The notes under the pieces are model-generated. The model saw only the letters and a program-made list of their open reading frames with translations, did not search any database and was not told the DNA's origin. DNA of 64,000 nt from Cenarchaeum sp. (lineage in GTDB: Archaea > Thermoproteota > Nitrososphaeria > Nitrososphaerales > Nitrosopumilaceae): assembly GCA_965242695.1 (NCBI GenBank), contig CBDESU010000001.1, positions 608,001 through 672,000 of the forward strand. The letters are read 5' to 3'. Positions 1 through 64,000 of this stretch are shown here, piece by piece; the stretch's first letter is position 1, and each line of letters opens with the position of its first letter. The translations under genes and the position numbers were made by a program.

Positions 1-192
1 GTTCATGTAGTAGGACGCGGCGAACGTGACGGTCTCGCCGGAGAGCCTCGCGCGGGCCGCATCCGCCGCGGCGGCGAGCTCGTGGAGGCCGGCGTTCTCG
101 GCGAGCTCCATGCCGTCGGCGCGCGACAGCTTCTCGCCGGCCGCGGTCCTGTCCAGTGTGGCGGATGACTCGCCGCCGAGGCCCTCGAGCAC
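1..192 (-). CDS. Radical SAM protein, CofH/MqnC/MqnE family, N-terminal part (runs off the window edge)
   Basis: Not in the ORF track. GTG at 192 gives MLEGLGGESSATLDRTAAGEKLSRADGMELAENAGLHELAAAADAARARLSGETVTFAASYYMN, the typical segment preceding NxTNxC in this family. AT-rich box (aatatat) about 25 bp upstream. Confidence 0.7.
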   Translation of the reverse strand, partial: MLEGLGGESSATLDRTAAGEKLSRADGMELAENAGLHELAAAADAARARLSGETVTFAASYYMN

Positions 193-832
193 GGGCGGTT
201 CGCTTCCCGCGGGCGATATATTGGTTGGCGGCTCGGGGCCGGGGGAGATGGGGAGGATCCCCGCCCCGCAGGGCCTGCGATGCCGCGCGGCGCGCCGGCG
301 GCCCGCGTGCTTGGCCGGGCATGCCGGCCGGCGATCGGGCGATCGCAGCGCCGGCGCTTGCGCTCTCGGCCGCCGGCGAAGCGGGGCGATCGCGCCTGCC
401 TCGTCGTGTCGCGCCGCCGGGATTGCCCCGCCTGTGGCCGGCCTGCGGGCAGGGAGCGAACCGGCCGCACCGTCGTGGGCACACCGAGCCCGATCGCACC
501 GTTGTCGTCCTCGATGCCGCCGCCCGTACGCTGCGCCTTGCCCCTCCATGCTGCGCGGCCTTGCCTGCTAGGGCGGGACAAAAAACTGGCAAAAAAGCAA
601 AAAAGCAAAAAAAAAAAACGCCCTGCCCGCTCCACACTGCAGGTTTTCGACCCATTGCCACAAGAATGCCCGTTTTTGGCGCAAGCATGGCGTGGCAGGC
701 GGGGCGCCAGCGCGCCTCGATCCGCGCCCGCCAGGGCGCATCCGGCCGTAGTCTATAGGCCTATTTTCCTCCCCCTAGAAGGCGCGGTGTATTGGGCAAA
801 TGCTTATATGTGGGGGCGCGCCGTGCCGGCAC

Positions 833-1549
833 ATGAATATGAAACGAACCGGCGTTGTGGCCGGGGCCAGCTTGGCAGCGGTGGCGGGACTTGCCGCCGT
901 GCTGTCGTCGGCCGGCCTGCTGGAGACGGACGATGCGGCCAAGGCCGGCTCGTCCGCCCTGTCGCTGTACGGCGTGGCCACCGTGGTCCACACGGGGGCC
1001 GACGGCGCGGTGCTCGACACGCAAACCGCCCACAACCGCCTTCTTGACGATGGTGAAGAGTTCATACTTGAACAAGTCTTCAGTGATGGGGAGACTCTCG
1101 TGACAGATGATGTGCAGATCGGGGCGATATGCCTCAGCTCTGAAGATATGAACCTCCTAGGTAATCCTGATTCTGGTACTAACAACCTTGAAGGAACCTT
1201 GACTGCGGCCACTTTTGAGAGTGGGCACGATAATGACTATGCTACCGCCAATGGGGTAGACGAAACCGCCACGTTGGAGTGCATCACGGACGATGACGTG
1301 ACGATGAGCGGTTCGATTGCGACCGTGGGCCCGCTGACATTTAACGCAAGCACTACGGGCGCCTCTAATTGGGTTCCAGGTGAGGATGTAAACACGATCG
1401 GCGTATGCCAGGCAGACTCTGGAGATGCCCCGGTGACTGCCTGCGCAGGCACGCTGTTTGCTGCAGTAGATATCAACGAAGTAGTTCTCAATGACGGAGA
1501 GACACTCACCGTAACATACACGTTTAACATGGCTAGCCTTGAGAACTAG
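833..1549 (+). CDS. Secreted beta-rich hypothetical protein (possible fibre/pilus-like subunit)
   Basis: ATG at 833 lies about 25 bp after cttatat. Signal/TM segment KRTGVVAGASLAAVAGLAAVL; acidic Thr/Asp-rich mature part with 4 Cys, ending LNDGETLTVTYTFN; T-tract follows. Confidence 0.75.
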   Translation: MNMKRTGVVAGASLAAVAGLAAVLSSAGLLETDDAAKAGSSALSLYGVATVVHTGADGAVLDTQTAHNRLLDDGEEFILEQVFSDGETLVTDDVQIGAICLSSEDMNLLGNPDSGTNNLEGTLTAATFESGHDNDYATANGVDETATLECITDDDVTMSGSIATVGPLTFNASTTGASNWVPGEDVNTIGVCQADSGDAPVTACAGTLFAAVDINEVVLNDGETLTVTYTFNMASLEN

Positions 1550-1569
1550 AGCGAAATCTCTGACACCTA

Positions 1570-1581
1570 ATTTTTTATTTG
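1570..1581 (+). terminator. Oligo-T terminator
   Basis: attttttatttg about 20 bp after the stop of 833..1549. Confidence 0.45.
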
Positions 1582-1826
1582 GCTAACGGGGCGTCCCCGT
1601 AGCGCCGTTTGCCGCCTAGCGGCCGTTAGGGTGATGCACACCAGCCCTGCGCTGATCTGATGCACACCTCGCCCTCCGGAAATGGTGGCCCCTGCGAATA
1701 ATGCCTGTTAGGGCGTAGGCCGCCCTACTCCGTCCACCCATCCCTGCCGTCTGGACGGCCGCATGATCATTCTGACTCGCGGTGCCGGCAGGGAATCTTT
1801 ACAAGGGGCCTAGCGCGGGCCCTCGC

Positions 1827-2012
1827 ATGGTCGACGGAACGACAAACAAGTCCGAGGAATCCAAGCGTCTGGACGACATGGCCGGGGTGGCGCCCGAGAA
1901 CAAGGTGCACGTAGCACGCCTGAGAAACATGTCTCAGGAGGAACTCGACGCGATTGGCGATGCGGAGTGCAAGGAGCGCCGGTGGCGGGAAAGCCTAGCG
2001 GAGATTCCCTAA
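1827..2012 (+). CDS. Small charged protein, paralog A (61 aa)
   Basis: ATG about 25 bp after ctttacaa. C-terminus MSQEELDAIGDAECKERRWRESLAEIP is identical to paralog B; T-tract terminator at 2040-2071. Confidence 0.7.
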   Translation: MVDGTTNKSEESKRLDDMAGVAPENKVHVARLRNMSQEELDAIGDAECKERRWRESLAEIP

Positions 2013-2134
2013 CGGCGTGGATGCACAGGGCCTTCATGGATTTTTTACTTTTTGTCTTTGTTTTTTTTGTTGCAGGACATGATCGGGTAGGGCCGCCTGC
2101 CTGCGCTTGCCACTACGCTGACCGGCCGCCGCGC

Positions 2135-2560
2135 TTAGTATCGACCAGGGTCTAGGCCGTGCGCCGCCTTGTAGCACTCGGCAGACTCTGCGCTGCGGCC
2201 CATGCGTGCTAGGACGCCCCCCTTGCCGGCAAGCGCGTATGCAAAGCGCGGGTCGAGATCTATGGCCCTGTTGTAACAGTACAGGGCATCGTCGGTGCGG
2301 CCGAGCGCCGCGAGCAGCCTTGCCATGCGGGCGTGTGCCTCTGCGTACCTGTCGTCCAGCTTGATCGCCCGATCGTACGCCGCAAACGCCTCCTCACTGC
2401 GGCCCATCTTGGCGAGCAGGCTGCCACGCTGAAGGTGGACATCCTCGTCGTACCGGGCCAGGGAAACCGCCCTGTCGCACGCCGCAAGCGCCTCCCCGTG
2501 GCGGCCCATCCGTGCGAGCGGCCTGCCCACCGAAGGTGGGACTCCCCATCGTACAGGGCT
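2135..2560 (-). pseudogene. Truncated copy of the 3' TPR half of the HEPN-TPR gene at 4108..5463
   Basis: About 4 TPRs nearly identical to the C-terminus of 4108..5463 (MGRSEEAFAAYDRAIKLDDRYAEAHARMARLL...HGLDPGRY). Upstream part decays and shifts frame; no HEPN domain. Confidence 0.7.
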
Positions 2561-2760
2561 AGGCCGGCGCCTGATCCCCCGTTGGATGTGGCCGCCTTTG
2601 CCGGCAGTGCGCGCCGGACAGGATGCCGCTCCGTGCCGGCCCGGCCTCGCGCCGGCAGCAGGCCGGATGCGCGGCAACCCTTGTTTGCGGCGCTCCCTTG
2701 GCAGCGATCGCCGCGGCCGGCGGCGGAAACCCCTATAAGTAGGCCCCGCGCCGGCCCTTC

Positions 2761-2955
2761 ATGGTCAGTGAGATGGAAAGCGGCAGATCCGAGTACCTTG
2801 AGAAGCTGGACGCCGAGGCTAGGGCCAGGCTGACGCCCGAGGACTGGGAGCGGGCCGCCCGCATGAACCGCATGTCCCAAGAAGAGCTCGACGCGATTGG
2901 CGATGCGGAATGCAAGGAGCGCCGGTGGCGGGAAAGCCTGGCCGAGATTCCCTAG
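2761..2955 (+). CDS. Small charged protein, paralog B (64 aa)
   Basis: ctataag TATA box at about 2733; T-tract at 2983-3017; homologous to A and C. Confidence 0.75.
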   Translation: MVSEMESGRSEYLEKLDAEARARLTPEDWERAARMNRMSQEELDAIGDAECKERRWRESLAEIP

Positions 2956-3080
2956 CGACGTGGATGCACAGGGGCTTCGTGGATTTTTTATTTTTTGTCT
3001 TTGTTTTTTTTTTTGTTGCAGGGCATGATCTGGCGGGGCCACCAGCCTGCGCTTGCCACTGCGCCAGCAAGTCGTCGCGT

Positions 3081-3610
3081 CTAGTAGTGGCCGGGATCTA
3101 GGCCGTGCGCCGCCTTGTAGCACTCGGCCGACTCTGCGCCGCGGCCCATGCGCGCCAGGACGCCCCCCTTGCCGGCAAGCGCGTATGCAAAGCGCGGGTC
3201 GAACTCTATGGCCCTGTTGTAAAAGTACAGGGCATCGTCGGTGCGGCCGAGCGCCGCGAGCAGCCTTGCCTTGCGGCCGAGCGCCTCGGCATACCTCACG
3301 TCCAGTGCGATTGCCCGGTCGTACGCCGCAAGCGCCTCGTCGCTGCGGTCCATCCTGGCAAGCGGCTGCCGCGCTGAAGGTGGACATCCTCGTCGTACCG
3401 GGCCAGGGCCGCCGCCCTGTCGCACGATGCAAGCGCCTCGTCGCTGCGGCCCATCCTGGCGAGCAGGCTGCCCCTGAGCAGGTGCGTCATGTGCATTGTA
3501 TCGTAGATGCCGAGCGCCCTGTCGCACGATGCCAGCGCCTCTCCGTGGCGGCCCATCCGTGCGAGCGGCCTGCCAGCCGAAGATGTGACTCCTCATCGTA
3601 CAGGGCTAGG
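3081..3610 (-). pseudogene. Second truncated, frameshifted copy of the 3' TPR region of 4108..5463
   Basis: TPR reading is split between ORFs 3296..3556 and 3081..3596 by a 1-bp deletion near 3364 (gcaagc-ggctgcc versus gcgagcaggctgcc). Confidence 0.7.
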
Positions 3611-3807
3611 CCGGCGCCTGATCCCCCGTTGGATGTGGCCGCCTTTGCCGGCAGTGCGCGCCGGACGGGATGCCGCTCCGTGCCGGCCCGGCCTCGCGCC
3701 GGCAGCAGGCCTGATGCGCAGCAACCCTTGTTTGCGGCGCTCCCTTGGCAGCGATCGCCGCGGCCGGCGGCGGAAACCCCTATAAGGAGGCCCCGCGCCG
3801 GCCCTTC

Positions 3808-4002
3808 ATGGTCAGTGAGATGGAAAGCGGCAGGTCCGAGTACCTTGAGAAGCTGGACGCCGAGGCTAGGGCCAGGCTGACGCCAGAGGACTGGGAGCGG
3901 GCCGCCCGCATGAACCGCATGTCCCCGGAAGAGCTCGATGCGATTGGAGACAAAGAGTGCGAAGAGCGCCGTCGCCGGGCTAGGTTTGCCGAGATTCCCT
4001 AG
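3808..4002 (+). CDS. Small charged protein, paralog C (64 aa)
   Basis: ctataag TATA at 3780; N-terminus identical to B, C-terminus divergent (MSPEELDAIGDKECEERRRRARFAEIP). Confidence 0.75.
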   Translation: MVSEMESGRSEYLEKLDAEARARLTPEDWERAARMNRMSPEELDAIGDKECEERRRRARFAEIP

Positions 4003-4107
4003 TGGCGTGGATGCACAGGCACCTCTTGGATTTTTTGTTCTGTTCTACAGGACGCGATGGGTTGGGCCGCCTGCCTGCGCTCGGCGTCCACTGGCAAGCG
4101 GCCGCGC

Positions 4108-5463
4108 CTAGTAGTGGTCGGGATCTAGGCCGTGCGCCGCCTTGTAGCACTCGGCCGACTCTGCGCCGCGGCCCATGCGCGCCAGGACGTCCCCCTTGCC
4201 GGCAAGCGCGTATGCAAAGCGCGGGTCGAACTCTATGGCCCTGTTGTAAAAGTACAGGGCATCGTCGGTGCGGCCGAGCGCCGCGAGCAGCCTTGCCATG
4301 CGGGCGTGTGCCTCTGCATACCTGTCGTCCAGCTTGATCGCCCGGTCGTACGCGGCAAGCGCCTCCTCACTGCGGCCCATCTTGGCGAGCAGGCTACCCC
4401 GCTGAAGGTGTACATCCTCGTCGTACCGGGCCAAGGCCGTCGCCCGGTCATACGCCGCAAGCGCCTCCTCACTGCGGCCCGCCTCGGCGAGCAGTTCGCC
4501 CCTGAGCAGGTGCGCCCTGTGCATCGTGTTGTCAAGGCCGAGCGCCCCGTCGCACGATGCCAGCGCCTCGCCGTGGCGGCCCATGCCTGCCAACAGGTCT
4601 GCCTTGCGCAGGTGCGCCTCGGATAGAAACGGGGCAAGCTCGACCGCACGGCCGTACGCCGCAAGCGCCTCCTCGTCCCTACCCATCCTAGCCAGAGTCT
4701 GGGCCCTGCCAAGGTGCGTGACGGCGCGCCCCGGATCCAGCCCTGCCGCCCGATCGTGGCTGGCAAGCGCCCCCTCGTAGCGGCCCAGGCCTGCGAGCGC
4801 TAGGCCCATCTTTGCGTGCGCCTCCGCACTGTCCGGATTCCCGGCGACCTGTTCCATGCAAAGCTCCAGCGCCCCCTCGTAGCCCTTGCGCGACAGCTCC
4901 CAGAGGCGCATCCCCCAGAATATGTCGCCCTGCAGCAGGCGCATGTCGATGAGCGTGCCGGGAAACGGCGCGGCCAGCCTGAAGGCGACGCGCTCGGTCG
5001 TCCCGTACGCGGCGAGCCTGTCAAGGTCGCCGTACGTCGACGTGTGGACGCGGTCGTGCCTGAACCTGATCAGGATGCCAAAGTCGCAGCGCAGCTGCTC
5101 GTCGCCTTTGAAGGGGTCGTCCATGCCGTGCTCGCGCAGCGCAGCCACGATGGTCTCGATGCTCTGAAAGTTGTACGTGAACGAGACGAGGACGGCCAGG
5201 GGCATGCCGGCGGTGCGGGGCATGCTGACAATGTCGATCGTCAGGCTCGACGGCATGGTGCTGTCGTCCTCGCTCAGCCACAGGGCGATGAGGTGCCTGC
5301 ACAGCTGCTCGATGACCGAGATGAGGGTGGTGGCTATGCTGCGCGGCGCATGCCTTGCATCCGAATCCCGTTCGCGCAGGACTGCGCACAGGTCGTGCAT
5401 TATGTCCTGCAGATTCTGCCCCGTCAGCGCATGCGTGAGGCTGACGACCCTTCTCGTCCTCAT
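4108..5463 (-). CDS. HEPN-domain (putative RNase) + TPR repeat protein
   Basis: ATG at 5463 lies about 25 bp from ttttaata. N-terminal helical domain with LISVIEQLCR and RHDRVH (RxxxxH), then about 8 TPRs. Confidence 0.75.
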   Translation of the reverse strand: MRTRRVVSLTHALTGQNLQDIMHDLCAVLRERDSDARHAPRSIATTLISVIEQLCRHLIALWLSEDDSTMPSSLTIDIVSMPRTAGMPLAVLVSFTYNFQSIETIVAALREHGMDDPFKGDEQLRCDFGILIRFRHDRVHTSTYGDLDRLAAYGTTERVAFRLAAPFPGTLIDMRLLQGDIFWGMRLWELSRKGYEGALELCMEQVAGNPDSAEAHAKMGLALAGLGRYEGALASHDRAAGLDPGRAVTHLGRAQTLARMGRDEEALAAYGRAVELAPFLSEAHLRKADLLAGMGRHGEALASCDGALGLDNTMHRAHLLRGELLAEAGRSEEALAAYDRATALARYDEDVHLQRGSLLAKMGRSEEALAAYDRAIKLDDRYAEAHARMARLLAALGRTDDALYFYNRAIEFDPRFAYALAGKGDVLARMGRGAESAECYKAAHGLDPDHY

Positions 5464-5798
5464 CGGCGAGGCCGGACATGGACGGCTATTAAAACCACTC
5501 CTCGCGAATTTCAGTTCTGTCGAGGCACGCTCGCCGCCGGAAGGGGAGGGGGAGGAGGGCGGATGGGAAGGAGCGAACGGCGGCAGGAGCCGCAGGGCGC
5601 TCGTCGGGCCTGCCAAGCCTCGGCACGGGCGCCCCGTCTCCTGCCCAAAGCAGGCGGCGGCCGGGCTGCGCAGGGCTCCATGCGGCCCGGTTCGCAGTGC
5701 GCCGAACCACTCGTGTCATGTGCCGTGTTGTGCGCCCGGCGGATGCCGTGCCGCCGTTCGCACCGCGGCACGGGGGGCGCCTTCCGGCGGCGCGGGCC

Positions 5799-8700
5799 CT
5801 AGTGCCAGCCCTGCGGCACAGCTGGCGCCGCCGGCCGGCCGCGGCTGCGGCCCCGGCGGCGCAGCGCAAAGGCGGCCGCGGCCAGTATTGCGGCAACGGC
5901 CGCCGCGGCCGCCATGTACGCCGCCGCCTGCAGTTGCCCGCTGCCCTCGGGCGCAGGCGCGGGCTCGGCAGGGGGCGCATCCTCCGCGGCGTCGCGCGCA
6001 GGGGTATGCCCGCCCCTGTCCCGGCCTCCGACGGCGGGCATGCCAAGGCTGTCGCCCAGTATCGGTTCTTCCTCTCCCCCTCCGAACTGGATCATGGTCG
6101 GCTCTGCCTCGGCCTCTGCCTCGGCCGGCACAGAGGCGGCCGCAGCCGCCCCGCCTGCCGCCGGACCGGGCTCGGCCGGAGCCGAGACGGCCACCTCGCC
6201 TCCGTGCGCGGAATCCTCGGGATGCGGCTCCTGCTGCCCGCCCTGGCCGGGCGACGCGTCGTTCCCAAACGAGCGCGCGCCGCTGCACGAGTCGATCCGC
6301 ACATCCTCCTCGTCGGCCACCGTGTAGCACAGCGATCCCGACGACGAGTTGACCTCGCACTCGCCGAGGGGCAGCGAGTTGAGGTACGCCGGGGGCGGGA
6401 CGCCGTGCGACATGCGCGCCTCTATGTGCAGGTCGCGCCCGGCGCCGATGTCGACCCTGGCGTGCCATGTCGTGGAGTATCCATCTCCGGGCGCGCCGTC
6501 GGGGACGGCAAACGAGGCCACTGTAGGGGGCGCGAGCGAGGCGCCGGACGGGACTCCTCCGCCTTCATCCTGCCCGACGGCCACGTACGTGGTGCTCCTG
6601 CCGTCGTCGACCACTATGCGCAGGTCGCTGCCCCCGCCGCAAAAGTCCCATGCGACCCCTGCGATCGACGGCAGGCGCGATCCGCCGCCCTGGTTGGCCG
6701 CAGGCGCCCCGGCGCCGTCCGCGCCCCTGGGACCTCCGCCGCCCCCGCCGCCCCCGCCCCCGCCGCCCCCGCCCCCGCCCCCGCCCATGAAGGGGGCCGG
6801 CGCCGCCGGGGCCGGGGCGGGGGCAGCGGGCGGCGCCGGAGTTGCGGGAGCCACTACTATCGGCGGCGGATCCGACTGCGGCGGATCCGACTGCGGCGGA
6901 TCCGACTGCGGCGGATCCGACTGCGGCGGATCCGACTGCGGCGGGGGCTCTGGACTCCCGTGCACGTACGAGGCTGCGTCCGCCGCATCGGGCGCATCGC
7001 GCGCGTCTTCCATGTGCATGCCGGGCGCCGCGGCGTCCTGGCTCGGCCCGCCGGGGCGGCCATCGCCGATTCCGGGCACGGCAGAGGCCGCATCGACCGC
7101 GCTCGGCGCATCGCCGGCCCCGCGAATATGCGAGGCGCTGGCCCAGGCCGAGTCGGACAGGGCCGGCGCATCCGCCGCCTCCGTCCCGTTCGCGTCTCCC
7201 CCGCGCGCCGGCGCGCCTGGATCGTCCTGATCGCCTGGATCGTCCTGATCGCCAGGGTCGCCCGGCGCGACGGTCGGCGCGCCGATCTGCATCTCCGCGA
7301 CCGCCGAGCTCGCGTGGCCCGGCGCGTCTCCGATCCGTACGACATGCGAGCCGCCGGATATCGCCGAGTCCGACACGCCCGGCGCGTCGCCCACTGCCGT
7401 CCCGAACATCCCAGACACCTCGGCCGAGTCGGACACGCCCGGCGCATCCACGACGGACTTTCCGAACATCCCCGACACCTCGGCCGAGTCGGACACGCCC
7501 GGCGCATCCACGACGGACTTTCCGAACATCCCCGACACCTCGGCCGAGTCGGACACGCCCGGCGCATCCACGACGGACTTTCCGAACATCCCCGACACCT
7601 CGGCCGAGTCGGACACGCCCGGCGCATCCACGACGGACTTTCCGAACATCCCCGACACCTCGGCCGAGTCGGACACGCCCGGCGCATCGCCTGGCCTCGA
7701 CACGCGGGATGCTTCCGAGCTGGCCGAGTCTAGCACGCCCGGCGCATCGCCGACCGACTTTCCGAACATTCCGTGCGCCGTGGCCGAGTCGGCCACGCCC
7801 GGCGCATCGCCGACCGACTTTCCGAACATTCCGTGCGCCGTGGCCGAGTCGGCCACGGCCGGAGCATCCGGCGTCGGATCGTGCACGGTTCGCGGCCCCA
7901 TGACGTGGGTCATTCCCCCGCCGTCGACCGTTGTGATCGACTCGGCCACGCCGGGCGCATCGGCCGCGGCGACGGCCCTGGAATGGCCCGCGTCCGCCGA
8001 GTCCGACACGCCCGGCGCGTCCCCGACGGCCGAGACGGCCATGGCGACCGCCGATGCGCCGTCCGACACGCTAGGCGCATCGCCGGGCTGCGGAACGGCC
8101 AGCAGCGATCCGCGCGCCGACGCCCCGTCCGACACGCCGGGCTCGTCCCCGACGGCCAGGATCGCCATGGCGACCGCCGACGCCCCGTCCGACACGCCGG
8201 GCTCGTCCCCGACGGCCAGGATCGCCATGGCGACCGCCGACGCGCCGTCCGACACGCCGGGCTCGTCATACGCCATTGCATGCACCGCCGGCACTGCACG
8301 GTCCGACACGGCCGGCGCATCGCCTGCAGAGATCGACGCGCCGATCAGGGCCATGTCGGCCGCCGAGATGCGGTCGGCGGCCCTGATGCCGCGGCTCGCC
8401 GAGTGCGAGTCCGACACGCTTGGAGCATCGCCGGGCGCCGAGACGGCCGTGGCGACCGCCGCCGCCCCGTCGCCGACCGCCGGCGCATCGCGCGCCATCC
8501 GGTGGACGGCCGGCACGGCGCCGTCGGCCACACCGGGCGCATCCTGGGCCGCCTCGATGTACCCTGCCCGCGCAACGGCGCCGTCGGCTATCTGCGGAGA
8601 CCCGCCGTCGGCGGCGATCACCGCGCTCGCCGAGTAAGAGTCGGCCGGTACGGGCGCATCATGCGCTAGCATCGAGTATGCCGGATGGTGCGAGTCGGAC

Positions 8701-11700
8701 ACGCCAGGCGCATCGTACGCCATCGCATGCACGGCCGGCACCGCGCGGTCGCCTACCGCCGGCGCATCCGGCCGCACGTCCGCAATGTACGATGCCGGCG
8801 CCGTCCCGCCGTCCCTCACCGCCGGCGCATCGTGCGCGAGCATCGAATAGTTGTTGCTGACCGAGTCTGCCACATCGGGCGCATCGCGCGCCATCCGGTG
8901 GACGGCCGGCACTGCATGATCCGACACGCCCGGCGCATCCGGCCTCGCCACCCCAATGTACGACGCCGGCGCCGTCCCGCCGTCCAGCACGGCAGGCGCA
9001 TCGTGCGCGAGCGCCGTATAGTCGCCGCGGATCGAGTCTGCCACACCGGGCGCATCGCGCGCCGCCCGCGCGTGCCCGAACAGGGCTACGGCCGAGTCGT
9101 TTACCGCCGGCGCATCCGCCCTGGGGGACGCGCCAAACCTGATGCTGTACAGCATGACCATGTTGGCCCCCGAGTCCATGACGGCCAGCCTCCCGCTGCC
9201 GTACGAGGCCGCATCGTGCGGCGCGACGAGTGGATCCATCGTACCGCCGGTCCCGTTGCCGCCGGCGGCCCCTGCAGCCCCTCCTCCGCCCGGGCCGAAC
9301 GAGCCGAGCATGCCCCCCGCAGAGTCGAACACGACGACCCTGCCGTTGCCCGTATCGGCCACTATGATCCTGTCGGACGGGCCGGCCTCGATGCCGGCCG
9401 GCGATGCGAGCCCCGCCGAGGCGCCGACTGTCATGTTGTGGGTAAGGTCGGCGTTGAACACCAGCGTGCGGTTGTTGCCCGTGTCGGCGACCAGGATGCG
9501 CCCCATGCCGTCGATCGCCGCGCCGGCCGGCCCGTCTAGCGCCGAGCCAGAGGCCGAGCGCAGCGAGCCGGCGAGCGTATAGTTCGGGTGGGGCACCTCG
9601 GCATACCGCACGCCCGGCCCGTTGACGGCCACGCCGCGCGGGTCGCCGGCGCTCGCCGCCGGCGCAAACACCTGCACCCTGTCGTTTCCCGTGTCGGCCA
9701 CGGCGATGCTCCCGTTCGGGCCCACGTCGACCGCCCCGGGCGAGCGGAACATGCCGCCGCCCATCCCCGGCCCAGGCCCGCCTATCGTCTGGAGGTGGGC
9801 CCCGCGCGGGTTGAACACCTTTACGCGGTGGTTGCCCGTGTCCGCTATGTACATGTTGCCGGCGGCATCGAAGGCGATCCCCTCGTCGAGCGCAAAGTTC
9901 GTGTTTGCCGTCCCGCGCGCGCCGAACGTGTCCTCGTGCGTGCCGTTCGTGCTGAACACCTGCACGCGGTGGTTGCCCGTGTCGGCGACGGCGAGCCTGC
10001 CGTGCGTCTGGTCGGCGGCGATGCCGAGCGGCATGGCGAACCTGCCGCCGTCGGCGTCGCTCATCGTGATCGTCGTGGCATGCTCGCCGTCGCTGCCGAG
10101 GATATGCACCCTGGCGTTGCCGTGGTCGGCGACGTAGATGCGGCCGTCGCGGCCGACGTGCACGTCGACGGGCCTGTCGAACTGCGCATGCCCGCTCCCC
10201 CTCGAGCCGAACTCCTGCAGCAGCGTCCCGTCCGCCCTGTGCATCCTGATGGCGTTTCTTGCGCTGTCGGCGATCAGGATGCGGCTGTGCGAGTCGATGT
10301 CGATCCCGATTGGCAGCTCAAACAGGAACCGGCCGACGTGCCTGCCCATGAACTCGGCCGCCTCGCCGCTCGTCCCGTTGTAGACGGTCACGAGGTACCT
10401 TATGAACTGGGATCCGAGCGTCTGCACGTTCAGCGACACGATGCGGTCTGCATCGTCGGCCGCCACGGCCAGCGGCGTGCCGAGGGCCCCTATCGAGCCA
10501 TCGTGCGCGCCGTCCGGCGTGAAGCGGTGAACCGTCCGGCCGCCGCTCGATGCGACGATGATCCTGTCGAGCGAGTCGACTGCCACGTCGTCCGGGTACC
10601 TGACGTCCCCGTGTGTTATCGTCATCGCATGGGCGCCCGAGGGCGAAAAAACCTGCACCCTGTGGTTGTTGTAGTCGGCCACTATGATCCTGCCGCGCGA
10701 GTCGACTGCAATGCCGAGCGGCTCGTCGAACATGCCGTCGGCCGAGCCGGGCCCGCCGATTGTACTGCTGTTGCCCGTAACGGGATCGTACACCTGCACG
10801 CGGTCGTTTGCCCTGTCCGTTATGAAGACGCGGCCGGCCGCGTCGGTGGCCACGCCGCCGGGCTGGCCCCGCGCGCCGCCGCCTCCCAGGGGCCCGCCGA
10901 CGGGTATGTCCGACGCCACGGCGGCGCGCATCGTGCTGAACCCCTGCACGCGGGGGCCGAGCGTGTCGCCGGCGACGATCCACCCGTCGTCGTAGTCGAT
11001 CCCCGAGGCCCTGAACAGCTCGCCGTCGGCCGTCCCGTGCCGGCCTATGGTCCCCGCGTGGACGTACGCGGTCCCGTTGTCCGAGAACGCCTCGATGCGG
11101 TTGTTGAGCGCGTCGGCGACGAACAGCCTGCCGTCCTCGTCCATTGCCACATCGCGCATGAACGGCGGCCTAAGGTGCGCCGACTCGCCGGTCGCCAGCG
11201 TGCTGATCGTCCTTATGTGGCTGTAGTCGGCCGCGTCGAACACGTCGACGCGCTGCGACTGGGCTACCAGGATCGCCGAGCCGCCGGCGCCGGCGGCCAC
11301 GTCCACAATGGCGCTCGTTACGCCGTGGGTGCGGAACGCACCGAGGTGCACCTTTCCGCCGGGCATCCCGGGCGGGTCTATCACACTGCAGTCCGTCCCG
11401 TTGTAGACCCTTATGCGGGCCACGTTGTTGATCACAGGATCGTGCGCGTCGGCGACGAGCAGCCTGCCGTCGGGGAGCGAGTCGACGGCCACCGGCCTGC
11501 GCATCTCGCTGCTCCCCGCATGGCACGCGTAGCTTCCGCGGGAGTACACGAGGCGCCCGCACGAGAGCCGCTCGGCCTCCTCCCCCGCCGTGCACACGTG
11601 GTTCCCCATATGGTCGAGCACCTGCACGCGGCCGTTGCCGGTGTCGGCCACGGCAATGAGGCTCGGGGACGTCCCGTTGGGCACCGATGCAATCCCGGAC

Positions 11701-14700
11701 GGCCTGAGGAACTGCCCGTCGCCCGATCCGGCGGTGCCCCTAGCGAACAGCAGGTTGCCCTCCGAGTCGAGCACCTGCACGCGGCCGTACTCTGCCTCGG
11801 CGACCAGGATCCTGCCGCCGCCGTGCGGATCGACGGCCACGTCCATGAGCCTGTCCCAGTAGTCGCCGAACCTGGCCGGCTGCGCCAGGACGAACGCGTG
11901 GTCGCCCGACGGGTCGAAGACCTGCACCCTGTGGTTGCCCGTGTCGGCTACCATGATGCGGCCCGTAGACGGGTCGACTGCCAGGCCGCCTGGCCCCATC
12001 GGCTGCCAGGCCGCCGGCCCGCCCCCGCCGCCGAGCGGCCTTGGCACGCGGCTGCCGTCGACGACGTGGACTATGGGGCTGGACCTGTCCGTAATGTACG
12101 CGCGGCCGTCGGGCGCGACCGCCGCGCCGCGCGGGGCGGGAAGGCCTGCCGCGCGCGTGTCGGTGGCGGTGGCCATGCCGTCGGCCGGATTGTAGTCTAT
12201 GATGCGGCCGTTGCCCGTGTCCGCTATGCGGATGCGGCCGTCGGCGCCGGCGGCCACCCCGGCCGGCCCGCTAAGATCCCTGCCGGCAGCCGCAGAGATC
12301 GTCTGGTTGTGCGTGAGGTCGGCGTTGAGTATGACGACCCTGTCGTTTCCGGTGTCGGCCACTATGATGCGCCCGCCGAGGCGGGGCTCGACGGCGACCG
12401 ACTCGGGCGAGTCGAGCGCGCCGGCGCCGGGCACGGATGCGACGGTGGCAAGGTGGCCGCCGAGCCTGTTGTACGCCATGACGCGGCCGTTGCCGGTGTC
12501 TGCGACTATGATGCGGCCGTCCTGCCCCGCGGCGGCCCCCATGGGCGAGCGCATGTGGAGCATTCCAGACCCCTCGCTGCCGAACGTCAGCCTGTGGCGC
12601 GTCGCCGAGTCGAACACCTGCACCCTGTGGTTGCCGGTGTCTGCAACTATGATGCGCCCGCCGGCGGGGTCGACGTCGACGTCGGCCGGCGCGCGGAACG
12701 AGACGTCGTCGACCCCGGCCGAGGCGAGCTCGATCGCGGTGCGCAGGCTCGCGGATGCGACGCGCACGACGGACTCTGACCTGTCCACGACCAGGATGTC
12801 GCCGCCGTGGGATACGGCCACGCCGGCGAGCCCCTCCCCCTGCGTCCCCGCCGCGGCCCCGCCCATGCCGAGCTCGATGCGGGCGCGGGCGTTTCCGGAC
12901 ATGCCGTCGATCAGCGCAAGCACCTTTGCCTCGCCGGCGTCGGATACCAGGATCTGGCCGTAGCGGTCGACGGCCACGCCGGTCGGCGACTGCATCCTGC
13001 CGCCGTCCGGATCGAGCGTGCGCACGAGCCGCCCGTCCTCGGAGAACACCTTGACCGTGCGGTTCTTGGGGTCTGCCACTATGATCTCGCCGCTGCGCCC
13101 GTCGACGGCGACCCCCGCCGCGCTAGACAGATCGCCGTCTCCGAACGATGCGACGTGCACGCCCGACATGTCGAGCAGTACGACCCTGCCGGCCCTGCCG
13201 CCGTCGGGCGCGGCCACGTTGTCGGCCACTGCGATCCTGCCCCTCCCGCCAGAGTCTGCGTACGCCGCCACGCCGGCGGGATCCTCAAAGGCCGTCCCGC
13301 CCCCGCCGCCGTACGAGGTGACCTTGGTCGGATCCCCGCCTTCGGCGCCGAATATCACCACGCCGGGGCCGAGCTGGGCATCCCCGCCGCCGGAATCCCC
13401 GGCGTCGGCCACTATGATCTCGCCGCCGGGGCCGGACGCCGCCCCTCGCGGGGCGACCAGGCTCTCGTACACCAGGGCGGCTCCGGCCGGGTGGTACCCC
13501 CTTTCGGCGGCCAGCCGGTTCACCTTGGCCCCGCCCTCGGCGCTCGGCACGACGACGTTGCCGAGCGCATCGACGGCGACCCCGTACAGGCCGCCCTGCA
13601 GCGACTCGTCGCCGCCGTCGGCGTCCGAGCCGATCTGGTGCCGCTCGATGAGGGATGCGCCGAGCACGTGCACGCGGTTGCCCTTCCAGTCCGATGCCAG
13701 GACGCGGCCGTGCGGGTCGGCGGCAAGGTGGGGCCAGACGCTCCGCCCGAAGGGGTTGAACGGGCCGGCGATCAGGCCGCCGTCGGGGCCGTATATCGCG
13801 ACGCTTCCGGGGAATCCGCCGAGTATGATCCTACCGTACGCATCGACGTCGACCGTCGGACTGGACAGGGAATGGGGCGCTGCGATCGACTCGAGCCCTG
13901 TGGGACGCCCGTCCTGCCCGTAGAACGACACGCGCCCCGCCCACGCGTCAAAGACGACCACTCCGCCGTCCTGGTCAAAGGCCACGTCGAGGTGGGGCGC
14001 GAATCCCTCGATGGACGCCCTGCGGGATCCGTCGGGCCCGAACACGTGGACCGAGCCGCTGGTAGAGTCGGACACCGTCGGGTTGCCGGCGGCGTCGGCG
14101 ACCACTATGTTGCCGGCGGCATCGGCGTCGATGCCCGTGATCAGCCCAAACTGCGAGGTGCCGTTCTCGGCCCTGCCAAACTCGAATGCAAACGCAAGGT
14201 CCCTGTTGAACACCTGGATGCGGCCGTTTCCCGTGTCAGCCACTATGATGCGGCCCCTGCCGTCCGAGGCGGCGTCGTACGGGTCGATGAACTGGCCTGC
14301 CTCCTCGCCCCTCTCGCCTATTGTGCGCAGGTGCACGCCGCCGCCGTCCATGACGACGATCCTGTCGTTGCCCGTGTCGGCCACTATGATGCGGCCGTCC
14401 GGATCCGAGGCGATCCCGAGCGGCCCGTCAAAGCGGCCAAACTCGCCGCCGCTGTACCCGAACCCGCCTATCTGGACTGCCTCGAGCGTCTGGCCGGACC
14501 CCGACTGTGCGTGCGCCTCCGGCAGCGCCTCCCATCCGCCGAGGGCGGATGCGGCCAGCCCTTCAAGCAGCGAGTGGGCCGCGGCGGCGCCCCCGGGCAG
14601 CCAGTCCTCGCCGCCCCCGTCGCCGTACCGCGTCGTCCCGAGCGCCTCGACATCGTGCCACCGCAGGGGCGAGTATCCCTCGGGCGCGGCGGTGTGGTGG

Positions 14701-14864
14701 GGCCCCGCCCATCCGATTCCCCCGTACTGGGATGCCGCGCCGGCCGCGTACGGCAGGAGCAGCACAAAGCAGCACAGGACGGCGATGTCCCAGCAGCCGC
14801 CGCCGGGCCGGCGCGGCGCCGATCCCTTGGCATGCATCCCGCCGCCGCCCAGAGCCATGGCCAC
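5799..14864 (-). CDS. Giant cell-surface NHL-repeat (beta-propeller) protein with D-x-P-x-V-x-D repeat stalk and C-terminal membrane anchor
   Basis: 3021 aa; signal-like hydrophobic segment; dozens of NHL motifs (GRIIVADTGNHRVQVF); Pro/Gly linkers; C-terminal TM followed by RRRGR; ttttataag TATA at about 14890. Confidence 0.9.
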   Translation of the reverse strand: MAMALGGGGMHAKGSAPRRPGGGCWDIAVLCCFVLLLPYAAGAASQYGGIGWAGPHHTAAPEGYSPLRWHDVEALGTTRYGDGGGEDWLPGGAAAAHSLLEGLAASALGGWEALPEAHAQSGSGQTLEAVQIGGFGYSGGEFGRFDGPLGIASDPDGRIIVADTGNDRIVVMDGGGVHLRTIGERGEEAGQFIDPYDAASDGRGRIIVADTGNGRIQVFNRDLAFAFEFGRAENGTSQFGLITGIDADAAGNIVVADAAGNPTVSDSTSGSVHVFGPDGSRRASIEGFAPHLDVAFDQDGGVVVFDAWAGRVSFYGQDGRPTGLESIAAPHSLSSPTVDVDAYGRIILGGFPGSVAIYGPDGGLIAGPFNPFGRSVWPHLAADPHGRVLASDWKGNRVHVLGASLIERHQIGSDADGGDESLQGGLYGVAVDALGNVVVPSAEGGAKVNRLAAERGYHPAGAALVYESLVAPRGAASGPGGEIIVADAGDSGGGDAQLGPGVVIFGAEGGDPTKVTSYGGGGGTAFEDPAGVAAYADSGGRGRIAVADNVAAPDGGRAGRVVLLDMSGVHVASFGDGDLSSAAGVAVDGRSGEIIVADPKNRTVKVFSEDGRLVRTLDPDGGRMQSPTGVAVDRYGQILVSDAGEAKVLALIDGMSGNARARIELGMGGAAAGTQGEGLAGVAVSHGGDILVVDRSESVVRVASASLRTAIELASAGVDDVSFRAPADVDVDPAGGRIIVADTGNHRVQVFDSATRHRLTFGSEGSGMLHMRSPMGAAAGQDGRIIVADTGNGRVMAYNRLGGHLATVASVPGAGALDSPESVAVEPRLGGRIIVADTGNDRVVILNADLTHNQTISAAAGRDLSGPAGVAAGADGRIRIADTGNGRIIDYNPADGMATATDTRAAGLPAPRGAAVAPDGRAYITDRSSPIVHVVDGSRVPRPLGGGGGPAAWQPMGPGGLAVDPSTGRIMVADTGNHRVQVFDPSGDHAFVLAQPARFGDYWDRLMDVAVDPHGGGRILVAEAEYGRVQVLDSEGNLLFARGTAGSGDGQFLRPSGIASVPNGTSPSLIAVADTGNGRVQVLDHMGNHVCTAGEEAERLSCGRLVYSRGSYACHAGSSEMRRPVAVDSLPDGRLLVADAHDPVINNVARIRVYNGTDCSVIDPPGMPGGKVHLGAFRTHGVTSAIVDVAAGAGGSAILVAQSQRVDVFDAADYSHIRTISTLATGESAHLRPPFMRDVAMDEDGRLFVADALNNRIEAFSDNGTAYVHAGTIGRHGTADGELFRASGIDYDDGWIVAGDTLGPRVQGFSTMRAAVASDIPVGGPLGGGGARGQPGGVATDAAGRVFITDRANDRVQVYDPVTGNSSTIGGPGSADGMFDEPLGIAVDSRGRIIVADYNNHRVQVFSPSGAHAMTITHGDVRYPDDVAVDSLDRIIVASSGGRTVHRFTPDGAHDGSIGALGTPLAVAADDADRIVSLNVQTLGSQFIRYLVTVYNGTSGEAAEFMGRHVGRFLFELPIGIDIDSHSRILIADSARNAIRMHRADGTLLQEFGSRGSGHAQFDRPVDVHVGRDGRIYVADHGNARVHILGSDGEHATTITMSDADGGRFAMPLGIAADQTHGRLAVADTGNHRVQVFSTNGTHEDTFGARGTANTNFALDEGIAFDAAGNMYIADTGNHRVKVFNPRGAHLQTIGGPGPGMGGGMFRSPGAVDVGPNGSIAVADTGNDRVQVFAPAASAGDPRGVAVNGPGVRYAEVPHPNYTLAGSLRSASGSALDGPAGAAIDGMGRILVADTGNNRTLVFNADLTHNMTVGASAGLASPAGIEAGPSDRIIVADTGNGRVVVFDSAGGMLGSFGPGGGGAAGAAGGNGTGGTMDPLVAPHDAASYGSGRLAVMDSGANMVMLYSIRFGASPRADAPAVNDSAVALFGHARAARDAPGVADSIRGDYTALAHDAPAVLDGGTAPASYIGVARPDAPGVSDHAVPAVHRMARDAPDVADSVSNNYSMLAHDAPAVRDGGTAPASYIADVRPDAPAVGDRAVPAVHAMAYDAPGVSDSHHPAYSMLAHDAPVPADSYSASAVIAADGGSPQIADGAVARAGYIEAAQDAPGVADGAVPAVHRMARDAPAVGDGAAAVATAVSAPGDAPSVSDSHSASRGIRAADRISAADMALIGASISAGDAPAVSDRAVPAVHAMAYDEPGVSDGASAVAMAILAVGDEPGVSDGASAVAMAILAVGDEPGVSDGASARGSLLAVPQPGDAPSVSDGASAVAMAVSAVGDAPGVSDSADAGHSRAVAAADAPGVAESITTVDGGGMTHVMGPRTVHDPTPDAPAVADSATAHGMFGKSVGDAPGVADSATAHGMFGKSVGDAPGVLDSASSEASRVSRPGDAPGVSDSAEVSGMFGKSVVDAPGVSDSAEVSGMFGKSVVDAPGVSDSAEVSGMFGKSVVDAPGVSDSAEVSGMFGKSVVDAPGVSDSAEVSGMFGTAVGDAPGVSDSAISGGSHVVRIGDAPGHASSAVAEMQIGAPTVAPGDPGDQDDPGDQDDPGAPARGGDANGTEAADAPALSDSAWASASHIRGAGDAPSAVDAASAVPGIGDGRPGGPSQDAAAPGMHMEDARDAPDAADAASYVHGSPEPPPQSDPPQSDPPQSDPPQSDPPQSDPPPIVVAPATPAPPAAPAPAPAAPAPFMGGGGGGGGGGGGGGGGGGPRGADGAGAPAANQGGGSRLPSIAGVAWDFCGGGSDLRIVVDDGRSTTYVAVGQDEGGGVPSGASLAPPTVASFAVPDGAPGDGYSTTWHARVDIGAGRDLHIEARMSHGVPPPAYLNSLPLGECEVNSSSGSLCYTVADEEDVRIDSCSGARSFGNDASPGQGGQQEPHPEDSAHGGEVAVSAPAEPGPAAGGAAAAASVPAEAEAEAEPTMIQFGGGEEEPILGDSLGMPAVGGRDRGGHTPARDAAEDAPPAEPAPAPEGSGQLQAAAYMAAAAAVAAILAAAAFALRRRGRSRGRPAAPAVPQGWH
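6862..6945. repeat. 15-bp tandem repeat x5 (PPQSD) within the NHL protein
   Basis: ggcggatccgactgc repeated. Confidence 0.85.
6975..9125. repeat. About 30+ repeats of 18-22 aa (DAPGVSDSA motif), including near-perfect 60-bp tandem copies at about 7400-7690
   Basis: Directly visible in protein and DNA. Confidence 0.85.
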
Positions 14865-15220
14865 CTGTCTCTTGGAGCCGGCCGCTCCTTATAAAAATTG
14901 CCCCAAGTTGCTGGCTTGCGCGATCGCGGGCTGGGGCATGCGGGACGGCCGCGGCCGTGCATGGGCCTTGCAGTAAATGCGCCGCATCCGGGCATTCTGC
15001 CCCTTTTCAGGCGCATCTTGGCCGGCCGGCGAGAGCCTGCGGCCTGCAATTGCAAAGGATTTTCGATGCGGCTGCGGACGGCGGCGCGACGGTCCGCCGC
15101 CCGTACCCGGGCCCCGCGGCCTGCGCGATCGGCAGATCTGGGGATAAGGGGATGGGGTAGATCGGGCCGGCGGGCCGGGCGGGGCCTGGCGGGCGGCGGC
15201 GGCCTGCGCGCCGATCCCTG

Positions 15221-15787
15221 CTATGGCATCTTTGCCAGCATGCGGTTCTGGGTATCCAAGAGGCTGCCGAGCGTGTCGCCGATCTTGATCAGCGCCTCGC
15301 CAGTTTGGTTCTGGGCCTCTAGCATCTTGTCCTGCTTCTCGAGCATCCGCCCGATGTCGCCCCTCAGGCCCCCTATGGCCTCGCGCGTCCTGTCCCCGTC
15401 CTCGCGGATGGCGTTCCCTATGGCCTCGCGCGTCCTGTCCCCGTCCTCGCGGATGGCGTTCCCTATGGCCTCGCGCGTCCTGTCCCCGTCCTCGCGGATG
15501 GCGTTCCCTATGGCCTCGCGCGTCCTGTCCCCGTCCTCGCTGATGGCCTCGCGCGTCCTGTCCCCGTCCTCGCGGATGGTGTCCCTGATGCCCTGCGCGA
15601 TATCCTGCGTCGTAAGGGACATGACGATGCCCACGATCCCTATCAATATAAATGCTAGCCCCTCGCCGATCAGCATGTATCCTAGGCCCACGTCGACGGG
15701 GTACCAGAGCGCCACCAGGACGCCGGCGACAAGCGTGCCGATGCCCGTCATGGCTATGGATATGTGCAGTAGGTTTTGGCGGCGCAC
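15221..15787 (-). CDS. Two-TM membrane protein with 15-aa (45-bp) coiled-coil repeats; start uncertain (15787 or 15751)
   Basis: Two hydrophobic helices followed by (AIREDGDRTREAIGN)n. Confidence 0.7.
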   Translation of the reverse strand: MRRQNLLHISIAMTGIGTLVAGVLVALWYPVDVGLGYMLIGEGLAFILIGIVGIVMSLTTQDIAQGIRDTIREDGDRTREAISEDGDRTREAIGNAIREDGDRTREAIGNAIREDGDRTREAIGNAIREDGDRTREAIGGLRGDIGRMLEKQDKMLEAQNQTGEALIKIGDTLGSLLDTQNRMLAKMP

Positions 15788-15818
15788 GACGGCCTGCCAC
15801 GTGCTCCTAGACGGCGCT

Positions 15819-15931
15819 CCGGCCGGGCGCCCAGCCTCGCCCCCGGCCGGGCGCCCAGCCTCGCCCCCGGCCGGGCGCCCAGCCTCGCCCCCGGCCGGGC
15901 GCCCAGCCTCGCCCCCGGCCGGGCGCCCAGC
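15819..15931. repeat. 24-bp tandem repeat, about 4.7 copies, no spacers
   Basis: ccggccgggcgcccagcctcgccc repeated head to tail. Confidence 0.85.
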
Positions 15932-16172
15932 ACTACTACCCTTCACGAAATTACCGTATTCTAGTTCCATACGACTATTTGCTACGCCGCAGCCCCTGCG
16001 CGTGCAGGGCCGGGCGGCCCCGTGGCCGGCATCGGGCCGCCTGTTCCCTGTGCGCCGCCGACTGCCGCCCTGCGCGGCGCGCGGATCGCGAGGGACGGGT
16101 GGGGGGGGGGGGTGGGGGCGGAGGGCGCCCGCAACCGTTATTTTTGCGCCCCTGCGCGGCCCGCATATGGTA

Positions 16173-16364
16173 ATGCCGCTTGTCGACGAGGACGATCCAA
16201 AGTGCTACGTGTGCCACCGCCGGTTCAAGACGCTCGACGAGCTGCGCGAGCACCAGAGCGGCGAGCGCGCCGCCGCCGAGGCGGCGGACGACGGCGAGGG
16301 CGCGGCGCCCCCTCCACCGCCGACCGAGCGCGGGCCTGCCCCGGGCGACGTCTCGATGTTCTGA
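16173..16364 (+). CDS. Small C2H2-type zinc-finger protein
   Basis: MPLVDEDDPKCYVCHRRFKTLDELREHQ...GPAPGDVSMF; C-x2-C-x12-H pattern, second His not evident; 3' end of the 488-aa track ORF. Confidence 0.7.
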   Translation: MPLVDEDDPKCYVCHRRFKTLDELREHQSGERAAAEAADDGEGAAPPPPPTERGPAPGDVSMF

Positions 16365-16369
16365 GCGCG

Positions 16370-16603
16370 CTACGACGAGTCGCGGTCGCGCGGGTCGGCC
16401 CGCAACGACCGCAGGTAGCACTCGTTGGCCTCGTCGTGCCTGCCGAGGCTGCGCAGGGCCGCCCCCTTGCCGTTGAGCAGGTCGGGATCGTCGGGGCTGT
16501 CCTTCAGGGCGCGCTCGTACAGGGCCAGGGCATCGTCGAACCCGCCCTCGATCAAGAGGCGCCGGCCCTCCCGAAGCGCATCCTCCTTGGCATCGCCTGC
16601 CAT
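16370..16603 (-). CDS. Small TPR protein (77 aa)
   Basis: Two TPR motifs (DDALALYERAL...PDLLNGKGAALRSLGRHDEANECY); tttaaa box upstream. Confidence 0.8.
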   Translation of the reverse strand: MAGDAKEDALREGRRLLIEGGFDDALALYERALKDSPDDPDLLNGKGAALRSLGRHDEANECYLRSLRADPRDRDSS

Positions 16604-16624
16604 GCCGCCCCCTCTCGGGATCCT

Positions 16625-16660
16625 CCCTTTAAACCCGCCCCTGCGCGCCTTTAATACTCC
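16625..16660. promoter_or_regulatory. Divergent TATA boxes for the small TPR and Lrp genes
   Basis: tttaaa (16628) and tttaata (16650), each about 25 bp from a start codon. Confidence 0.55.
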
Positions 16661-16678
16661 CCGCGCCGGCCGCCGGGC

Positions 16679-17260
16679 GTGGCGCGGGCGGGGGGATCGG
16701 GGACGTGGGGGCGCAGCGCCCGCAGCCGGAGCGGCGCGGCGCGCGGGCGGGACTCTTCCGCCGCCGGGCCGGCCGCCTCCAGGCCCGAGCCGGCCGCCGC
16801 ATCCGGCGGCCGCGCACAGCCGCTTGACGACCTGGACGGAAGGATCGTCCGCCGGCTGCTCGTCGACGGCAGGTCGTCTGCGCGCAGGATGGCCCTCGAG
16901 ATGGGGCGGGCCACCGTGACGATCGCATCCAGGATGCGCCGGCTCGAGCGGGACGGGGTCGTACTCGGCTACTCGGCTCGCGTCGACTCGGCGAGGCTCG
17001 GCTACGACCTGACCGCAATCATAGAGGTGGTCGCCAGGAAGGACATGCTCGTCGAGGTCGAGCGGGCCATATCCGAGATGCCCGACGTGTGCGCCGTGTA
17101 CGACGTTACGGGCGGAACGGACATTATGGTCATTGCAAAGTTCCGCTCGCGCGCCGACCTGAGCGGGTTCGTAAAGGGGCTCGCGTCCGTGCCCCACGTG
17201 GAGAGCACGAACACCCGCGTCGCGCTCGGGACGGTCAAGGAGGACTTTCGGGTCGCCTAG
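16679..17260 (+). CDS. Lrp/AsnC family transcriptional regulator
   Basis: LDDLDGRIVRRLLVDGRSSARRMA wHTH and RAM domain (VYDVTGGTDIMVIAKFR). Confidence 0.9.
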   Translation: MARAGGSGTWGRSARSRSGAARGRDSSAAGPAASRPEPAAASGGRAQPLDDLDGRIVRRLLVDGRSSARRMALEMGRATVTIASRMRRLERDGVVLGYSARVDSARLGYDLTAIIEVVARKDMLVEVERAISEMPDVCAVYDVTGGTDIMVIAKFRSRADLSGFVKGLASVPHVESTNTRVALGTVKEDFRVA

Positions 17261-17267
17261 GAGGCTG

Positions 17268-17966
17268 GTGGGGGTGCGGGCTCGCGGGGGGCGGCCGGCG
17301 CGCGCCGGATCGGCCCGCCGCCCGGCGGCGCGGGCATGCCGCCTGGCGCTCCTCGCACTCTTGGCGGCTCCCGCGCTGGCCGCGCCCTGCTTTGGCCAGG
17401 CCCCGCCGCCGCATGCGCGGGGCGGGGATGCGGATGCGGGCCCGTCCGCGTCCGACCTGGCCCTCCTCTTTGCCGTCTCGATCGCCGTCGTGGCGGGGAT
17501 CGCGCTGTACATATCGCGCGAGGCCATTGCGCGGAAAAAGACCGCGTACGACAGGGGGGCGTACGAGTCGCAGAGGGACCGCGACTACGAAAAGTACCAC
17601 TCGGGGTGGGGCGACGAGTCGGCCGCCGGCGGCGGGGCCGGCGACCTTGGCGGTGGCGACGGCGATGCGGATGCAGACGGCGAGTTTGCGCCTGGCGGCG
17701 GCGCCGGCGCGGCGGGGCGGGCCGCCGACTATTACGCAGTGCTCGGTCTGGAAAGGGATGCCGCGCCGGGCGAGGTGAAGCGCAGGTACCGCGAGCTTGC
17801 AAAGGAGGCGCACCCGGACAGGGCGGGAGGCGGTGAGGGCGGCGAGGAAGGCGGAGATGCCGGCCGGAGGATGGCGCTGATCAACGAGGCGTACGATATC
17901 CTTTCCGATCCGGGCCGCCGCAAGAGGTACGACCTCTGGCTTGGGCGGCGCGGCGGCCGGCCCTGA
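17268..17966 (+). CDS. Membrane-anchored DnaJ-domain protein
   Basis: DYYAVLGL...YRELAKEAHPD...INEAYDILSDP J-domain; TM segment upstream. Confidence 0.85.
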   Translation: MGVRARGGRPARAGSARRPAARACRLALLALLAAPALAAPCFGQAPPPHARGGDADAGPSASDLALLFAVSIAVVAGIALYISREAIARKKTAYDRGAYESQRDRDYEKYHSGWGDESAAGGGAGDLGGGDGDADADGEFAPGGGAGAAGRAADYYAVLGLERDAAPGEVKRRYRELAKEAHPDRAGGGEGGEEGGDAGRRMALINEAYDILSDPGRRKRYDLWLGRRGGRP

Positions 17967-18053
17967 TCGGGCACGCCGGTTCGCGAGCCGGCTCTTGGCG
18001 CGCGGCCGGCGCGGGCGGGGCGCAGCTAGCCGCAGCTATCCGCCGCCATCCGC

Positions 18054-18479
18054 CTACTCGGTTCCAGTGACGGTCAGGACGAGCTCGGTCGCGCCGCCGC
18101 TCTGGACGGCGCCGGTCAGGTTCGCGTGCAGGACGATCGGGGGGACGGCGGCCGGCCCGTCTGGTCCGCCAGGCGCGGCAGGCCTGAGCGAGACGACGAC
18201 ATCGGCAAACTCGGTGTTGGGGCCGAGCATTGCGCGCGGCACGAGGGCGGGAACGGACGGGTCGGACGTGCGCACGCGGGCCTGGAATATCTCTGCATCC
18301 TCAAAGTAGGCGCCGCCCCGGCGCGTCCTCCTTGCCACAGGGGTCGAGACGCGGCGTATGGTAATTCCGCCGTCGCCGGCCGCCGCGCCTTCGGCGATGC
18401 GGACGGCGGCCGACATGCAGCGGGGGTTGGCGGCCAGCGCGGCGGCGGCCCTGTCGAGCACGCCTGCGTCGATCTCCAC
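18054..18479 (-). CDS. Hypothetical protein
   Basis: GTG at 18479 with gtaaata about 25 bp upstream; coding-like composition. Confidence 0.55.
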   Translation of the reverse strand: MEIDAGVLDRAAAALAANPRCMSAAVRIAEGAAAGDGGITIRRVSTPVARRTRRGGAYFEDAEIFQARVRTSDPSVPALVPRAMLGPNTEFADVVVSLRPAAPGGPDGPAAVPPIVLHANLTGAVQSGGATELVLTVTGTE

Positions 18480-18795
18480 GCCTGCGCCGCGCCCACGGGC
18501 CGTATTTACGTTCGGCTGAGGGGCGGGGCGGGGGGGGGGGGGGGGCGGGGCGGGGCGGCGGGATCGGACTCGCCGCGCGGCGGGCGGGCCGAGCCGGCCG
18601 CCGTGCGCGGATGCCGCGCCGCGCATCGGGGGCACGAGCACGCCTGCCCTGTCGCTGCACCTTGCCGCGCCCATAGGTTGTTGTGGTGCGGGAAAGGGCA
18701 GGTAAGGCACGATGTAGGAGTGGAAGATAAGTGTGGCCGCCCGGCGCGGGCGGCCTATCTTGATGGCTTTAATAGCCCCCCTCACGCCTTCTGCC

Positions 18796-19935
18796 ATGGC
18801 GCAGATCGGAATCGAAATGCCGGCGCGGCACGCGGAGCGCGCCGTTGCTTCACTGTCGCCGCAGCGCGCAGCCGATCTTGTCCTAGAGTACGACGATGCC
18901 GACGACGGCGGGTCGACTCCGCTTGCCTACGACATATTTGTCATCCCTGCAGACTATACGCTCGAAACTCTCTATGCGCGGTGGCGCAACCGCGACATCG
19001 TCATGCCAAATTCTGGGCGCGGGTACACTTGGGGGCTGCCGCAGGCCTCGAAGCTGATCGAGTCGTTCATGGTGGGCCTCCCAGTCCCTCCCGTCTACCT
19101 GTCGACGACCGACGAGCGAAAATCGTTCGTCATAGACGGCATGCAGCGTCTCTTGACGATCTTTTCGTACTTTGACGGGGTCTTTCCCGAGAACACGCCG
19201 CACGCAGGCCGGGAGTTTCGCATAGCTGGCATCAACGAGGACAACGCGCTGCACGGCAAGACTTTTGACGAACTCGACGAGGATGACCGCAAGAGGCTCA
19301 TGGACTCGTCCCTCAGGGCAATGACCGTCGTCCACAACGACCCTGCAGATCGCTCGGGGATGTACGAAATCTTCGAGCGGCTCGGCGCGGAGGCCGTGCC
19401 GCCCGCACCGCAAGAGGTCCGCAGCTGCGCGTACCGCGGGCCGCTCTCAGAGATGATCGGCGATCTCAACGACCTGGAGGCGTGGCGGGACGTGCTGGGA
19501 CGGCCCGACCCTGATCCGCGAATGAAGGACAGGGAGCTTGTGCTGCGCTACATGGCCCTTTTCCACGACGGCGACAGATACGCGCACCCGATGAAGCGCT
19601 TTCTGTCCAACTTCATGGGGGCGCACATGGACCCGGGCGACGAGTACCTAGAGGCGGAGCGGCGGCGCTTTGTGGCTACCTGCCGCGCAGTGGTGGAAAA
19701 GCTCGGGCCGGCGCCGTTCAACAACCGGCACGGACAGCTCCAGGTGCCGCTGTTTGACTCGGTCTTCGTGGCGTTTGCGGAGAACGGGCCGGCCGCCTGC
19801 CCGGGCGACATGCGCGAGCGCTTTGAGGCACTGCGCGCCGACCCTGAGTTTGGACGGCGCGCGGGGGATCTGAGCGGTACTACCGGCGCCGTTCTGGGTC
19901 GGCTGCGGATGGCGCGCAGGATGCTGTTTGGATGA
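18796..19935 (+). CDS. DUF262 (GmrS/ParB-like) domain protein
   Basis: SKLIESFMVGLPVPPVY, VIDGMQRL and EIFERL motifs; ctttaatag TATA at about 18767. Confidence 0.85.
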   Translation: MAQIGIEMPARHAERAVASLSPQRAADLVLEYDDADDGGSTPLAYDIFVIPADYTLETLYARWRNRDIVMPNSGRGYTWGLPQASKLIESFMVGLPVPPVYLSTTDERKSFVIDGMQRLLTIFSYFDGVFPENTPHAGREFRIAGINEDNALHGKTFDELDEDDRKRLMDSSLRAMTVVHNDPADRSGMYEIFERLGAEAVPPAPQEVRSCAYRGPLSEMIGDLNDLEAWRDVLGRPDPDPRMKDRELVLRYMALFHDGDRYAHPMKRFLSNFMGAHMDPGDEYLEAERRRFVATCRAVVEKLGPAPFNNRHGQLQVPLFDSVFVAFAENGPAACPGDMRERFEALRADPEFGRRAGDLSGTTGAVLGRLRMARRMLFG

Positions 19936-20018
19936 CCGGCTCAGACTTGCGGCGTTCAAAGGGCGTTAAGGGCGTAGGGAGTCGTTGGTTGTGACCGCGT
20001 GGCGGAATGCATGCCCGC

Positions 20019-23000
20019 CTAGCCCACATTGTCACCCTCGTCATCTTCACTATCACCATCTGTACTGTCATCCTCGGTCCTGATGTCGGGACCGTGCTGG
20101 AAAAGCGGCCCCATGGGGGGCGACCATCTCTCGGGCGGCTCGAACTCGTCGGGAAGTCTGGCGATCAACTTGTCGGTCTCCACACCGATGTGGACGGCCA
20201 TCCGGATTTTGTCCTTTATGTCCGTCCCCGTGCATGGATCATTGACAATTTCACTATTCTTGTCTTTTTTGACCGTGTAGCGATTTATGATCCATTCCAA
20301 TGGAGTCCTGCCATTAACTTTGTATTCAATTGATGGTATGTTCTCAACGAGCAGCGTCTTGTTGTCTACCATTATTGCACTTTTGTCGTCTATATCCATA
20401 ATCCGTCCGCCGTGTCCAAGGCCCTTCTTTTTTCTAAACGAGATTTTCTTGAATTCATTAACCGTTGTTTTTGATTCTAGAGGATAACGCCCCGCATCTT
20501 TGTAGTTAATATGGAGTTCTACCAACTCACTTCCGATTTTGGCGAATGTATGGAAATCCGGGGCAAATGGTATCCTTGGAAATTCTCTTGTTAAATTATT
20601 CGCGTATTTTTTCTTGTATCCAGGATGATGGAACATGGCGTAGATATAGTAAAATATTTGACGAATGGTTATTGACTTGCCGCTGCCTTTGTAGTGATCT
20701 TGAAACGCACCTCTTGTTTCATTTGTTATATTATTGATTTTCTCACTGTTGTTATAGATATATAATGGAAAACATTGGCTATGGTGAACAAGCTCAAGGT
20801 CGGGTGTAATGTCTGTGACGATTGCAGAAAATTCACCCCTAAACTTGTACGGGACGCAGATTACAATGTTTTTAGAATCGTCGTCAGGAAACGCTGGCGG
20901 AACGATGCCGGGCGTGTTGATGTAAACGTCGTCGTAGTACAGATACTGCTCAAAGAATGGCCGATACATCGCAATGCGGACGTTTGATCTGTTGAACCGA
21001 GGCTTTTTGCGCTTCAGGCGATCTTTCAACTCTTTTGTCCATTTGCCCCGTTTCTGGTCGATTTTGGGCTTGTTCGGGTCTTGTGCATTGCAGTAATCGA
21101 TGCACTTCTTCATATTTTTTGCAACTTCCGTCTTGCTAGTGTTGTATGCCCAAGGATCCCTGGAAGTTCCAACGCCACGTGCGTAGTGTTTGAAAATAGC
21201 GTTGCGCCACTTGCCGCTTTTTGCTGATGGGGTGCCAAGAGGAGGGTATTTGTAAAAATCCACGTTGCGGTGATCGAGCCAGTCGTTAAACCCATCAAGC
21301 GTCAATTCTTTCCACTCGTCTATTTTGGCGATCGACACTAGATCGTTAAGATGCCTGCGCTTTTCTGGCCCACTGTACGCAGACTCTGGCAGCGCAAAAT
21401 ACCTGATGGTGCATCCACTTTTTTCCGAGTTTTTGACAAGAATGGCCACTACCGACGAAAGGGTCGTACCTCCTGTGCTTTTTCCAGGATATTCGAATAT
21501 GTTGCGCCCGTCGCCCGGGATGCCCTTTTCTCCTCGCAGGTCGACCAGCCATATCTCGCTAAACTCCTCCGTGAGGCAGGCGCGTATTCCCGATGCGGTG
21601 TCGCGACGCAGGAACCCAGCGTTGGTCACAAATGCGATCACGCCGTCTGCGCCCACCTCGCTGCTGGCCCACCGCAGCGCCCTCACGTACGAGTCTCTGA
21701 AGTAGTTCTTTGCGCCGCGGCCTTGCGTCCTTGCCATGTAGGTTTCGCGCACCTTTGCATCGATTTCGGGATACTCTGGCCTGGACTCGCCCTCGTACAG
21801 CTTTGCGCCCATTGACCACGGGGGGTTTCCCATGACGACCGTTATGGGGGTCTTGCGAAGCCTCTCTATCGCGGCCTGGGTCGACGTGAACAGGCCGTCG
21901 TCCCATTGTGCATCCATCCTCTTTTCGTGGAACGTGTCGGTCAGAAGGAGGCCGCGGAACGGTGCGTACGATCCCCCGCTGCGCTCCATGAACGTCATCT
22001 CGCAGTTGGCCGCGGCCACGTAGTACGCTAGGAGGACGATCTCGCTTGCGTGGATCTCATTCTCGAACTTGTGCGCCAGGTCCCTCTTTTGGACAAGGCG
22101 TAGGTCGTCGCTCAGCAGGCGCGTGACGAACGTCCCCGTGCCGACGAAAGGGTCGATTATGTGGACGTTCTTGCCAGACAGGTGACGCGAAAAGTTTCTA
22201 TAGAGCGCCTCTTCGGCGCTTCGTAGCACAAAGTCAACGATCTCCACGGGCGTGTACACGATACCGAGGCGCGTAGCCGTCCTCTTGAACGCATGCGCAA
22301 AGAACTTGTCGTACAGCTCGTATATTACTTGCTGCTTGGCGGAGTGCCCGCTGATCTCCCTCACTTTGTACTCGACCTCCTTGTAGAAGTCTTCGAGGTC
22401 CGCCAGCTCGCTCTCGAGCCCGTGCTTCTTTAGCGAGTCGATCATCCCGTTCATGGTGTTTGAGATCGGGTTGCTCTTCGTAAACGTGGCGGACTGGAAC
22501 AGCGTGTCAAAGACGCGGCCCATAACCATGTGCTGCGACAGCATGGAGATCGCCTCGTCCTCAGTGATGTAGTCGTTGATTATCTTCCTGAGTCCCTCGT
22601 GGAATGACCCGAAGCTGCGCCGAACGTCCGGGGTCGTCTTGATCAGTTTCCGCATGCGCAGGGTTATGCGCTCGACGATCTTTGCCACGTCGACGGCCCA
22701 TGACTCGAGATACCTCGTGTCGCCCACCTTGTCAGCCAGCCTCGTCCTGATCAGCCTCAGGAGGTCCTCTACGTCCATGCCGTCCTCGTACGTGGAATCC
22801 GACAGGATCGGCGCGCTCGGGCCGCGCGGCTGGCTTTGAATCGTGCCTAGGGGCATTCGCCATACCAGGTTCGGCATCTTGCCGGACACCAGATACTGGT
22901 CGATCCGGTCGTCGTGGGAGCGGAGCGCACGGACCACGTTCCACACCTGCCCGTACTCCTCGTTGCCCTCGAGCGTCATCTGGATCGATGCGCTCTTTTT

Positions 23001-24878
23001 CACCACGACGGGGATCACTATGTAGCCGTACTTCGTGCTCTTGTCCCTCGAGGAGCGCATCACCCTGCCGACCGCCTGGATGATCTCAACGGGCGAGCTT
23101 CTGTTGCCCATGAAGATGACGGCGTCCAGCGTCGGCACGTCTATGCCCTCCGTGAGGCACCGCGCGTTCGTCAGTATGCGGCATTCCGTCGCATCCTTGT
23201 CGCTCTCTTCCAGCCAGACCAGGCGGTTGCGCCTCTCTAGGGCGTTGTGGCGGCCGTCCGTGTGCCACACGGGGAACTTGGAGTCGGCGCCATCGCCTCC
23301 AGCCGCAGATGCGACGCGGGGAAAGCCCTCGTTGAAGTCCACCGACTCCCTTATGCTGTTGCAGAACACGATGGCCCTCTGCAGCGGTATGCTTCGCGGC
23401 CTTGGGCTGGCCGCACCGTCGCCGCCGATGACGATGCCGTCCATTTCGGGGTCGCGCAGCGCGCGCCAGCAGCCGATCATCTTGGCTATTTTTTCTATGT
23501 TGAGCTTGGACGACGGATCCGCTACGTTTGTAAGCGCGACTGCCGCCTCGTCCTCCGTGACGGTCAGTACGACGACGCGGTAGTCCGACAGGAGGCCGTT
23601 TGCGATTGCGGCCGAGAAGCTGAGGCGGTACAGCTCCCTTCCGTACCACTCCTCCCTGTCCATGGAGTATGCCACAAAATCCTTTCCGTACTGCTCGCCC
23701 GCGGCCTTCATCGCCTTTTTGGTCCTGGGCGAGTACACCCTTGGCGTGGCCGTCGTGTACAGGCGTCTCTTTGCCCTGATGAACTTGTCGTCGTGGACGG
23801 CGACAAACGGTGACGTGGCGCCCTTCAGCTGCCCCTGCTTCTTTTTCCCCTCCGTGCCCCTGTGCGTGGCTAGCGGCGCATCTGTTCCCACGCCCACGGT
23901 CCGGTGTGCCTCGTCGCATATGACCAGGTCGAATGCCTCGCCCCAGATCTTCTGGGCCGCCGACACCTCTGCGAGCGACTGGTACGTGGAGAATACGACA
24001 GTGAGCTTTTTCCTCTGCCGGGACTTTAGCTGGCTGGCAATGCGGGTCTTGTCCGTTGTTACGGGTATCTCAAGCTCTGCCAGCGACGCATCCTCGTCGT
24101 TCTGGCCAGTGCGCGTGTCAGAGCAGACGCCGATGTACCTGTGCGGCATGCGCCGCTGTTCTGCCCACTCCCTCATGGTCTGCTGCAGCAGGCTGATCGA
24201 GGGGACGAGGTACAATACCGCCCCCCCCCCCGAGAGCAAATCCTCTGATATGAGGAGTGTGGCAAAGGTCTTGCCCGTGCCGCATGCCATTATGAGCTTC
24301 CCTCGCTTCACGCCGTTGTCCCTGAAGGCGGTCACGACTGCCTTGCGCGCATCCTTCTGGTGAACGGCCGGGGAGTGCTGCTTGGCCGGGCGTATCGGCT
24401 TGGCCAGGTCCGACAGCGCATCCCAGTCGACGTTGCTGTCGTCAAGCTTCTTGTAGTCGATCAACTGGCAGTCGTGCTTGTTGATCTCCGTCTCTTGGTT
24501 CTTGGTGAGACGCTTTCCGGTGTACACGAGTATGGCCTGGCCGTAGGGGGAGTCTTTTCTCGAGGTTGCGACCAAAAACTTGGCGAGGCCTGCCCACGCA
24601 AGCGGCTTGTCCTTGCTGTAGAACTTGCACTGGATTGCGGTGAACGTCCCGTCCTGCTCCCGTGCGACCAGATCGATTCCATAGTCCTGCCCGTCCCGCT
24701 TGGGGTTCCCCTCGTCGTTCCATAGCCAGACGCCCGTGAACCGCTGGCCGCCGTACACGGGATCGTGCATAAAGTACCTCTTCATAACGCGCTCAAAGAG
24801 CTGCCCCTTGCGCGATTTGTCGATGCCGGTCTTTAGGCGGGCGATCGCGTCCGCGAACGCAAACCTGGCTCCTGTCAT
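20019..24878 (-). CDS. Type ISP restriction-modification enzyme (Mrr-like nuclease, SF2 helicase, N6-adenine MTase, TRD)
   Basis: GIDLVA..AIQCKFY; MACGTGKT; DEAH; TATPR; QAVGRVMR; DPFVGTGTF; GNPPW; YRPF in the TRD. LlaGI/LlaBIII architecture, 1619 aa. Confidence 0.92.
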   Translation of the reverse strand: MTGARFAFADAIARLKTGIDKSRKGQLFERVMKRYFMHDPVYGGQRFTGVWLWNDEGNPKRDGQDYGIDLVAREQDGTFTAIQCKFYSKDKPLAWAGLAKFLVATSRKDSPYGQAILVYTGKRLTKNQETEINKHDCQLIDYKKLDDSNVDWDALSDLAKPIRPAKQHSPAVHQKDARKAVVTAFRDNGVKRGKLIMACGTGKTFATLLISEDLLSGGGAVLYLVPSISLLQQTMREWAEQRRMPHRYIGVCSDTRTGQNDEDASLAELEIPVTTDKTRIASQLKSRQRKKLTVVFSTYQSLAEVSAAQKIWGEAFDLVICDEAHRTVGVGTDAPLATHRGTEGKKKQGQLKGATSPFVAVHDDKFIRAKRRLYTTATPRVYSPRTKKAMKAAGEQYGKDFVAYSMDREEWYGRELYRLSFSAAIANGLLSDYRVVVLTVTEDEAAVALTNVADPSSKLNIEKIAKMIGCWRALRDPEMDGIVIGGDGAASPRPRSIPLQRAIVFCNSIRESVDFNEGFPRVASAAGGDGADSKFPVWHTDGRHNALERRNRLVWLEESDKDATECRILTNARCLTEGIDVPTLDAVIFMGNRSSPVEIIQAVGRVMRSSRDKSTKYGYIVIPVVVKKSASIQMTLEGNEEYGQVWNVVRALRSHDDRIDQYLVSGKMPNLVWRMPLGTIQSQPRGPSAPILSDSTYEDGMDVEDLLRLIRTRLADKVGDTRYLESWAVDVAKIVERITLRMRKLIKTTPDVRRSFGSFHEGLRKIINDYITEDEAISMLSQHMVMGRVFDTLFQSATFTKSNPISNTMNGMIDSLKKHGLESELADLEDFYKEVEYKVREISGHSAKQQVIYELYDKFFAHAFKRTATRLGIVYTPVEIVDFVLRSAEEALYRNFSRHLSGKNVHIIDPFVGTGTFVTRLLSDDLRLVQKRDLAHKFENEIHASEIVLLAYYVAAANCEMTFMERSGGSYAPFRGLLLTDTFHEKRMDAQWDDGLFTSTQAAIERLRKTPITVVMGNPPWSMGAKLYEGESRPEYPEIDAKVRETYMARTQGRGAKNYFRDSYVRALRWASSEVGADGVIAFVTNAGFLRRDTASGIRACLTEEFSEIWLVDLRGEKGIPGDGRNIFEYPGKSTGGTTLSSVVAILVKNSEKSGCTIRYFALPESAYSGPEKRRHLNDLVSIAKIDEWKELTLDGFNDWLDHRNVDFYKYPPLGTPSAKSGKWRNAIFKHYARGVGTSRDPWAYNTSKTEVAKNMKKCIDYCNAQDPNKPKIDQKRGKWTKELKDRLKRKKPRFNRSNVRIAMYRPFFEQYLYYDDVYINTPGIVPPAFPDDDSKNIVICVPYKFRGEFSAIVTDITPDLELVHHSQCFPLYIYNNSEKINNITNETRGAFQDHYKGSGKSITIRQIFYYIYAMFHHPGYKKKYANNLTREFPRIPFAPDFHTFAKIGSELVELHINYKDAGRYPLESKTTVNEFKKISFRKKKGLGHGGRIMDIDDKSAIMVDNKTLLVENIPSIEYKVNGRTPLEWIINRYTVKKDKNSEIVNDPCTGTDIKDKIRMAVHIGVETDKLIARLPDEFEPPERWSPPMGPLFQHGPDIRTEDDSTDGDSEDDEGDNVG

Positions 24879-25424
24879 GCAGACACCCCGGAAGCAAGTC
24901 GCATGTGGCTGCGCGCTAGTGCTGCCCGCCGCAGGGGAGTGGACGCGAGTCCGACACTCCTGCGCCGTGCGGGCAGGGCGCGGGTCGGTTCGGGAAGCGG
25001 GGGCGCGTGGGATGCGGGCTGTGTCTGATCCTTTTCCATGGCCGCGGTCGCCGCCCGCCTAGGGCGCATATAATAAAATGACGCTTGCGCGCATCCGCAT
25101 GCTCGGCGTGATGGGCCGGATGCGGCGGGCGTATCGCACGCGCCTGTGGCGCTGCCGGGAGCGGGATCTTGCGCAGGGCGACATGCTCGCTCCGGGCTGG
25201 GGCGCCGCGGTCATGGAGGGTGCCGAACGTCCTGCCTAGCATGCAGTGTGATGCTGATGGCCCTCTCGCCGGGCGCAACGGCGCTAGGCCGCCGAAGGCC
25301 GAAAGACCGAGGGCGGCGCTGTCGGCTGTGACCGCTCCGGTGCCGCCCTAGATGGGCTCCGCCTTGACATGGTTTTGTTCTCCCTTCCGGCAACCTATAT
25401 CCGCACCCCCCCGCGCCGCGGGAC

Positions 25425-26993
25425 ATGGGCGGCGCGAATGCGGACATCGCCGATGCGCTTGCCGGGGCGATATCCAGCGATGTCGTGCGCGGCGACGACG
25501 ATGCCGCCATGTTCTACGCGGCCGATGCGGGCCCCTTCGAGGCGCGCCCGGCGGCAGCGGCCGTCCCCCGCGGAGAGGACGAGGCGGCCGCCGTAGTCCG
25601 CATTGCCGCGGAATGCGGCGTGCCCGTGACGGCGCGCGGTGGCGGGACGGGGCTGGCCGGCGGCGCCGTCGGCGGCGGCGTTGTGCTGGACATGCGGATG
25701 CTCGACGGCGTCGAGATCGACGCAGGCGGCGGCGATTCGATCTCCGTCACTGCCGGCGCCGGCGCCCCAAAGGGGGCGATCGACGAGGTTCTCGCCGCCC
25801 GCGGCGCGTTCCTGGGCCCGAACCCGTCGGTGGGTCCCTACTGCACGGCAGGCGGGATGGTGGCGACAAACGCCGCCGGCAGCCGCTCCCTAAAGTACGG
25901 ATCCGTAATCGACAACCTGCTCGGCGTCAGAATCATCGACGGGCTCGGCCGGACGGCCGACCTGCCGGCCGATGCCGACCTGTCGGGCCGCATCGCGGCG
26001 GCGGCCCGGGGATGCGAGGGCGATCCGGCCGCCGGCTTTCCGGCCGTCGAAAAGAACTCGTGCGGGTACCGCATCGACGCGGTCGGCTCGGCCGCCGATG
26101 CGCACAGGGCGATTGCCGGCTCGGAGGGGACGCTCGGCATCGTCGTGTCGGCCCGCCTGCGCGCATTCGAGCTGCCCGAGTCGAGGCGGCTCTACGTCGT
26201 CGCATGCGGGTCGCATGCCGATGCGGCGGCCGACTGCATTGCGCTGCGCGGCGCGGCCCCGTCTGCGCTAGAGTACGTGGACGGGCGGACGCTGTCGCGG
26301 ATGGGAGGGGGCGCCGGCGGCATGGCCGGCATGCCGGACGGAACAAAGTGCGCCCTGCTCGCCGAGTTTGATGCCCCCGCCAGGGGCGGAGCGAACGCCC
26401 CGCCCGAGGCGTCCCGCATGGGGTCGCTGCGCGGGACCGTAGCCGACTCGACGGAGTCCGAAGCGGACATGCGCAGGTGGTGGCGCCTGCGCGACACGGC
26501 CCTGTCGGCCACGCTGCGCGGCGGGGGCGGGAGGTCGGGGCCGCCGCCGGCGTACGTCGTCGAGGATGCCGCGGTCCCGCCGGGCAGGGTCGGCGACCTT
26601 TTGGCGCTGATAGCCGCCCTCGAGGAGAGGTTCGGGCTGGATGCGACCGTGTACGGTCACATCGGCAGCGGCAACCTGCACGTGCGGCTCTCGGGCGGGG
26701 ACGGGGACGACTTTGGCGGCGTGGGGGACCGGTGGCCCGAGGGCCGCCCGCGCATGCGGCGCATCGCCGAGTGGTACCTCGGCAGGGTCGTCGCGATGGG
26801 AGGGACGATCACGGGCGAGCACGGCGACGGCCTTGCGCGGACGTGGCTCGTCGCCATGCAGTACGGTACGCCTGTACTCCGGCGCTTTGCGGCCCTAAAG
26901 GCCCTGCTCGACCCGCGCGGGATACTAAACCCGGGCAAGGTCGTGCCGGGTGCGGCCGCGCGGCTCGGGCCGGGGCGCGCCGGGCCTTCCTAG
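25425..26993 (+). CDS. FAD-binding oxidoreductase (GlcD/D-lactate dehydrogenase family)
   Basis: ARGGGTGLAGGA, GSEGTLGIV, GHIGSGNLH, GEHGDG, DPRGILNPGK. Confidence 0.9.
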   Translation: MGGANADIADALAGAISSDVVRGDDDAAMFYAADAGPFEARPAAAAVPRGEDEAAAVVRIAAECGVPVTARGGGTGLAGGAVGGGVVLDMRMLDGVEIDAGGGDSISVTAGAGAPKGAIDEVLAARGAFLGPNPSVGPYCTAGGMVATNAAGSRSLKYGSVIDNLLGVRIIDGLGRTADLPADADLSGRIAAAARGCEGDPAAGFPAVEKNSCGYRIDAVGSAADAHRAIAGSEGTLGIVVSARLRAFELPESRRLYVVACGSHADAAADCIALRGAAPSALEYVDGRTLSRMGGGAGGMAGMPDGTKCALLAEFDAPARGGANAPPEASRMGSLRGTVADSTESEADMRRWWRLRDTALSATLRGGGGRSGPPPAYVVEDAAVPPGRVGDLLALIAALEERFGLDATVYGHIGSGNLHVRLSGGDGDDFGGVGDRWPEGRPRMRRIAEWYLGRVVAMGGTITGEHGDGLARTWLVAMQYGTPVLRRFAALKALLDPRGILNPGKVVPGAAARLGPGRAGPS

Positions 26994-27241
26994 AACTTCC
27001 ACTCGTCGGACAGGCCGTTCCACAGGGGGCGGAACACGCTCGGGTCCCTGCCGATCTCGCCCTCGATCCTGTTCTTGAGCGCAAAGAAGAGGTTTTCGAG
27101 CGCGTCGACGCCGCCGTCCTCGAACGCCTCCTTGCCGACCTCTGCAATCCTTTCCTTCTTGGCGGCTGCCTCTGGCGCGCCGGGGCTCTGCAGGCAGAAC
27201 GTCATGAGGTCTACGAGCTCTTCCTCTAGGGCCGCGTCCAT
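26990..27241 (-). CDS. Small hypothetical protein (83 aa)
   Basis: Protein-like composition (IGRDPSVFRPLWNGLSDEWKF); gtaaatag box upstream. Confidence 0.7.
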   Translation of the reverse strand: MDAALEEELVDLMTFCLQSPGAPEAAAKKERIAEVGKEAFEDGGVDALENLFFALKNRIEGEIGRDPSVFRPLWNGLSDEWKF

Positions 27242-27402
27242 GCGGGGGCGCCGATGCAGCGCTATTTACGCCTTTGGCGGTAGCGGCGGGCCGCCGCCCT
27301 GTGCCGGCGCCGGCATGGTTCGATTGGGCGTGCCTGCCTCCCTGCCTGCCTTGCACATGGCCGCACCGGCAGGTTTAAGCGGGGGCCGTCGGGCGCCGTG
27401 GC

Positions 27403-27903
27403 GTGGCAGTGCGGCGCGTGCACTTTGACACGTGGGCGTTCATGGAGGTGCTCCTCGGGGGCAAGTATGCGGACATCTTGGATGATATCATGCGGCGGAG
27501 CGGCCCTGGCTCTTACTCTCTGGTCGCATCCCAGGCGGCGCCGGGCGAGGCCGATGCCGTCATACTGCGGCGCGGGAAGGGTGCCGCCCGGATGCTGCTC
27601 TCGCTTCTCGCGCTGCTCTTCGACCATCGGATCGATCCGAGCAGGTGCATGCCGCCCCTTGATGCCGCCGTACTGGCAATCGTCAACGAACTGATGGATG
27701 TAGTTCCGGCATTGGACATGACCGACAGGATCATACTTGCCCACGCCTTGGCCGACCCCGATTCGGTATTTCTTATAACGGGCGATCGCGCACTGCTTGA
27801 AAACGAGGCGATTAAACACTACGAGGGGAGGCTGCGAGCCCAAGGGCGCCGCAACGCAAAGCTAGAGATTGTCAAGCCGACCGAAACATACCACGTCTCT
27901 TGA
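27403..27903 (+). CDS. PIN-domain (VapC-like) nuclease, copy 1
   Basis: 166 aa; acidic tetrad FDT..GE..DMTDRIILAHA..ITGD; gtttaag TATA. Confidence 0.85.
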   Translation: MAVRRVHFDTWAFMEVLLGGKYADILDDIMRRSGPGSYSLVASQAAPGEADAVILRRGKGAARMLLSLLALLFDHRIDPSRCMPPLDAAVLAIVNELMDVVPALDMTDRIILAHALADPDSVFLITGDRALLENEAIKHYEGRLRAQGRRNAKLEIVKPTETYHVS

Positions 27904-27962
27904 TCTCGTCGAACGCATCGTCGACGACCTCGGGGTCACGCCGCGTCAGTTCTAGCGTCCTA

Positions 27963-29589
27963 TACATAATCCACGAGGGGTTGTGGAAAAAAGCTGACCT
28001 CGTGTGAAAGATTGTTGACAACGTGGGTCAACACCCCCGTCGGCGCATGCGGGTCATGCCAAGGAAAGCAGAGGCACCAAAGGGCGGGGCGTTCCTTCCG
28101 GAGACAAGCGCCGAGGAGCTGCTCACCATGTCAAAGAGTGCCACAAACGGGATCGATGCGATAAGGTACATGGCCATGCACATGAGGAAGATCGGCTGGG
28201 AGATCGACCAGATTGCCGAGGGCTTGGGGCGCAGCCCCGAGACGATCAGGAGATGGCTCACGCGGGCGCACAGGGAGGGCATCGGCGGTGTGCCCCACGT
28301 CAAGAAGGGGACGCTCTGCCGGCTGTCCGTCGAGGAGCGCGGCGAGCTGGCCTGCGACATCGCGACAACGCGCCCGATCGACCACGGCCTTGTGGGCACC
28401 GCATGGGACTACAAGACCGTCCAGATCCACATCAAGAACAAGTTCAAGAGGGAGTACACGTACAACGGCACGCACCGGCTTCTCCAGAGGATGGGCATCC
28501 GCCCGATGGCGCCCCGCCCCGTCCATCCCGACGGCCTCGGCGAGGAGGAGCAGTACGAGTACAAGCGCGCAATGCGGGCCCGCGCCCAGTCGCTCCACAG
28601 GCAGGGCTTCAAGGCGCAGGGCGGCGCCGACGAGGTGCACATCGCCGTCGACGAGCGGCCCACCAAGGGGCTCGGGATGAAGGGAGGCCGTCCCGTGTCC
28701 GTGCCGTCGTCGGTGGCAATGGGCCGCCTTACGTGCTTTGTGGCCCTCTTTGACGGCGCCCTGTACATAATGCGGGCCAAAAAGAACGCCAACACCGACG
28801 AGTTCATAAGGTTCTGCAACATGCTGTTGGAGATCGAGGGCATGGTGCTGCTCTGGGTCGACAACGTAAGGTACCACAAGTCAAAGCGCTTTGAAAAGTA
28901 CCTCGAGGACAACCGCGACCGCCTGCGCGTGTTCTACCTGCCCGAGTACACGTCGCCCCTGGCCGTCGCCGAGACCGAGATGGGCCCCATCAAAAAGGCC
29001 GCCGCCAAGAGGTCGCCAAAGGACAGGGAAGATGTGTGGAAGGCCCTGTGCGAGGCGGCCGCTGCGGATGACCTGCCCGTCAAGCAGCTGTACGGATGGA
29101 TGCGCATCTACGACCCCGATCCCGGTCCGACGGCGATGGCCCCCAAGTACGAGTACGACGGCGACCTGCTCATCGTCAGGTCGGACGCGCCGCCCGAACC
29201 GGCGCCCAAGCGGGGCAGGATCAAGTCGGCGTCTGGCGACGACGGCATCCTGACGTTCGAAGAGTTCAAAAAGATCCCGAAAAGCGTGTTTGACTCCGAC
29301 GGCAACATGCTCAAGCCCTTCCTGATGCTTCCAACAGGAGCGCTGCGCAACATGGCGCCTGGCCTCTACACCCCGTAACGCGCGACGGCCAATCAAGAAT
29401 GCGCGCTGCCGGATGCCTGCCGCCGGCAGCGTTCCCTGTTCCGCAATTGAGCCGTCCGTATGTGCACAACAAAGGTGCGGCAGGACATATCGCTTCCAAC
29501 ATGAGTCGCATTTCTGGACTTGATATTTTTACCCCCTTTCCCATTTTCCACCAATAAAGAAATACCCACATTGGCTCATGGATTACGTA
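27963..29589 (+). mobile_element. IS630-family insertion sequence (1627 bp)
   Basis: TA duplication (27961-27962 / 29590-29591); imperfect terminal IRs TACATAATCCACGAG / TACGTAATCCATGAG extending to about 24 bp; empty site visible in paralogous units. Confidence 0.93.
28056..29378 (+). CDS. IS630-family transposase with C-terminal extension
   Basis: HTH (IAEGLGRSPETIRRWL), AWDY, ADE, WVDNVRYHKS and YLPEYTSPLAVAE DDE motifs. Confidence 0.9.
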   Translation: MPRKAEAPKGGAFLPETSAEELLTMSKSATNGIDAIRYMAMHMRKIGWEIDQIAEGLGRSPETIRRWLTRAHREGIGGVPHVKKGTLCRLSVEERGELACDIATTRPIDHGLVGTAWDYKTVQIHIKNKFKREYTYNGTHRLLQRMGIRPMAPRPVHPDGLGEEEQYEYKRAMRARAQSLHRQGFKAQGGADEVHIAVDERPTKGLGMKGGRPVSVPSSVAMGRLTCFVALFDGALYIMRAKKNANTDEFIRFCNMLLEIEGMVLLWVDNVRYHKSKRFEKYLEDNRDRLRVFYLPEYTSPLAVAETEMGPIKKAAAKRSPKDREDVWKALCEAAAADDLPVKQLYGWMRIYDPDPGPTAMAPKYEYDGDLLIVRSDAPPEPAPKRGRIKSASGDDGILTFEEFKKIPKSVFDSDGNMLKPFLMLPTGALRNMAPGLYTP

Positions 29590-30523
29590 TAGCTTTCAAT
29601 CCTTCCATACTCCAACCGCCGGTCACCCTCAGTGCAAGCATCGTGTTTGCAGCGTCCAGCCACGCCTTGCTCCTGCCCTCGACCATGCCCAGGAACTCGC
29701 CCTCCCTGAACGATCCGGGCAGGACGGGCTCGGCCGCGGCGTACACGGCGCTGTCCTCGTCGGACAGACGGTAGATGGCGTCGGCCATCTCGTACGCCGC
29801 CGGCCCGCCGTTTATGTAAATGTCAAAGTCGAACCCCATGTCCAGCCCAAAGTACAGGGCCATGTAGGCGTACTGCTGCACCCTGTCGACGACGGCCAGC
29901 CCCTCCCTGCCGGGCGCGAGCGGGGGGCCAAACTCCATCAGGCCCCTCGACGCCAGGTACTTTATGAACCGGGCAAGCGGCGGCAGCATCTCGTCGCGTG
30001 CGCTCCTGCCGATCATGTCGAGGCGCTCCTCGCGCGACTTTTGGGGCGGATTCATGAGGCGCTCGGGCAGCGCAACCGCAAGGGCCATGCCGGCGCCCGA
30101 CGCGCAGGGCCCAATAAGCCTTTGCGTGCGGGCCGCGCGGGATCCTGCGCCCGAAAGGGCGGGCGGCGCGCCATTTCACCGTCTCCGCGATCCTGCGCGG
30201 GCGGTCGCGCCGCCCCCGACCGGGACACTAGACATAGCAAGCGAGCCGTCCAGTGCGGGGTGGCGCAGGCTGCGCTCAGGCCGCCGCCGTTCATGCGGCC
30301 CCATCTGGTTGGGCTGCCCGCCGCCGCCCTCTGTTCTGCGGCGGCGGCAGCGCCCGCGGCCCCGCCGTCGATCGACGACATGGCCATGGAGCTTGTGTGA
30401 GAGGAGGGTCGGAACCGCCGCGCTGCGCGCCGTGAAAGGCGCCGTGTGGGCGAATGGACCCGTGGGATGCCGCCGCGCGCGGGGCACCGGCAGGTTTAAG
30501 CGAGGGCCGCCGGGCGCCGGTAC

Positions 30524-31024
30524 ATGGCAGTGCGGCGCGTGCACCTCGACACATGGGCGTTCATGGTGGTCCTCCTCGGGGGCAAGTATGCAAACGTCCT
30601 GATTGATATCATGCGGCAGAGCGGCCCGGGCTTGTACTCACTCGTCGCGTCACAGGCCGCGCTGGGCGAGGCCGACGCCGTAATACTGCGGCGCGGGAAG
30701 GATGCCGCCCAGATGTTCCTCTCACTTCTCGCGCTGCTCTTCGACCACCGGATCGATCCGGGCAGGTGCATGCCGCCCCTTGACGCCGCCGTGCTGGCGA
30801 TCGTCAACGAATTGATGGCCGTGGCCCCCGAGCTGGACATGACCGACAGGATCATACTTGCCCACGCCCTGGCCGATCCGGACTCTGCCTTTTTCATAAC
30901 GGGCGACTACAGGATGCTTAAAAACAACGCTGTCAAGCGATACGAAGAGCGGCTGCAGGCCCAGGGGCGCCGTCGTGAAAAGCTTGTGATTATACGCCCC
31001 ACCGCAGCATCCCACGTCTCTTGA
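30524..31024 (+). CDS. PIN-domain nuclease, copy 2
   Basis: 166 aa, acidic tetrad intact. Confidence 0.85.
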   Translation: MAVRRVHLDTWAFMVVLLGGKYANVLIDIMRQSGPGLYSLVASQAALGEADAVILRRGKDAAQMFLSLLALLFDHRIDPGRCMPPLDAAVLAIVNELMAVAPELDMTDRIILAHALADPDSAFFITGDYRMLKNNAVKRYEERLQAQGRRREKLVIIRPTAASHVS

Positions 31025-31580
31025 TCTCGCCTAGCGCATCGTCGACGACCTCGGGGTCGCGCCGCGTCAGCTCCAGCGCCCTGTCCCTCAACCCTGCCAG
31101 ATCCCACCCGCTGTCCATGTTTAAGTCCAGCATCGTGGTCGCCGCGTCCAGCCAGGCCTTGCTCCTGCCCTCGACCATGCCCAGGAACTCGCCCTCCCGA
31201 AACGACCCGGGCAGGACGGGCTCGGCCGCGGCGTACACGGCGCTGTCCCTGTCTGCAAGCCGGTCGATGGCGTCTGCCATCTCGTACGCCGCCGGCCCGC
31301 CGCCCATGTAAATGTCAAAGTCAAACCCCATGTCCAGCCCAAAGTACAGGGCCGTGTAGGCGTACTGCTGCACCCTGTCGATCACGTCCACGCCCTCCAT
31401 GCCGTCCGCGAGCGGGGGCCCAAACTCTATCAGTCCCTTTGATGCCAGGTACTTTATGAACCGGGCAAGCGGCGGCAGCAGCTCGGCACGGGCGCTCCTG
31501 CCGAGCATGTCGAGGCGCTCCTCGCGCGACTTTCGGGGCGGGTTTACAAGGCGCTCGGGCAGCGCAACCGCAAGGGCCAT
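30990..31580 (-). CDS. SocA/Panacea-like partner, copy 2
   Basis: DRVQQYAY..YFGLDMGFDFDIY..GP resembles the LQKxxY..F..y.yGP signature; WLDAATTM helix. Confidence 0.75.
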   Translation of the reverse strand: MALAVALPERLVNPPRKSREERLDMLGRSARAELLPPLARFIKYLASKGLIEFGPPLADGMEGVDVIDRVQQYAYTALYFGLDMGFDFDIYMGGGPAAYEMADAIDRLADRDSAVYAAAEPVLPGSFREGEFLGMVEGRSKAWLDAATTMLDLNMDSGWDLAGLRDRALELTRRDPEVVDDALGEIKRRGMLRWGV

Positions 31581-32037
31581 GCCGGCGCCCGACGCGCAGG
31601 GCCCAATAAGCCTTTGCGTGCGGGCCGCGCGGGATCACGCACGGAAGGGAGGAACAGCGCCCCCTTCGCCGCTGTGATTCCACTCGGTCGCGGTCGCCGC
31701 CGCCCCGAACCATGGTGTGACTGCGGCGTGGTAAGCGAACCGTGCCGGTGCGGGATGGAAGATGTCGTGCACAGGCCGCCGCACAGAGGCCGTCGTTCGT
31801 GTGGCCCATGCCGGTTGGTCCGTGCGCTGACGCCCTCCGCTCTGCGGGGGCGGCGGCGCCCGCGGCCCCGCCACAGATCGACGCTAGGGATGCGGGCTCT
31901 TGGATGCGGGAAGTAAGGCCGGACCGCCGCCTGCGCACCATGAAAAGGCGCCGCTGCGGGCGGATGGACCCGTGCGATGCCGCCGCCCCGCGGTGTGCCG
32001 CCGGCAGGTTTAAGCGCGGGCCGTCGGGCGCAGGGCC

Positions 32038-32538
32038 ATGGCGTTGCGGCGCGTGCACTTTGACACGTGGGCGTTCATGGAGGTGCTCCTCGGGGGCAAA
32101 TACGCGGATATTCTGGAGGATATCATGCGGCGGAGCGGCCCCGGCTCGTACTCGCTGGTCGCGTGCCAGGCCGCGCTGGGCGAGGCCGACGCCGTCATAC
32201 TGCGGCGCGGGAAGGATGCCGCCCGGATGCTGCTCTCGCTTCTCGCGCTGCTCTTCGACCACCGGATCGATCCCGGCAGGTGCATGCCACCGCTTAATGC
32301 CGCCGTGTTGGCCATAGTCAACGAACTGATGGCTGCGGTTCCCGAGCTTGACATGACCGACAGGATCATACTTGCCCACGCCCTGGCCGATCCAGACTCT
32401 GTCTTTTTCATAACGGGCGACACCAAGATGATCGGCAACGATGCGATCGCACGATACGAAGAACGGCTGCGGAATCAGGGGCGCCGTAGCGCAAAGCTTG
32501 TGGTTGTCGATCCTAGCGAAGCATCCCGCGTCCTTTGA
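32038..32538 (+). CDS. PIN-domain nuclease, copy 3
   Basis: 166 aa, acidic tetrad intact. Confidence 0.85.
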   Translation: MALRRVHFDTWAFMEVLLGGKYADILEDIMRRSGPGSYSLVACQAALGEADAVILRRGKDAARMLLSLLALLFDHRIDPGRCMPPLNAAVLAIVNELMAAVPELDMTDRIILAHALADPDSVFFITGDTKMIGNDAIARYEERLRNQGRRSAKLVVVDPSEASRVL

Positions 32539-33094
32539 TCTCACCGAGCGCATCGTCGACGACCTCGGGGCTGCACGGGATCAATTCGAGCGCCCGGTTT
32601 CTAAGCCTGCGCAGATCCCATCTTCCGTTCATGTTCAGGCAGAGCATCGTGGTAGCTGCACTAACCCACGCCTTGCTCCTGCCCTCGACCATGCCCAGGA
32701 ATTCGCCCTCCCGGAACGACCCGGGCAGGACAGGCTCGGCTTCCTCGTACACGGCGCTGTCCTCGGCAGACAGCCGGTAGATGGCGTCTGCCATCTCGTA
32801 CGCCGCCGGCCCGCCGTTGATGTAAATGTCAAAATCGAACCCCATGTCCAGCCCAAAGTACAGGGCCGTGTAGGCGTACTGCTGCACCCTGTCGACGACG
32901 GCCAGCCCCTCCCTGCCGGGCGCGAGCGGGGGCCCAAACTCCATCAGGCCCCTCGACGCCAGGTACTTTATGAACCGGGCAAGCGGCGGCAGCATCTCGG
33001 CGCGGGCGCTCCTGCCGATCATGTCGAGGCGCTCCTCGCGCGACTTTCGGGGCGGGTTTACGAGGCGCTCGGGCAGCGCAACCGCAAGGGCCAT
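32513..33094 (-). CDS. SocA/Panacea-like partner, copy 3
   Basis: 193 aa paralog. Confidence 0.75.
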   Translation of the reverse strand: MALAVALPERLVNPPRKSREERLDMIGRSARAEMLPPLARFIKYLASRGLMEFGPPLAPGREGLAVVDRVQQYAYTALYFGLDMGFDFDIYINGGPAAYEMADAIYRLSAEDSAVYEEAEPVLPGSFREGEFLGMVEGRSKAWVSAATTMLCLNMNGRWDLRRLRNRALELIPCSPEVVDDALGEIKGRGMLR

Positions 33095-33552
33095 GCCGGC
33101 GCCCGACACGCAGGCCCAATAAGGCTTTGCATGCGGGCCGCGCGGGATCTTGCACTGGAATAAGCCGTGCGCACCATTTCACCGCCGCCGCGATCCTGCG
33201 CGGGCGGTCGCGTCGCGACGAATCGGGACATGGCTGGGCGTGGCAAGCGAGCCGTGCCGGTGCGGGGTGGCGCAGGCCGCGCGCAGGCTGCCGCGCGTAG
33301 GCCGCAGTTACTCGCGTGGCCTGTCGGTCGGACCGCACGCCGCCGCCCTTTTCGATCTGCGGGGGCGGCAGCGCCCGCGTCCCCGCCATCGATCTGCGCC
33401 AGGGCCGCGGGCGCTGGCATGGGAGGAGGTAGGGCCGGAACCGCCTCGCTGCGCGCCGTGAAAGGCGCCGTTGCGGGCGAGTGGTGTCGCGGGATGCCGC
33501 TGCGCGCGGGCGGCGCCGGCAGGCTTGAGCGCGGGCCGCCGGGCGCCGTGGC

Positions 33553-34053
33553 ATGGCGGTGAGGCGCGTGCACCTCGACACGTGGGCGTTCATGGTGGTG
33601 CTCCTCGGCGGCAAGCTTGCGAACGTCCTAGGGGAGATCATGCGGCGGAGCGGCCCGGGCTCGCACTCACTCGTCGCGTCACAGGCCGCGCTGGGCGAGG
33701 CCGACGCCGTCATACTGCGGCGCGGGAGCGATGCAGCCCGGATGCTGCTCGCGCCGCTCGCACTGCTCGCCGACCACCGGATCGATCCGGGTCGGTGCAT
33801 GCCGCCGCTTGACGCCGCCGTGCTTGCAATCGTCAACGATCTGATGGCCATCGCCCCCGAGCTAGACATGACAGACAGAATAATACTTGCCCACGCCTTG
33901 GCTGATCCAGACTCTGTCTTTTTCATAACGGGCGACCGTGCCATGCTTAGGAACGACGACATACCACTATACGAGGAGCGGCTTCGGGCCCAGGGGCGTC
34001 GCAACGCAAAGCTTGTGATTATCAAGCCGTCCGAAACATACCACGTCTCTTGA
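33553..34053 (+). CDS. PIN-domain nuclease, copy 4
   Basis: 166 aa, tetrad intact; TATA altered to gcttgag. Confidence 0.85.
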   Translation: MAVRRVHLDTWAFMVVLLGGKLANVLGEIMRRSGPGSHSLVASQAALGEADAVILRRGSDAARMLLAPLALLADHRIDPGRCMPPLDAAVLAIVNDLMAIAPELDMTDRIILAHALADPDSVFFITGDRAMLRNDDIPLYEERLRAQGRRNAKLVIIKPSETYHVS

Positions 34054-34609
34054 TCTCGCTGAACGCATCGTCGACTACCTCGGGGTCGCGCCGCGTCAGT
34101 TCCAATGTCCTGCTTTTCAACCTGTCCAGATCCCGCCAGCTGCCTATGTTCAGGTCCAGCATCGTGGTCGCCGCGTCCAGCCACGCCTTGCTCCTGCCCT
34201 CGACCATGCCCAGGAACTCGCCCTCCCTGAACGACCCGGGCAGGATGGGCTCGGCCGCGGCATATACGGCGCTGTCCTTGTCGGCGAGCCGGTCGATTGC
34301 GTCGGCCATCTCGTACGCCGCCGGCCCGCCGCCCATGTAAATGTCAAAGTCAAACCCCATGTCCAGCCCAAAGTACAGGGCCGTGTAGGCGTACTGCTGC
34401 ACCCTGTCGATCACGTCCACGCCCTCCATGCCGTCCGCGAGCGGGGGCCCAAACTCCATCAGTCCCTTTGATGCCAGGTACTTTATGAACCGGGCAAGCG
34501 GCGGCAGCATCTCGTCGCGCGCGCTCCTGCCGATCATGTCGAGGCGCTCCTCGCGCGACTTTCGTGGCGGGTTTACGAGGCGCTCGGGAAGCGCGACCGC
34601 AAGGGCCAT
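34022..34609 (-). CDS. SocA/Panacea-like partner, copy 4
   Basis: 195 aa paralog. Confidence 0.75.
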   Translation of the reverse strand: MALAVALPERLVNPPRKSREERLDMIGRSARDEMLPPLARFIKYLASKGLMEFGPPLADGMEGVDVIDRVQQYAYTALYFGLDMGFDFDIYMGGGPAAYEMADAIDRLADKDSAVYAAAEPILPGSFREGEFLGMVEGRSKAWLDAATTMLDLNIGSWRDLDRLKSRTLELTRRDPEVVDDAFSEIKRRGMFRTA

Positions 34610-34745
34610 GCCGGCGCCCGACGCGCAGGGCCCAATAAGCATTTGCATGCGGGCCGCGCGGGATGTCGCACTAGAAGGATCGCGCGTCACTTCACCGCCG
34701 CCGCGATCCAGTATGGGCTGCCGCGCCGCGCCGAACAGGGACATG

Positions 34746-34920
34746 GCTAGGCGCAGCTAGGCGCAGCTAGGCGCAGCTAGGCGCAGCAAGCGGGCCCTGC
34801 CGGTGCGGGATGGGGCAAGCCGTGAGCAGCCCGCCGCCACTGTCCGCGCGGTCCCAACCCGTTAGACTACCGCCGCCGTCCGCGCGGTCCCAACCCGTTA
34901 GACTACCGCCGCCGTCCGCG
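34746..34920. repeat. 10-bp x4 (gctaggcgca) and 36-bp x2 tandem repeats in the intergenic spacer
   Basis: Directly visible. Confidence 0.8.
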
Positions 34921-35116
34921 ATCCGCGGGATCAGCAGCGCCTGCAGCCCCGCAATCGACCGATGCCCGGGCCGCGGGCGCCGGAATGTGGGAAGTGGGAC
35001 AGGAGCTGCCACGCTGCGCGCCGTGGAAGGCGCATTGCGGGCAAACAGACTCGCGGGATGCCGCCGCGCGCGGGAGGCGCCGGCAGGTTTAAGCGCGGGC
35101 CGCCGGGCGCAGGGGC

Positions 35117-35617
35117 ATGGTACGGCGGCGCGTGCACTTTGACACATGGGCGTTCATGGAAGTGATCCTCGGAGGCAAGCATGCGAACGTCCTGAGGGAG
35201 ATCATGCGGCGGAGCGGCCCAGATTCGTACTCGCTGGTCGCGTCCCGGGCCGCTCCGGGTGAGGCCGACGCCGTCATACTGCGACGCGGGAAGGATGCCG
35301 CCAGGATGCTCCTCTCACTCCTTGCACTGCTCGCCGACTATAGGGTGGATCCGGGCAGGTGCATGCCGCCCCTTGACGCCGCCGTGCTGGCGATCGTCAA
35401 CGAGTTGATGGATGCGGTTCCCGAACTGGACATGACCGACAGGATCATACTCGCGCACGCCCTGGCCGACCCAGACTCGACCTTCCTCATAACGGGCGAC
35501 TATGCGATGCTTGAAAACAAGGCCATCGTACAATACGAGGAATGGCTGCGGTCTCAGGGGCGCCGCAACGAAAAGCTTGTGATTATCAAGCCGTCCGAAA
35601 CATACCGCGTCTCTTGA
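35117..35617 (+). CDS. PIN-domain nuclease, copy 5
   Basis: 166 aa, tetrad intact. Confidence 0.85.
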   Translation: MVRRRVHFDTWAFMEVILGGKHANVLREIMRRSGPDSYSLVASRAAPGEADAVILRRGKDAARMLLSLLALLADYRVDPGRCMPPLDAAVLAIVNELMDAVPELDMTDRIILAHALADPDSTFLITGDYAMLENKAIVQYEEWLRSQGRRNEKLVIIKPSETYRVS

Positions 35618-36173
35618 TCACGTCGAACGCATCGTCGACGACCTCGGGGTCGCGCCGCGTCAGTTCCAGCGTCCTGGCTTTCAATCCCTCCAGATCCCAG
35701 CCGCCGCGCAGCCTCAGTGCGATCATCGTGTTTGCCGCATCCAGCCACGCCTTGCTCCTGCCCTCGACCATGCCCAGGAACTCGCCCTCCCGAAACGACC
35801 CGGGCAGGACGGGCTCGGCCGCGGCGTACACGGCGCTGTCCTTGCCGGCGAGCCGGTCGATGGCGTCGGCCATCTCGTACGCCGCCGGACCGCCGTTGAT
35901 GTGAATGTCAAAGTCGAACCCCATGTCCAGCCCAAAGTACAGGGCCGTGTAGGCGTACTGCTGCACCCTGTCGATCACGTCCACGCCCTCCATGCCGTCC
36001 GCGAGCGGGGGCCCAAACTCCATCAGTCCCTTTGATGCCAGGTACTTTATGAACCGGGCAAGCGGCGGCAGCATCTCGTCGCGGGCGCTCCTGCCGATCA
36101 TGTCTAGGCGCTCCTCGCGCGACTTTCGGGGCGGGTTTACGAGGCGCTCGGGCAGCGCGACCGCAAGGGCCAT
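35586..36173 (-). CDS. SocA/Panacea-like partner, copy 5
   Basis: 195 aa paralog. Confidence 0.75.
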   Translation of the reverse strand: MALAVALPERLVNPPRKSREERLDMIGRSARDEMLPPLARFIKYLASKGLMEFGPPLADGMEGVDVIDRVQQYAYTALYFGLDMGFDFDIHINGGPAAYEMADAIDRLAGKDSAVYAAAEPVLPGSFREGEFLGMVEGRSKAWLDAANTMIALRLRGGWDLEGLKARTLELTRRDPEVVDDAFDVIKRRGMFRTA

Positions 36174-36373
36174 GCCGGCGCCCGACGCGCCCGCCCAATA
36201 GGGCTTTGCATGCGTGCCGCGAGGATCCCGTGCCGGAATGGGAGGGCGTCTCTTTGCCGCCCGCGCGATCCCGCGCGGGCGCGGCCGGCGCCTCGCCGAG
36301 CCTGGGCCATGCGCAGCGGCGGCCGCGGCCGCCGCGCGCCGGCAAAAATAGGGAAAAAGGCAGCAGCGAAGCG

Positions 36374-37930
36374 CTACTGGAACGGGTCGATGAACGGGCA
36401 GTTCACGATGTGGTCAGAGTCCATGGGCCTTGCGATCGAGACGGTTACGAGGCCGTCGGCGACCATCGCGTCGATGTCGGCCTTTGTCTCGAGCAAGGAC
36501 GCCTCGGACGGGTCGCCCCACGTGACTAGGTATATCCTCCACATGGGCGAGTACGTCTCGTCGCCTAGCGCCGCTGTCGCGATGCCGGGCTGGAACCCGA
36601 GGGGCCCAGTCCCGGCGATGCCGTTGGTGAACTGGTACAGGTCGACGGCCGCCGGGCTGGCGATCATCGATGCGCTCGTCGGCGCGCTCACGACCCCCAT
36701 CATGTCGGCGGGCCCCGCGGGCGTCGCATCCGTTACGATATAGTACGACGTGCGGCCGTCGGGCCCCCAGCCCCTGTGGGCCACGAACGTGACGGTCATC
36801 GCGTCGGTGTCGATGTCGATCACCTGTCCTCCCCCGTACGGGGTGTCGTCTGCCAGCGCCGCGTCCTCCTTTACGGCCATCTGGCCGCCGGGCCACACTA
36901 TATGCGGCATGTTGAGGACTACGGGGAGCTCGGTGAGGACGACGTCGCCGTCGGCCTCTGCCTCCAGCACGTCTGCCTCGGACGTGAGCATGCGCGGCTC
37001 GGCCCCCTCGTTCCACGTGACGTGCACGTGGCCCGTCAGGGCGCTGTACTCGCCGGCCTGCTCGGGCGTGGACGTAAAGACCTCGCCTTGGTGGCCGTGC
37101 ACTCCGGGTCCCTCTATGCCGTTGGTGAACATGTACGTCGTCGACAGGGCCTCGTCCGGCGCGTCGGCCAGGACGGGCGCAAGCTCTACGTTCCAACCCT
37201 TTGCCTCGCTGATGATCTGCGCATGCGTCGGGTCGCTCGAGTCGGTCGTAATGTAGTAGACCGGCTCTCCCTCGTAGTATCCCATGCTCATGGGAATGAC
37301 GGCAGGCACGTTGGCCCTTGACAGGCGCAGCGTCGGCGTCCATTCTCCGTCCTTGTCCTTCATCTTGTCCTTGTCCTTCATCTTGTCCTTCATCCTCTCC
37401 TCGTCCTTGTACTTTTCCTTCTTGTCCTTCATCTTGTCCTTCATCCTCTCCTCGTCCTTGTACTTTTCCTTCTTGTCCTTCATCTTGTCCTTGTCCTTCA
37501 TCCTCTCCTCGTCCTTGTACTTTTCCTTCTTGTCCTTCATCTTGTCCTTGTCCTTCATCCTCTCCTCGTCCTTGTACTTTTCCTTCTTGTCCGCCATAGC
37601 GTCGTCGGACTGCTCGGCGCCGGGCGCCGTGGCCGCCTCGTTGGCCGCCCTGGCCGCCGCGATGCGATCGTCCGCGCTAGGCTCGGCGTCCCCGCCGCCC
37701 ACGGAGGATGCGCGCTCGGCGGCCGCCTCCCTCATGGACGCCTCGAACGCCTTGCGCCCGCCGGGGTACTCGGAGCACAGCCGGTCGCCGCACACCTGGT
37801 CCCGCGTGATGCCGTACGCCCCGGCCGCATGCGCGCTCTCCGGCGCGCCGCCTGCCAGCCCGTACGCAAGCCCCACGGATAGGAGGGGCAGCACTGCAAG
37901 TGCCAATAGACTCTTTCTCGTTGAATTCAT
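36374..37930 (-). CDS. Exported thaumarchaeal-type protein with K/D/E/M-rich repeat linker and duplicated C-terminal domain
   Basis: Signal peptide MNSTRKSLLALAVLPLL; VCGDRLCSE motif; two related YYI(T/V)TD..YxFTNGIxGxG..GxQ halves. Confidence 0.85.
   Translation of the reverse strand: MNSTRKSLLALAVLPLLSVGLAYGLAGGAPESAHAAGAYGITRDQVCGDRLCSEYPGGRKAFEASMREAAAERASSVGGGDAEPSADDRIAAARAANEAATAPGAEQSDDAMADKKEKYKDEERMKDKDKMKDKKEKYKDEERMKDKDKMKDKKEKYKDEERMKDKMKDKKEKYKDEERMKDKMKDKDKMKDKDGEWTPTLRLSRANVPAVIPMSMGYYEGEPVYYITTDSSDPTHAQIISEAKGWNVELAPVLADAPDEALSTTYMFTNGIEGPGVHGHQGEVFTSTPEQAGEYSALTGHVHVTWNEGAEPRMLTSEADVLEAEADGDVVLTELPVVLNMPHIVWPGGQMAVKEDAALADDTPYGGGQVIDIDTDAMTVTFVAHRGWGPDGRTSYYIVTDATPAGPADMMGVVSAPTSASMIASPAAVDLYQFTNGIAGTGPLGFQPGIATAALGDETYSPMWRIYLVTWGDPSEASLLETKADIDAMVADGLVTVSIARPMDSDHIVNCPFIDPFQ
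37345..37592. repeat. Charged tandem repeats (MKDKDKMKDKKEKYKDEER)
   Basis: Directly visible, about 4 units of variable length. Confidence 0.85.
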
Positions 37931-38140
37931 TGCGGCACGGCGCGCCGGGTCGCTAAAAAGAGTTGCCCCAGGTGCGGCCGGCGCCCGCCGCAGGGCGCCA
38001 CGCGCAGGCGCGCGGCCCGGCCATGCGCCGCCGCCGCAGGCGGCCCGTGCGCCGCCGCGCGGCCCGGCCGGCCAGGGCGCGGCGGCAGCGGCGATCGCCG
38101 GCAGGGCGGGTTTATAACGGGCCGCTCTTCCGCACCGGCC

Positions 38141-38518
38141 ATGTCGGATGAACGCAGCTATGCGACCATGATCTGCTGCATGGACGGAAGGATCCACGGC
38201 CCGCTCGTCGAGTGGACCCGGAAGAAGGCCAACGTCAACTACGTCGATGCGGTCACCGAGCCGGGCGCGGACAAGATGCTCTCGCACTCGCCAGAGGTGG
38301 CCGATCAGCTACGGAGGAAGGCAAAGGGCTCGATAAGGGCGCGCGGCTCCAAGCTCCTCGTGGTGGCCGGCCACGCGGGGTGCGCGGGCAACCCCGTCAG
38401 CGAAGAGCAGCACCGCAAGGACGTTGCGGACAGCGTAAAGGTCGTGCAGGGATGGGACACCGGCGTCGACGTGGTCGGCGTCTGGGTCGGCGACGACCGT
38501 ACGGTCTTTCCCGTATAG
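38141..38518 (+). CDS. Beta-class carbonic anhydrase-like protein
   Basis: CMDGR and HxxC zinc ligands, TEPG; tttataa TATA at 38111. Confidence 0.8.
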   Translation: MSDERSYATMICCMDGRIHGPLVEWTRKKANVNYVDAVTEPGADKMLSHSPEVADQLRRKAKGSIRARGSKLLVVAGHAGCAGNPVSEEQHRKDVADSVKVVQGWDTGVDVVGVWVGDDRTVFPV

Positions 38519-38575
38519 CGGGAACGCGCCCGCCCTTTTTCTGATTTTCCGCGGCATGCCGCGCGCGCGGGCCGC

Positions 38576-38683
38576 CCTGCCCTACGGGTGCGCCACGGCG
38601 GCCGATGCGACGTGGCATGAGGCACGAACCGGTCTCACACAAGGAGCCTGCCCTACGGGTGCGCCACGGCGGCCGATGCGACG
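38576..38683. repeat. 37-bp perfect direct repeat flanking a 34-bp unique insert (site 1)
   Basis: cctgccctacgggtgcgccacggcggccgatgcgacg at 38576-38612 and 38647-38683. Confidence 0.9.
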
Positions 38684-39459
38684 GCCGCGGCGGCCGCGCT
38701 GCCGAGCACGACGTCGTAGGTTCCCATGAATATCTTGGCGGCGACCACGAACAGGACGCCGGCGACCAGGACTCGCAGGTACGTGTCCCTGACCCTCTTG
38801 GAGAGGCGCGCGCCGAGCATGCCGCCGGCGAACGCGCCGCCCATCATGTACAGGGCGTGCGTGAGGTTCATGTCGCCGAGTATCGCGTGCGCGGCAAGGC
38901 TCGAGGACGAGACGAACAGGAGTATGAACTGCGACGTCGGCGCGGCCCGCCACGCGGCCATTCCCATGACGACGACCAGGAGGGGCATGAAAACGACGCC
39001 GCCGCCGACGCCGAACAGGCTCGACAGGACGCCGGCAAAAAAGCTCGCGCCGGCGGCCATTACCATGACCAGGCCGGCGCGCCTGCGCCTGCCCGCCTGC
39101 CCGGCGCGCCTGCGCAGCAGCATGTACGCGGCGGACGCGACGATCACCATGGCGAAGAAGAACTTGAACATGTCGGGGGATATGTCAGACGAGATGAGCG
39201 CGCCGACTGCGATTCCCGGGACCGCCATGAGGCCTAGCGTGAGCCCCTCCCTGTAGTCGATCCTCTTCTGGCGGTAGTACGATATGGTCGACGACGACGA
39301 GTTTGCCAGTACGGCGAACAGGCTGTTGGTCGCCGCTATCGGGGGCGGGACTCCGGCGAGCGTGAGGACGGGGACGATGATCACGCCGCCGCCGAGGCCG
39401 ACTATGGAGCCGAGGGCGGCCGCGGCGGCGGCCAGGCCGGCCATCCACAGGTCGATCAC
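38653..39459 (-). CDS. TauE/SafE (TSUP) family sulfite exporter
   Basis: GSIVGLGGGVIIVPVL and SLFGVGGGVVFMPLL repeats; about 8 TM; tttata box upstream. Confidence 0.9.
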   Translation of the reverse strand: MIDLWMAGLAAAAAALGSIVGLGGGVIIVPVLTLAGVPPPIAATNSLFAVLANSSSSTISYYRQKRIDYREGLTLGLMAVPGIAVGALISSDISPDMFKFFFAMVIVASAAYMLLRRRAGQAGRRRRAGLVMVMAAGASFFAGVLSSLFGVGGGVVFMPLLVVVMGMAAWRAAPTSQFILLFVSSSSLAAHAILGDMNLTHALYMMGGAFAGGMLGARLSKRVRDTYLRVLVAGVLFVVAAKIFMGTYDVVLGSAAAAAVASAAVAHP

Positions 39460-39586
39460 GGCGCGGCCTGCGGGGGGGCCGTATAAACAGCATGCGGGCG
39501 GCGGGCGATGGGGCGGCCGCCGCGGCCTCGGGGCCTCGCGCCTGCCAAGCGAAGCCCGTATATGGAGGGGGGATGCGGCAGGCTGC

Positions 39587-40030
39587 GTGAGCGTTGCCGT
39601 AGGGACAAAAAGGCCGGCGCAGCGGAGCGCGCAGGCCGCATCTGGACTGGAGGCGGGCCGGGCCGGCTCGGCGCTGTCGCAGGAGGCCAGGGGCGACATC
39701 CACGAGGTGCGCGCCGTGCTCAGGGCGCTCATGGAAGATCAGCCGGCGCACGTGATGGCGAAGCTAAGGGCGCGCCTCGATGACCTCTTGGACGCCCGCC
39801 TGGACGCCCGCATAGACGACAACATAGACGCCCGCATAGACGCCCGCATAGACGCCCGCGTGTACGACCACCTAGACGATATCATGGATGCGCGCATGGA
39901 TGAGCGCGCGGCCGGCTTCAGGACCAGCGCGCACGAGGGCGGATACGACATAGTAGAGGTGTACAGGTACGATGTCGCGAGGCACAGCCCGATGTCCGGC
40001 AGCTGGCCGCGCGATCGGGCCTCCAAGTAG
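39587..40030 (+). CDS. Coiled-coil protein with DARI tetrapeptide repeats, paralog 1
   Basis: GTG about 25 bp after gtatat; near-identical to 40504..41010. Confidence 0.7.
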   Translation: MSVAVGTKRPAQRSAQAASGLEAGRAGSALSQEARGDIHEVRAVLRALMEDQPAHVMAKLRARLDDLLDARLDARIDDNIDARIDARIDARVYDHLDDIMDARMDERAAGFRTSAHEGGYDIVEVYRYDVARHSPMSGSWPRDRASK

Positions 40031-40073
40031 GCATCGCATGCGCTGCCAACGCAATCCTTTTGACGGCGTGCGC

Positions 40074-40181
40074 CCCTGCGGAGACTCCTCGCATGCTGGG
40101 CCGTCCCGGCGCGGGCCCTAGAACCGTTCGGAGGGCAGGGCAAGCCCTGCGGAGACTCCTCGCATGCTGGGCCGTCCCGGC
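40074..40181. repeat. 37-bp perfect direct repeat flanking a 34-bp unique insert (site 2)
   Basis: ccctgcggagactcctcgcatgctgggccgtcccggc at 40074-40110 and 40145-40181. Confidence 0.9.
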
Positions 40182-40503
40182 ACTTGATGCTGATGCGCCG
40201 CCTGCCCGCCCATGCCGGCCGGGAGCCCCGCCCACTTTAGGGATCGACCCTAGCTTGCGCCGCCGATCATGCGGCATGCAACGCCGTAGCCCGGCGTGCC
40301 TTGGCATGCCGCCCGATCCGCACCGACGCACCGCCTCACGGTCCAGATGCTTGCGCGAGCCAAGGATGTTGCGATCGGGTTGCTCTGCCCGATGCGATCG
40401 CGCGGGCCGGATGCGGCCTGGCCTTGGCAGCTGCGCGCGTGCGGGCCGGGCCGCGATCTTGCCAAGCGAAGCCCATATATGGAGGGGGGGTGCGGCAGGC
40501 TAC

Positions 40504-41010
40504 GTGAGCGTTGCCGTAGAGACGAAAAGGCCGGCGCAGCGGAGCGCGCAGGCCGCATCCGGACTGGAGGCGGGCCGGGCCGGCTCGGCGCTGTCGCAGG
40601 AGGCCAAGGGCGACATCCACGAGGTGCGCGCCGTGCTCAGGGCGCTTATGGAAGATCAGCCGGCGCACGTGATGGCGAAGCTAAGGGCGCGCCTCGATGA
40701 CCTCTTGGACGCCCGTCTGGACGCCCGCATAGACGACAACATAGACGCCCGCATAGACGCCCGCATAGACGCCCGCATAGACGCCCGCATAGACGACAAC
40801 ATGAACGCTCGCCTAGACGCCCGCATAGACGCCCGCGTGTACGACCACCTAGACGATATCATGGATGCGCGCATGGATGAGCGCGCGGCCGGCTTCAGGA
40901 CCAGCGCGCACGAGGGCGGATACGACATAGTAGAGGTGTACAGGTACGATGTCGCGAGGCACAGCCCGATGTCCGGCAGCTGGCCGCGCGATCGGGCCTC
41001 CTCCAAGTAG
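40504..41010 (+). CDS. Coiled-coil protein with DARI repeats, paralog 2 (expanded repeat)
   Basis: catatat TATA; about 20 extra residues in the repeat tract. Confidence 0.7.
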   Translation: MSVAVETKRPAQRSAQAASGLEAGRAGSALSQEAKGDIHEVRAVLRALMEDQPAHVMAKLRARLDDLLDARLDARIDDNIDARIDARIDARIDARIDDNMNARLDARIDARVYDHLDDIMDARMDERAAGFRTSAHEGGYDIVEVYRYDVARHSPMSGSWPRDRASSK

Positions 41011-41267
41011 GCATCGCATGCGCGGCCTCTGCACTCCACTTGGCGGCATGCGCGGGGGAATTCCATGCGCACTGTACTCGTCTAGGCACTTGATGCTGGA
41101 GCGCCGCCCGCCGGCCCACACTGGGCGCGAACTCTGCACACTTTGGGGATCAGCCCTACCTTGCGTCGCCGATCATGCGGCATGCAATGCCGCAACCCTT
41201 GCAACTTTGCCGTGGCGCCCGAGCTTGCCGAGCGCATCACCGCGCTAGGAATACACACTGGCATGTT

Positions 41268-43428
41268 TCATATCTTGGCGGCCCTGTCGTACGCGGCGAG
41301 CGCCTCGGCGTGGCGCCCGAGCTTGCCGAGCGCATCGCCGCGCCCGGCATGCCCCGATGCAATCTCAGAGTCGATCTCCACGGCCCTGTCGTACGCGGCG
41401 AGCGCCTCGGCGTGGCGCCCGAGCTTGGAGAGCATTTCGCCGCGCCCGGCATGCCCCGATGCAATCTCAGAGTCGATCTCCACGGCCCTGTCGTACGCGG
41501 CGAGCGCCTCGGCGTGGCGCCCGAGCTTGGAGAGCATTTCGCCGCGCCCGGCATGCCCCGATGCAATCTCCGAGTCGATCTCCACGGCCCTGTCGTACGC
41601 GGCGAGCGCCTCGGCGTGGCGCCCGAGCTTGCCGAGCGCATCGCCGCGCCCTGCATGCGACAGGACATATCCGCCGTCGATCTCCACGGCCCTGTCGTAC
41701 GCGGCGAGCGCCTCGGCGTGGCGCCCGAGCTTGCCGAGCGCATCGCCGCGCCCGGCATTGCCCCGATGCAATCTCCGAGTCGATCTCCACGGCCCTGTCG
41801 TACGCGGCGAGCGCCTCGGCGTGGCGCCCGAGCTTGGAGATCATTTCGCCGCGCCCGGCATGCCCCGATGCAATCTCCGAGTCGATCTCCACGGCCCTGT
41901 CGTACGCGGCGAGCGCCTCGGCGTGGCGCCCGAGCTTGCCGAGCGCATCGCCGCGCCCGGCATGCCCCGATGCAATCTCCGAGTCGATCTCCACGGCCCT
42001 GTCGTACGCGGCGAGCGCCTCGGCGTGGCGCCCGAGCTTGCCGAGCGCATCGCCGCGCCCTGCATGCGACAGGACATATCCGCCGTCGATCTCCACGGCC
42101 CTGTCGTACGCGGCGAGCGCCTCGGCGTGGCGCCCGAGCTTGCCGAGCGCATCGCCGCGCCCGGCATGCCCCGATGCAATCTCCGAGTCGATCTCCACGG
42201 CCCTGTCGTACGCGGCGAGCGCCTCGGCGTGGCGCCCGAGCTTGCCGAGCGCATCGCCGCGCCCGGCATGCGATAGGACGTATCCGGCATCGATCTCCAC
42301 GGCCCTGTCGTACGCGGCGAGCGCCTCGGCGTGGCGCCCGAGCTTGCCGAGCGCATCGCCGCGCCCTGCATGCGACAGGACGTATCCGCCGTCGATCTCC
42401 ACGGCCCTGTCGTACGCGGCGAGCGCCTCGGCGTGGCGCCCGAGCTTGCCGAGCGCATCGCCGCGCCCGGCATGCCCCGATGCAATCTCCGAGTCGATCT
42501 CCACGGCCCTGTCGTACGCGGCGAGCGCCTCGGCGTGGCGACCGAGCTTGGAGAGCATTTCGCCGCGCCCGGCATGCCCCGATGCAATCTCCGAGTCGAT
42601 CTCCACGGCCCTGTCGTACGCGGCGAGCGCCTCGGCGTGGCGCCCGAGCTTGGAGAGCATTTCGCCGCGCCCGGCATGCCCCGATGCGATCCCGGTATCG
42701 ATCTCCACGGCCCTGTCGTACGCGGCGAGCGCCTCGGCGTGGCGGCCGAGCCATGCCAGCGCATCCCCGTTGCATGCTGCTATGACCGACGTCCGTTCGC
42801 CGGGACCGATGCCGTCGCACCGCTTGACGACGGCCTCGTAGCACTCGCGCGGCGGCGGCAGCTGCCGGCTTGCCTCGAACCGCTCGGCCGCCCTGGCCTT
42901 CGACATGTCCATTATGACGAGAGCCTCGGGCCATGCCGCAAGCATTATTCTGGCGAACTCCTCCACCGTCCAATACGAGATGCGACCGTCGATGAGCGCA
43001 TCGGCCATGGCGTGGACGACCGCATTGCGCTCCGGCGTCAGGCGGCCCAGGGCGGCGGCCATCTCCTTGGTGAGGATGCGGCCCATGCCGCACCTGTCGA
43101 GGACTGACCTGATGTCGTCGACCGACGAGATGTTCGTGTCCGCCGCGACGATATCGACCCATTCCATGCTCCTGCTGCGCTCAAAGGTGTCCCGCCGGAC
43201 GACCGCCGCGGCCTTGTCCTCCTCGGGGTGCTCCCTCAGGTAGGCGGCCAGGACGTACCTACATATCTGCTCGATCGCCGTCACAAGCCTGACGACCAGC
43301 ATGTTGAGGTCGTCTGGCTTGCAGCTGCCGAGCAATACGACGAGGCGGTAGAGCCTGTCGAACACCACTACCAGGCCACCGGGCGGCGAGGCTGCCGCCA
43401 TGCGAACGATAAACCACCTGCCGCCCAT
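41268..43428 (-). CDS. HEPN + 15 near-identical TPR repeat protein; +1 frameshift near 41758 (error or pseudogene)
   Basis: LVTAIEQICR and RNAVVH motifs; 102-bp repeats; cggcattgcccc versus consensus cggcatgcccc; gtataag TATA. Confidence 0.8.
41275..42760. repeat. 102-bp tandem repeat x15 (TPR)
   Basis: GRHAEALAAYDRA occurs 15 times. Confidence 0.92.
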
Positions 43429-43685
43429 GCCCGGCGCCCCGCCGCGCTCCTTATACACCTTGCGGCTCTTGATCCTACCTCCTCCCACAGCGAATCTCCT
43501 GCGGCCGAGGCGCCGGGGCTCCCAGACTCCAGCCCTGTCCGGCGGGGCGGGGCGGGGCGGGGCGGGAAGGAGCGGCTAGCCTGCCGGCCCCCCGCCCTGG
43601 CGCCTCTGCCCCCCCCCCGCCTGCGCCCCTCCCCCCCATCCTCCGCGCCGCCAGACGTATAGCCCCGCCCAGGCGCGCCGCCGCG

Positions 43686-44105
43686 ATGATCCACGACGTC
43701 GCGTTCCGCGGCCACCCGAACGTCAGGTCGCTCCACCGGACAACGATCGAGGTGACGACGGCGCGCTCGCTCACGCCGGCCGGCGACTGCATCGTCGGAG
43801 TCGGGGCCGACTGCGGGTGCGCCGGGCTCCCCGACAGGCTAAGGGCGGAGCTGCGCGGCGGCCGGACGCGGGTGCGCATCACGCTGCTCGCCGGCGGCCT
43901 AGAGTACGCCGTAGTGGGGCGCGGCGATCCGCGCCTTGCCCTGTCGCACCCCGACGACATCGTAATACGGCGCAGCTCGTTCGCCTGCCCGCGCACGCTC
44001 GCCGTGGGGTGCGACGGCGCGGCCTCGGACGTGCCGCGCGAGATGGCATCGTACCTGTCGAGCCCGAACGCGCGCGGCGTGCTGCGCATAGAGGCGCCCA
44101 TATGA
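43686..44105 (+). CDS. DUF371 family protein
   Basis: GHPNVRSLHRTTIEVT, LTPAGDCIVGV, DIVIRRSSF..PRTL. Confidence 0.88.
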   Translation: MIHDVAFRGHPNVRSLHRTTIEVTTARSLTPAGDCIVGVGADCGCAGLPDRLRAELRGGRTRVRITLLAGGLEYAVVGRGDPRLALSHPDDIVIRRSSFACPRTLAVGCDGAASDVPREMASYLSSPNARGVLRIEAPI

Positions 44106-44126
44106 CGGGCGGCGGCGCCCCGCGCC

Positions 44127-46004
44127 CTACTCCTTGCGCTTGGCGGCCGACCTTGCCGCGTCCCTGAGCGGGTTTGCGCTGCGCGACGACGCCCCGGACC
44201 CGAGGCGGTCGCGTATCTGCGCGAGGATCATCCCCGCGCCCTGCCCGCCGTACTTTTCGCCGCCCGGCCCGCCGCCGGCGGCCCCGGCCGCCGATCCGCT
44301 CCCCCCCGCGGCCCCCGCCCCGTCGATGATCGCGTCGATCTCGGTGCCCTTGTCGACGAGCACGTTGGCGACGTGGCCGTCGAGCGTGCCGTTGCCGATC
44401 AAATAGTACGCGAATACCGTATTCTTCTGCCCTATGCGGTGCAGCCTGTCCTCGGCCTGGAGGTGTATGGCGGGGCTCCAGTCGAGCTCGGCGAACACGA
44501 CGTACCGCGACGTGTTTAGGTTTATCCCGACGTTGCCGGCGCGCAGGCCGGCGACCATGAGCCTCGTCCCGCCGGACTGGAACGCGTCGATCGCGTCCTG
44601 CCTTGCCGAGTCGGACTGCCCGCCGATTATCGAGACCGGCGAGAACTGCGAGAGCCGCTCGCACAGCATCGCGTGGATCGACCGGTGGTGGCAGAACACG
44701 ACGACGCTCTCCTCGATCTCCATCGCGTTGCCGACAAAGTCGACGACATGCGGGACCTTTGCGGCCCCGGCGGCCTGCCGCTCGCGCTGTATGGCGCGCT
44801 GTATGGCCGTGTGTATCTCTGGGTTCGGCGTGCCCCTGCCGAGCGAGAGCGATCCCCTCTCGGACTCTAGCTTGTCCCATATGCGCCCGAGCTCCCTCAT
44901 GTAGTAGTCGGTGTCGGCGTCGATGTACTCCTTGTGGCGGACCTTGTCCTTGAGCTCGTCGAGGACGTCTGCCTTGCGGCGGCGCAGCATCACGTGCTTT
45001 TGCAGGTCGCGCCTGAGCTGCTCGCGCCTCCGCTCGAGCACTATCGCCTTGCCCCTGTCGTTGACGTAGCAGTAGTAGTTGCAGAACTCGGCAAAGCTGC
45101 CGAGCAGCCCGGGCTTTAGCATGTCGACGATGGGCCATATCTCCGAGCCGCGGTTGTATATGGGGGTGCCGGACAGCCCTATGCGGTGCTCTACGGTCGG
45201 CAGGTCGGACATCTTTCGGACGGCGGCGTACTTTTTCGTCGACTTTGAGCGCAGGTTCTGCACCTCGTCGCACACGATGGTCCGTATGCCGGCGGCGGCG
45301 AGCTCGTCGGCACGCCTGTCGAGCATCTCGTAGTTTATGATGTACAGGTCGTGCCTGCCAATGTCGCCGTCCTTGCCTCCCCGCACGATGGCCGACGACG
45401 GCGGCGTGTCGGCCATGACGCGGCCGTTGCGGCTCTTCCTGCGCATGAACCTGCCGATCTCGCGCTGCCAGTTCGGCAGTGTGACGAGCGGGGCCACGAT
45501 GAGGGCCGGCAGGGCGCCCTTTTCGGTCGCAAGGTACGCGAGCGTCTGGACGGTCTTGCCGAGGCCCATCTCGTCGGCGAGCAGCGCGTTGCCCGACGAC
45601 TTTATGAGAAAGTCCAGGCCGCTTGCCTGGAACTTTAGGAGCTTGCCGCTGAACTGGGGGCCGGGCTTTGCCCTGCCGAGCCTCGGCAGGCCGTCGTCGC
45701 CGGCGCCGCCCCTGCCGTTGCCGCCCGACTTGCCGCCCCTGGCGGCCGCCTTGGCCAGCCTTGCCGCCCGCCTCTTCCAGACGGCCGTCGATATGATCTC
45801 TAGGGGGTAGCGCTCTATTATCCACTTTAGGTGCGTTATGCTGCCGGCGTTGTCGGGGATGATGGCCTCGTCGGGGCCGTCGCCGCACCACGACTGCGGG
45901 ACGAGCTGCGAGACCATGCTCGCCGCGCGCGGCCCCGTCACCTTCCAGCTCCACGACTGCGAGTACTTGTCTAGTACGTACTCGAGCGTGCCAAAGTCCC
46001 TCAT
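44127..46004 (-). CDS. SNF2-family helicase/ATPase
   Basis: LLADEMGLGKT, DEVQ, LSGTPIYN, MLRRRK, QAEDRLHRIGQ. Confidence 0.93.
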   Translation of the reverse strand: MRDFGTLEYVLDKYSQSWSWKVTGPRAASMVSQLVPQSWCGDGPDEAIIPDNAGSITHLKWIIERYPLEIISTAVWKRRAARLAKAAARGGKSGGNGRGGAGDDGLPRLGRAKPGPQFSGKLLKFQASGLDFLIKSSGNALLADEMGLGKTVQTLAYLATEKGALPALIVAPLVTLPNWQREIGRFMRRKSRNGRVMADTPPSSAIVRGGKDGDIGRHDLYIINYEMLDRRADELAAAGIRTIVCDEVQNLRSKSTKKYAAVRKMSDLPTVEHRIGLSGTPIYNRGSEIWPIVDMLKPGLLGSFAEFCNYYCYVNDRGKAIVLERRREQLRRDLQKHVMLRRRKADVLDELKDKVRHKEYIDADTDYYMRELGRIWDKLESERGSLSLGRGTPNPEIHTAIQRAIQRERQAAGAAKVPHVVDFVGNAMEIEESVVVFCHHRSIHAMLCERLSQFSPVSIIGGQSDSARQDAIDAFQSGGTRLMVAGLRAGNVGINLNTSRYVVFAELDWSPAIHLQAEDRLHRIGQKNTVFAYYLIGNGTLDGHVANVLVDKGTEIDAIIDGAGAAGGSGSAAGAAGGGPGGEKYGGQGAGMILAQIRDRLGSGASSRSANPLRDAARSAAKRKE

Positions 46005-46444
46005 CGTCGCCTCCGTGGTTTTTGCGGGGCCGCGGCGGCCGCTTATGAACCTTGGCGGCCGGGCGATCGCGATCGCCGCGGCGCCTGCGGGCCGGGCGGG
46101 GGGAGGGACGGTACGCGCCTGCGGGCCGGGCGGGGGGAGGGCGGGGAGGATGAGGCGGGCGGCCCGCGGCCCGCTCCTGCGATCGCCCCGTGCGGCAGGG
46201 TTCGGGCGCGCCGGGATGCGGCCGCGCCCCTGGCCGGACTGCTATGCGCGCCGGCGCGGCGCAGGAGTGCCGGAGCCGATCGCCCGCCGATCGGGGCGCT
46301 GCGGCGGGGATCGGGCCTCTGCCCGCGGCCCGCCCTGCATGCCATTCTGGCCAAAGATCGCGCCGGGCCGTACCGTGGGCCCTTTCCTGCCCGGCGATTC
46401 TTGTCCTCTGGCCCGCGCGTAATGCTCCGCGCAGTAGGCGCGCA

Positions 46445-46753
46445 CTATCCCCCGCGTTCCCTCGCTTTCCGGCGGGCGGCGATCTCCCGTGTCGTGAGCA
46501 GCATCGACCCGGGCGGCTTCGGCTCCACCCGCCTCAGGCCTGCGATCGGCTGCGAGTTGCGCCGCCTCTCGGCTATGGCTCTCTGCGTCTCCGGCTCGTC
46601 GTAGTCTGGGTCTCCCGGGGTGGCCATGTTGCGGGTAAGATCCATCGCCCTTTTCACGGCCTCGACCTGCTTGGGAGAGGGCCCGCGCCTGAGCTTTTCC
46701 ACAAAGTCGTCCCACACGTCCGGCGGGAGCGGCGGCACCGGGGGCGGCAACAT
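46445..46753 (-). CDS. Small hypothetical protein
   Basis: MLPPPVPPLPPDVWDDFVEKLRRGPSPKQVEAVKRAM...; coding-like composition. Confidence 0.55.
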   Translation of the reverse strand: MLPPPVPPLPPDVWDDFVEKLRRGPSPKQVEAVKRAMDLTRNMATPGDPDYDEPETQRAIAERRRNSQPIAGLRRVEPKPPGSMLLTTREIAARRKARERGG

Positions 46754-47148
46754 TGCGAACGCGGCGACACGGCATGTTGATATGCGTTGCCTAGGCCTTG
46801 TTGAGATGCGACCGTGCGGGCGCTGGTGTACGAACGGCGCCATTCCGGCCCATAGAATGGACGTTTGTGAGGCAAACATGGCAAGCGGCATGCATAACGG
46901 CGCAAGCCGCACCAGGCCTTGAACGTGGCGGGCGAGGGGCGGCATTGGCCTGCGGGCGCCGGGGCGGCGCAGGCTGCCGGTGGACTTGCGATGCCCCGAC
47001 TCGCAGGGCGGGCGGCAGGAAGAGCCGCCAGCGCGTCGGTTGGCGTGTGAGCGGTGCGCCGGCATGATGCCTGCCATGTGCCGACTGTCCACTCCCGCCC
47101 AACATCTTCGCTTCCCGGGCCCTGGAGGGACTGACACCGCCACACTTC

Positions 47149-48534
47149 CTACTCTTCTGTTCCGCCCCGCCGCGCATTGAGCAGCGGGACGAGCCCCTCG
47201 TACGCGCGCCTCGCCTCGCCGGCGACGCCATCCTTTAGCAGCGCCCCGCCCTCCAGCATGCGCGCCGGCCGCACCTCAATACGCGCGATCGGATGGCGCA
47301 CGCTGTCCATCCCGGGTCGCACGGCCGCCGCTAGGCGCCGCCGCGCCTCGATGCGCGAGGCCGCCGAACCGCCCCTGTCCAGACCCTTCGGCTGGCGGGA
47401 GGCTGCACTCGCATCACTAACCTCGATGCGCTCGGCCTCCGCGCCCGGCCCGGCCGTGTCGCTCCATCGCACCTGCACGCCGCCCCGCGCGTCCATCTCG
47501 ACGGCAGCCGGCGGCGCATACGCCTCGGCCGCGGCCGCCCCCTCTAGCGCATTCTCGAGCAGCGCGATGTCCGCGGCCCTCTCGCCCCTGCCCCCAGACA
47601 GATTCCCGTAGAACCTGGCGTTGTACCCGGCCGCATCGTAGATTTTGTAGCTGCACGAGCGCTGCAGGGCGGGGTGCATCTCCGAGGCGCTCCATATTCC
47701 GCTGTCTGCGATCGTAAACGCGGCGGGCGACAGGAACAGCCGCGACAAAGACTGCGGCGCGAGCGCAACCCCGCCCCGCCTGCCGACTACAATCTCGGCC
47801 GGCTCCCACACCGGGCTGCGCCTCGGCTCCAGGGCTGCCGTTGCATCCCGCGCCAAGATGCCAAGCACGACGGGCCTTCCCGACGACTCGACGGCGGCCC
47901 TGCAGTCGCGCACGGCCCTCTGCAGATAGTGTCTGCCCTCGCCGCCGAACATGACGTGCCCGTACTCTACCACCCCGGTCGCGATGCAGCCGTATGCCCT
48001 GCCCGCCGCCTCCATCACGTTGTACATGGCGTACGGGACGTGGTCGAACAGGCCGTACTCTCCGATTCCGGCGTACCACGGCCGCACCTCTTGCACGCCG
48101 GACTCTGGCACGACGGCCGTGCGCCCGCCGGCGCCGCGCCCTATGAAGAAGCGCCCGCCGTGCTTCCCGCGCAGCTCTACGGCGCGCCGCACGGCCGATG
48201 CGGCTTCCGAGAGGATCGCGCCGTGCGGGCCGTCCGGGACCTCGCCGTCCAGGGCCGCGCCGAGCACGGCCAGGGCGGCGGGATCCCATTGCTCGAACTC
48301 GGGCGGCAGGCGCGCCTTGCCGGGCGGGGGGAGGATCGCGGCGCCCGCGCCGTGGACGGCCCGCCACGCCCCGCACTCGCTCCACTCGGGAGGCGGCGCG
48401 GGCGGGGGATGGTCAGGGCGCCGGCCGTCCCCTGCGCGGCCGGCCGCCGGCGTCGGCCTCGTGTTCTCCATCGATGGGGGCCAGTGGAGGCGGCCCTCGC
48501 CGCGGTCCGTCTCTAGCCCGCCCCACTCGCCCAT
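47149..48534 (-). CDS. Hypothetical protein (461 aa)
   Basis: Long ORF with protein-like composition; cattaat box about 25 bp upstream. Confidence 0.65.
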   Translation of the reverse strand: MGEWGGLETDRGEGRLHWPPSMENTRPTPAAGRAGDGRRPDHPPPAPPPEWSECGAWRAVHGAGAAILPPPGKARLPPEFEQWDPAALAVLGAALDGEVPDGPHGAILSEAASAVRRAVELRGKHGGRFFIGRGAGGRTAVVPESGVQEVRPWYAGIGEYGLFDHVPYAMYNVMEAAGRAYGCIATGVVEYGHVMFGGEGRHYLQRAVRDCRAAVESSGRPVVLGILARDATAALEPRRSPVWEPAEIVVGRRGGVALAPQSLSRLFLSPAAFTIADSGIWSASEMHPALQRSCSYKIYDAAGYNARFYGNLSGGRGERAADIALLENALEGAAAAEAYAPPAAVEMDARGGVQVRWSDTAGPGAEAERIEVSDASAASRQPKGLDRGGSAASRIEARRRLAAAVRPGMDSVRHPIARIEVRPARMLEGGALLKDGVAGEARRAYEGLVPLLNARRGGTEE

Positions 48535-48582
48535 GCTGGGCCCAGGCCGACCTGGGATTAATGGCTGCCGGCGGCCCGCCGG

Positions 48583-48732
48583 CTACTCCTCGCCGCCTTG
48601 GTTGTGGGCCTGGACCGAGTGCGGCGGCGTGTTCTCGTCGTGGCACTCGCACCTGCACTTGTACGTGCTGTGGTTGCTCAGGCAGTCGATGCACTCGTAG
48701 TGCCTGCGCCTCTCGCATGCAGAGCAGATCAC
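48583..48732 (-). CDS. 49-aa Cys/His-rich metal-binding microprotein (not in ORF track)
   Basis: GTG..TAG: MICSACERRRHYECIDCLSNHSTYKCRCECHDENTPPHSVQAHNQGGEE; cttttgaa about 25 bp upstream. Confidence 0.7.
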   Translation of the reverse strand: MICSACERRRHYECIDCLSNHSTYKCRCECHDENTPPHSVQAHNQGGEE

Positions 48733-49506
48733 GGCCCGTGGGCGCGGCGGTGGTTCAAAAGTGTTTCTGTGTGGCGGGGAGGGGACGGTGGTGGGCGTGG
48801 ACTGGACGCCGCGTGGAGGGGTCGAGTCGTCCTGTGTTCGTGTGGATGGGTACTATTGCCTAGAGGCCGACCGCGCACTTGGAGGCAGAACAGGCGCGCG
48901 GCGGTACGCGATTGCGGACCCATTGACAAGATTGCACCCTGCCGTGCGACAGGTGGCAGAGAATGCACCACTACGCACCAATGCACCAAGGCACTGGTCG
49001 TGCATCGCGGGCGGTGGAGACGGCCTGCACAGCCGAACGATTGACCTCATGTTGTGTCGAACGTGGCTCGGCGTCTGTGCCAGACATGGTTTTCACCCTA
49101 CGGTGGTGGTTCAGATGCGAACGCCGGCTTGTCGCATGTCGGCCGATCATCTTCTGCCGCTGGGGTGCAGACTGCCGTCTGTTCTGTAGGCTAGGCAACG
49201 GGTCATCCGCCTGACTTCTAGCGGTTGAGTACCCTTGCCGCCGTGCAGGTCTCTCCGAGCCCTGCTTGCCTCGTACGGATGCTCTCCTCGCAGGACAGTC
49301 TACACTCCTCTTTTTCCGACTTGCACTTGTAATTTCTTGCATTTCCTGGGCTTTTTTCTGCTATTTGTCATTAATTTAACGCTTAAACTGCCATAGGATG
49401 TGAATATTAGGGGCTATTTGGCCAAAAAATTGGCTTGATGCACGCCTACCTTCCGATGGATTTAATATACCACAATTGCGGCGCGCGGATTAAGAGGTAG
49501 CAAGCA

Positions 49507-52500
49507 GTGTATCATCAACCTAGATCAGTGTATCAAAGGCCGACCGCAAGCAGGGCCCGCGCCGGCTTGGCGAAACGCAACTCTTCGGCCGCCGGTCGGG
49601 GGGGGGGGGATGCAGGAGCTGCCAGCCTCAGCAGCATCATGGGGGCGGCGCCCTCGCCAATAAAAGAGGAGGCATTTGAGGCACATCTGTCGGATGGCAA
49701 GATGCGACGCTTTGTCCTGTACGCAACCGTCTTGGTCGCGGCTCTGTCTTTGACGATGGTCATATCCTTGGTAGATGTCAACCAGTCAGCATTGTCATGG
49801 GACGGCGGGCTGACGCTCTTACCATATGCCGCTGCACATGTGGCCAGCGGATCGTCTGTGGATAAGGGCGGCATCACTGGTGGCGATCATGCAGCAGAAC
49901 ATGCGCTTCACAGGCCGGTCGAACGGCTTCTGCATCCGAGCGCACTATCCCTGTCATGGTACCCTCCGGTTGGCGGGGGTATCGCAGAACTTGTCTTTAC
50001 GGTGACGTATGCTGGGGACATGCGGCAGGGCAATAGTGATACACAAGAATCTATTGCGCCGCCCGTCGTCCGCCTTGATGTGGCAGGATCAGAGTATACA
50101 GACCTGTACCGCGTCACGAACATTACGTCGAACATTGGGACTATTGCTCCCGACGTCTTTGAACCATACGATCCAGAGACCGAGACGGTCAAGGCCGATC
50201 TTGGAGCTACCTATACGGTGCGAGCCTTGGTTGAGTTTGTCGCCGAGGACTTTGTCCCCGTGTACGCTGTCGGGTTTGACGGCGACGTTGTAACTGTTGT
50301 TGTGGCCGCTTCAGAGCTCGTATCGATGCCATACTCCGAGTACGTGACCATGCACCAGGACTATCTTGACAACGAGCCTGACACACCTGCACCAGGCTAC
50401 GCGTCACGTGCTGGCGCATTTGCGACGGAAAAGAAACGTGTCGATGACCATCTTGAATCGTCATTACAATTGCCGCCCTCTTCTCCTTCCACACGACTTG
50501 GTGAGTCTTCTATGCAGCATACGTTCAATGCCACCGGGACGGTAATGGGGGAAAATGCTACAGGCGAACTTGTACCTGTGCATGGAATAGGTGTATGTGT
50601 GTACGACCGGACATCTCCTTCTGATTACACCCTGTTGAACACCACGGCGGGAGAGCCGGCATGCAACTATACCGATACCAGTGGGAGGTATGAGATATTG
50701 CGCGTAAACGGGGCTGACCCGGACGACATGACATCTGCCGACGTATTCGTCTCGGTCGAGTCACACGGGTACGGCGGCGCAATCGATCTCTGGTTATACG
50801 ATCTGGACTATGGAGTAGATTGGTACTACACCGACTCTGATACAGAATCTGATTATAGTGGAGCCCTACTCGTCAAAGACTTTGACCTCCGCGACGACGA
50901 TCGCGATGATGATGGGATGGCCGGAGCTGCCAGGATAATAGATGCCATATCGGATGGGATGGCATTCTTTGAGGTTTACGGTCAGGATCCTACACACTTG
51001 ACGGTCATGTGGAACCACATGGATGGGTCGCGTGCATTTTCGGGATTTTCTGGCATTTTTGATGACGGTGCATATTACACACGATCCACAGCTACAATAT
51101 TTCTAGACGGTAACAGTAGCAAGACAAGCGACGATTCACGTGGAAGGTACACAATTTTACACGAGTTTGGTCACCATATACACTACGTTCATGATCCCGA
51201 CTTTGAGCAGGATTGCCAAGAACATTATCTTGATGAAAAATACGACGAAGCATGTGCGTGGGGCGAGGGGTGGGCAGGTCTCGTGCCACATTTGGTCGAC
51301 GAGGGCGATGAACTGCCAGATGGCGTAGATGGTATCAGGGTCAACATAGAGGCAGGGCTTGACATTTATCCTGATAAAACCCTTTCATTCGATACCTTTG
51401 AAGCGTCTGGCCGTCCCGTGGGCGAAAAGGTAGAGGGATCGGTCGCAGCTGCAATGTGGGACATGATAGATGATGCAGTGGATCCCATTTACGACACCTC
51501 CAAACCTGGCAGGCCTGAGGGTGCCGACGACATGTCATCTGGTGTGGATGGCTTACTAGGTGTATTTTTTGCCGATACATATGACAACTTTGCCGACTTT
51601 TATGACCGGTGGGAGATCGATATGCGGAGCGCCTCGGCCGAGAGCGTTGCCATCCTGCATGGCATGTCGTTTGCCATACCTAGCAACACGTCGTATTATG
51701 AGTTTATCGATGAGCTAGATGGCGTGTTCAAGTATGGTGGGGTGTCTGATCTACCCTTTATGCCAAATTACGTAGATATTTCTCACGATGGCTCGACTGT
51801 TGCTGTAACATCCGTTTTTGGGCATGGCATACAGATAATCGATGCAGAAACCGGTGCGCACAAGAACTTGCACTCCGCATATGGATACGATTATGCATGC
51901 TTGCTAGAAGCAAATCCATCTGTTTGTCTAAACGATCACACGGCACGTGGCACGGCCAATCTGGGGTTGGGTGGATTTTCAAGTATGGATGGAATCTCGT
52001 TTGGTTTAAACTCAAGCGTATTACTCGTGTCAGACAAATTCCAAAACCGTGTTCAAGTAATTGGATCTGACGGCAGACCCAACGGGGAATTTGGCACAAC
52101 TGGTGACGGCAATGGTGAATTTCGAATACCGTACGGAATCACATTTCTAAAAGACAATATGACGGTCGCTGTGGCCGACAGCGCAAACAGTCGTATTCAA
52201 ACATTTGAAGTTGGTAATAACGGCCATGTAGAATACAATAGCCAGTTTGAATCGTACAACACAGAAGGCAATCCATCCCGTAATATTTGGCAGCAGCTAG
52301 CAACAGGCCCAGACGGCGCCCTATACGCGGCTGGTTATATGCCACCAAGCCTGATGCCACCAAGTACTCGAATACCTCCCAGCATGTGGATATACCCAAC
52401 GCCCCACGACACCTCTACTGCCACACGCATTGACGACCTGTCGATGATCAACTTGGGTGGGATCGCAGTAGATCATGGGGGCCTTGTCTATGTCTCGGAC

Positions 52501-55500
52501 CGAGATCAAGGCAGGATTCGTGTGTACGATCCTAGTGACCTGCGTGGAGGTGTGAACGAGTCCGCAACACAACTCGGAGATCGCCATCTCACTGTGCGTG
52601 AAATATTGCAGAACGGCACCATCAGTAGTATCGGTGCCAATGCCGAGGCATTCATTGACGAATTCGGTTCACGGGGTCAGCATACGTGGCAACTGTGGAG
52701 TCCGCGTGGAGTTGCTCTTGGGCCGCCGGACGACCGTACCGGCGATGTTCGTGTCTATGTGGCGGATACAACTGGCGTCAAAATGTATGAAAAAGACCGC
52801 ATGGCGCCACATGTTCAATCGGTGTGGGCACACACGAATGACGGGACGGTGGTAGCAGGCGACACGGTCGAGATTGCCGTGAACTTTTCCGAGCGCGTTA
52901 CGGTGACGGGCACCCCGGTGCTAGCGCTTGCGACAGGCGAGGTGGATTCGAGTGCAACATATGTGTCGGGATCGGGTAGCCACACGCTCACGTTTAACTA
53001 CACAATCACCGTTGGCAACACTTCGTCATATATTGACTATGAGGGAATTGGATCACTATCACTGTCTAGTGAAAGCGGCGATCTACCTGCGGTCATAGCC
53101 GACGGGAGCGGGAATGTGGCCGACTTGGCTTTACCAAGACGAGGAACCGCATCATCACTTGCGGCAAATGCGGCCCTGTGGATTGGCACGAGCTTGGCTG
53201 ACACGCCACCATTCAAAATCGAGGCATTGCCGCCGCTTATGGCTGTTGAACACCAGCAGGTTAGGTTTGCCGTGAAGATGGCCGATGGCAGTGCTCCTGC
53301 TGCCGAAGGATCATACTCGATGACTGGTGCCCCCTCGGGTGCCGTGATGTCGCCTAATGGTACATTCACATGGATCCCAAATGAAGTTGATAACGGATTG
53401 CATGCTTTTACTGTGAGTGCTTTATCGCAGGACGACCCGAATACGTCACATATGCGAACGTTTAGGATATGGATTGCTGAAGACAACACGGCGCCCAAAA
53501 TCGACTCCGTGTATGACCGGCGTGCATCTGCGCTATCTGAGATGCGGTTTGACATCGTTGCAACCGACGAAGATCTCCCTGCACAACCCTTGGAATATCG
53601 GCTGACAAGTGACCCGCTCACCTTCGCCACGGTTTTACCTAATGGCACGTTCGTGTGGACGCCATCAGAGTACGATGTAGGTACCACCGCATTCAAGGTA
53701 AACGTCACTGACAAGTTGGACGGAAGCGGCGAGCAGGGCTCTTCAACGGTGGCAGAATTTAGTATGGTAGTCGGCCCCGATTCGCCATCCTCGCCACTCC
53801 GCGTGTATGCACTGGTGACCAACGGATCCGGCGACGCACAAATACCCGTGTACGTGGCCAATCAGACCATCAGCATCGCAATGGACTTTTCCGAGCCGGT
53901 CGTAGTCCGATCTGGATCCGACGGCGGCGCACCGTACCTTGAGTTGCGCACCGGCGCGGCAGGCGAAGCCCGCGCTCCCTACGACTCTGGCAGCGGCACG
54001 AAGACGCTCGTGTTTGCGTACACGGTGCGCGACGGCGATGCGGCCGACCGCCTGTCGTACGCAGGAGCGGGCGCGCTGGCCCTCAACGGCAGCACGATAA
54101 CAGTCTTGAACTCTGGCGAGACGGCGTCGACTACACTGCCAGAGACGGGGGCACTTGGCTCGCTTTCCGACTCTAGCCTCATACGGATTGATGCAGTGCG
54201 ACCCGCCGTCGAGTCGGTCTATGCACTGGCCAGCGACGGGACGTACGACGAGGGCGCGCAGGTCGACATAGCCGCCAGGTTCAGCGAAAACGTGACCATT
54301 GCAGGATCCCCTGCGATCGCGCTGGAGACTGGTGCGACGGACCGCGACGCGATGTACCTCTCGGGCAACTCTACTGATACGCTGACGTTCCGCTACACGG
54401 TGCAGGCCGGCGACAACGCATCCCGCTTAGACTATACCGGCACGGATGCGCTCAGGACCGGCGCCGGAGGGTCCATTCGTGACGGGGTGGGGAACGACGC
54501 CGTCCTGGCACTGCCCGCCCCTGGAGGCCAGGGCTCACTCGGGCACAACTCAAACATTACGATCGGCATTGCAACTAGGAACGAAACGGTCGACAACACC
54601 GTGACGCTGAACATCGGTCGGGGCGGTGACACGGGGCTGATTAGCGTAGTTGACAGTGGCGACATGGCACGCATCACGCTAAACTTGAGGGGTGTTACTG
54701 GCCTGGGCGGCTCGGGCACTGCGACGTTCCCGTCGGACGGAGTCACCATAAACGCGTCGTTCGCATCCGTGGCGTTTCCGCCTGGTGTGACGGCCATGTC
54801 GGTTCCAGCCGACAACCTGCTCGTCCTATACGTTGTGGACGGCGTGCCGGACAATTCCAGCATGCAGAGGGTTCTCGGCTACGACGGCTCCAACCCTGTC
54901 GTCATCCAGCGGATCGTCGAGATCGGCGACGAGGACGGCCGCATCGAGTTCGACTCGCCCGTCCGCATATTGCTGGATGGGCTGGCCGGCGGCCGGGCTT
55001 TCTACGTCGACGGGGCCGGAGGAGCGATAACGCCCATCGACAGGGCATGCGCGGCCGACGACCTGCAGAGGGTGCAGCGCCAGCTTGACGGCGCGGGCGA
55101 GTGCCAGCTGGACTCGGACGGCGGCGACAAGATCATCTACACATACCACCTGACGCAGTTCGGCACCGTGCTGTCGGTGAGCGATGTGCCGGCGGTCCCC
55201 GACCATACATGCTCGATGCGCCTGGCACTCTCGAGCCTGGGTGTGGGGGATGCGAGGCCGGGAGTCGACTCGCCAGCCGCCTCGCAGACGGTGGTCAACT
55301 CGGGATCGCTGCCGTTCGACCGCATCGAGCTAGAGGCGACCCCGTGGTACGTCGACCTGGGCGGTGCAGAGCCCGGCCCCGACACGCGATCGCTAAACGC
55401 CTCGATCACGGAGGTGCGCGAGGAAGAGGGCGGCGCCTACAGGACGGTCTACTCGAGGGGGACTGCAGTGGCAGACGGGCTCGGGGGAGGACTGGAGGCG

Positions 55501-55605
55501 CCGCTGTGGTTCAGGCTCAACCTGGCTACCCACGGCGACGTGCACGGCGTCGATCTCACGCAGTACGTCACGTACGTGGCCGAGTGTGGAGGCCCTGCGG
55601 GGTAG
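49507..55605 (+). CDS. Giant secreted zinc-metalloprotease / NHL / Ig-cadherin multidomain protein, paralog 1
   Basis: TM/signal segment; HEFGH...EGWA; NHL motifs; NGTFTWxP cadherin-like domains; three SGSG-x-TLxFxYTV Ig-like domains. Confidence 0.88.
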   Translation: MYHQPRSVYQRPTASRARAGLAKRNSSAAGRGGGDAGAASLSSIMGAAPSPIKEEAFEAHLSDGKMRRFVLYATVLVAALSLTMVISLVDVNQSALSWDGGLTLLPYAAAHVASGSSVDKGGITGGDHAAEHALHRPVERLLHPSALSLSWYPPVGGGIAELVFTVTYAGDMRQGNSDTQESIAPPVVRLDVAGSEYTDLYRVTNITSNIGTIAPDVFEPYDPETETVKADLGATYTVRALVEFVAEDFVPVYAVGFDGDVVTVVVAASELVSMPYSEYVTMHQDYLDNEPDTPAPGYASRAGAFATEKKRVDDHLESSLQLPPSSPSTRLGESSMQHTFNATGTVMGENATGELVPVHGIGVCVYDRTSPSDYTLLNTTAGEPACNYTDTSGRYEILRVNGADPDDMTSADVFVSVESHGYGGAIDLWLYDLDYGVDWYYTDSDTESDYSGALLVKDFDLRDDDRDDDGMAGAARIIDAISDGMAFFEVYGQDPTHLTVMWNHMDGSRAFSGFSGIFDDGAYYTRSTATIFLDGNSSKTSDDSRGRYTILHEFGHHIHYVHDPDFEQDCQEHYLDEKYDEACAWGEGWAGLVPHLVDEGDELPDGVDGIRVNIEAGLDIYPDKTLSFDTFEASGRPVGEKVEGSVAAAMWDMIDDAVDPIYDTSKPGRPEGADDMSSGVDGLLGVFFADTYDNFADFYDRWEIDMRSASAESVAILHGMSFAIPSNTSYYEFIDELDGVFKYGGVSDLPFMPNYVDISHDGSTVAVTSVFGHGIQIIDAETGAHKNLHSAYGYDYACLLEANPSVCLNDHTARGTANLGLGGFSSMDGISFGLNSSVLLVSDKFQNRVQVIGSDGRPNGEFGTTGDGNGEFRIPYGITFLKDNMTVAVADSANSRIQTFEVGNNGHVEYNSQFESYNTEGNPSRNIWQQLATGPDGALYAAGYMPPSLMPPSTRIPPSMWIYPTPHDTSTATRIDDLSMINLGGIAVDHGGLVYVSDRDQGRIRVYDPSDLRGGVNESATQLGDRHLTVREILQNGTISSIGANAEAFIDEFGSRGQHTWQLWSPRGVALGPPDDRTGDVRVYVADTTGVKMYEKDRMAPHVQSVWAHTNDGTVVAGDTVEIAVNFSERVTVTGTPVLALATGEVDSSATYVSGSGSHTLTFNYTITVGNTSSYIDYEGIGSLSLSSESGDLPAVIADGSGNVADLALPRRGTASSLAANAALWIGTSLADTPPFKIEALPPLMAVEHQQVRFAVKMADGSAPAAEGSYSMTGAPSGAVMSPNGTFTWIPNEVDNGLHAFTVSALSQDDPNTSHMRTFRIWIAEDNTAPKIDSVYDRRASALSEMRFDIVATDEDLPAQPLEYRLTSDPLTFATVLPNGTFVWTPSEYDVGTTAFKVNVTDKLDGSGEQGSSTVAEFSMVVGPDSPSSPLRVYALVTNGSGDAQIPVYVANQTISIAMDFSEPVVVRSGSDGGAPYLELRTGAAGEARAPYDSGSGTKTLVFAYTVRDGDAADRLSYAGAGALALNGSTITVLNSGETASTTLPETGALGSLSDSSLIRIDAVRPAVESVYALASDGTYDEGAQVDIAARFSENVTIAGSPAIALETGATDRDAMYLSGNSTDTLTFRYTVQAGDNASRLDYTGTDALRTGAGGSIRDGVGNDAVLALPAPGGQGSLGHNSNITIGIATRNETVDNTVTLNIGRGGDTGLISVVDSGDMARITLNLRGVTGLGGSGTATFPSDGVTINASFASVAFPPGVTAMSVPADNLLVLYVVDGVPDNSSMQRVLGYDGSNPVVIQRIVEIGDEDGRIEFDSPVRILLDGLAGGRAFYVDGAGGAITPIDRACAADDLQRVQRQLDGAGECQLDSDGGDKIIYTYHLTQFGTVLSVSDVPAVPDHTCSMRLALSSLGVGDARPGVDSPAASQTVVNSGSLPFDRIELEATPWYVDLGGAEPGPDTRSLNASITEVREEEGGAYRTVYSRGTAVADGLGGGLEAPLWFRLNLATHGDVHGVDLTQYVTYVAECGGPAG

Positions 55606-55704
55606 CGGTAGGCGCGGCGGCCGCGCCGCTGACATGCGCGCGGCGGCGGTCACGATGGGCTTAATATGGCGCGCTGGCGGCGCTGGTTTGAGGGGCAGCA
55701 AGCG

Positions 55705-58700
55705 GTGACGTTACCGACAGCATGCGCAGGATCGCGCAAGGCGGGAGCAGACACGGCAGGGGGCGCCGGGCCGGCTAGGGGCATCCTTGCCGGGATCCGC
55801 AACTATGCACTGTGCGCGATCGCCTTGGCCGCAACCTTGTCTGTGGCCGCGGCCGTGTCGTTGCCCGATGTGGCGCAGCCGGCATCGACATGGCACGGAG
55901 GTGCGACGCTCCTGCCGCTTGCCGCGGCGCATGTGGCCGGCGGGCCGGATATGGAAGGGAGCGGCATCGCCGGCGTAGACAATGCAATGCGGCATGCGCT
56001 CCACAGGCCTGCCGAGGCCCATCTCCATCCGAGCACGCTGGCCCTGTCCGAGTACCCTGCGGTCGGCGGGGGGATGGCGGAGCTGGTCTTCGCGGTGACC
56101 TATGCGGGGGACATGCGGCAGGGCGGCACGGGCGGCGCGCAGGGGCCGGCCGAGCCGCCCATCGTCCGCCTTGACGTCACCGGATCAGAGCATGCCGACC
56201 TGTACCGCGTCACGAACATCGAGTCGAACATCGGGACGGCGGCCCCCGACGTCTTCGAGCCGTACGACTTTGAGGCCGAGACGGCCAGGGCCGAGCAGGG
56301 CGCCACGTACACGGTGCGGGCCACGATCGAGTTCGCCGCCGAGGGGTTCATACCCGTATACGCCGTCGGGTTTGACGGCGACATTGTGACGGTAAATGTG
56401 GCCGCCTCTGCGATCACGTCGATGCCGTATGTCGAGTACGTGGCCACGCAGCAGGACTATCTCGACGCCGCTTCAGACGAGCCGTCGCCCAGCCCCACAA
56501 CGAATGCAGGCGCACCTGCGCTGGTAAAGCATGAGGATGGCGATACCATTGCACTGCGCGCCTCTGCGCCTCCCCTCCTGCCGTCCCCTGGACCCGCTCC
56601 CCTTGCGGAATCTGGCATGATGCCGCCTATGTTCAACGTGACCGGGACGGTGATGGTCGAGAATCTCGCTCGGAACTTCCTCCCCGTGCATGGGATCAAG
56701 GTGTGCGCGTACGACGAATCGTCGTATCGGGGCATTGACTACTACGTCCGACTGAACACGACCTCGGGCGAGCCGGCATGCGGCTATACCGACGCAAGCG
56801 GGCGGTACGGCGTCCCGGGTGTGATTGGGGCCGACTTCGTCGGCACATCTCCGGCCGATGTGTACGTCTTGGTCTCGTCGGTTGGATACGGCGGGGCGAT
56901 CACCCTCGAGAGGTATATTCCGGACACGCGGACGTACGAGCAGTACTACACTGGCTCGCCTACGGCGATCGACTACACCGGAGCCGTGCTTGTCCGCAAC
57001 TTCAACTTCTCCTACGGCTATACTGCAAACCCCGGCATGGCCGTGGCCGCAAACCCCGGCATGGCCGGAGCCGCTCAAATAATCAGCACAATATCGGACG
57101 GCATGGCCTTTTTCGAGACGTACGGCCAGGATCCTCCAAACTTGACGGTCAGGTGGAACCACGATGGCAAGGCGAGCGCATTTCCGGGCGTCGACGTCGG
57201 CGGGGCATTTTACTTGCCGGGCTTGGCGACAGTCTACCTTGATGGCGACATACTATATAGATCCGGCAGCGAGACCTTCTTGAATGCCGGCAACTCGCAC
57301 GACACCCACACGATTCTCCACGAGTTGGGACACCACATCCACCTATCCCACGATACTGGATTTGAACAGGACTGTGCTGTTCACCGAATCCATGAAAAAT
57401 ACGACGAGGCATGCGCGTGGGGCGAGGGGTGGGCCCAGCTCGTGCCGCACTTGGTCAACGACAATGCCGAAGTGGCGAGGGGGGTGAATGGCCTTCGGTA
57501 CAACCTAGAGGCAGGTCACACTGTCAGGCCGGGCGGACTCAATGTCACATTTGGCACGTTTGAAGCATCGGGTCGCCCCATAGGCGAAAAGGTCGAGGGA
57601 TCGGTTGCCGCCGCAATGTGGGACATGGCTGACGATGAGGTGGATGGTGTCTATGACCGTCCTAGGCCGGGAAGGCCGGCAGGTGCCGACAACTCGTCCG
57701 CTGGCGTGGACGACTTGTTAGGCGTGTTCTTCGGCGGCACGTACGACACGTTTGCCGACTTTTACGACCGGTGGGAGATTGACATGCGGCGCGACTCTGC
57801 CGAGGATATTGCAATCCTGCACGGCATGTCGTTTGCGATACCGTCCAACACGTCGTACTATGGGTTCGCCGGCGAGCTTGACGGCGTATCGCAGCACAGA
57901 ATATCATACCAGGAGCAGTTCGACACCATCTACGACGTGCTAGAATTCTACACGCTGTCCAACGCAATGGTGTTCCGTCCTAACTATGTGGATGTTTCCG
58001 ACGACGGATCGACCGTTGCCATAACATCTGCACGCGGACTAGGCCTGCAGATGATCGATGCTAATACAGGCGAGCACAAGGGCCTGTACGCCACGTATGG
58101 GTACTACCACCTGTGTACGCTAGAGGCCGATCCGCTCGAATGTATGGTCGACGCTGAGAGACGCGTGACGGCAGAGCTTGGTCCGGCGGGATTTTTGAGC
58201 ATGGATGGAATTGCGTTTGGACTCAACTCGACCGTGATGGTCGTGTCGGACGGGCAGCGTGACAGCGTCCAGGTGATTGCCTCCAGAGGCGAACCCCTCG
58301 GCAGGTTCGGCACGACCGGGAACGGCACCAGCGAGTTCAACACGCCGGACGGGGTTGCATTCTTGGAGGACGATTCGATCGCGGCTGTGGCCGACGCGGC
58401 GAACGCCCGCATACAGACGTTCAAGATTGAGGGCGATGGAAGTGCCCAGTATATTAGCCAGTTCACGTCGTACAATACGGCAGGCGATCCGGCTCGACCT
58501 CTCACGACGCAGCAGCTTGCCACTGGCCACGACGGCACGCTGTATGCGGCCGGCTTTGCGCGGCCGGGCATCTGGATGTATCCGCCGGAACACGGCAGCT
58601 CGAATGCCACGCGCATCGACGATCCTTCGCTGCGGCGCTTGGGCGGGGTTGCAGTGGATCCTGCCGGACTCGTTTATGTCTCTGACCGTGACCAAGGCAG

Positions 58701-61700
58701 GGTACGGGTGTACGATCCCGGCAACCTGCGCGGAGTTGTAGTCGATGCGCCATCGGAGCGGCTTGGCGACCGCCAGCTGGCTGTGCGCCAGGTGCAGGGC
58801 GGTTCCAGCGCCGAGGCGTTCATTGACGAGTTCGGCTCGCTCGGCCGCTACACGTGGCAACTGGGAGCCCCGTTCGGCATGTCCCTCGGACCGCCTGACG
58901 CCGGCACCGGCGATGTGCGCGTCTACGTGGCCGACCTAAACGGCGTCAAGATGTACGAAAAGGACAGGGAGCCGCCGCGCGTCGCGTCAGTGTGGGCACA
59001 CACGGCCGACGGGATGGTCGTACAGGGCGACACGGTCGAGATCGCGGTGAACTTTACCGAGCGAGTCACGGTGACGGGCACGCCCATCTTGGCACTTGAG
59101 ACCGGCGCGGCGGAGTCGAACGCGACGTACGTGTCGGGATCTGGCAGCCGCACGCTCACGTTCAACTACACGGTCGGCGCCAGAGCCAACCAGTCGTACA
59201 TCGACTACGGCGGGACAGGATCGCTGATGCTGTTGCCGGGAGACGACGGCAATTCTTCTGCTACCATAATCGACGGCAGCGGGAATGCGGCCAACCTGAC
59301 CCTGCCCGAGCGCGGGACCGCGGCGTCGCTTGCGGCCAACGCGGCCCTGTGGATCAGCGCCAACCGGACGGATGTGGCGCCGTTTGGGCTTGCGGTAATT
59401 CCGCAGGTTGAGGCTGTCGAGCACCAGCGGGTCGAATTTGCCGTGTCGACTGCCAATGGCAGCGGCCCTGCCGCCGACGCCTCGTACAACATGACGGGGG
59501 GGCCTGCGGAAGCCGACATATCAGCCAACGGCACGTTCACTTGGTTGCCTGGCGAGACGGACAGCGGTATGCATGCGTTTGTAGTGCGCGCCTCGCAGCT
59601 GGGCGATGCGAACACAACGCACGCGCGCACATTCAGGATACTGGTTGCAGAGAACAACACCGCCCCCGTGGTAGACCCCGTGGCCAACATGACGGCCGTT
59701 GCGCTGTCAGAGCTGCGGTTCGACATAGGTGCGGCTGATGCAGACCTGCCGGAACAGGTCCTGTCGTACCGGCTGTCGAGCGACAGGCTCACCTTTGCCA
59801 CGGTCCTGCCCAACGGCACGTTCGTGTGGACTCCGTCGAACTACGACCTGGGCACGACCGTGTTTAACGTGACCGTTGCTGACGGACTCGGTATAGGCGT
59901 CGGAGACGGCGGGCGCGACTCTGCAACGTCTGTGGTATTCAGCGTGTATGTCGAGCCAGTGCGGCCCTCGCCCGTGTCTGTGTATGCAATGTCGCCCGAC
60001 GGGGGGAGTACAGTGGAAGATGCGCTGTACGCGGCCGGCCAGACCGTTCGGATAGCCGTAAACTTCTCCGAGCCCGTTTCAGTCCGAGCCGGCCCAGGCG
60101 GCAGCGTCCCGTACATAGAGCTAAGCATCGGCGCATCCAACTCGTCCCGCGCCGTGTACAACTCAGGCAGCGGCACGGACATGCTAGTGTTTGGATACAC
60201 GGCGGCCGAGGGGGATGAGACCGACCTCCTGTCGTACGCGGGATCCGAGGCGCTAGTCCTCAACGGAGGTACGATATCTTCCGTGGCGTCTGCGGAACTG
60301 GCGACTACGATACTACCTAGGCCGGGGTCTCCCAACTCTCTTTCGGGATCGAGCACAGTGCGGGTCGACGCGATCCGGCCGGCAGTAGAGTCCGTCTATG
60401 CGCCGGCCGGCAATATGCCGTACGACGCGGGCGGGCAGGTCGACATAGCCGTCAGGTTTGGCGAAAACGTGACCGTAACGGGCTCGCCTACGATCACACT
60501 CGAGACCGGCGCGACGGACCGCGATGCGGTGTACGATTCGGGAAACTCCGCCGACACGCTGGTGTTCCGGTACACGGTGCAGGCCGGCGACATCTCGCCC
60601 CTGCTAGACTACACCGGCACGGATGCGCTCAGGGCAGGCGCCGGGTCGTCCATCCGGGACGCGGCCGGCAACGACGCCGACCTGACGTTGCCGGCCCCTG
60701 GCGCCAACGGCTCGATTGCCGCGAGCGCCCACATCTCGATAGGCGGCGGCGGACAAGAATGGACAGGGGATCTGAATGTGACGCTGAACATAATGCCTGG
60801 CGGCATTCCGGGCACCGGCAACGTGACGGGAGGCGGGAACGAAACACAGGTCATGCTCAACGTGACGCACATTGCCGCCGACACCGGCAACGGCACCGAC
60901 ACCGGCAACGGCACCGACACCGGCAACGGCACCGACACCGGGACGGGCGATGTCACTGCAACGTTCCCATCCGGCGGAGCCACCGTAAACGCAACGTTCG
61001 CGACCGTGACGTTCCCGCCGGGCGCGACGGCCACATCCGTCCCCGCACATGGCGTGCTCGTCATGCGCGTTGTGAATGAGGACGACACGGACAACCTAGA
61101 TGTGCAGGACGTACTGGCTTACGACGGCTCCAACCGTGTCGTTGTGCAGAGGGTCGTCGAGATAGGCGAGGCGGACGGCCGCGTCGACTTTGACATGCCC
61201 GTCCGCATATCCCTTGACGGCCAGGCCGGAGGCCGCGCATTCTACATCGAGGCCAACAACACGCCGATAACTCCCATCGACCTGGCATGCGCCGCCGACG
61301 ACCTGGAGAGGGTTCACCGCCAGCTGGACGGTGAGGGCGAGTGCCAGATGGACTCGGCGGACGGCGCCGACAAGATCATCTACACGTACCACCTGACATG
61401 GTTCGGCACCGTGCTCTCGGAGAGCGGCGCGCCTGCGGCCCCCGACCACACGTGCTCGGCGCGCCTTGCCTACCAGAGCTTGGGCGTGGAGGCCAGGCCG
61501 GGCGTCTACTCGCCGGCCGACTCGCAGACGGTCATCAACTCGGGATCGCTGCCGTTCAGCAGCGTCGGGCTGAATGCGACCCCGTGGTACGTCAACATGA
61601 GCGGTCCGCAGCCCGGACCAGACACCCAGAGGCTGCCGTCCAACATCTCCGAGGTGAGCGAGGACGGGGGCGCGTACAGGGCGGTCGAGAACGGGACGGC

Positions 61701-61848
61701 CGTGGCGGGCGGACTCGGGGGCGGGCTAGAGAGGCCGCTGCAGTTCAAGGTGAACCTGGCGGCCCTTGGCAGCGGCGTGCAAAGCGGCGATCTCACCCAG
61801 TACATCACGTACGTGGCAGAGTGCGGCTACCCTGCCGGGCAGCAGTAG
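55705..61848 (+). CDS. Giant secreted zinc-metalloprotease / NHL / Ig-cadherin protein, paralog 2
   Basis: HELGH...EGWA; collinear with paralog 1; homologous ttaatat...agcaagc-GTG start context. Confidence 0.88.
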   Translation: MTLPTACAGSRKAGADTAGGAGPARGILAGIRNYALCAIALAATLSVAAAVSLPDVAQPASTWHGGATLLPLAAAHVAGGPDMEGSGIAGVDNAMRHALHRPAEAHLHPSTLALSEYPAVGGGMAELVFAVTYAGDMRQGGTGGAQGPAEPPIVRLDVTGSEHADLYRVTNIESNIGTAAPDVFEPYDFEAETARAEQGATYTVRATIEFAAEGFIPVYAVGFDGDIVTVNVAASAITSMPYVEYVATQQDYLDAASDEPSPSPTTNAGAPALVKHEDGDTIALRASAPPLLPSPGPAPLAESGMMPPMFNVTGTVMVENLARNFLPVHGIKVCAYDESSYRGIDYYVRLNTTSGEPACGYTDASGRYGVPGVIGADFVGTSPADVYVLVSSVGYGGAITLERYIPDTRTYEQYYTGSPTAIDYTGAVLVRNFNFSYGYTANPGMAVAANPGMAGAAQIISTISDGMAFFETYGQDPPNLTVRWNHDGKASAFPGVDVGGAFYLPGLATVYLDGDILYRSGSETFLNAGNSHDTHTILHELGHHIHLSHDTGFEQDCAVHRIHEKYDEACAWGEGWAQLVPHLVNDNAEVARGVNGLRYNLEAGHTVRPGGLNVTFGTFEASGRPIGEKVEGSVAAAMWDMADDEVDGVYDRPRPGRPAGADNSSAGVDDLLGVFFGGTYDTFADFYDRWEIDMRRDSAEDIAILHGMSFAIPSNTSYYGFAGELDGVSQHRISYQEQFDTIYDVLEFYTLSNAMVFRPNYVDVSDDGSTVAITSARGLGLQMIDANTGEHKGLYATYGYYHLCTLEADPLECMVDAERRVTAELGPAGFLSMDGIAFGLNSTVMVVSDGQRDSVQVIASRGEPLGRFGTTGNGTSEFNTPDGVAFLEDDSIAAVADAANARIQTFKIEGDGSAQYISQFTSYNTAGDPARPLTTQQLATGHDGTLYAAGFARPGIWMYPPEHGSSNATRIDDPSLRRLGGVAVDPAGLVYVSDRDQGRVRVYDPGNLRGVVVDAPSERLGDRQLAVRQVQGGSSAEAFIDEFGSLGRYTWQLGAPFGMSLGPPDAGTGDVRVYVADLNGVKMYEKDREPPRVASVWAHTADGMVVQGDTVEIAVNFTERVTVTGTPILALETGAAESNATYVSGSGSRTLTFNYTVGARANQSYIDYGGTGSLMLLPGDDGNSSATIIDGSGNAANLTLPERGTAASLAANAALWISANRTDVAPFGLAVIPQVEAVEHQRVEFAVSTANGSGPAADASYNMTGGPAEADISANGTFTWLPGETDSGMHAFVVRASQLGDANTTHARTFRILVAENNTAPVVDPVANMTAVALSELRFDIGAADADLPEQVLSYRLSSDRLTFATVLPNGTFVWTPSNYDLGTTVFNVTVADGLGIGVGDGGRDSATSVVFSVYVEPVRPSPVSVYAMSPDGGSTVEDALYAAGQTVRIAVNFSEPVSVRAGPGGSVPYIELSIGASNSSRAVYNSGSGTDMLVFGYTAAEGDETDLLSYAGSEALVLNGGTISSVASAELATTILPRPGSPNSLSGSSTVRVDAIRPAVESVYAPAGNMPYDAGGQVDIAVRFGENVTVTGSPTITLETGATDRDAVYDSGNSADTLVFRYTVQAGDISPLLDYTGTDALRAGAGSSIRDAAGNDADLTLPAPGANGSIAASAHISIGGGGQEWTGDLNVTLNIMPGGIPGTGNVTGGGNETQVMLNVTHIAADTGNGTDTGNGTDTGNGTDTGTGDVTATFPSGGATVNATFATVTFPPGATATSVPAHGVLVMRVVNEDDTDNLDVQDVLAYDGSNRVVVQRVVEIGEADGRVDFDMPVRISLDGQAGGRAFYIEANNTPITPIDLACAADDLERVHRQLDGEGECQMDSADGADKIIYTYHLTWFGTVLSESGAPAAPDHTCSARLAYQSLGVEARPGVYSPADSQTVINSGSLPFSSVGLNATPWYVNMSGPQPGPDTQRLPSNISEVSEDGGAYRAVENGTAVAGGLGGGLERPLQFKVNLAALGSGVQSGDLTQYITYVAECGYPAGQQ

Positions 61849-61982
61849 CGGCCACGGCGACGCGATCGCGCAGGCGCATGGGGGCGCGGTACCGCGCCGC
61901 CGGCCCGCGGGCCAGCTATTACTGACCACGGGTCAAAAAACATAGACAACGGCCGTTAACGTGCGCGGGGACGTGACGGGGC

Positions 61983-63287
61983 ATGAATGCCCCTGTCCTG
62001 CGCACGGCGGTAGCAGTTGCGGCCGCCGTTGCCGTCGCACTAGGAGGCGCGGCCGTACAGCCGGCCGAGGCCGCCGTACTGTGGGACCTCGTGGTAGAGG
62101 TCGACGTGGTCAACGCCCCGCTCGCCGAGGGGCAGGGGCCGGCCGTGCGCGGCACGGTGCTCGACCACGCCGGCGACCCCGTGGCCGGCGCAGCGGTGCA
62201 GGTCCGGACGGGCCACGGCGCCGCATCCGTGGTTGCGGCGCCCAACGGGACGTTTGCGCACGAGTTCGGGCCGCAGGCGCTCCTGCCAGGCGAGCACAGC
62301 GTCCATGTCGTGGCCACGGCCTCTTCGAACCGCATGGGGGTGGCAAGCGCCAGCTACCGCGTCGACGGCGACCTGACGCTCTCGTCGCACACGGCGCAGC
62401 TTCTCGCCACGCCCGAGGCGCAGAGGTACCTTGCGGCCGATCCGGCCGCCCTTGCCGGCGACCCGATAGGGATGCGCCTGTACGACTACTACCAGCGGCT
62501 CAGGGCGCAGCATGCGAGCGAAGAGGCCGGGCAGAGGGAGATCGACGGCCGGGCGGCCGAGTTCGACGAGGAGCGCATGATCGCCGACAACAGCACGCGG
62601 GCGGCCCTCGCCGAGCGGCACATGTCGGACGGCACGCTGAGCGGGTCCAGGATGGACTGGTTCCTGGGGAGCCTGGACCCGTCGATCCGCACCGTCGTCG
62701 CGCAGCAGATCAACTTTACGACCGGCGTGTTCGAGAGCGCAAGGGCCGCCATGCAGGAGGTGCTCGCTCGGGGAGGCAGCATAAAGGAGGCCCGCGCGGC
62801 CTACCTAGAGGCGGCGACCGTGCCAAAGAGCGTCATCGAGGACCTGGAGCTCGCCGAGAGGTACGGCGCCTGGTCGATAGTCGGGGGGCTGAACCTGTCG
62901 GCCGCAAGGGGGGAGGAAGCCGAGAACTCGACGGCCCCGCCCGATCCTGCCGACGGCGATGCGGCCGCTCCCACCAACTCGACGTCCCCGCACCTGCCGC
63001 CCTCTCCGGCCCCGTCGACTCCGGCCGCTCCCACCAACTCGACGTCCCCGCACCTGCCGCCCTCTCCGGCCCCGTCGACTCCGGCCGCTCCCACCAACTC
63101 GACGTCCCCGCATCCGCAGCCCCTGCCCGCCGCTCCCGCCAATTCCACCTCGCCGCAGCCCGCCGCTCCGCCTCCCGCCGCCCGAATAGAGGTAGTCCAG
63201 AGCGGGACGACGATCGTGCTCAACATCAACGGCACGGCCACCGAGTTTGTCGTCAACGGGACGAACGTGGTCCAAAAGGGGCCGTAG
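61983..63287 (+). CDS. Secreted protein with Ig-like (carboxypeptidase-regulatory-like) domain and Pro/Ser/Thr repeats
   Basis: Signal peptide ending AEA; VRGTVLDHAGDPVAGAAVQV; 60-bp repeats at about 62963-63120. Confidence 0.8.
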   Translation: MNAPVLRTAVAVAAAVAVALGGAAVQPAEAAVLWDLVVEVDVVNAPLAEGQGPAVRGTVLDHAGDPVAGAAVQVRTGHGAASVVAAPNGTFAHEFGPQALLPGEHSVHVVATASSNRMGVASASYRVDGDLTLSSHTAQLLATPEAQRYLAADPAALAGDPIGMRLYDYYQRLRAQHASEEAGQREIDGRAAEFDEERMIADNSTRAALAERHMSDGTLSGSRMDWFLGSLDPSIRTVVAQQINFTTGVFESARAAMQEVLARGGSIKEARAAYLEAATVPKSVIEDLELAERYGAWSIVGGLNLSAARGEEAENSTAPPDPADGDAAAPTNSTSPHLPPSPAPSTPAAPTNSTSPHLPPSPAPSTPAAPTNSTSPHPQPLPAAPANSTSPQPAAPPPAARIEVVQSGTTIVLNINGTATEFVVNGTNVVQKGP

Positions 63288-63440
63288 TCCCCCATAGGCG
63301 GCCGCCGGACGGGCCGCGGGCATGCCCCGCGCATGCCACCCTTGGAGGCGGCATCCGGCAGATCGCCGGGCAATGTGGGCCAAGGCCCCGCCCCCGCGCC
63401 GCCGCTAAGCGACATAAGGGGCGCGGCGCAGGCGCCGCGC

Positions 63441-64000
63441 ATGATGATGAGCCTGGAGCCGGCGGTGGTCAAGTGGATAGTCGACAGCAGCGGCATGGCG
63501 CACGCCGACCTGGCAAAGCGGCTGAAGGTGGATGCGGCAACGCTTGGCGGTTGGATCAAGACCGGCAGGATGGAGTACGGAAAGATCGACGCCATGGCCA
63601 GGTGCGTAAAGAGGCCGACGACCCTGTTCCTTCTCAAGGAGCCGCCCGAGGAAGAGGACATTCCGGACTTCAGGACGATGGGAGGGGCTGCAAGGGGACT
63701 CGGCCCCGAGGATCGGATAACCGTCAGAGGGCCCTCTATGCGCAGTACGTGGCGGGCGACATGATGGGCGTACTCGGGGCAGATCCAGAGCCGGCGATCG
63801 GCGGCGCGGTTGCAGTAGATGACCGACCCGAGGAGATCGCGCAGAGGGAGTCAAAGGCCCTGGGCCTGCCCGGCCGAGGTGGGCGCGCTGCCCGCGGGGG
63901 CGCGCGAGGATTCTACGAATGCCTGCGCGACTCGGTCGAGGGGCGCAACGTGCTTGTCTTCCAGGATGCAATGGATGCCGGCGCCGTGCGCGTAGTCTCG
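63441..64000 (+). pseudogene. XRE-HTH / ImmA(IrrE)-type metallopeptidase fusion, two apparent frameshifts, runs off the window
   Basis: LAKRLKVD..LGGWIK HTH, KRPTTLFLLKEPPEE..PDFRT. Continues in shifted frames near 63730 (ALYAQYVA..) and near 63912 (FYECLRDSVEGRNVLVFQ). The HExxH would lie beyond the window. Confidence 0.65.

Follow-up and report, generated by a model that had tools for sequence, protein, structure and literature searches.

A tandemly amplified module of convergent PIN and partner genes as a putative toxin-antitoxin system in Cenarchaeum

DarTG is organized as an operon, VapBC pairs are present as many paralogous copies per genome, and type I toxin-antitoxin loci, such as txpA/RatA of Bacillus subtilis, comprise convergent, 3'-overlapping antisense RNAs. 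In a 2026 study (PMC13621843), the C-terminal domain of DarG is described as a protein inhibitor of its toxin, to which DUF4065 proteins are homologous. Stand-alone Panacea can neutralize a toxin by direct contact, according to Ernits 2023 (PMC10440598). Kurata 2022 (PMC8832971) presents SocA as a proteolytic adaptor for SocB and reports one DUF4065 homologue in most taxa, with a maximum of 25. That study predicted PanAT pairs among genes that share a strand and are no more than 100 nt apart, “strand difference” being rejected, and its Dataset S1 includes a predicted PanA pair whose toxin has HHpred matches to PIN/VapC proteins.

Here, a tandem array of five units, each with a PIN gene on the + strand and a convergent partner gene on the - strand, was analyzed in the window, that is, the whole stretch of 64,000 nucleotides of Cenarchaeum sp. 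DNA. With its promoter-bearing repeat ends the array occupies 27358..36300, as delineated by repeat families D1-D9 (five copies each); spacer homology starts approximately 45 nt upstream of PIN1 and fades approximately 130 nt past the start of partner 5. The region probably represents a tandemly amplified two-gene toxin-antitoxin-like module, formed by a predicted VapC-type PIN toxin and a presumed Panacea/DarG-like antitoxin. The initial annotation described five units of about 1.5 kb, which holds for units 2-5 (repeat periods 1514, 1515, and 1564 bp) and fails for unit 1, which is split by an IS630 element and has a period of 3121 bp. The two genes share 35 bp at their 3' ends in unit 2, 26 bp in unit 3, and 32 bp in each of units 4 and 5, so that ORF coordinates bear out the reported range of 26-35 bp, and the codon-position pattern (GC3 0.72-0.86, GC2 0.41-0.46) backs both reading frames. 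As in PanAT, a small stand-alone antitoxin-type domain would adjoin a toxin gene. However, predicted PanAT and classical type II pairs are co-directional and vapB-vapC is co-transcribed, whereas the array genes lie on opposite strands, so operon-type co-regulation cannot apply. Type I loci such as txpA/RatA likewise show convergent transcription and overlapping 3' ends, which may serve control, but both strands of the array encode conserved proteins, and any antisense effect would add to a putative protein-protein neutralization.

The five PIN ORFs, all on the + strand, are PIN1 (27403..27903), which is intact, PIN2 (30524..31024), PIN3 (32038..32538), PIN4 (33553..34053), and PIN5 (35117..35617). 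The exact length of 166 aa is kept in all five, as had been claimed, and residue alignment displays D9, E49, D105, D108, and D128 unchanged in each array copy; the last four of these residues are unchanged across 39 PIN homologues. Pfam PF01850 matches the five proteins at E 5.5e-5 to 1.4e-3, with PIN3 alone above the curated cut-off. For the AF2 model of PIN5, which is of middling confidence (pLDDT 76.6), the best Foldseek matches are VapC/FitB toxins, with probability up to 1.00 and TM 0.5-0.6, although every E-value exceeds 0.001 (best 7.5e-3). A VapC-type nuclease fold with predicted activity is thereby supported, and the PIN identity proposed earlier stands. The fold, the acidic active-site residues and the VapC structures at the top of the fold matches recall VapBC. 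The differences are the absence of an upstream vapB-like gene, the array spacers being non-coding, and a partner three times the typical VapB size with a different fold.

The partner, approximately 195 aa long, is acidic and consists mostly of helices. Its ORFs in units 2-5, all on the - strand and measured from the conserved MALAV start, are partner 2 (30990..31580, 196 aa), partner 3 (32513..33094, 193 aa from the conserved ATG), partner 4 (34022..34609, 195 aa from the conserved ATG), and partner 5 (35586..36173, 195 aa). The protein is named by no library searched. PF13274 matches none of the five window partners at E <= 1 and only two of 62 partner-family members (best E 0.11), and Pfam finds no macrodomain in the partner at E <= 1. 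The AF2 model of partner 5 (pLDDT 91.2) was compared with 48,161 chains in VIA-align, where 7yk3_D, the DarG C-terminal domain bound to DarT, is the only strong match (Z 9.9, rmsd 3.4, 147 residues), the second-best chain reaching Z 4.2. The same structure is placed first by Foldseek, and the best PDB sequence match of the family profile is 7yk3_B, “DNA ADP-ribosyl glycohydrolase” (DarG), with E 0.031 over a QK...GPYS motif. Furthermore, hhalign of the partner profile with 22 genuine PF13274 proteins gives 91.3% (P 9.7e-7, 50 columns), the homology covering a core helix/GPxS motif as in PanAT; the close-family profile alone gives 30.6%, and 12 controls, namely one PIN profile without relation to the partner, the alignment in reverse, and 10 column shuffles, each give 0.3% or less. 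These comparisons support, as remote homology, a very distant member of the fold that SocA/Panacea (DUF4065) antitoxins have in common with the C-terminal domain of DarG. The earlier label “SocA/Panacea-like” is thus retained for a DarG-like fold and dropped for membership of Pfam PF13274. In the ESM Atlas, the closest cluster carries the automatic name “putative DUF4065” (score 0.90), which is a lead only.

Differences from each relative should be noted. The partner differs from PanA in its extra N-terminal part of approximately 35 residues, its C-terminal helical, winged-helix-like part and its occurrence in tandem arrays, with 38 family ORFs in one genome. A PIN/VapC-like toxin has nevertheless already been predicted with one PanA cluster, in Kurata 2022 (PMC8832971). 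In contrast to DarTG, the toxin would be a PIN nuclease rather than the DarT ADP-ribosyltransferase. With SocAB (type VI, SocA being the founding DUF4065 antitoxin) the antitoxin superfamily is shared at a remote level, but the array gives no hint of a protease, and its PIN is not related to SocB.

Unit 1 contains an IS630-family element of 1629 bp with a TA target duplication (27961..29589, +; DDE_3 1e-14, NCBIfam IS630 transposase 1.4e-36), overlooked in the initial annotation, whose transposase ORF lies at 28023-29378 (+). The insertion shortens partner 1 to 170 aa (29576..30088, -), composed of approximately 166 own residues and a few IS-derived codons, and cuts off a 3' remnant of the last 29 codons and stop, located by tblastn (27872..27960, -). 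The empty-site joint 27960->29590 was observed in contigs of three of four public runs (X1, X4, and X6), and in that form partner 1 is intact, with 195 aa, a stop at 27872-27874 and a 32-bp overlap with PIN1. The insertion is therefore polymorphic. Two more copies of the element in the genome, one interrupted, are 99.9-100% identical over the aligned part. Since PIN1 is intact beside a shortened partner, either paralogous partners cross-protect, or the short partner works, or PIN1 is non-toxic.

Four spacers separate the units. Spacer 1-2 (30089..30523, 435 bp) is non-coding, and partner 1 and PIN2 would be transcribed divergently from promoters within it. Spacer 2-3 (31581..32037, 457 bp) includes a GC-rich palindrome that is conserved, at approximately 31854-31900; spacer 3-4 covers 33095..33552 (458 bp); and spacer 4-5 (34610..35116) reaches 507 bp through a 10-bp tandem repeat (34746-34785) together with a duplicated 36-bp segment (34834-34905). 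These four are 73-82% identical, each with 7-11 indels whose length is not divisible by three, compared with 84-91% DNA identity among the five copies of the coding repeats. The spacers are accordingly non-coding and more diverged, as had been noted, but the contrast is moderate rather than strong. Conserved AT-rich boxes, TTTAAG for PIN and CTTATT for the partner, are located 23-24 nt upstream of every ATG, confirming that each gene has its own TATA-like box. This is the spacing of archaeal TATA boxes of leaderless mRNAs, which these boxes may represent.

Pairing extends well beyond the array. In this genome all 13 PIN-family genes adjoin a partner-family ORF, and in relatives PIN adjoins 7 of 14 partner loci. 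The two neighbours are on opposite strands in every one of these cases; adjacency is kept in five genomes at 25-35% identity. Array copy number in relatives had been put forward as a check, and the sister genome G004 contains an array of its own, in which the genes of the three units overlap by 35, 26, and 35 bp, the two arrays being independent. Pairs of a distant subfamily in this genome are divergent instead of convergent, so the 3' overlap is not essential to the family. At four solitary close-family loci in this genome, all partners are intact ORFs, and the PIN is frameshifted, stop-shortened or a faint remnant at three; in G004, two of five PINs are frameshifted beside intact partners. 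PIN copies thus decay preferentially over partners. This asymmetry and the conserved opposite-strand pairing strengthen the toxin-antitoxin reading, which is putative and plausible.

Both genes are under purifying selection, pairwise dN/dS being 0.18-0.33 among the PIN copies and 0.24-0.44 among the partners. Amino-acid change is concentrated where substitution clusters had been reported, namely PIN residues 15-28 (pN 0.18), 99-103 (pN 0.25), and 129-140 (pN 0.35) and partner residues 149-170 (pN 0.27). The “diversifying” selection proposed for them was not borne out: dN/dS is 0.5-0.7 in the variable junction and 0.57-0.74 in the variable patches, and it exceeds 1 in no region outside the gene overlap. 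In the variable core at the C-termini of both proteins (pS 0.43-0.56), pS and pN are both above those of the homogenized flanks. The 95 informative sites across units include 10 different, mutually conflicting 2:3 splits, and the units are gene-conversion mosaics in which the core around the convergent junction is specific to each unit. The earlier suggestion that conserved flanks recombine and move cassettes is consistent with this pattern, which does not prove it.

A mechanism can be proposed for the toxin-antitoxin reading. The partner would bind its own PIN directly and block it (type II), in the way that the C-terminal domain of DarG and stand-alone Panacea antitoxins act on their toxins. 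Each gene would be transcribed from its own leaderless TATA promoter and, since no T-rich terminator separates the two genes, their polymerases or transcripts would meet, by which strong antitoxin transcription may damp toxin expression, and the reverse. The array would grow by unequal crossing-over, with flanks homogenized by gene conversion, while the junction (PIN 129-140, partner 149-185) would remain different between units and may determine the matching of partners to the PINs they neutralize. The biological role may be addiction or phage defence. Most likely, PIN and partner form a toxin-antitoxin module of an unusual kind, which has been amplified repeatedly and would escape standard searches.

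A possible but unlikely refinement of the toxin-antitoxin reading, essentially the view of the initial annotation, is a phage-defence (abortive infection) repertoire of insulated PIN/partner specificities under diversifying selection, the partner being a sensor that releases PIN upon infection. It is consistent with the variable C-terminal core, with the separate origin of arrays in two genomes, and with GmrSD-like nuclease and Type ISP restriction-modification genes 2.5-8.7 kb upstream, although a FAD-linked oxidase gene stands between these and the array and PADLOC gives no match. A sensor role for Panacea is proposed in Ernits 2023 (PMC10440598), and array DNA was found in runs labelled sponge metagenome, a habitat called phage-rich in PMC7848895. 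However, the dN/dS of the variable patches is not above 1, so relaxed constraint explains their variability equally well, and PIN1 persists with a disrupted partner 1, against strict insulation; cross-protection by paralogous partners would weaken that idea further.

It is improbable that the units represent selfish addiction modules that unequal crossing-over has amplified and gene conversion has homogenized, with no cell benefit and drifting copy number. The conflicting mosaic sites, the IS that landed in the array with identical copies elsewhere, the many decayed PIN copies elsewhere and the 38 partner-family ORFs of this genome would fit. Nevertheless, none of the five array PINs is broken or altered in length, and their dN/dS stays near 0.2 although dS has reached 0.4-0.6, indicating that they, and likewise the partners, were kept functional for long. 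Very improbable is a reading in which PIN is an RNA-processing or housekeeping-type nuclease merely co-duplicated with an unrelated helical/winged-helix regulator; opposite strands, separate promoters and weak winged-helix matches (Z 3-4.2) in the last approximately 55 partner residues point that way, but they are opposed by the adjacency across five genomes, the 13 paired PINs, the antitoxin domain as sole strong fold match and a decay asymmetry typical of toxins.

That an assembler expanded or mis-joined a single pair is scarcely credible: short-read contigs do break within repeats, and run X1 contains two odd joints (30219->35095 and 33548->30502, other letters lying between in each), but DNA divergence among the five copies amounts to 9-16%, G004 has its own array, and each of the four unit-specific spacers is present, at 0-11 differences, in contigs from two to four of 4 independent runs, which belong to 3 studies. 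The collapse on read mapping that had been named as a possible refutation is likewise countered by retrieval of the spacers of every unit from these public contigs, which are short and support array content, not unit order. The array content is no assembly artefact.

The genome comprises 3.89 Mb in two contigs (C1 and C2) at 67-68% GC and contains a full-length archaeal SSU rRNA (1450 bits); the window corresponds to C1:608001-672000. Five repeat units can be observed at 27.36-36.30 kb of the window, each composed of a + strand ORF of 166 aa (the PIN gene) facing a - strand ORF of 193-196 aa (the partner). The two genes overlap at their 3' ends by 35, 26, 32, and 32 bp in units 2-5, respectively, while spacers of 435, 457, 458, and 507 bp are located between the units. 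For both sets of ORFs, GC3 is 0.72-0.86 versus a GC2 of 0.41-0.46, as is typical of genuine coding sequence at high genomic GC. Identity among the spacers is 73-82%, and they are non-coding, since 7-11 indels with lengths not divisible by three occur in each and no common frame exists; a hidden third gene within them, such as vapB, can be dismissed for the same reason. An AT-rich box precedes every start codon, TTTAAG lying 23 nt 5' of each PIN ATG and CTTATT 24 nt 5' of each partner ATG, both kept in all units within GC-rich surroundings. Such spacing is expected of archaeal TATA boxes for leaderless mRNAs, and the initial annotation, in which each gene was assigned its own TATA box, agrees well with this arrangement. 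No consistent T-rich terminator was found at the convergent junctions, so head-on transcription or 3' antisense pairing between PIN and partner is possible, as we infer. Mutual antagonism of that sort is proposed for another convergent defence gene pair in passages of a preprint (10.64898/2026.10.19.760177). Within the window, Rfam returned nothing at gathering thresholds and no tRNA was found. A conserved GC-rich palindrome is located in the middle of every spacer (approximately 30348-30385, 31854-31900, 33370-33416, and 34936-34982), with arms of approximately 13 bp, GCGCCCGCGGCCC...GGGCCGCGGGCGC, around a ATCGATCGA-like centre; its role could be that of an operator or recombination site, or it may simply form a stable hairpin. 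An integron-like cassette array, the idea raised by this palindrome, was rejected, the units being paralogous duplicates with 84-91% identity and no integrase being present among the Pfam-scanned neighbours. The spacer between units 4 and 5 is longer because of a 10-bp unit, GCTAGGCGCA, repeated four times at 34746-34785, and a 36-bp tandem duplication at 34834-34905.

Unit 1 is split by an IS630-family element of 1629 bp (27961-29589) with a TA target duplication, whose transposase occupies 28023-29378 (DDE_3, 1e-14; NCBIfam IS630, 1.4e-36). The five-unit array described previously is real, with the correction that this element had been missed. It sits at codon ~166 of partner 1, so that an ORF of 170 aa and a 3' remnant of 89 nt are left. 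Two additional copies, 99.9-100% identical, are located elsewhere in the genome, at C1:1340511 (itself interrupted) and C2:183131. The empty site, a joint of 27960 to 29590 with TA..TA ends, was found in contigs from three of four public sequencing runs (X1, X4, and X6), implying that the insertion is recent and polymorphic. Read from the empty site, the partner 1 ORF is uninterrupted, encodes 195 aa, and overlaps PIN1 by 32 bp. Regarding the array itself, each unit-specific spacer was recovered in contigs of two to four of the four runs, which derive from three studies, demonstrating that the five units are real sequence and not an invention of the assembler, the order of the units lying beyond what short contigs can confirm. 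Run X1 also contains two odd joints, 30219 to 35095 and 33548 to 30502, with 37-39 other letters between, which may be array variants with another number or order of units, or artefacts of the de Bruijn graph.

The + strand gene is, as judged from its predicted structure, a VapC-type PIN nuclease with the PIN alpha/beta/alpha fold, for which metal-dependent ribonuclease activity would be expected. Weak matches to PF01850 were obtained for all five copies (E 5.5e-5 to 1.4e-3); only one exceeds the curated cut-off of 23.6 bits (24.2 bits), the other four scoring 19.7-22.0 bits with E of 2.6e-4 to 1.4e-3. Several close homologues bear a precomputed PF01850 label. The acidic sites in strand 1, helix 3, helix 5, and the C-terminal strand (D9, E49, D105/D108, and D128, respectively) are invariant in all five copies. 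Across 39 aligned homologues with 52-90% identity, E49, D105, D108, and D128 are likewise invariant, the exception being the N-terminal D9, absent from truncated entries. When the AF2 model (pLDDT 76.6) was searched by Foldseek, PIN-domain chains filled all ten best rows, nine being VapC or FitB toxins, with probabilities of 0.82-1.00, TM of 0.38-0.62, and a best E of 7.5e-3, none being below 0.001. The original assignment as PIN was thus right at the level of the fold. Some homologue entries have 153 aa, since certain gene callers start at Met14, a choice that would remove the first catalytic aspartate. The 166-aa form is favoured because the N-terminus is conserved and the box is located 23 nt before Met1.

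The partner matched nothing in Pfam, NCBIfam, PADLOC, or a single-sequence PDB search. It belongs to a small family: at 50% identity or above, 43 partner proteins were found, while the wider family has 71 representatives in a library of 1.8 billion proteins, most being 150-170 aa in length and matching residues 38-154. A Pfam scan of 32 remote members revealed no relevant family. In structural terms, the AF2 model (pLDDT 91.2) most resembled 7yk3_D, the C-terminal domain of DarG (DarG-CTD) in complex with the toxin DarT, with Z 9.9, rmsd 3.4, and 147 of 187 residues aligned among 48,161 representative chains; the next chain reached Z 4.2. Foldseek likewise placed 7yk3 at the top, with a probability of 0.98. 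At the level of profiles, the best PDB match for the family was again 7yk3, "DNA ADP-ribosyl glycohydrolase" (DarG), at E 0.031; the chain is a piece of 189 residues, and the match runs over a QK..A...GPYS motif. The connection of DarG-CTD with DUF4065, the SocA_Panacea family PF13274, is drawn because PMC13621843 (2026) states, in the passage concerned, that DUF4065 proteins are homologous to the toxin-inhibiting C-terminal domain of DarG. A partner alignment of 62 rows, from which the partner model was also built, was compared by hhalign with an alignment of 22 genuine PF13274 proteins taken from genomes belonging to the phylum of this archaeon, yielding a probability of 91.3% (P 9.7e-7) over 50 columns. 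Twelve controls (an unrelated profile, a reversed alignment, and ten column shuffles) all gave 0.3% or less, and the close-family partner profile alone gave 30.6%. No window partner reached the PF13274 cut-off of 25.7 bits, none of the five matching even at E <= 1; two of 62 family members match, with a best E of 0.11. The sole true PF13274 gene of this genome is located elsewhere (C2:567619-567945, 65 bits). The term "SocA/Panacea-like", applied to the partner in the initial annotation, is therefore appropriate for remote homology and inappropriate for Pfam membership, and the - strand gene is best described, on profile and model comparisons, as a remote relative of the DarG-CTD/Panacea antitoxin domain. 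The partner is acidic (pI 4.7-5.2) and possesses ~35 additional N-terminal residues and a C-terminal helical part with weak winged-helix matches (Z 4.2 or less).

A profile search of all ORFs in the genome identified 13 PIN-family genes and 38 partner-family ORFs. All 13 PIN genes adjoin a partner-family ORF on the other strand, and none is co-directional. The close subfamily, convergent with a 3' overlap, consists of the array and three pairs standing alone (C1:482k, C1:502k, and C2:1023k), along with one orphan partner (C1:1871k). In a distant subfamily with 25-30% identity, the arrays (C1:1013511-1017656, C1:1027861-1030079, and C1:1591960-1599833) have PIN and partner in divergent orientation, and a PIN is frequently accompanied by two or three partners. 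Approximately 20 other ORFs of the partner family lack a neighbouring PIN, for example at C1:297661, 363795, 549607, 1189816, 1299154, 1447922, and 1534254, and five of them are clustered within 11 kb at C2:549552-560705, near weak PF13274 matches; such ORFs may pair with other types of toxin. Partner matches occur in six of the 41 genomes searched, counting this one, and in three of the four other genomes of the genus. Seven of 14 distinct partner loci from relatives adjoin a PIN, on the opposite strand each time, and the pair is conserved in this genome and in four relatives (G001, G003, G004, and G019) down to 25-35% identity. The sister genome G004, of the same genus, possesses an array of three units in which the genes overlap by 35, 26, and 35 bp (positions 7032-10739 of the locus L051, G004:C2:2538000-2556000). 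The third PIN of this array is interrupted near codon 36 by a frameshift. The periods are shorter, ~1315 and 1214 bp, and neither gene has an obvious ATG start. In the partner tree, the five array copies form one clade (100/98) and those of the sister array another (100/99), indicating that the two arrays arose separately or that each has been homogenised. An alignment-based search of public genome-contig, metagenome-contig, and viral-contig collections found no relative of the locus, and a limited literature search on convergent PIN-domain toxin-antitoxin (TA) pairs and on tandem TA arrays with gene conversion found no description of such a locus.

The likeliest function, and one we consider probable, is that of a PIN/Panacea-like TA module whose two genes, in an unusual and conserved layout, lie on opposite strands, and which has been amplified into a recombining array. 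This is suggested by the position of a VapC-type nuclease beside a protein that resembles, in structure, only a toxin-inhibiting domain, by the conserved linkage of the two, and by the fact that Panacea already pairs with dozens of toxins, among which Dataset S1 of the Panacea survey (Kurata 2022, PMC8832971) includes one predicted PIN/VapC-like cluster. Furthermore, decay is asymmetric, with PINs being lost and partners remaining intact. At the solitary close-family loci of this genome, the PIN is frameshifted at 482k, stopped at codon 150 at 502k, and reduced at 1871k to a faint remnant (E 0.11), located where a convergent PIN would be expected; the partners are intact at all four loci. In the sister genome, frameshifts affect two of five PINs, the partners of which are intact. 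Two observations count against the TA reading. The opposite-strand layout rules out coupling of the operon type, and PIN1 is intact here while partner 1 has been cut short by the IS630 element; the intact state of PIN1 could reflect cross-protection by paralogues, a 166-residue partner that still works, or a harmless PIN. Complex prediction for PIN5 with partner 5, run with an alignment for each, scored 0.01 against a mark of 0.32, a result that is mute on binding either way. Like type II TA systems, the array pair consists of two small adjacent genes with pairing conserved across genomes. Those systems are bicistronic autoregulated operons, whereas here the genes are convergent with separate promoter-like boxes. 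In such systems the antitoxin also binds and neutralises a toxin that arrests growth, roles that the partner and PIN may fill here. Pfam detected no DNA-binding domain in the pair. PanAT modules are defined by two genes on the same strand with a gap of at most 100 nt, whereas opposite strands were found at the 13 PIN loci of this genome and at 7 from relatives. In DarTG, the toxin DarT is an ADP-ribosyltransferase and the antitoxin has a macrodomain; here, in contrast, the neighbour of the antitoxin-like partner is a PIN domain, and the partner has neither a macrodomain nor any Pfam family at E <= 1.

In pairwise comparisons of the array copies, dS ranges from 0.39 to 0.61 for PIN and from 0.16 to 0.36 for the partner, and dN/dS lies at 0.18-0.44. 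The copies are old and held under purifying selection; a dN/dS of about 1 throughout was not seen. Among the aligned units, 95 informative sites display ten conflicting 2:3 splits, and a block in the N-terminal half of the partner is 99-100% identical among units 2, 4, and 5 and 99% identical between units 1 and 3, a pattern that marks gene conversion. Similarity is lowest (61-93% identity) in the central part of the unit, formed by the C-termini of PIN and partner. Its pS is also high, at 0.43-0.56, and pN/pS rises to 0.62 at PIN 129-140, 0.57 at partner 149-170, and 0.74 at partner 171-185, in comparison with 0.07-0.30 in the cores. These features imply that the junction escapes homogenisation and is less constrained. 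The array had been proposed to be diversifying, and that part of the proposal was not borne out: as sought by pairwise and regional Nei-Gojobori counts, no ratio exceeds 1 outside the overlap, the single higher value (1.69, PIN 156-166) lying inside the two-frame overlap and being uninterpretable. A diversifying defence repertoire is a possible but rather unlikely description of the locus. A broader reading, which we regard as improbable, would make opposite-strand pairing the working principle of an unrecognised archaeal branch of Panacea-type TA, and the array a locus with which a symbiotic archaeon generates immune diversity. Under it, head-on transcription and 3' antisense overlap would set toxin against antitoxin, besides protein binding; the tandem arrays would act as a recombining repertoire in which gene conversion shuffles the conserved flanks, and the adjoining 3' ends of the two genes (PIN 129-140 and partner 149-185) would move together as specificity cassettes.

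Regarding the TA reading, which we prefer, the known kind is Panacea-type TA with varied toxins, and what is new is the opposite-strand, arrayed PIN/Panacea-like variant. The pair occurs in five genomes on opposite strands only, has been amplified into arrays twice, and within one archaeal genome of 3.9 Mb its family has grown to 13 PIN and 38 partner-family ORFs. Large-scale hunts for TA and defence systems usually require both genes on one strand. In the relevant entries of the Panacea survey (PMC8832971), thaumarchaeal DUF4065 genes are classified as "not TA-like", a label whose catch-all note covers the absence of a cluster, a gap >100 nt, or a strand difference. If the module is a true TA, the Panacea/DarG-CTD superfamily is wider than Pfam sees, a class of modules has been missed by design, and the locus offers both a natural system for the role of convergent transcription in toxin control and a test bed for insulation versus cross-protection of paralogous pairs. 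If not, it represents simply a further expansion of paralogous TA genes in the genome of a symbiont with abundant mobile elements. Its interest arises mainly from the exclusion of such pairs by current TA discovery rules and from its value as a test bed.

Upstream of the array, a GmrSD-like (DUF262) nuclease gene (18733-19935) and a Type ISP restriction-modification gene encoding 1619 aa (20019-24878) probably constitute a horizontally acquired defence islet at 18733-24878, 2.5 kb from the array. The Type ISP gene begins in a stretch of ~50% GC (20001-22000), compared with 67-68% for the genome, and is followed by a FAD-linked oxidase gene (25425-26993). The wider flanks contain giant NHL-repeat proteins of 3021 aa (5799-14864, - strand) and 2060 aa (55666-61848, + strand) and TPR proteins (4108-5616 and 41467-43488). 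Eukaryote-like repeat proteins of the NHL/TPR kind are reported, in part of the literature, in sponge symbionts. The DNA of the window is present in runs labelled sponge metagenome, and the archaeon appears to be a sponge-associated member of Nitrososphaerota. Raised GC and many transposases are described for sponge-associated Thaumarchaeota in sections of papers including PMC7848895; regarding TA enrichment in these organisms, the abstract of that paper reports enrichment, whereas its body describes it as not significant. Downstream of the array are a DUF7482 protein (36374-38287, - strand), a putative carbonic anhydrase, and a TauE exporter, the DUF7482 protein bearing in its N-terminal half a long tandem repeat rich in lysine, glutamate, and aspartate (KEKYKDEERMKDKDKMKD...).

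What the first reader, a model, noticed from the sequence alone, without database searches (positions are those of the whole stretch)
38576..40181. Two unrelated sites with identical 37-bp repeat / 34-bp insert / 37-bp repeat geometry: footprints of ectopic CRISPR-like spacer integration?
Seen: site 1 is 38576-38612 + tggcatgaggcacgaaccggtctcacacaaggag + 38647-38683, and the repeat is simply the 3' end of the TauE gene. Site 2 is 40074-40110 + gcgggccctagaaccgttcggagggcagggcaag + 40145-40181. The two repeats differ in sequence, but both are perfect and exactly 37 bp, start CC(C)TGC and enclose exactly 34 bp. Both inserts end in AG and contain GAACCG. The paralogous position in the duplicated unit (~41054-41087) has one diverged copy and no insert, i.e. 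an empty site. Established: Cas1-Cas2 integrates 30-40-bp spacers and duplicates a repeat-length target by a ruler mechanism, and off-target integration is known experimentally. Inference: naturally fixed off-target acquisitions (proto-arrays), or an unknown integrase leaving 37-bp target duplications. No cas gene is in this window.
Basis: partly seen in the sequence, partly recalled or inferred. Interest (0 to 1): 0.8.

Follow-up and report, generated by a model that had tools for sequence, protein, structure and literature searches.

The report
Stray CRISPR spacer insertions across genome
The two odd repeat-insert-repeat sites are scars left where this sponge-dwelling archaeon's own CRISPR integrase inserted a spacer at the wrong place, and the genome holds about sixty such scars, an unusually large natural record of this error.

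Summary
Both structures are real: perfect 37-bp direct repeats, period 71. They are not special. The window lies in a 3.89-Mb, 68% GC ammonia-oxidising archaeal genome from sponge metagenomes. About 425 kb away it carries a type I-G CRISPR-Cas system: a Cas4/Cas1 fusion, Cas2, and 330 repeats of 36 nt with 34-38-nt spacers.

Outside that array I curated 62 isolated repeat-insert-repeat sites. Each has its own repeat sequence. Periods peak at 71-72, as in the array, and other periods not divisible by three are almost empty.

Eight of the 62 inserts are full-length copies of the genome's own DNA elsewhere, site 1's included. Site 1 is filled in contigs of two sequencing studies and precisely empty (minus 71 bp) in two others.

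Two same-genus relatives with the same system have 10 and 20 such sites per 400 kb. Two relatives without Cas1 have none. A Cas1-bearing, low-GC genome of another genus also has none.

Verdict: fixed off-target Cas1-Cas2 integrations. The mechanism is known from laboratory work, but I found no natural case of this scale in print.

The parts
38576..38612 (.). Site 1, repeat copy 1. This is the duplicated target: a pseudo-copy of the TauE 3' end lying downstream of the gene.
   Evidence: Perfect 37-nt match to 38647-38683. Absent, together with the insert, from contigs of runs X5 and X9, which join 38575 directly to 38647.
38613..38646 (.). Site 1 insert (ectopic spacer, 34 nt; 34-36 nt if the ambiguous boundary bases are counted).
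   Evidence: 32 of 34 identical to G000:C2:854240-854273, with sharp loss of identity outside it. The donor locus is also seen as separate contigs in runs X4, X5 and X9 (tables 7 and 8).
38647..38683 (.). Site 1, repeat copy 2. It is contiguous with the TauE gene and contains its stop codon at 38653-38655.
38653..39453 (-). TauE/SafE family gene. Its last 28 coding nt, its stop codon and 6 nt beyond formed the integration target.
   Evidence: PF01925, E 3.9e-53, 181 bits. The G004 ortholog is 82% identical and has a single copy of the CCCTACGGGTG stretch, though that region is diverged.
40074..40110 (.). Site 2, repeat copy 1 (intergenic, 44 nt after the stop of ORF 39575-40030).
   Evidence: Perfect 37-nt match to 40145-40181. 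A 94-nt unitig covering 40081-40174 is present in run X1.
40111..40144 (.). Site 2 insert (ectopic spacer, 34 nt), donor unknown.
   Evidence: No second copy in the genome. No match in viral contigs or metagenome contigs for its 24-nt core. No match in 31 related genomes at up to 3 mismatches.
40145..40181 (.). Site 2, repeat copy 2.
41054..41087 (.). Paralogous empty site in the second copy of the roughly 917-bp tandem duplication.
   Evidence: The alignment of unit 1 with unit 2 shows well-aligned flanks on both sides. Unit 2 has one diverged copy of the repeat region and lacks about 74 nt.

Best explanation
Each site is the footprint of one full-site spacer integration by the genome's own type I-G adaptation complex (the Cas4/Cas1 fusion with Cas2) into ordinary chromosomal DNA instead of the leader-proximal CRISPR repeat.

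Proposed mechanism: the complex carries a 32-38-nt prespacer. Its two 3' ends attack the two target strands about 36 bp apart, the same spacing the complex uses on the 36-nt CRISPR repeat. Repair of the two single-stranded gaps then duplicates the 36 +/- 1 bp between the cuts, giving target copy / insert / target copy.

The target needs little likeness to the repeat. There is only a weak preference for GC-rich DNA, with G at +1 and G-C at +4/+5 of each strand. Prespacers include pieces of the host's own chromosome taken without a recognisable PAM.

The scars that survive lie almost all between genes or at gene edges, and most are young.

Shown: the geometry, its match to the resident array, the presence of the cas genes, donors for 8 inserts, filled and empty alleles of site 1, and the distribution among relatives.
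Inferred: catalysis by Cas4/Cas1-Cas2, the ruler, gap repair, and neutrality with fixation by drift.
For: (1) Resident system. There is one Cas1 hit in the genome. It lies in a 653-aa Cas4g/Cas1g fusion (NF049935, 688 bits against a cut-off of 560), next to Cas2 and the array leader. Cas3g, Cas8g2, Cas7g and Csb2 sit on the other side of the array. The array has 330 repeats of 36 nt. Spacer lengths are 34:30, 35:77, 36:121, 37:66, 38:28, plus 7 others.

(2) Same geometry elsewhere. The 62 curated ectopic sites have periods 68:3, 69:4, 70:5, 71:19, 72:24, 73:6, 75:1, and modal repeat length 36. Other periods not divisible by three are nearly empty.

(3) Inserts and targets are mutually unrelated. 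The longest shared stretch is 14 nt among inserts and 16 nt among targets.

(4) Donors. 8 of 62 inserts match another place in the same genome over their full length (88-100% identity), with identity ending at the insert boundaries. One donor lies inside an arginyl-tRNA synthetase gene. Shuffled inserts gave no hits in 20 replicates of 62. Where donors fix the boundaries, the duplications are 35-37 bp, apart from two sites whose ambiguous bases allow up to 39.

(5) Only 2 of 320 distinct array spacers have perfect self matches, against 8 of 62 ectopic inserts (Fisher p = 1.1e-5). This is expected if self-targeting spacers are purged only from the expressed array.

(6) Alleles of site 1. Contigs of runs X1 and X4 (two studies) carry the filled site. 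Contigs of X5 and X9 (two other studies) skip exactly 71 nt, with 127 nt or more aligned on each side.

(7) Paralogous empty sites exist for window site 2 and for C1:1104056.

(8) Relatives, 400 kb sampled from each. G004 has an identical repeat and 10 sites. G002 has a related 36-nt repeat and 20 distinct sites. G001 and G003 have no Cas1 and no sites. One G002 insert begins with 17 nt of G002's own CRISPR repeat.

(9) The Cas4 cysteines and acidic/lysine residues, and the Cas1 acidic/histidine residues, are invariant in the alignment of 6 homologs. Which of these are catalytic is my recollection, not a call result.
Against: - No consistent PAM flanks the 8 donors. Type I-G Cas4/Cas1 is reported to select a PAM (recalled, Almendros 2019). 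The resident PAM could not be determined.
- Site 2's insert has no donor anywhere I searched. Site 2 is seen only in run X1, which may be the sample the window was assembled from.
- G017 has a Cas4/Cas1 and a 36-nt-repeat array but no sites in 400 kb. The system alone is therefore not sufficient.
- Targets resemble the canonical repeat only weakly: 14.0 of 36 positions against 12.75 +/- 0.25 for GC-matched controls.
- Cas1 presence is confounded with high GC and large genome size among the relatives.
- The empty allele of site 1 could in principle be a precise deletion between the two 37-bp repeats rather than the ancestral state.
- 60 of the 62 sites were not checked against reads or contigs.
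- Interspecies comparison with G004 was too diverged to show clean empty sites.
Confidence: 0.9

Rival explanations
1. An unknown non-Cas integrase or a tiny mobile element inserts 30-40-bp pieces and leaves 36-37-bp target-site duplications.
For: The donors lack a PAM.
Against: The duplication length and insert length match the resident array exactly. The inserts are mutually unrelated and several are copies of housekeeping DNA, so there is no element. The footprints occur only in the sampled relatives that carry Cas4/Cas1. I recall no transposase that makes duplications this long.
Confidence: 0.03
2. The sites are tandem duplications of about 71-72 bp, or replication slippage, followed by divergence of half the unit.
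For: A-B-A equals 1.5 copies of a 71-bp unit. The genome is rich in tandem repeats.
Against: Identity between the insert and flanking sequence at the same period is at background, which was the filter used (under 0.45), while the repeats are perfect in 40 of 62 sites. Eight inserts have donors elsewhere. Slippage gives no reason for a peak at 71-72.
Confidence: 0.02
3. The structures are an assembly or library artefact.
For: Sixty of the 62 sites were not checked against reads. Site 2 is seen only in run X1.
Against: The 94-nt unitig across site 1 is present in runs of two different studies, and a clean empty allele in two others. The same class of site occurs in two other assemblies, G002 and G004. 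The inserts are real genomic sequence, not adapters.
Confidence: 0.01
4. The origin is the same (Cas1-Cas2 integration), but some scars are kept because they do something, for example as mini-arrays giving crRNA-like regulators or as altered gene ends or promoters.
For: Sites lie at gene edges and in intergenic DNA. Three pairs lie within 500 bp of each other against 0.49 expected. One site has a third repeat.
Against: Each site has a unique repeat with no likeness to the one the Cas6-like Csb2 should recognise. 61 of 62 have a single insert. 0 of 30 inserts from relatives match G000. Site 1 is polymorphic. An intergenic bias is also what purifying selection alone would give.
Confidence: 0.04

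Closest known systems
Off-target ('neo-CRISPR') spacer integration by E. coli type I-E Cas1-Cas2 (Nivala, Shipman & Church 2018, Nat Microbiol). The paper is not held. It is known here only from citing passages and from recall.
   Same: Cas1-Cas2 inserts a spacer-sized DNA outside the array and duplicates a repeat-length target, giving repeat-spacer-repeat.
   Different: That work used over-produced Cas1-Cas2 and supplied oligonucleotides. Evidence from natural genomes was called 'circumstantial' for two other species (passage). Here the events are natural, number about 62 in one genome, are type I-G and archaeal, are polymorphic among field samples, and include self-derived inserts with identifiable donors.
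Isolated or orphan mini-arrays proposed to arise by off-target acquisition (Shmakov et al. 2020, CRISPR J). The paper is not held. It is known from a citing passage and from recall.
   Same: Two repeats and one spacer, far from cas genes, attributed to off-target integration.
   Different: As I recall it, those were found as CRISPR-like arrays whose repeats resemble a known repeat. Here each target is arbitrary host sequence such as the end of a gene, so array finders would miss it.
In-vitro off-target integration by Pyrococcus furiosus Cas1-Cas2 (Grainy et al. 2019, PMC6698737; passages read).
   Same: An archaeal integrase places spacers in non-CRISPR DNA. The authors argue that off-target sites reveal intrinsic sequence preferences.
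   Different: That work was in vitro on plasmids, and the sites shared specific features with the repeat. Here the likeness to the repeat is marginal.
Ectopic spacer acquisition in Streptococcus thermophilus arrays (PMC7999890 and PMC5338259; search listing and abstracts only).
   Same: Integration away from the leader-proximal repeat.
   Different: There the integration is still inside the CRISPR array, at a genuine repeat.
Target-site duplications of transposons and casposons (recalled).
   Same: Staggered strand transfer followed by gap repair duplicates the target.
   Different: Those duplications are shorter (recalled), and a defined element with terminal repeats is inserted. Here the inserts are unrelated 30-40-mers.

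Membership tests
Footprint of off-target Cas1-Cas2 spacer integration | The genome encodes Cas1 and Cas2. | tested here: met
   One Cas1 hit, a Cas4g/Cas1g fusion, and Cas2 PF09827 at E 3.5e-17.
Footprint of off-target Cas1-Cas2 spacer integration | The duplicated target has the length of the resident CRISPR repeat. | tested here: met
   The resident repeat is 36 nt. The ectopic mode is 36. Donor-defined duplications are 35-37 bp. Both window sites are 37 as maximal matches; for site 1 the donor allows 35-37.
Footprint of off-target Cas1-Cas2 spacer integration | The insert length falls in the resident spacer-length range. | tested here: met
   Array spacers are 34-38 nt in 322 of 329 cases. 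The window inserts are 34 nt. Ectopic periods peak at 71-72, close to the array's 72.
Footprint of off-target Cas1-Cas2 spacer integration | The insert is a copy of DNA from elsewhere (a protospacer), with identity ending at the insert boundaries. | tested here: met
   Met for site 1 (32 of 34, C2:854240-854273) and 7 other sites out of 62. Not met for site 2.
Footprint of off-target Cas1-Cas2 spacer integration | A precisely empty allele exists, lacking one repeat copy and the insert. | tested here: met
   Site 1: contigs of runs X5 and X9 skip exactly 71 nt. Site 2: only a diverged paralogous empty site.
Footprint of off-target Cas1-Cas2 spacer integration | Protospacers are flanked by the system's PAM. 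| tested here: inconclusive
   The eight donors share no flanking triplet on either side. The resident PAM is unknown. The two self-matching array spacers are both followed by TAA.
Footprint of off-target Cas1-Cas2 spacer integration | The target resembles the leader-repeat junction or the repeat. | tested here: inconclusive
   Weak signals only: 14.0 against 12.75 of 36 positions; G at +1 in 71 of 124 half-sites, G at +4 in 74 of 124, A at -3 in 31 of 124.
Footprint of off-target Cas1-Cas2 spacer integration | The integrase is shown to catalyse the event. | not testable with these tools
   This needs biochemistry or heterologous expression.
Functional CRISPR array (including neo-CRISPR that grows) | Three or more repeats, so the locus has been reused for acquisition. 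| tested here: not met
   1 of 62 sites has a third repeat copy, and that one is ambiguous. Both window sites have two copies.
Functional CRISPR array (including neo-CRISPR that grows) | The repeat is recognisable by the resident processing enzyme, that is, like the canonical repeat. | tested here: not met
   No copy of the canonical repeat (up to 7 mismatches) exists outside the array. Ectopic repeats are unrelated to it and to each other.
Mobile element with target-site duplication | A conserved inserted element is shared between sites. | tested here: not met
   The longest similarity among the 62 inserts is 14 nt.

The most novel reading that the evidence does not exclude
In this clade of large, GC-rich sponge-symbiotic ammonia-oxidising archaea, the type I-G integrase works as a promiscuous chromosomal insertion machine. 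It measures about 36 bp almost regardless of target sequence. It often loads the host's own DNA without a PAM. It has left 16-50 fixed scars per megabase.

The scars would then be an unselected natural record of what Cas1-Cas2 captures and where it can integrate. Read against the array, which is purged of self spacers, they would give a direct measure of the autoimmunity cost of adaptation. They would also show off-target integration to be a real mutational force in some lineages, and the raw material from which new arrays could start.
Probability: 0.55. Interest if true: 0.85.

Novelty: new member of a known kind. Interest (0 to 1): 0.75.

Why it matters
Off-target integration by Cas1-Cas2 has been shown mainly with over-expressed E. 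coli proteins or in vitro. Its occurrence in nature has rested on circumstantial cases (passages).

Here one wild genome carries about 62 such events and its sister species carry more per megabase. The evidence includes donors, filled and empty alleles among field samples, and relatives without Cas1 that lack the sites.

This makes three long-standing questions testable on natural data:
- How sequence-independent is the integrase's molecular ruler?
- How often is self DNA captured when selection does not remove the result? Here the figures are 8 of 62 ectopic inserts against 2 of 320 array spacers.
- Can new CRISPR arrays start this way? Here almost none grow.

It also warns annotators that such scars are invisible to CRISPR finders, and that they can duplicate gene ends.

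Tried and rejected
**PAM.** I tried to derive the resident PAM from array spacers.
- Only 2 perfect self matches exist, both followed by TAA.
- 341 distinct spacers from the G004 and G002 arrays gave only low-complexity hits against G000.
- So the PAM stays undetermined, and 'PAM-less' for the ectopic donors is only an absence of any shared triplet.

**Defective Cas4 as the cause.** Rejected. The Cas4 cysteines and the nuclease-type acidic/lysine residues, and the Cas1 acidic/histidine residues, are invariant in 6 aligned homologs. These include G017, which has no scars. The residue roles are recalled.

**Donor for the site-2 insert.** None found in the genome, viral contigs, metagenome contigs, or 31 related genomes at up to 3 mismatches.

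**Empty sites in the nearest species, G004 (82% identity).** The intergenic DNA is too diverged for clean calls.

**Clustering of sites 1 and 2 (1.5 kb apart).** Not significant at 2 kb: 4 pairs against 1.95 expected, P 0.13. It is significant only under 500 bp: 3 against 0.49, P 0.011.

**Candidate multi-spacer ectopic arrays.** C2:173437 and C2:109826 are ambiguous or low-complexity.

**Shared spacers.** None are shared between ectopic sites and the array.

**RNA evidence.** No RNA holder was listed for the region, so nothing can be said on expression.

**Site 2 in runs X4, X5 and X9.** There is no cover across it. One X4 contig looks like the paralogous unit. These runs are uninformative for site 2.

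**Rows dropped before the count of 62.**
- 87 rows at periods 66-77.
- Reduced to 66 by requiring period 68-75 and flank identity under 0.45.
- Four more removed for internal short-period repetition: C1:968772, C1:1144278, C1:1840304 and C2:1361407.
- The duplicate of C2:21121 at C2:22547 was among the rows dropped.
- In G002, 22 rows are 20 distinct sites. In G001, the 2 rows are one coding tandem repeat.

**Coding mask.** The mask is crude and covers only 44% of the genome, so the intergenic bias is approximate.

**Literature.** Searches that found no report of such scars in natural genomes. Supplementary files were not consulted. The Nivala 2018 and Shmakov 2020 texts were not available, so their natural examples may overlap in kind with this one.

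Full report
**Observation.**
The window shows two perfect 37-nt direct repeats with start-to-start spacing 71: 38576-38612 / 38647-38683 and 40074-40110 / 40145-40181. Each encloses 34 nt. The bases next to each copy differ, so 37 is the maximal exact match.

The site-1 repeat covers the last 28 coding nt, the stop codon (38653-38655) and 6 further nt of a TauE/SafE gene on the minus strand (PF01925, E 3.9e-53). Copy 2 is contiguous with the gene, so the gene is intact. Site 2 lies 44 nt after the stop of an unassigned 151-aa ORF.

**The genome.**
The window is G000:C1:608001-672000 of a 3.89-Mb, two-contig genome with 67-68% GC. The genome encodes archaeal AmoA. The public runs that hold this stretch are mostly labelled sponge metagenomes. 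I therefore read it as a sponge-associated ammonia-oxidising archaeon. That label is an inference.

**A matching CRISPR-Cas system.**
A scan for short-range direct repeats found an array at C1:1072688-1096404. It has 330 copies of a 36-nt repeat, 325 of them exact. Spacer lengths are 34 (30), 35 (77), 36 (121), 37 (66) and 38 (28), plus seven others, so the periods are 70-74 with mode 72.

Degenerate repeats lie at the left end of the array. At the right end lie a roughly 200-bp leader, then Cas2 (PF09827) and a 653-aa Cas4g/Cas1g fusion (NF049935, 688 bits, cut-off 560), both on the minus strand. Cas3g, Cas8g2, Cas7g/Csb1 and Csb2 lie on the other side of the array. This Cas1 is the only one in the genome. 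No copy of the repeat occurs outside the array, allowing up to 7 mismatches.

**Genome-wide spike.**
I counted near-perfect direct repeats (at most 2 mismatches per 34 nt) of length 34-42 outside the array. At periods 68-73 the counts are 5, 4, 5, 19, 37 and 6. The 39 other periods not divisible by three between 46 and 110 hold 14 in total. Periods divisible by three carry a background of coding repeats.

I then applied filters. The period had to be 68-75. Flanks could not continue the repeat (identity under 0.45). Units with internal short-period structure were removed. This reduced 87 rows to 66 and then to 62 sites.
- Periods: 68:3, 69:4, 70:5, 71:19, 72:24, 73:6, 75:1.
- Repeat length: mode 36.
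- Mismatches between the two copies: 0 in 40 sites, 1 in 15, 2 in 7.

The two window sites are ordinary members of this set. Exactly 37/34 is found at 3 of 62 sites.

**What the inserts are.**
The 62 inserts are unrelated to one another (longest shared stretch 14 nt). So are the 62 targets (16 nt). No insert matches an array spacer.

Eight inserts match another place in the same genome over their whole length, with identity stopping at the insert boundary:
- C1:281167 (32 of 32 nt)
- site 1, C1:646576 (32 of 34, donor C2:854240-854273)
- C1:1495196 (36 of 36)
- C1:1540756 (33 of 35)
- C1:1712704 (32 of 34, multi-copy donor)
- C2:678358 (37 of 37)
- C2:1198366 (31 of 35)
- C2:1502087 (30 of 32, donor in a repeat family)

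One donor lies inside an arginyl-tRNA synthetase gene. Shuffled inserts gave no hit of 30 nt or more in 20 replicates.

Where a donor fixes the boundaries, the duplicated target is 35-37 bp, apart from two sites whose ambiguous bases allow up to 39. For site 1, one base on each side of the insert is ambiguous, so 36/35 fits as well as 37/34.

The donors share no flanking triplet. By contrast, only 2 of 320 distinct array spacers have perfect self matches (Fisher p = 1.1e-5). That is what one expects if self-targeting spacers are lethal in the expressed array and harmless elsewhere.

**Independent DNA.**
Contigs of four public runs from four studies were laid on 38300-40400.
- Site 1 filled: runs X1 and X4 each have a 94-nt unitig, 38583-38676, that runs from repeat copy 1 through the insert into copy 2.
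- Site 1 empty: runs X5 and X9 each have a contig (1343 and 561 nt) that joins 38575 directly to 38647. This is a skip of exactly 71 nt with 37 letters fitting either side.
- The donor locus appears as separate contigs in X4, X5 and X9.

So site 1 is a presence/absence polymorphism among closely related populations, and it is not an assembly artefact. X1 may be the window's own sample.

Site 2 is seen filled only in X1. The other three runs do not cover it. Its best 'empty' comparison is the paralogous unit at 41054-41087, which has one diverged copy and no insert. A cleaner paralogous case is C1:1104056, whose two paralogs (C1:1104751 and C1:1123216) each carry a single copy of the target with homologous flanks.

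**Relatives.**
Among the genomes offered as relatives, Cas1 was sought in five.
- G002 (3.2 Mb) and G004 (3.7 Mb), same genus, and G017 (4.3 Mb), another genus, have a Cas4/Cas1.
- G001 (2.0 Mb) and G003 (1.8 Mb), same genus, do not.
- G004's repeat is identical to G000's. G002's and G017's are related 36-mers.

The same scan and filters were applied to the first 400 kb of one contig of each:

| Genome | Cas4/Cas1 | Curated sites in 400 kb |
|---|---|---|
| G004 | yes | 10 |
| G002 | yes | 20 distinct (22 rows) |
| G001 | no | 0 (2 rows belong to one coding tandem repeat) |
| G003 | no | 0 |
| G017 (GC 0.39) | yes | 0 |
| G000, two 400-kb samples | yes | 9 and 5 |

So the scars occur in 3 of 4 Cas1-bearing genomes examined and in 0 of 2 without Cas1. 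Cas1 is confounded here with high GC and large genome size. The stronger control is the internal period profile.

None of the 30 inserts from relatives matches G000, so the events are lineage-specific. One G002 insert has a 31-nt donor within the sampled G002 DNA. Another begins with 17 nt of G002's own CRISPR repeat, as if captured from the array itself.

**Target choice and survival.**
Pooling both ends of all sites gives 124 half-sites. G is at +1 in 71, G at +4 in 74, C at +5 in 62 and A at -3 in 31. A random control is flat.

Targets are GC-rich, 0.77 against a genome value of 0.68. They are only marginally more like the canonical repeat than GC-matched random 36-mers: 14.0 against 12.75 +/- 0.25 positions.

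By a crude coding mask that covers 44% of the genome, 50 of 62 sites lie outside coding ORFs and 4 overlap ORF ends. The other 8 lie in stop-to-stop ORFs, mostly near an edge. Only 1 of 62 sites has a third repeat. These are single dead-end events, not growing arrays.

The Cas4 and Cas1 residues that I recall as catalytic or cluster-binding are invariant, so a broken Cas4 does not explain the missing PAM.

**Interpretation.**
The simplest account is off-target full-site integration by Cas4/Cas1-Cas2. The two strand transfers are set about 36 bp apart by the complex itself, and gap repair then duplicates the target. Rival accounts each fail at least one direct test: an unknown integrase or element, slippage, an artefact, or selected function (see Rival explanations).

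Still unexplained:
- the absence of a PAM at the donors
- the absence of scars in G017
- the origin of the 54 inserts without donors, site 2's among them

**Relation to what is known.**
Off-target integration and 'neo-CRISPR' formation were reported for over-expressed E. coli Cas1-Cas2, with only circumstantial natural cases (citing passages; the paper itself is not held). Off-target acquisition is one proposed origin of isolated arrays (citing passage; that paper is not held). In-vitro off-target integration is described for P. furiosus (passages).

Four full-text searches found no description of genome-wide natural scars of this kind, in sponge archaea or elsewhere. I therefore file this as a new member of a known kind.

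Noticed in passing
window 39531-40316 and 40448-41222: A roughly 917-bp tandem duplication (96% identical over the first 300 nt). Each unit holds an ORF with 12-nt GACGCCCGCATA repeats: 5.8 copies in unit 1 and 10.8 in unit 2. The ORF 39575-40030 has no Pfam match.
   Followed up: partly
window 41279-42769: 14.6 tandem copies of a 102-nt unit (34 codons, 91% matches). The long minus-strand ORF 41237-43162 has no Pfam match at E 0.001. A neighbouring-type gene near the cas locus (L002:11504-13981) is a strong TPR protein.
   Followed up: partly
G000:C2:312248-312410: A degenerate mini-array: two copies (period 68) and a decayed third of a 31-nt repeat. Its 3' half (GCGGCCCCATTGAAGC) matches the canonical repeat. 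It is probably the remnant of a second, related array.
   Followed up: partly
G000:C2:698844-698878 and G000:C1:975632-975669: Two array spacers (numbers 245 and 319 counted from the left end of the array) have perfect matches in the host genome. In the array's transcription orientation both are followed by TAA. The first lies in a local GC dip (0.53-0.56).
   Followed up: partly
G002:C1:110117-110225 (locus L066): An ectopic site whose 37-nt insert begins with the last 17 nt of G002's own CRISPR repeat, followed by 20 nt of unknown origin. It looks captured from an array. No second copy exists in G002.
   Followed up: yes
G000:C1:1055703, 1059971, 1104056, 1119653: Four of the 62 ectopic sites lie within 25 kb of the CRISPR-cas locus, against about 0.8 expected. 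The window size was chosen after seeing the data, so this is only suggestive.
   Followed up: no
whole genomes G000-G004, G017: Within the genus, the Cas1-bearing genomes are large and GC-rich (3.2-3.9 Mb, GC 0.67-0.71). The Cas1-free ones are small and GC-poorer (1.8-2.0 Mb, GC 0.52-0.56).
   Followed up: no
L002:623-2584 (G000:C1:1096922-1098883): Outside the genus and G017, the nearest Cas4/Cas1 relatives found in genome contigs are at most 48% identical. They are mostly bacterial (Myxococcota, Planctomycetota and others), which suggests horizontal acquisition. An ISH3-family transposase fragment lies beside the effector genes (L003:11765-13120).
   Followed up: no
G000:C2:21121 and C2:22547: The same filled ectopic site, with an identical 37-nt insert, occurs twice 1.4 kb apart. 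The segmental duplication therefore came after the integration.
   Followed up: partly

Follow-up and report, generated by a model that had tools for sequence, protein, structure and literature searches.

A frameshifted HEPN-TPR gene with near-identical repeat units and a linked helical partner: a candidate toxin- or defence-type module of sponge-associated archaea

Locus and repeat array

The window, which is the whole 64-kb stretch of DNA analysed here, belongs to a 3.9-Mb archaeal genome that carries amoA and whose DNA is present in sponge metagenomes. The ORF list, the sequence and the translations define a gene on the minus strand (41268..43428) that joins a predicted HEPN domain to an array of TPR units and is split by one extra base. 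The ORF starts with an ATG at 43428, and a GTG further upstream at 43488 is likewise open. The frameshift (41758..41759, minus strand), read directly from the sequence, lies at the boundary between units 10 and 11, where the extra base is T on the plus strand and A on the coding strand; all other units carry GGGGCATGCC, whereas the frameshifted unit carries GGGGCAATGCC. The continuation frame past this point ends at a TGA at 41268-41270, and the sequence past the stop codon holds the remnant of a further repeat unit (41211..41243, minus strand). DUF371, an SNF2 helicase and a helical partner are the neighbours of the gene. The tRNA and Rfam scans of the 64-kb window were empty.

The array comprises fifteen 102-bp (34-aa) TPR units on the minus strand (41271..42771), the last of which is truncated, as delimited by Tandem Repeats Finder (TRF), Pfam TPR_1 and unit tables. 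TRF reported a single array at 41279-42769, with a period of 102, 14.6 copies, 91% matches and a score of 2392. Pfam recognised TPR_1 (E = 2.8e-69, 226.8 bits) and TPR_2 (E = 3.2e-57), with ten TPR stretches in the first 556 residues. The unit register agrees with Pfam, in that residues 487-517 correspond to positions 2-32. G8, A20 and A27 are retained, and the units are canonical TPRs. The HEPN domain passes straight into them through a helical linker (42772..42942, minus strand), for which profile A1 and the structural model suggest a degenerate TPR-like cap. Positions 156-191 of the profile match designed and natural TPR chains, and the model places helices at residues 155-171 and 181-194.

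A preliminary description of this DNA had reported fifteen near-identical 34-aa repeats that vary in two blocks, SEIASG/(G/A)GYVLS and EM(L/I)S/DALG, and that fall into types A (SEI with EMLS), B (SEI with DALG) and C (GYV with DALG). TRF and a column count over 13 units agree with this, and independent typing returned the identical order. Unit 1 is divergent, and units 2-15 read A A B C C B C B A B C A A B, where the truncated unit 15 is of type B. The fourth block combination, GYVLS with EMLS, is absent from the units of the window array. Among the full units 2-14 (n = 13), 24 of 102 nucleotide columns vary, 21 of them within the two blocks and three as synonymous third positions elsewhere. 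The mean pairwise nucleotide identity of these units is 0.90 overall and 99.0% outside the blocks. In canonical TPR numbering, the varying residues occupy positions 1-3, 9-12 and 32-34, which places the variation in helix A and in the loop between repeats. These residues cover five of the seven concave-face positions (2, 5, 9, 12, 13, 33 and 34) listed in the available part of PMC1261162.

Array uniformity follows the HEPN genes across the host genome. The 13 arrays of highest unit identity (0.61-0.92) all lie in or adjoin HEPN ORFs, and TPR-only genes of the same genome have unit identities of at most 0.60. Positions 32-34 and 1-14 hold 89% of the residue entropy in the six most uniform arrays vs 57% in 40 others (Mann-Whitney p = 1.3e-4, on arrays that are not independent of one another). 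The variable part does not differ significantly from the constant one in its ratio of non-synonymous to synonymous variants (Fisher p = 0.23). Because both variant classes are equally concentrated in the variable part, cassette exchange without selection fits the pattern equally well.

The HEPN domain

The HEPN core covers residues about 18-162 (42943..43377, minus strand) and was delimited by an AlphaFold2 model, a fold search and invariant motifs. Its active-site signature is complete and consists of E53-x3-R57 (E53-Q-I-C-R57) and R134-N-x3-H139 (R134-N-A-V-V-H139). The codons of these residues lie at 43272-43270 (E53), 43260-43258 (R57), 43029-43027 (R134) and 43014-43012 (H139). The motif had been described as E..RNAVVH, of which RNAVVH stands, with R134 and H139, whereas the adjacent E does not, as the acidic residue that stays invariant is E53. 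In 21 paralogues that share only 14-42% identity, E, R and H show no variation. Among 117 family members, E is kept in 116, R (R134) in 115, H in 115 and the R of Ex3R (R57) in 108. The residue after the catalytic R is H in 94 of the 117 and N in the window protein.

The AlphaFold2 model of the domain has a pLDDT of 90.4 and contains helices 6-20 and 26-54, three short ones between 67 and 100, and helices 109-126 and 136-150. The Ex3R motif sits in helix 26-54, and the R and H, which are residues 122 and 127 in model numbering, lie at the end of helix 109-126. This layout matches the published HEPN definition (Anantharaman et al. 2013, PMC3710099). As given in the available part of the source, it has an Rx4-6H motif that closes helix 3 and whose R is followed by a polar residue (N, D or H); helix 2 typically carries Ex3[KR], and an insert separates helices 2 and 3. 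HEPN-domain proteins make up at least 11 of the 13 top VIA-align matches, with Z 7.5-8.6, which is within the helical-bundle background, so that these matches count only together with the motifs. The best of them are 1wwp (Z 8.6), 2hsb (8.3), 5yep (8.2) and the sacsin HEPN (7.9), followed by HepT toxins (7.8), the AbiA C-terminal domain (7.7) and Csm6 (7.5). Foldseek also placed HepT and Csm6 first, but with E values of at least 0.7.

Pfam found no HEPN match in residues 1-233 of the window protein at E <= 10, and the protein is therefore filed as a divergent relative rather than a member of PF18735 (HEPN_RiboL-PSP), whose curated cut-off is 28.4 bits. More distant family members may connect the two. 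Thirteen of the 24 scanned match HEPN_RiboL-PSP at E <= 1e-4, of which three exceed the cut-off and ten fall below it. The three, P0075, P0083 and P0095, match the family profile A1 at E 1e-22 to 1e-18 and PF18735 with 33.0, 35.7 and 32.7 bits. Alignment to the RiboL-PSP family by hhalign put E, R and H in register (P = 0.0046, but with a probability of 7.7%), and the same program found no match to a three-sequence RiboL-PSP template. A PF18735 search of 301 genomes of the phylum matched three genomes, which yielded too few sequences for a good template. The nearest named clusters in the ESM Atlas were RiboL-PSP-HEPN (score 0.87), which is a lead only. NCBIfam returned for the N-terminal part the sole match ChrE at chance level (E = 0.18), and a solved-structure profile search with A1 returned only TPR-like designs, via the last 40 profile positions.

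The preliminary description had proposed an N-terminal HEPN-like domain. The complete catalytic signature, the fold search with the AlphaFold2 model and the distant members that pass Pfam agree, at the level of sequence and model, that the domain is a HEPN. It is predicted to be a divergent RiboL-PSP type and a metal-independent RNase. Like RiboL-PSP-HEPN proteins (PF18735), it has a four-helix core that contains an insert, Ex3[KR] on helix 2 and, where helix 3 ends, R-N/H-x3-H, although the Pfam model does not detect the window protein and its near paralogues. The available part of PMC3710099 lists RiboL-PSP-HEPN in a fusion with endoRNase L-PSP, in ParB operons and in bacteria, and mentions there neither a TPR fusion nor archaea. 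The same source describes HEPN domains joined to TPR repeats in the LA2681, C6orf70 and DZIP3 families, but its descriptions of them, as far as available, include neither uniform repeats nor a helical repeat partner (PMC3710099). Pfam HEPN_LA2681 was not found in the genome, but the search was weak, since its control also failed to match any genome.

The partner gene and the gene family

Two copies of a small partner gene span 39602-41010 on the plus strand. Copy 1 (39602..40030, within ORF 39284-40030) was assigned by HMM (E = 1.9e-17) and alignment, and copy 2 (40513..41010, within ORF 40060-41010) by TRF, HMM and AlphaFold2. Copy 2 is convergent with the HEPN-TPR gene, contains a 12-bp (tetrapeptide) tandem repeat at 40708-40855 and matches the partner-family HMM at E = 3e-20 without being a seed. 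The AlphaFold2 model of copy 2 is one long helix over residues 50-134, with pLDDT >90 in mid-helix. The two copies are 98% identical over the aligned part, and copy 1 has fewer tetrapeptide repeats. Both ORFs match the HMM chiefly via the periodic repeat region, so that their E-values may be inflated by composition, and their C-terminal motif aligns only loosely.

The partner is linked to the HEPN-TPR gene throughout the host genome. A search of all 34,672 ORFs with the partner HMM, for which four of the 14 loci, the window's included, were not among the seeds, found 25 members at 14 loci. Each of them follows a HEPN-TPR gene on its downstream side, 19 in convergent orientation and 6 on the gene's own strand, and the ORF set yielded no member at any other place. 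Only 5.1% of the genome is equally close to a HEPN ORF. In the related species G004, 15 of 19 partner matches adjoin HEPN matches, and the partner is present at 7 of the 16 HEPN loci fetched. Partner genes often occur in 2-4 tandem copies and contain tandem tetra- to dodecapeptide repeats; an intact paralogue with just one partner lies at C1:528350-530757 of the genome. Pairs of partner paralogues had dN/dS < 0.7 in 8 of 10 cases, which shows, at the sequence level, that coding constraint acts on the partner gene. The number of TPR units rises with partner length (Spearman 0.70, n = 14; 0.59, n = 11), a correlation among related paralogues that has p = 0.057 in the stricter set. The four paralogues nearest to the window gene have no partner match, and a partner is found at only 14 of about 25 loci, which counts against the module reading given below. 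Pfam searches with 16 partner proteins gave chance-level matches only, and Foldseek with the partner model gave a single chance-level match.

The host genome contains 28 HEPN-TPR ORFs at about 25 loci, several of which, other than the window gene, are split into two ORFs. Family matches number 32 in G004, which has about 30 paralogues, and 12 in G002, and none was found in two small genomes of the same genus. Of 401 genomes sampled from the phylum, three contain the family, and 1.84 billion representative proteins yield 226 matches at E <= 1e-3; a word-indexed homologue search found a single relative outside. An orthologue-like protein whose N-terminal part is 73% identical has about three less uniform TPR units vs 15 here, and this suggests fast change in repeat number. 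The family is expanded in this lineage of sponge-associated ammonia-oxidising archaea. The combination of a HEPN effector, uniform arrays and a tandem-peptide partner was not found described in the searchable literature.

A candidate module and competing explanations

The window copy looks like a member of a new family of toxin- or defence-type modules. That it is a frameshifted copy of a two-gene module of this type, expanded in its lineage, is the reading preferred here, and its chances are about evenly balanced. From its features we infer RNase activity, binding of the partner, a direction of regulation and a role in defence. The first gene would encode a predicted HEPN RNase followed by a TPR superhelix whose units may be kept near-identical by unequal crossing-over or gene conversion. 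The second, downstream and usually convergent, would encode a small protein consisting of little more than a single long alpha-helix. Regulation or sensing would fall to the TPR array, and the HEPN domain would be the effector. In the resting state, which is pure conjecture, the partner helix would fill the TPR groove and block formation of the active HEPN dimer. If the partner were lost, displaced or out-competed, as might happen upon virus infection or when the module is lost, the RNase would be set free to cleave RNA and arrest growth. The partner is itself built of repeats, and this match, combined with array variation confined to helix A and the loop on the concave face, may give each paralogous pair its own specificity.

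Known systems resemble such a module in part. HEPN-MNT (HepT-MntA) pairs of type II/VII also combine a single HEPN toxin domain with a small neighbouring gene, and HepT structures (5yep, 7bxo, 7ae2 and 8xdj) are among the best fold matches. In contrast, the partner in the present family is not a nucleotidyltransferase, has no Pfam family and is mostly convergent instead of sharing an operon, and the predicted toxin adds a long TPR array. Convergent orientation is unusual among toxin-antitoxin pairs, and PADLOC found no matching defence model, both of which count against the module reading. RNase L combines ankyrin repeats, a pseudokinase and a KEN/HEPN RNase, is eukaryotic, responds to a small-molecule ligand and must dimerise to act. 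It resembles the window protein as a repeat-domain sensor with a HEPN-type RNase, a likeness in working and not in descent. Repeat type and domain order differ, and homology is claimed no further than the HEPN fold.

A stricter form of the module reading, which we regard as unlikely, is a repeat-on-repeat lock and key, in which each TPR unit would read one repeat period of the partner and recombination would create orthogonal RNase-inhibitor pairs. Contact would be made by the varying helix A and loop residues, and unequal crossing-over would take place in both genes. If true, it would account for the coexistence of about 14 modules in one genome and, in part, for the doubled genome size of these sponge symbionts. 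Binding of the partner to the array, if it takes place, would be a natural case of modular recognition between a repeat protein and a repeat peptide, and a tractable route to how recombination yields new specificities in archaea.

It is possible, though doubtful, that the window gene is a decaying pseudogene. Its three types of unit would then have arisen neutrally from two ancestral units, through recent tandem amplification and gene conversion between them, and would have no adaptive meaning. The extra T near 41758, noted in the preliminary description, is present in the window sequence, and in run X5 it is carried by one contig, 113 nt long, whose depth of 4.3 fits a single-copy path; X5 is probably the source of the assembly itself. 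Contigs of X1, X2 and X4 over 41758 lack the extra base but may derive from other units; since the same 102 bases (41707-41808) occur in four other units, these runs leave the site undecided, and the base could be sample-specific or an error. The unit remnant past the stop codon, the split ORFs at other family loci, the clustering of synonymous and non-synonymous variants in the same segments and the absence of the gene from the syntenic place in G004 and G002 also agree with decay. Against it, the catalytic residues and the entire N-terminal domain are intact, the one extra base is the sole interruption of a reading frame that stays open before and after it, and uniform arrays recur among numerous intact paralogues as well as in a second species.

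A sensor-effector that resembles NLRs but has no NTPase is a rather unlikely explanation. Its array would bind a foreign ligand from a virus or competitor, and crossing-over among the three unit types would reprogram it; the adjacent small gene would either have no connection with it or serve as a guard or decoy. Highly internally conserved WD, ANK and TPR repeats of fungal NLRs have unit identities of about 85% or higher across stretches of 100 residues or more, differ in repeat number and carry their variable TPR sites on the concave face, according to the available part of Dyrka et al. 2014 (PMC4986451). The window array falls within this level (mean pairwise residue identity 0.86 over nine units), and the likeness pointed out in the preliminary description persists in its near-identity and in the confinement of variation to helix A and the loop, as in the fungal TPR/ANK pattern. 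The 73%-identical relative with about three units and the gene's absence from the syntenic slot in two related species also favour this explanation. However, the present case is an archaeon with a predicted HEPN RNase effector and a linked partner gene, and Pfam found only TPR families in the window protein, with no NACHT or NB-ARC and hence no NOD/NTPase domain. There are only three unit types and the non-synonymous excess is absent; run contigs collapse the array, so that unit order in other populations is unreadable from them. As an alternative to a foreign ligand, the tightly linked, repeat-bearing helical partner could supply a self-encoded one. The preliminary description had missed the about 25 paralogues and the linked small helical partner gene; with these, a self-encoded ligand is at least as likely as a foreign one. 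Shuffling that alters ligand specificity is plausible.

TPR expansions in sponge symbionts are usually read as host-handling tools. The available parts of PMC6697440 and PMC7848895 report enriched TPR gene groups in sponge-associated Thaumarchaeota and read them as host interaction factors. The presence of its DNA in sponge metagenomes and the more than 140 TPR matches in this genome would fit an 'eukaryotic-like' TPR protein for interaction with the sponge, yet this is quite improbable for the window gene. A HEPN domain with the full catalytic signature stands at the start of the protein, which is an effector typical of intracellular conflict systems; the small partner gene is linked as in toxin modules; and the TPR-only genes of the same genome have no uniform arrays. 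A sizeable share of the TPR expansion of this archaeal symbiont has a predicted RNase in front and a linked partner gene, and therefore points to internal conflict or antiviral modules rather than host handling. A TALE- or PPR-like reader of nucleic acid sequence, raised earlier for its 34-residue repeats, discrete unit types as a code and attached RNase domain, is barely credible, since there are three unit types and not four, PPR scores 23.2 bits (below its cut-off of 25) against 226.8 for TPR_1, Pfam found no TALE match in the window protein, and the variable residues fall at known TPR peptide-binding positions (PMC1261162).

A second HEPN-TPR paralogue of a different subfamily lies on the minus strand of the window at 4108..5616, where it was found by tblastn and HMM matches and by Pfam TPR. 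Downstream of it is a small convergent ORF (3745..4002, plus strand), which flank clustering places in a separate small-ORF cluster that adjoins three paralogues.

The N-terminal HEPN domain

The gene on the minus strand at 41268-43428 encodes a protein whose N-terminal domain is not recognized by Pfam, NCBIfam, or PADLOC. Paralogues gathered from its own genome by tblastn and iterated HMM search amounted to 28 ORFs at approximately 25 loci. In an alignment of the domain from 21 of these paralogues (14-42% identical to the window protein), exactly three columns are invariant, namely E, R, and H. A search of 1.84 billion proteins with this alignment as the profile returned 226 matches at E <= 1e-3, and 96 representatives were joined with the 21 paralogues. 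In the resulting 117-member set, E is kept in 116/117, R in 115/117, and H in 115/117, and an R four residues past the E is kept in 108/117.

The AlphaFold2 model of the domain is confident (pLDDT 90.4, pTM 0.86), and HEPN proteins head a fold search that took in 48,161 solved chains: 1wwp (Z 8.6), 2hsb (8.3), 5yep (8.2), sacsin HEPN (7.9), two HepT toxins and 1ufb (all 7.8), AbiA (7.7), 1jog, 1ylm, and 4nqf (all 7.6), and Csm6 (7.5). Taken alone, Z values of 7.5-8.6 fall within the helical-bundle background, and Foldseek gave no match at E <= 1e-3, its top rows being of the same kind. The assignment is firm because it agrees with the published definition. In the relevant passages of that definition, HEPN domains have an Rx4-6H motif closing helix 3, whose R is followed by a polar residue (N, D, or H), as well as a further acidic residue, Ex3[KR], in helix 2 and an insert between helices 2 and 3 (PMC3710099). 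In the window protein, the place of Rx4-6H is taken by R134...H139, where model helix 109-126 ends; the residue after R is N, and H in most paralogues. E53-x3-R57 corresponds to Ex3[KR], and the model insert between helices 2 and 3 consists of three short helices.

Among distant family members, 13 of 24 scanned match Pfam HEPN_RiboL-PSP at E <= 1e-4, and three of the 13 exceed the cut-off. When profiles of the domain and of RiboL-PSP proteins are aligned, E, R, and H fall in register (P = 0.0046, with a probability of only 7.7%), and no match was obtained against a small three-sequence RiboL-PSP template. The nearest named clusters in the ESM Atlas are RiboL-PSP-HEPN (score 0.87), which serves as a lead only. 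The N-terminal domain is thus probably related to RiboL-PSP-HEPN proteins, from which it has diverged; its catalytic signature is intact, and it is predicted to act as an RNase. The HEPN domain proposed in the preliminary description is thus upheld by the E/Ex3R and R134...H139 signature, the fold search, and the RiboL-PSP matches of distant members. The same genome also encodes two short stand-alone RiboL-PSP-HEPN proteins without TPRs (C2:451234-451668 and C1:1437350-1437790), which exceed the Pfam cut-off with 50.3 and 40.9 bits.

The TPR array and its uniformity

The ORF runs on the minus strand from ATG 43428 (an alternative GTG at 43488 is open) into fifteen 102-bp units. The array spans 41279-42769 (TRF: 14.6 copies, 91% matches). 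The units are canonical TPRs (Pfam TPR_1 E = 2.8e-69), the Pfam register agrees with the one used here, and the PPR match stays below the Pfam cut-off. Of the 102 nucleotide columns, 24 vary among the full units (2-14, 13 in all); 21 of these fall in two blocks, and the other three, outside the blocks, are synonymous. Identity outside the blocks is 99.0%. This bears out the earlier claim that the repeats differ almost only at two blocks. The blocks correspond to TPR positions 32-34 plus 1-3 (SEI-ASG versus G/A-GY-VLS) and 9-12 (EML/IS versus DALG), both in helix A and its preceding loop. With A denoting SEI+EMLS, B SEI+DALG, and C GYV+DALG, units 2-14 read A A B C C B C B A B C A A, followed by a truncated B; unit typing reproduced the previously described order exactly. 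The fourth block combination does not occur in the array. Magliery and Regan described seven concave-face TPR positions as most variable, namely 2, 5, 9, 12, 13, 33, and 34 (PMC1261162). The window units vary at five of the seven (2, 9, 12, 33, and 34), and positions 5 and 13 are constant. In a metagenome relative whose N-terminal part is 73% identical, the array comprises just about three units, and these are less uniform.

The reading frame is broken by a single additional base (41758/41759) and continues in a second frame as far as TGA 41268, beyond which lies the remnant of one further unit. Contigs from four sequencing runs were compared over 41707-41808. In X5, a 113-nt contig carries the extra base without any difference (depth 4.3), whereas every contig over this place in X1, X2, and X4 lacks it. 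The same 102 bases minus the extra base are present in four other units of the array, from which the X1, X2, and X4 contigs may derive; these contigs therefore cannot resolve the site. X5 is flagged as a possible source of the assembled DNA. Reads of a single run thus contain the frame break, and this run and the assembly are probably not independent: the extra T noted in the preliminary description is found in X5 and need not be fixed. Several other HEPN-TPR loci on C1 are, like the window gene, split into two adjacent ORFs (1756769/1757212, 1844613/1845116, 513717/512980, and 249318/248071), which reflects either frequent family decay or assembly insertion/deletion errors in repeats.

The domain profile has 29 matches in this genome, 32 in G004 (3.7 Mb) and 12 in G002 (3.2 Mb), both congeneric species, and three in another genus; the two small congeneric genomes (1.8-2.0 Mb) have none. 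In a 401-genome sample of the phylum, three genomes have matches. The unit HMM detects TPRs in 51 of 75 family members with a tail, and all 22 scanned of the remaining 24 show TPR families in Pfam; nearly all members having a tail carry TPRs. TPR matches in the genome exceed 140, and TRF reports 68 rows with a period of 102. When arrays are ranked by mean unit identity, the top 13 (0.61-0.92) all lie in HEPN ORFs or an adjoining ORF, and TPR-only genes reach at most 0.60. In G004, arrays of 8 of 16 fetched loci have unit identity of at least 0.60. Outside the window, a region of about 140 kb (C1:1,098,000-1,241,000) is densely filled by dozens of TPR-only genes. Their units share only 33-60% identity, in contrast to the uniform HEPN-linked arrays.

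Positions 32-34 plus 1-14 hold 89% of residue entropy in the six most uniform arrays versus 57% in 40 others (p = 1.3e-4, which is overstated because the arrays are related). Synonymous variants concentrate in the same array part as non-synonymous ones, and their ratio does not differ between the variable and constant parts (Fisher p = 0.23). The arrays therefore document cassette-like exchange in which helix B stays very uniform, and do not prove diversifying selection. Fungal NLR repeats, in the sections of the source that treat them, have internal identity above 85%, which is rare elsewhere, and variable sites on the concave TPR face (PMC4986451). The arrays of this family resemble them in uniformity and concave-face variation, but HEPN-TPR genes lack any NTPase domain.

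The partner family and a proposed mode of action

Clustering of ORFs within 3 kb of all paralogues revealed a small ORF family immediately downstream, mostly on the opposite strand. An HMM seeded with 18 flank ORFs was run over the full set of 34,672 ORFs with 60 or more residues and found 25 members at 14 loci (1-4 copies each). Every member follows a HEPN-TPR gene on its downstream side, 19 in convergent orientation and 6 on that gene's strand, and none lies elsewhere in the genome, only 5.1% of which is as near to a HEPN ORF. As the seeds came from flanks, the fair count is the four additional loci, including that of the window, found by the genome-wide search, together with the lack of any member remote from HEPN-TPR genes. 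The window copies lie on the plus strand at 39602-40030 (E = 1.9e-17) and 40513-41010 (E = 3e-20); they match mainly via the periodic core, whose composition may flatter the E-values. They resemble the family in where they lie, how they are oriented, that they are duplicated, and that they carry a 12-bp tandem repeat (TRF 40708-40855).

Partner proteins have an SVT(K/R)Q-like N-terminal start and a core built from tandem repeats of 4 to 12 residues; most also have a C-terminal VGI(H/T)RD..R.Y motif. They match no Pfam family. The AlphaFold2 model is in essence a single helix about 85 residues long (mid-helix pLDDT > 90, pTM 0.34), for which Foldseek found nothing. Among paralogues, dN/dS ranges from 0.20 to 0.96, with 8 of 10 pairs under 0.7; the frame is therefore under constraint. 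In G004, 15 of 19 partner-alignment matches lie beside HEPN matches, the other four sharing one identical weak score, and a local HMM detected partners in 7 of 16 fetched loci. G002 has no partner match at E <= 1e-3. The four paralogues closest to the window gene likewise lack a matching partner, and another HEPN-TPR subfamily has a different small convergent ORF. TPR unit number rises with partner length (Spearman 0.70, n = 14; 0.59, p = 0.057 for 11 adjacent full-length pairs), which only hints at a link.

In HEPN RNases such as Csm6, RNase L, and HepT, a lone HEPN domain is active only after pairing with another, and these enzymes are restrained by a sensor part or an antitoxin. It can be hypothesized that the TPR superhelix is the control part of the HEPN RNase, and that the linked long-helix partner would be its ligand, keeping the RNase off until lost or displaced. 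The preliminary description read the array as a sensor of a foreign ligand, which may also be the case; the two readings are compatible if the partner serves as a guard or decoy.

HEPN-TPR fusions are already known, the LA2681, C6orf70, and DZIP3 families being listed in the part of PMC3710099 concerned, as are uniform TPR arrays from fungal NLRs. TPR enrichment in sponge Thaumarchaeota was reported and read as host interaction in PMC6697440 and PMC7848895, two papers from which the word HEPN is absent. Titles and abstracts on HEPN-TPR fusions, Cenarchaeum or sponge TPR genomes, and HEPN in sponge symbionts neither connect these points nor describe the partner family. The locus is best described as a predicted HEPN module of a known kind, for toxicity or defence, in which the regulatory layout and the partner family are new.

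Genomic setting

The genome comprises 3.89 Mb in two contigs, the window corresponding to C1:608001-672000, and contains archaeal amoA and an SSU rRNA gene fitting the archaeal model (1450 bits). The gene and flank stretches recur in runs labelled sponge metagenome, and also in runs of two organisms. The genome therefore belongs to an ammonia-oxidising archaeon living in sponges. G+C near the window gene is about 0.69-0.71. DUF371 and SNF2 helicase genes lie on one side; the other side holds the partner copies and, beyond them, TauE, a carbonic-anhydrase-like gene, and DUF7482. In the syntenic slot of G004, SNF2 is 89% and DUF371 78% identical, and a 1839-residue Ig-like-domain protein and an IS66 transposase adjoin DUF371 where the window gene would be. 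The module occupies a variable spot because this slot differs in G004 and the gene is also absent from the corresponding slot in G002.

The translated DUF7482 protein (36374-38287, minus strand) has internal lysine- and aspartate-rich tandem repeats (KEKYKDEERMKDKDKM). At 20019-29378, a Type ISP restriction-modification gene, complete at 1619 residues (domains Mrr_cat_2, helicase, methylase, and Type_ISP_C), lies in a low-G+C stretch (0.50-0.61 versus about 0.69 elsewhere), and a DDE_3 transposase comes next at 28023-29378; this DNA is probably acquired. Of two giant ORFs, one (5799-14864, minus strand) encodes 3021 residues that include 13 stretches of NHL repeats plus an SGL-like region, and the other (55666-61848, plus strand) encodes 2060 residues with a weak NHL match. 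At 30524-36173, a gene pair occurs in four tandem copies spaced about 1.5 kb apart. Its first gene is a 166-residue PIN-like ORF on the plus strand, whose copies score 19.7-24.2 bits for Pfam PIN, one of them exceeding the cut-off (23.6); the second, of 195-240 residues and without a Pfam family, is convergent and overlaps the first. This array may be another amplified toxin-type module.
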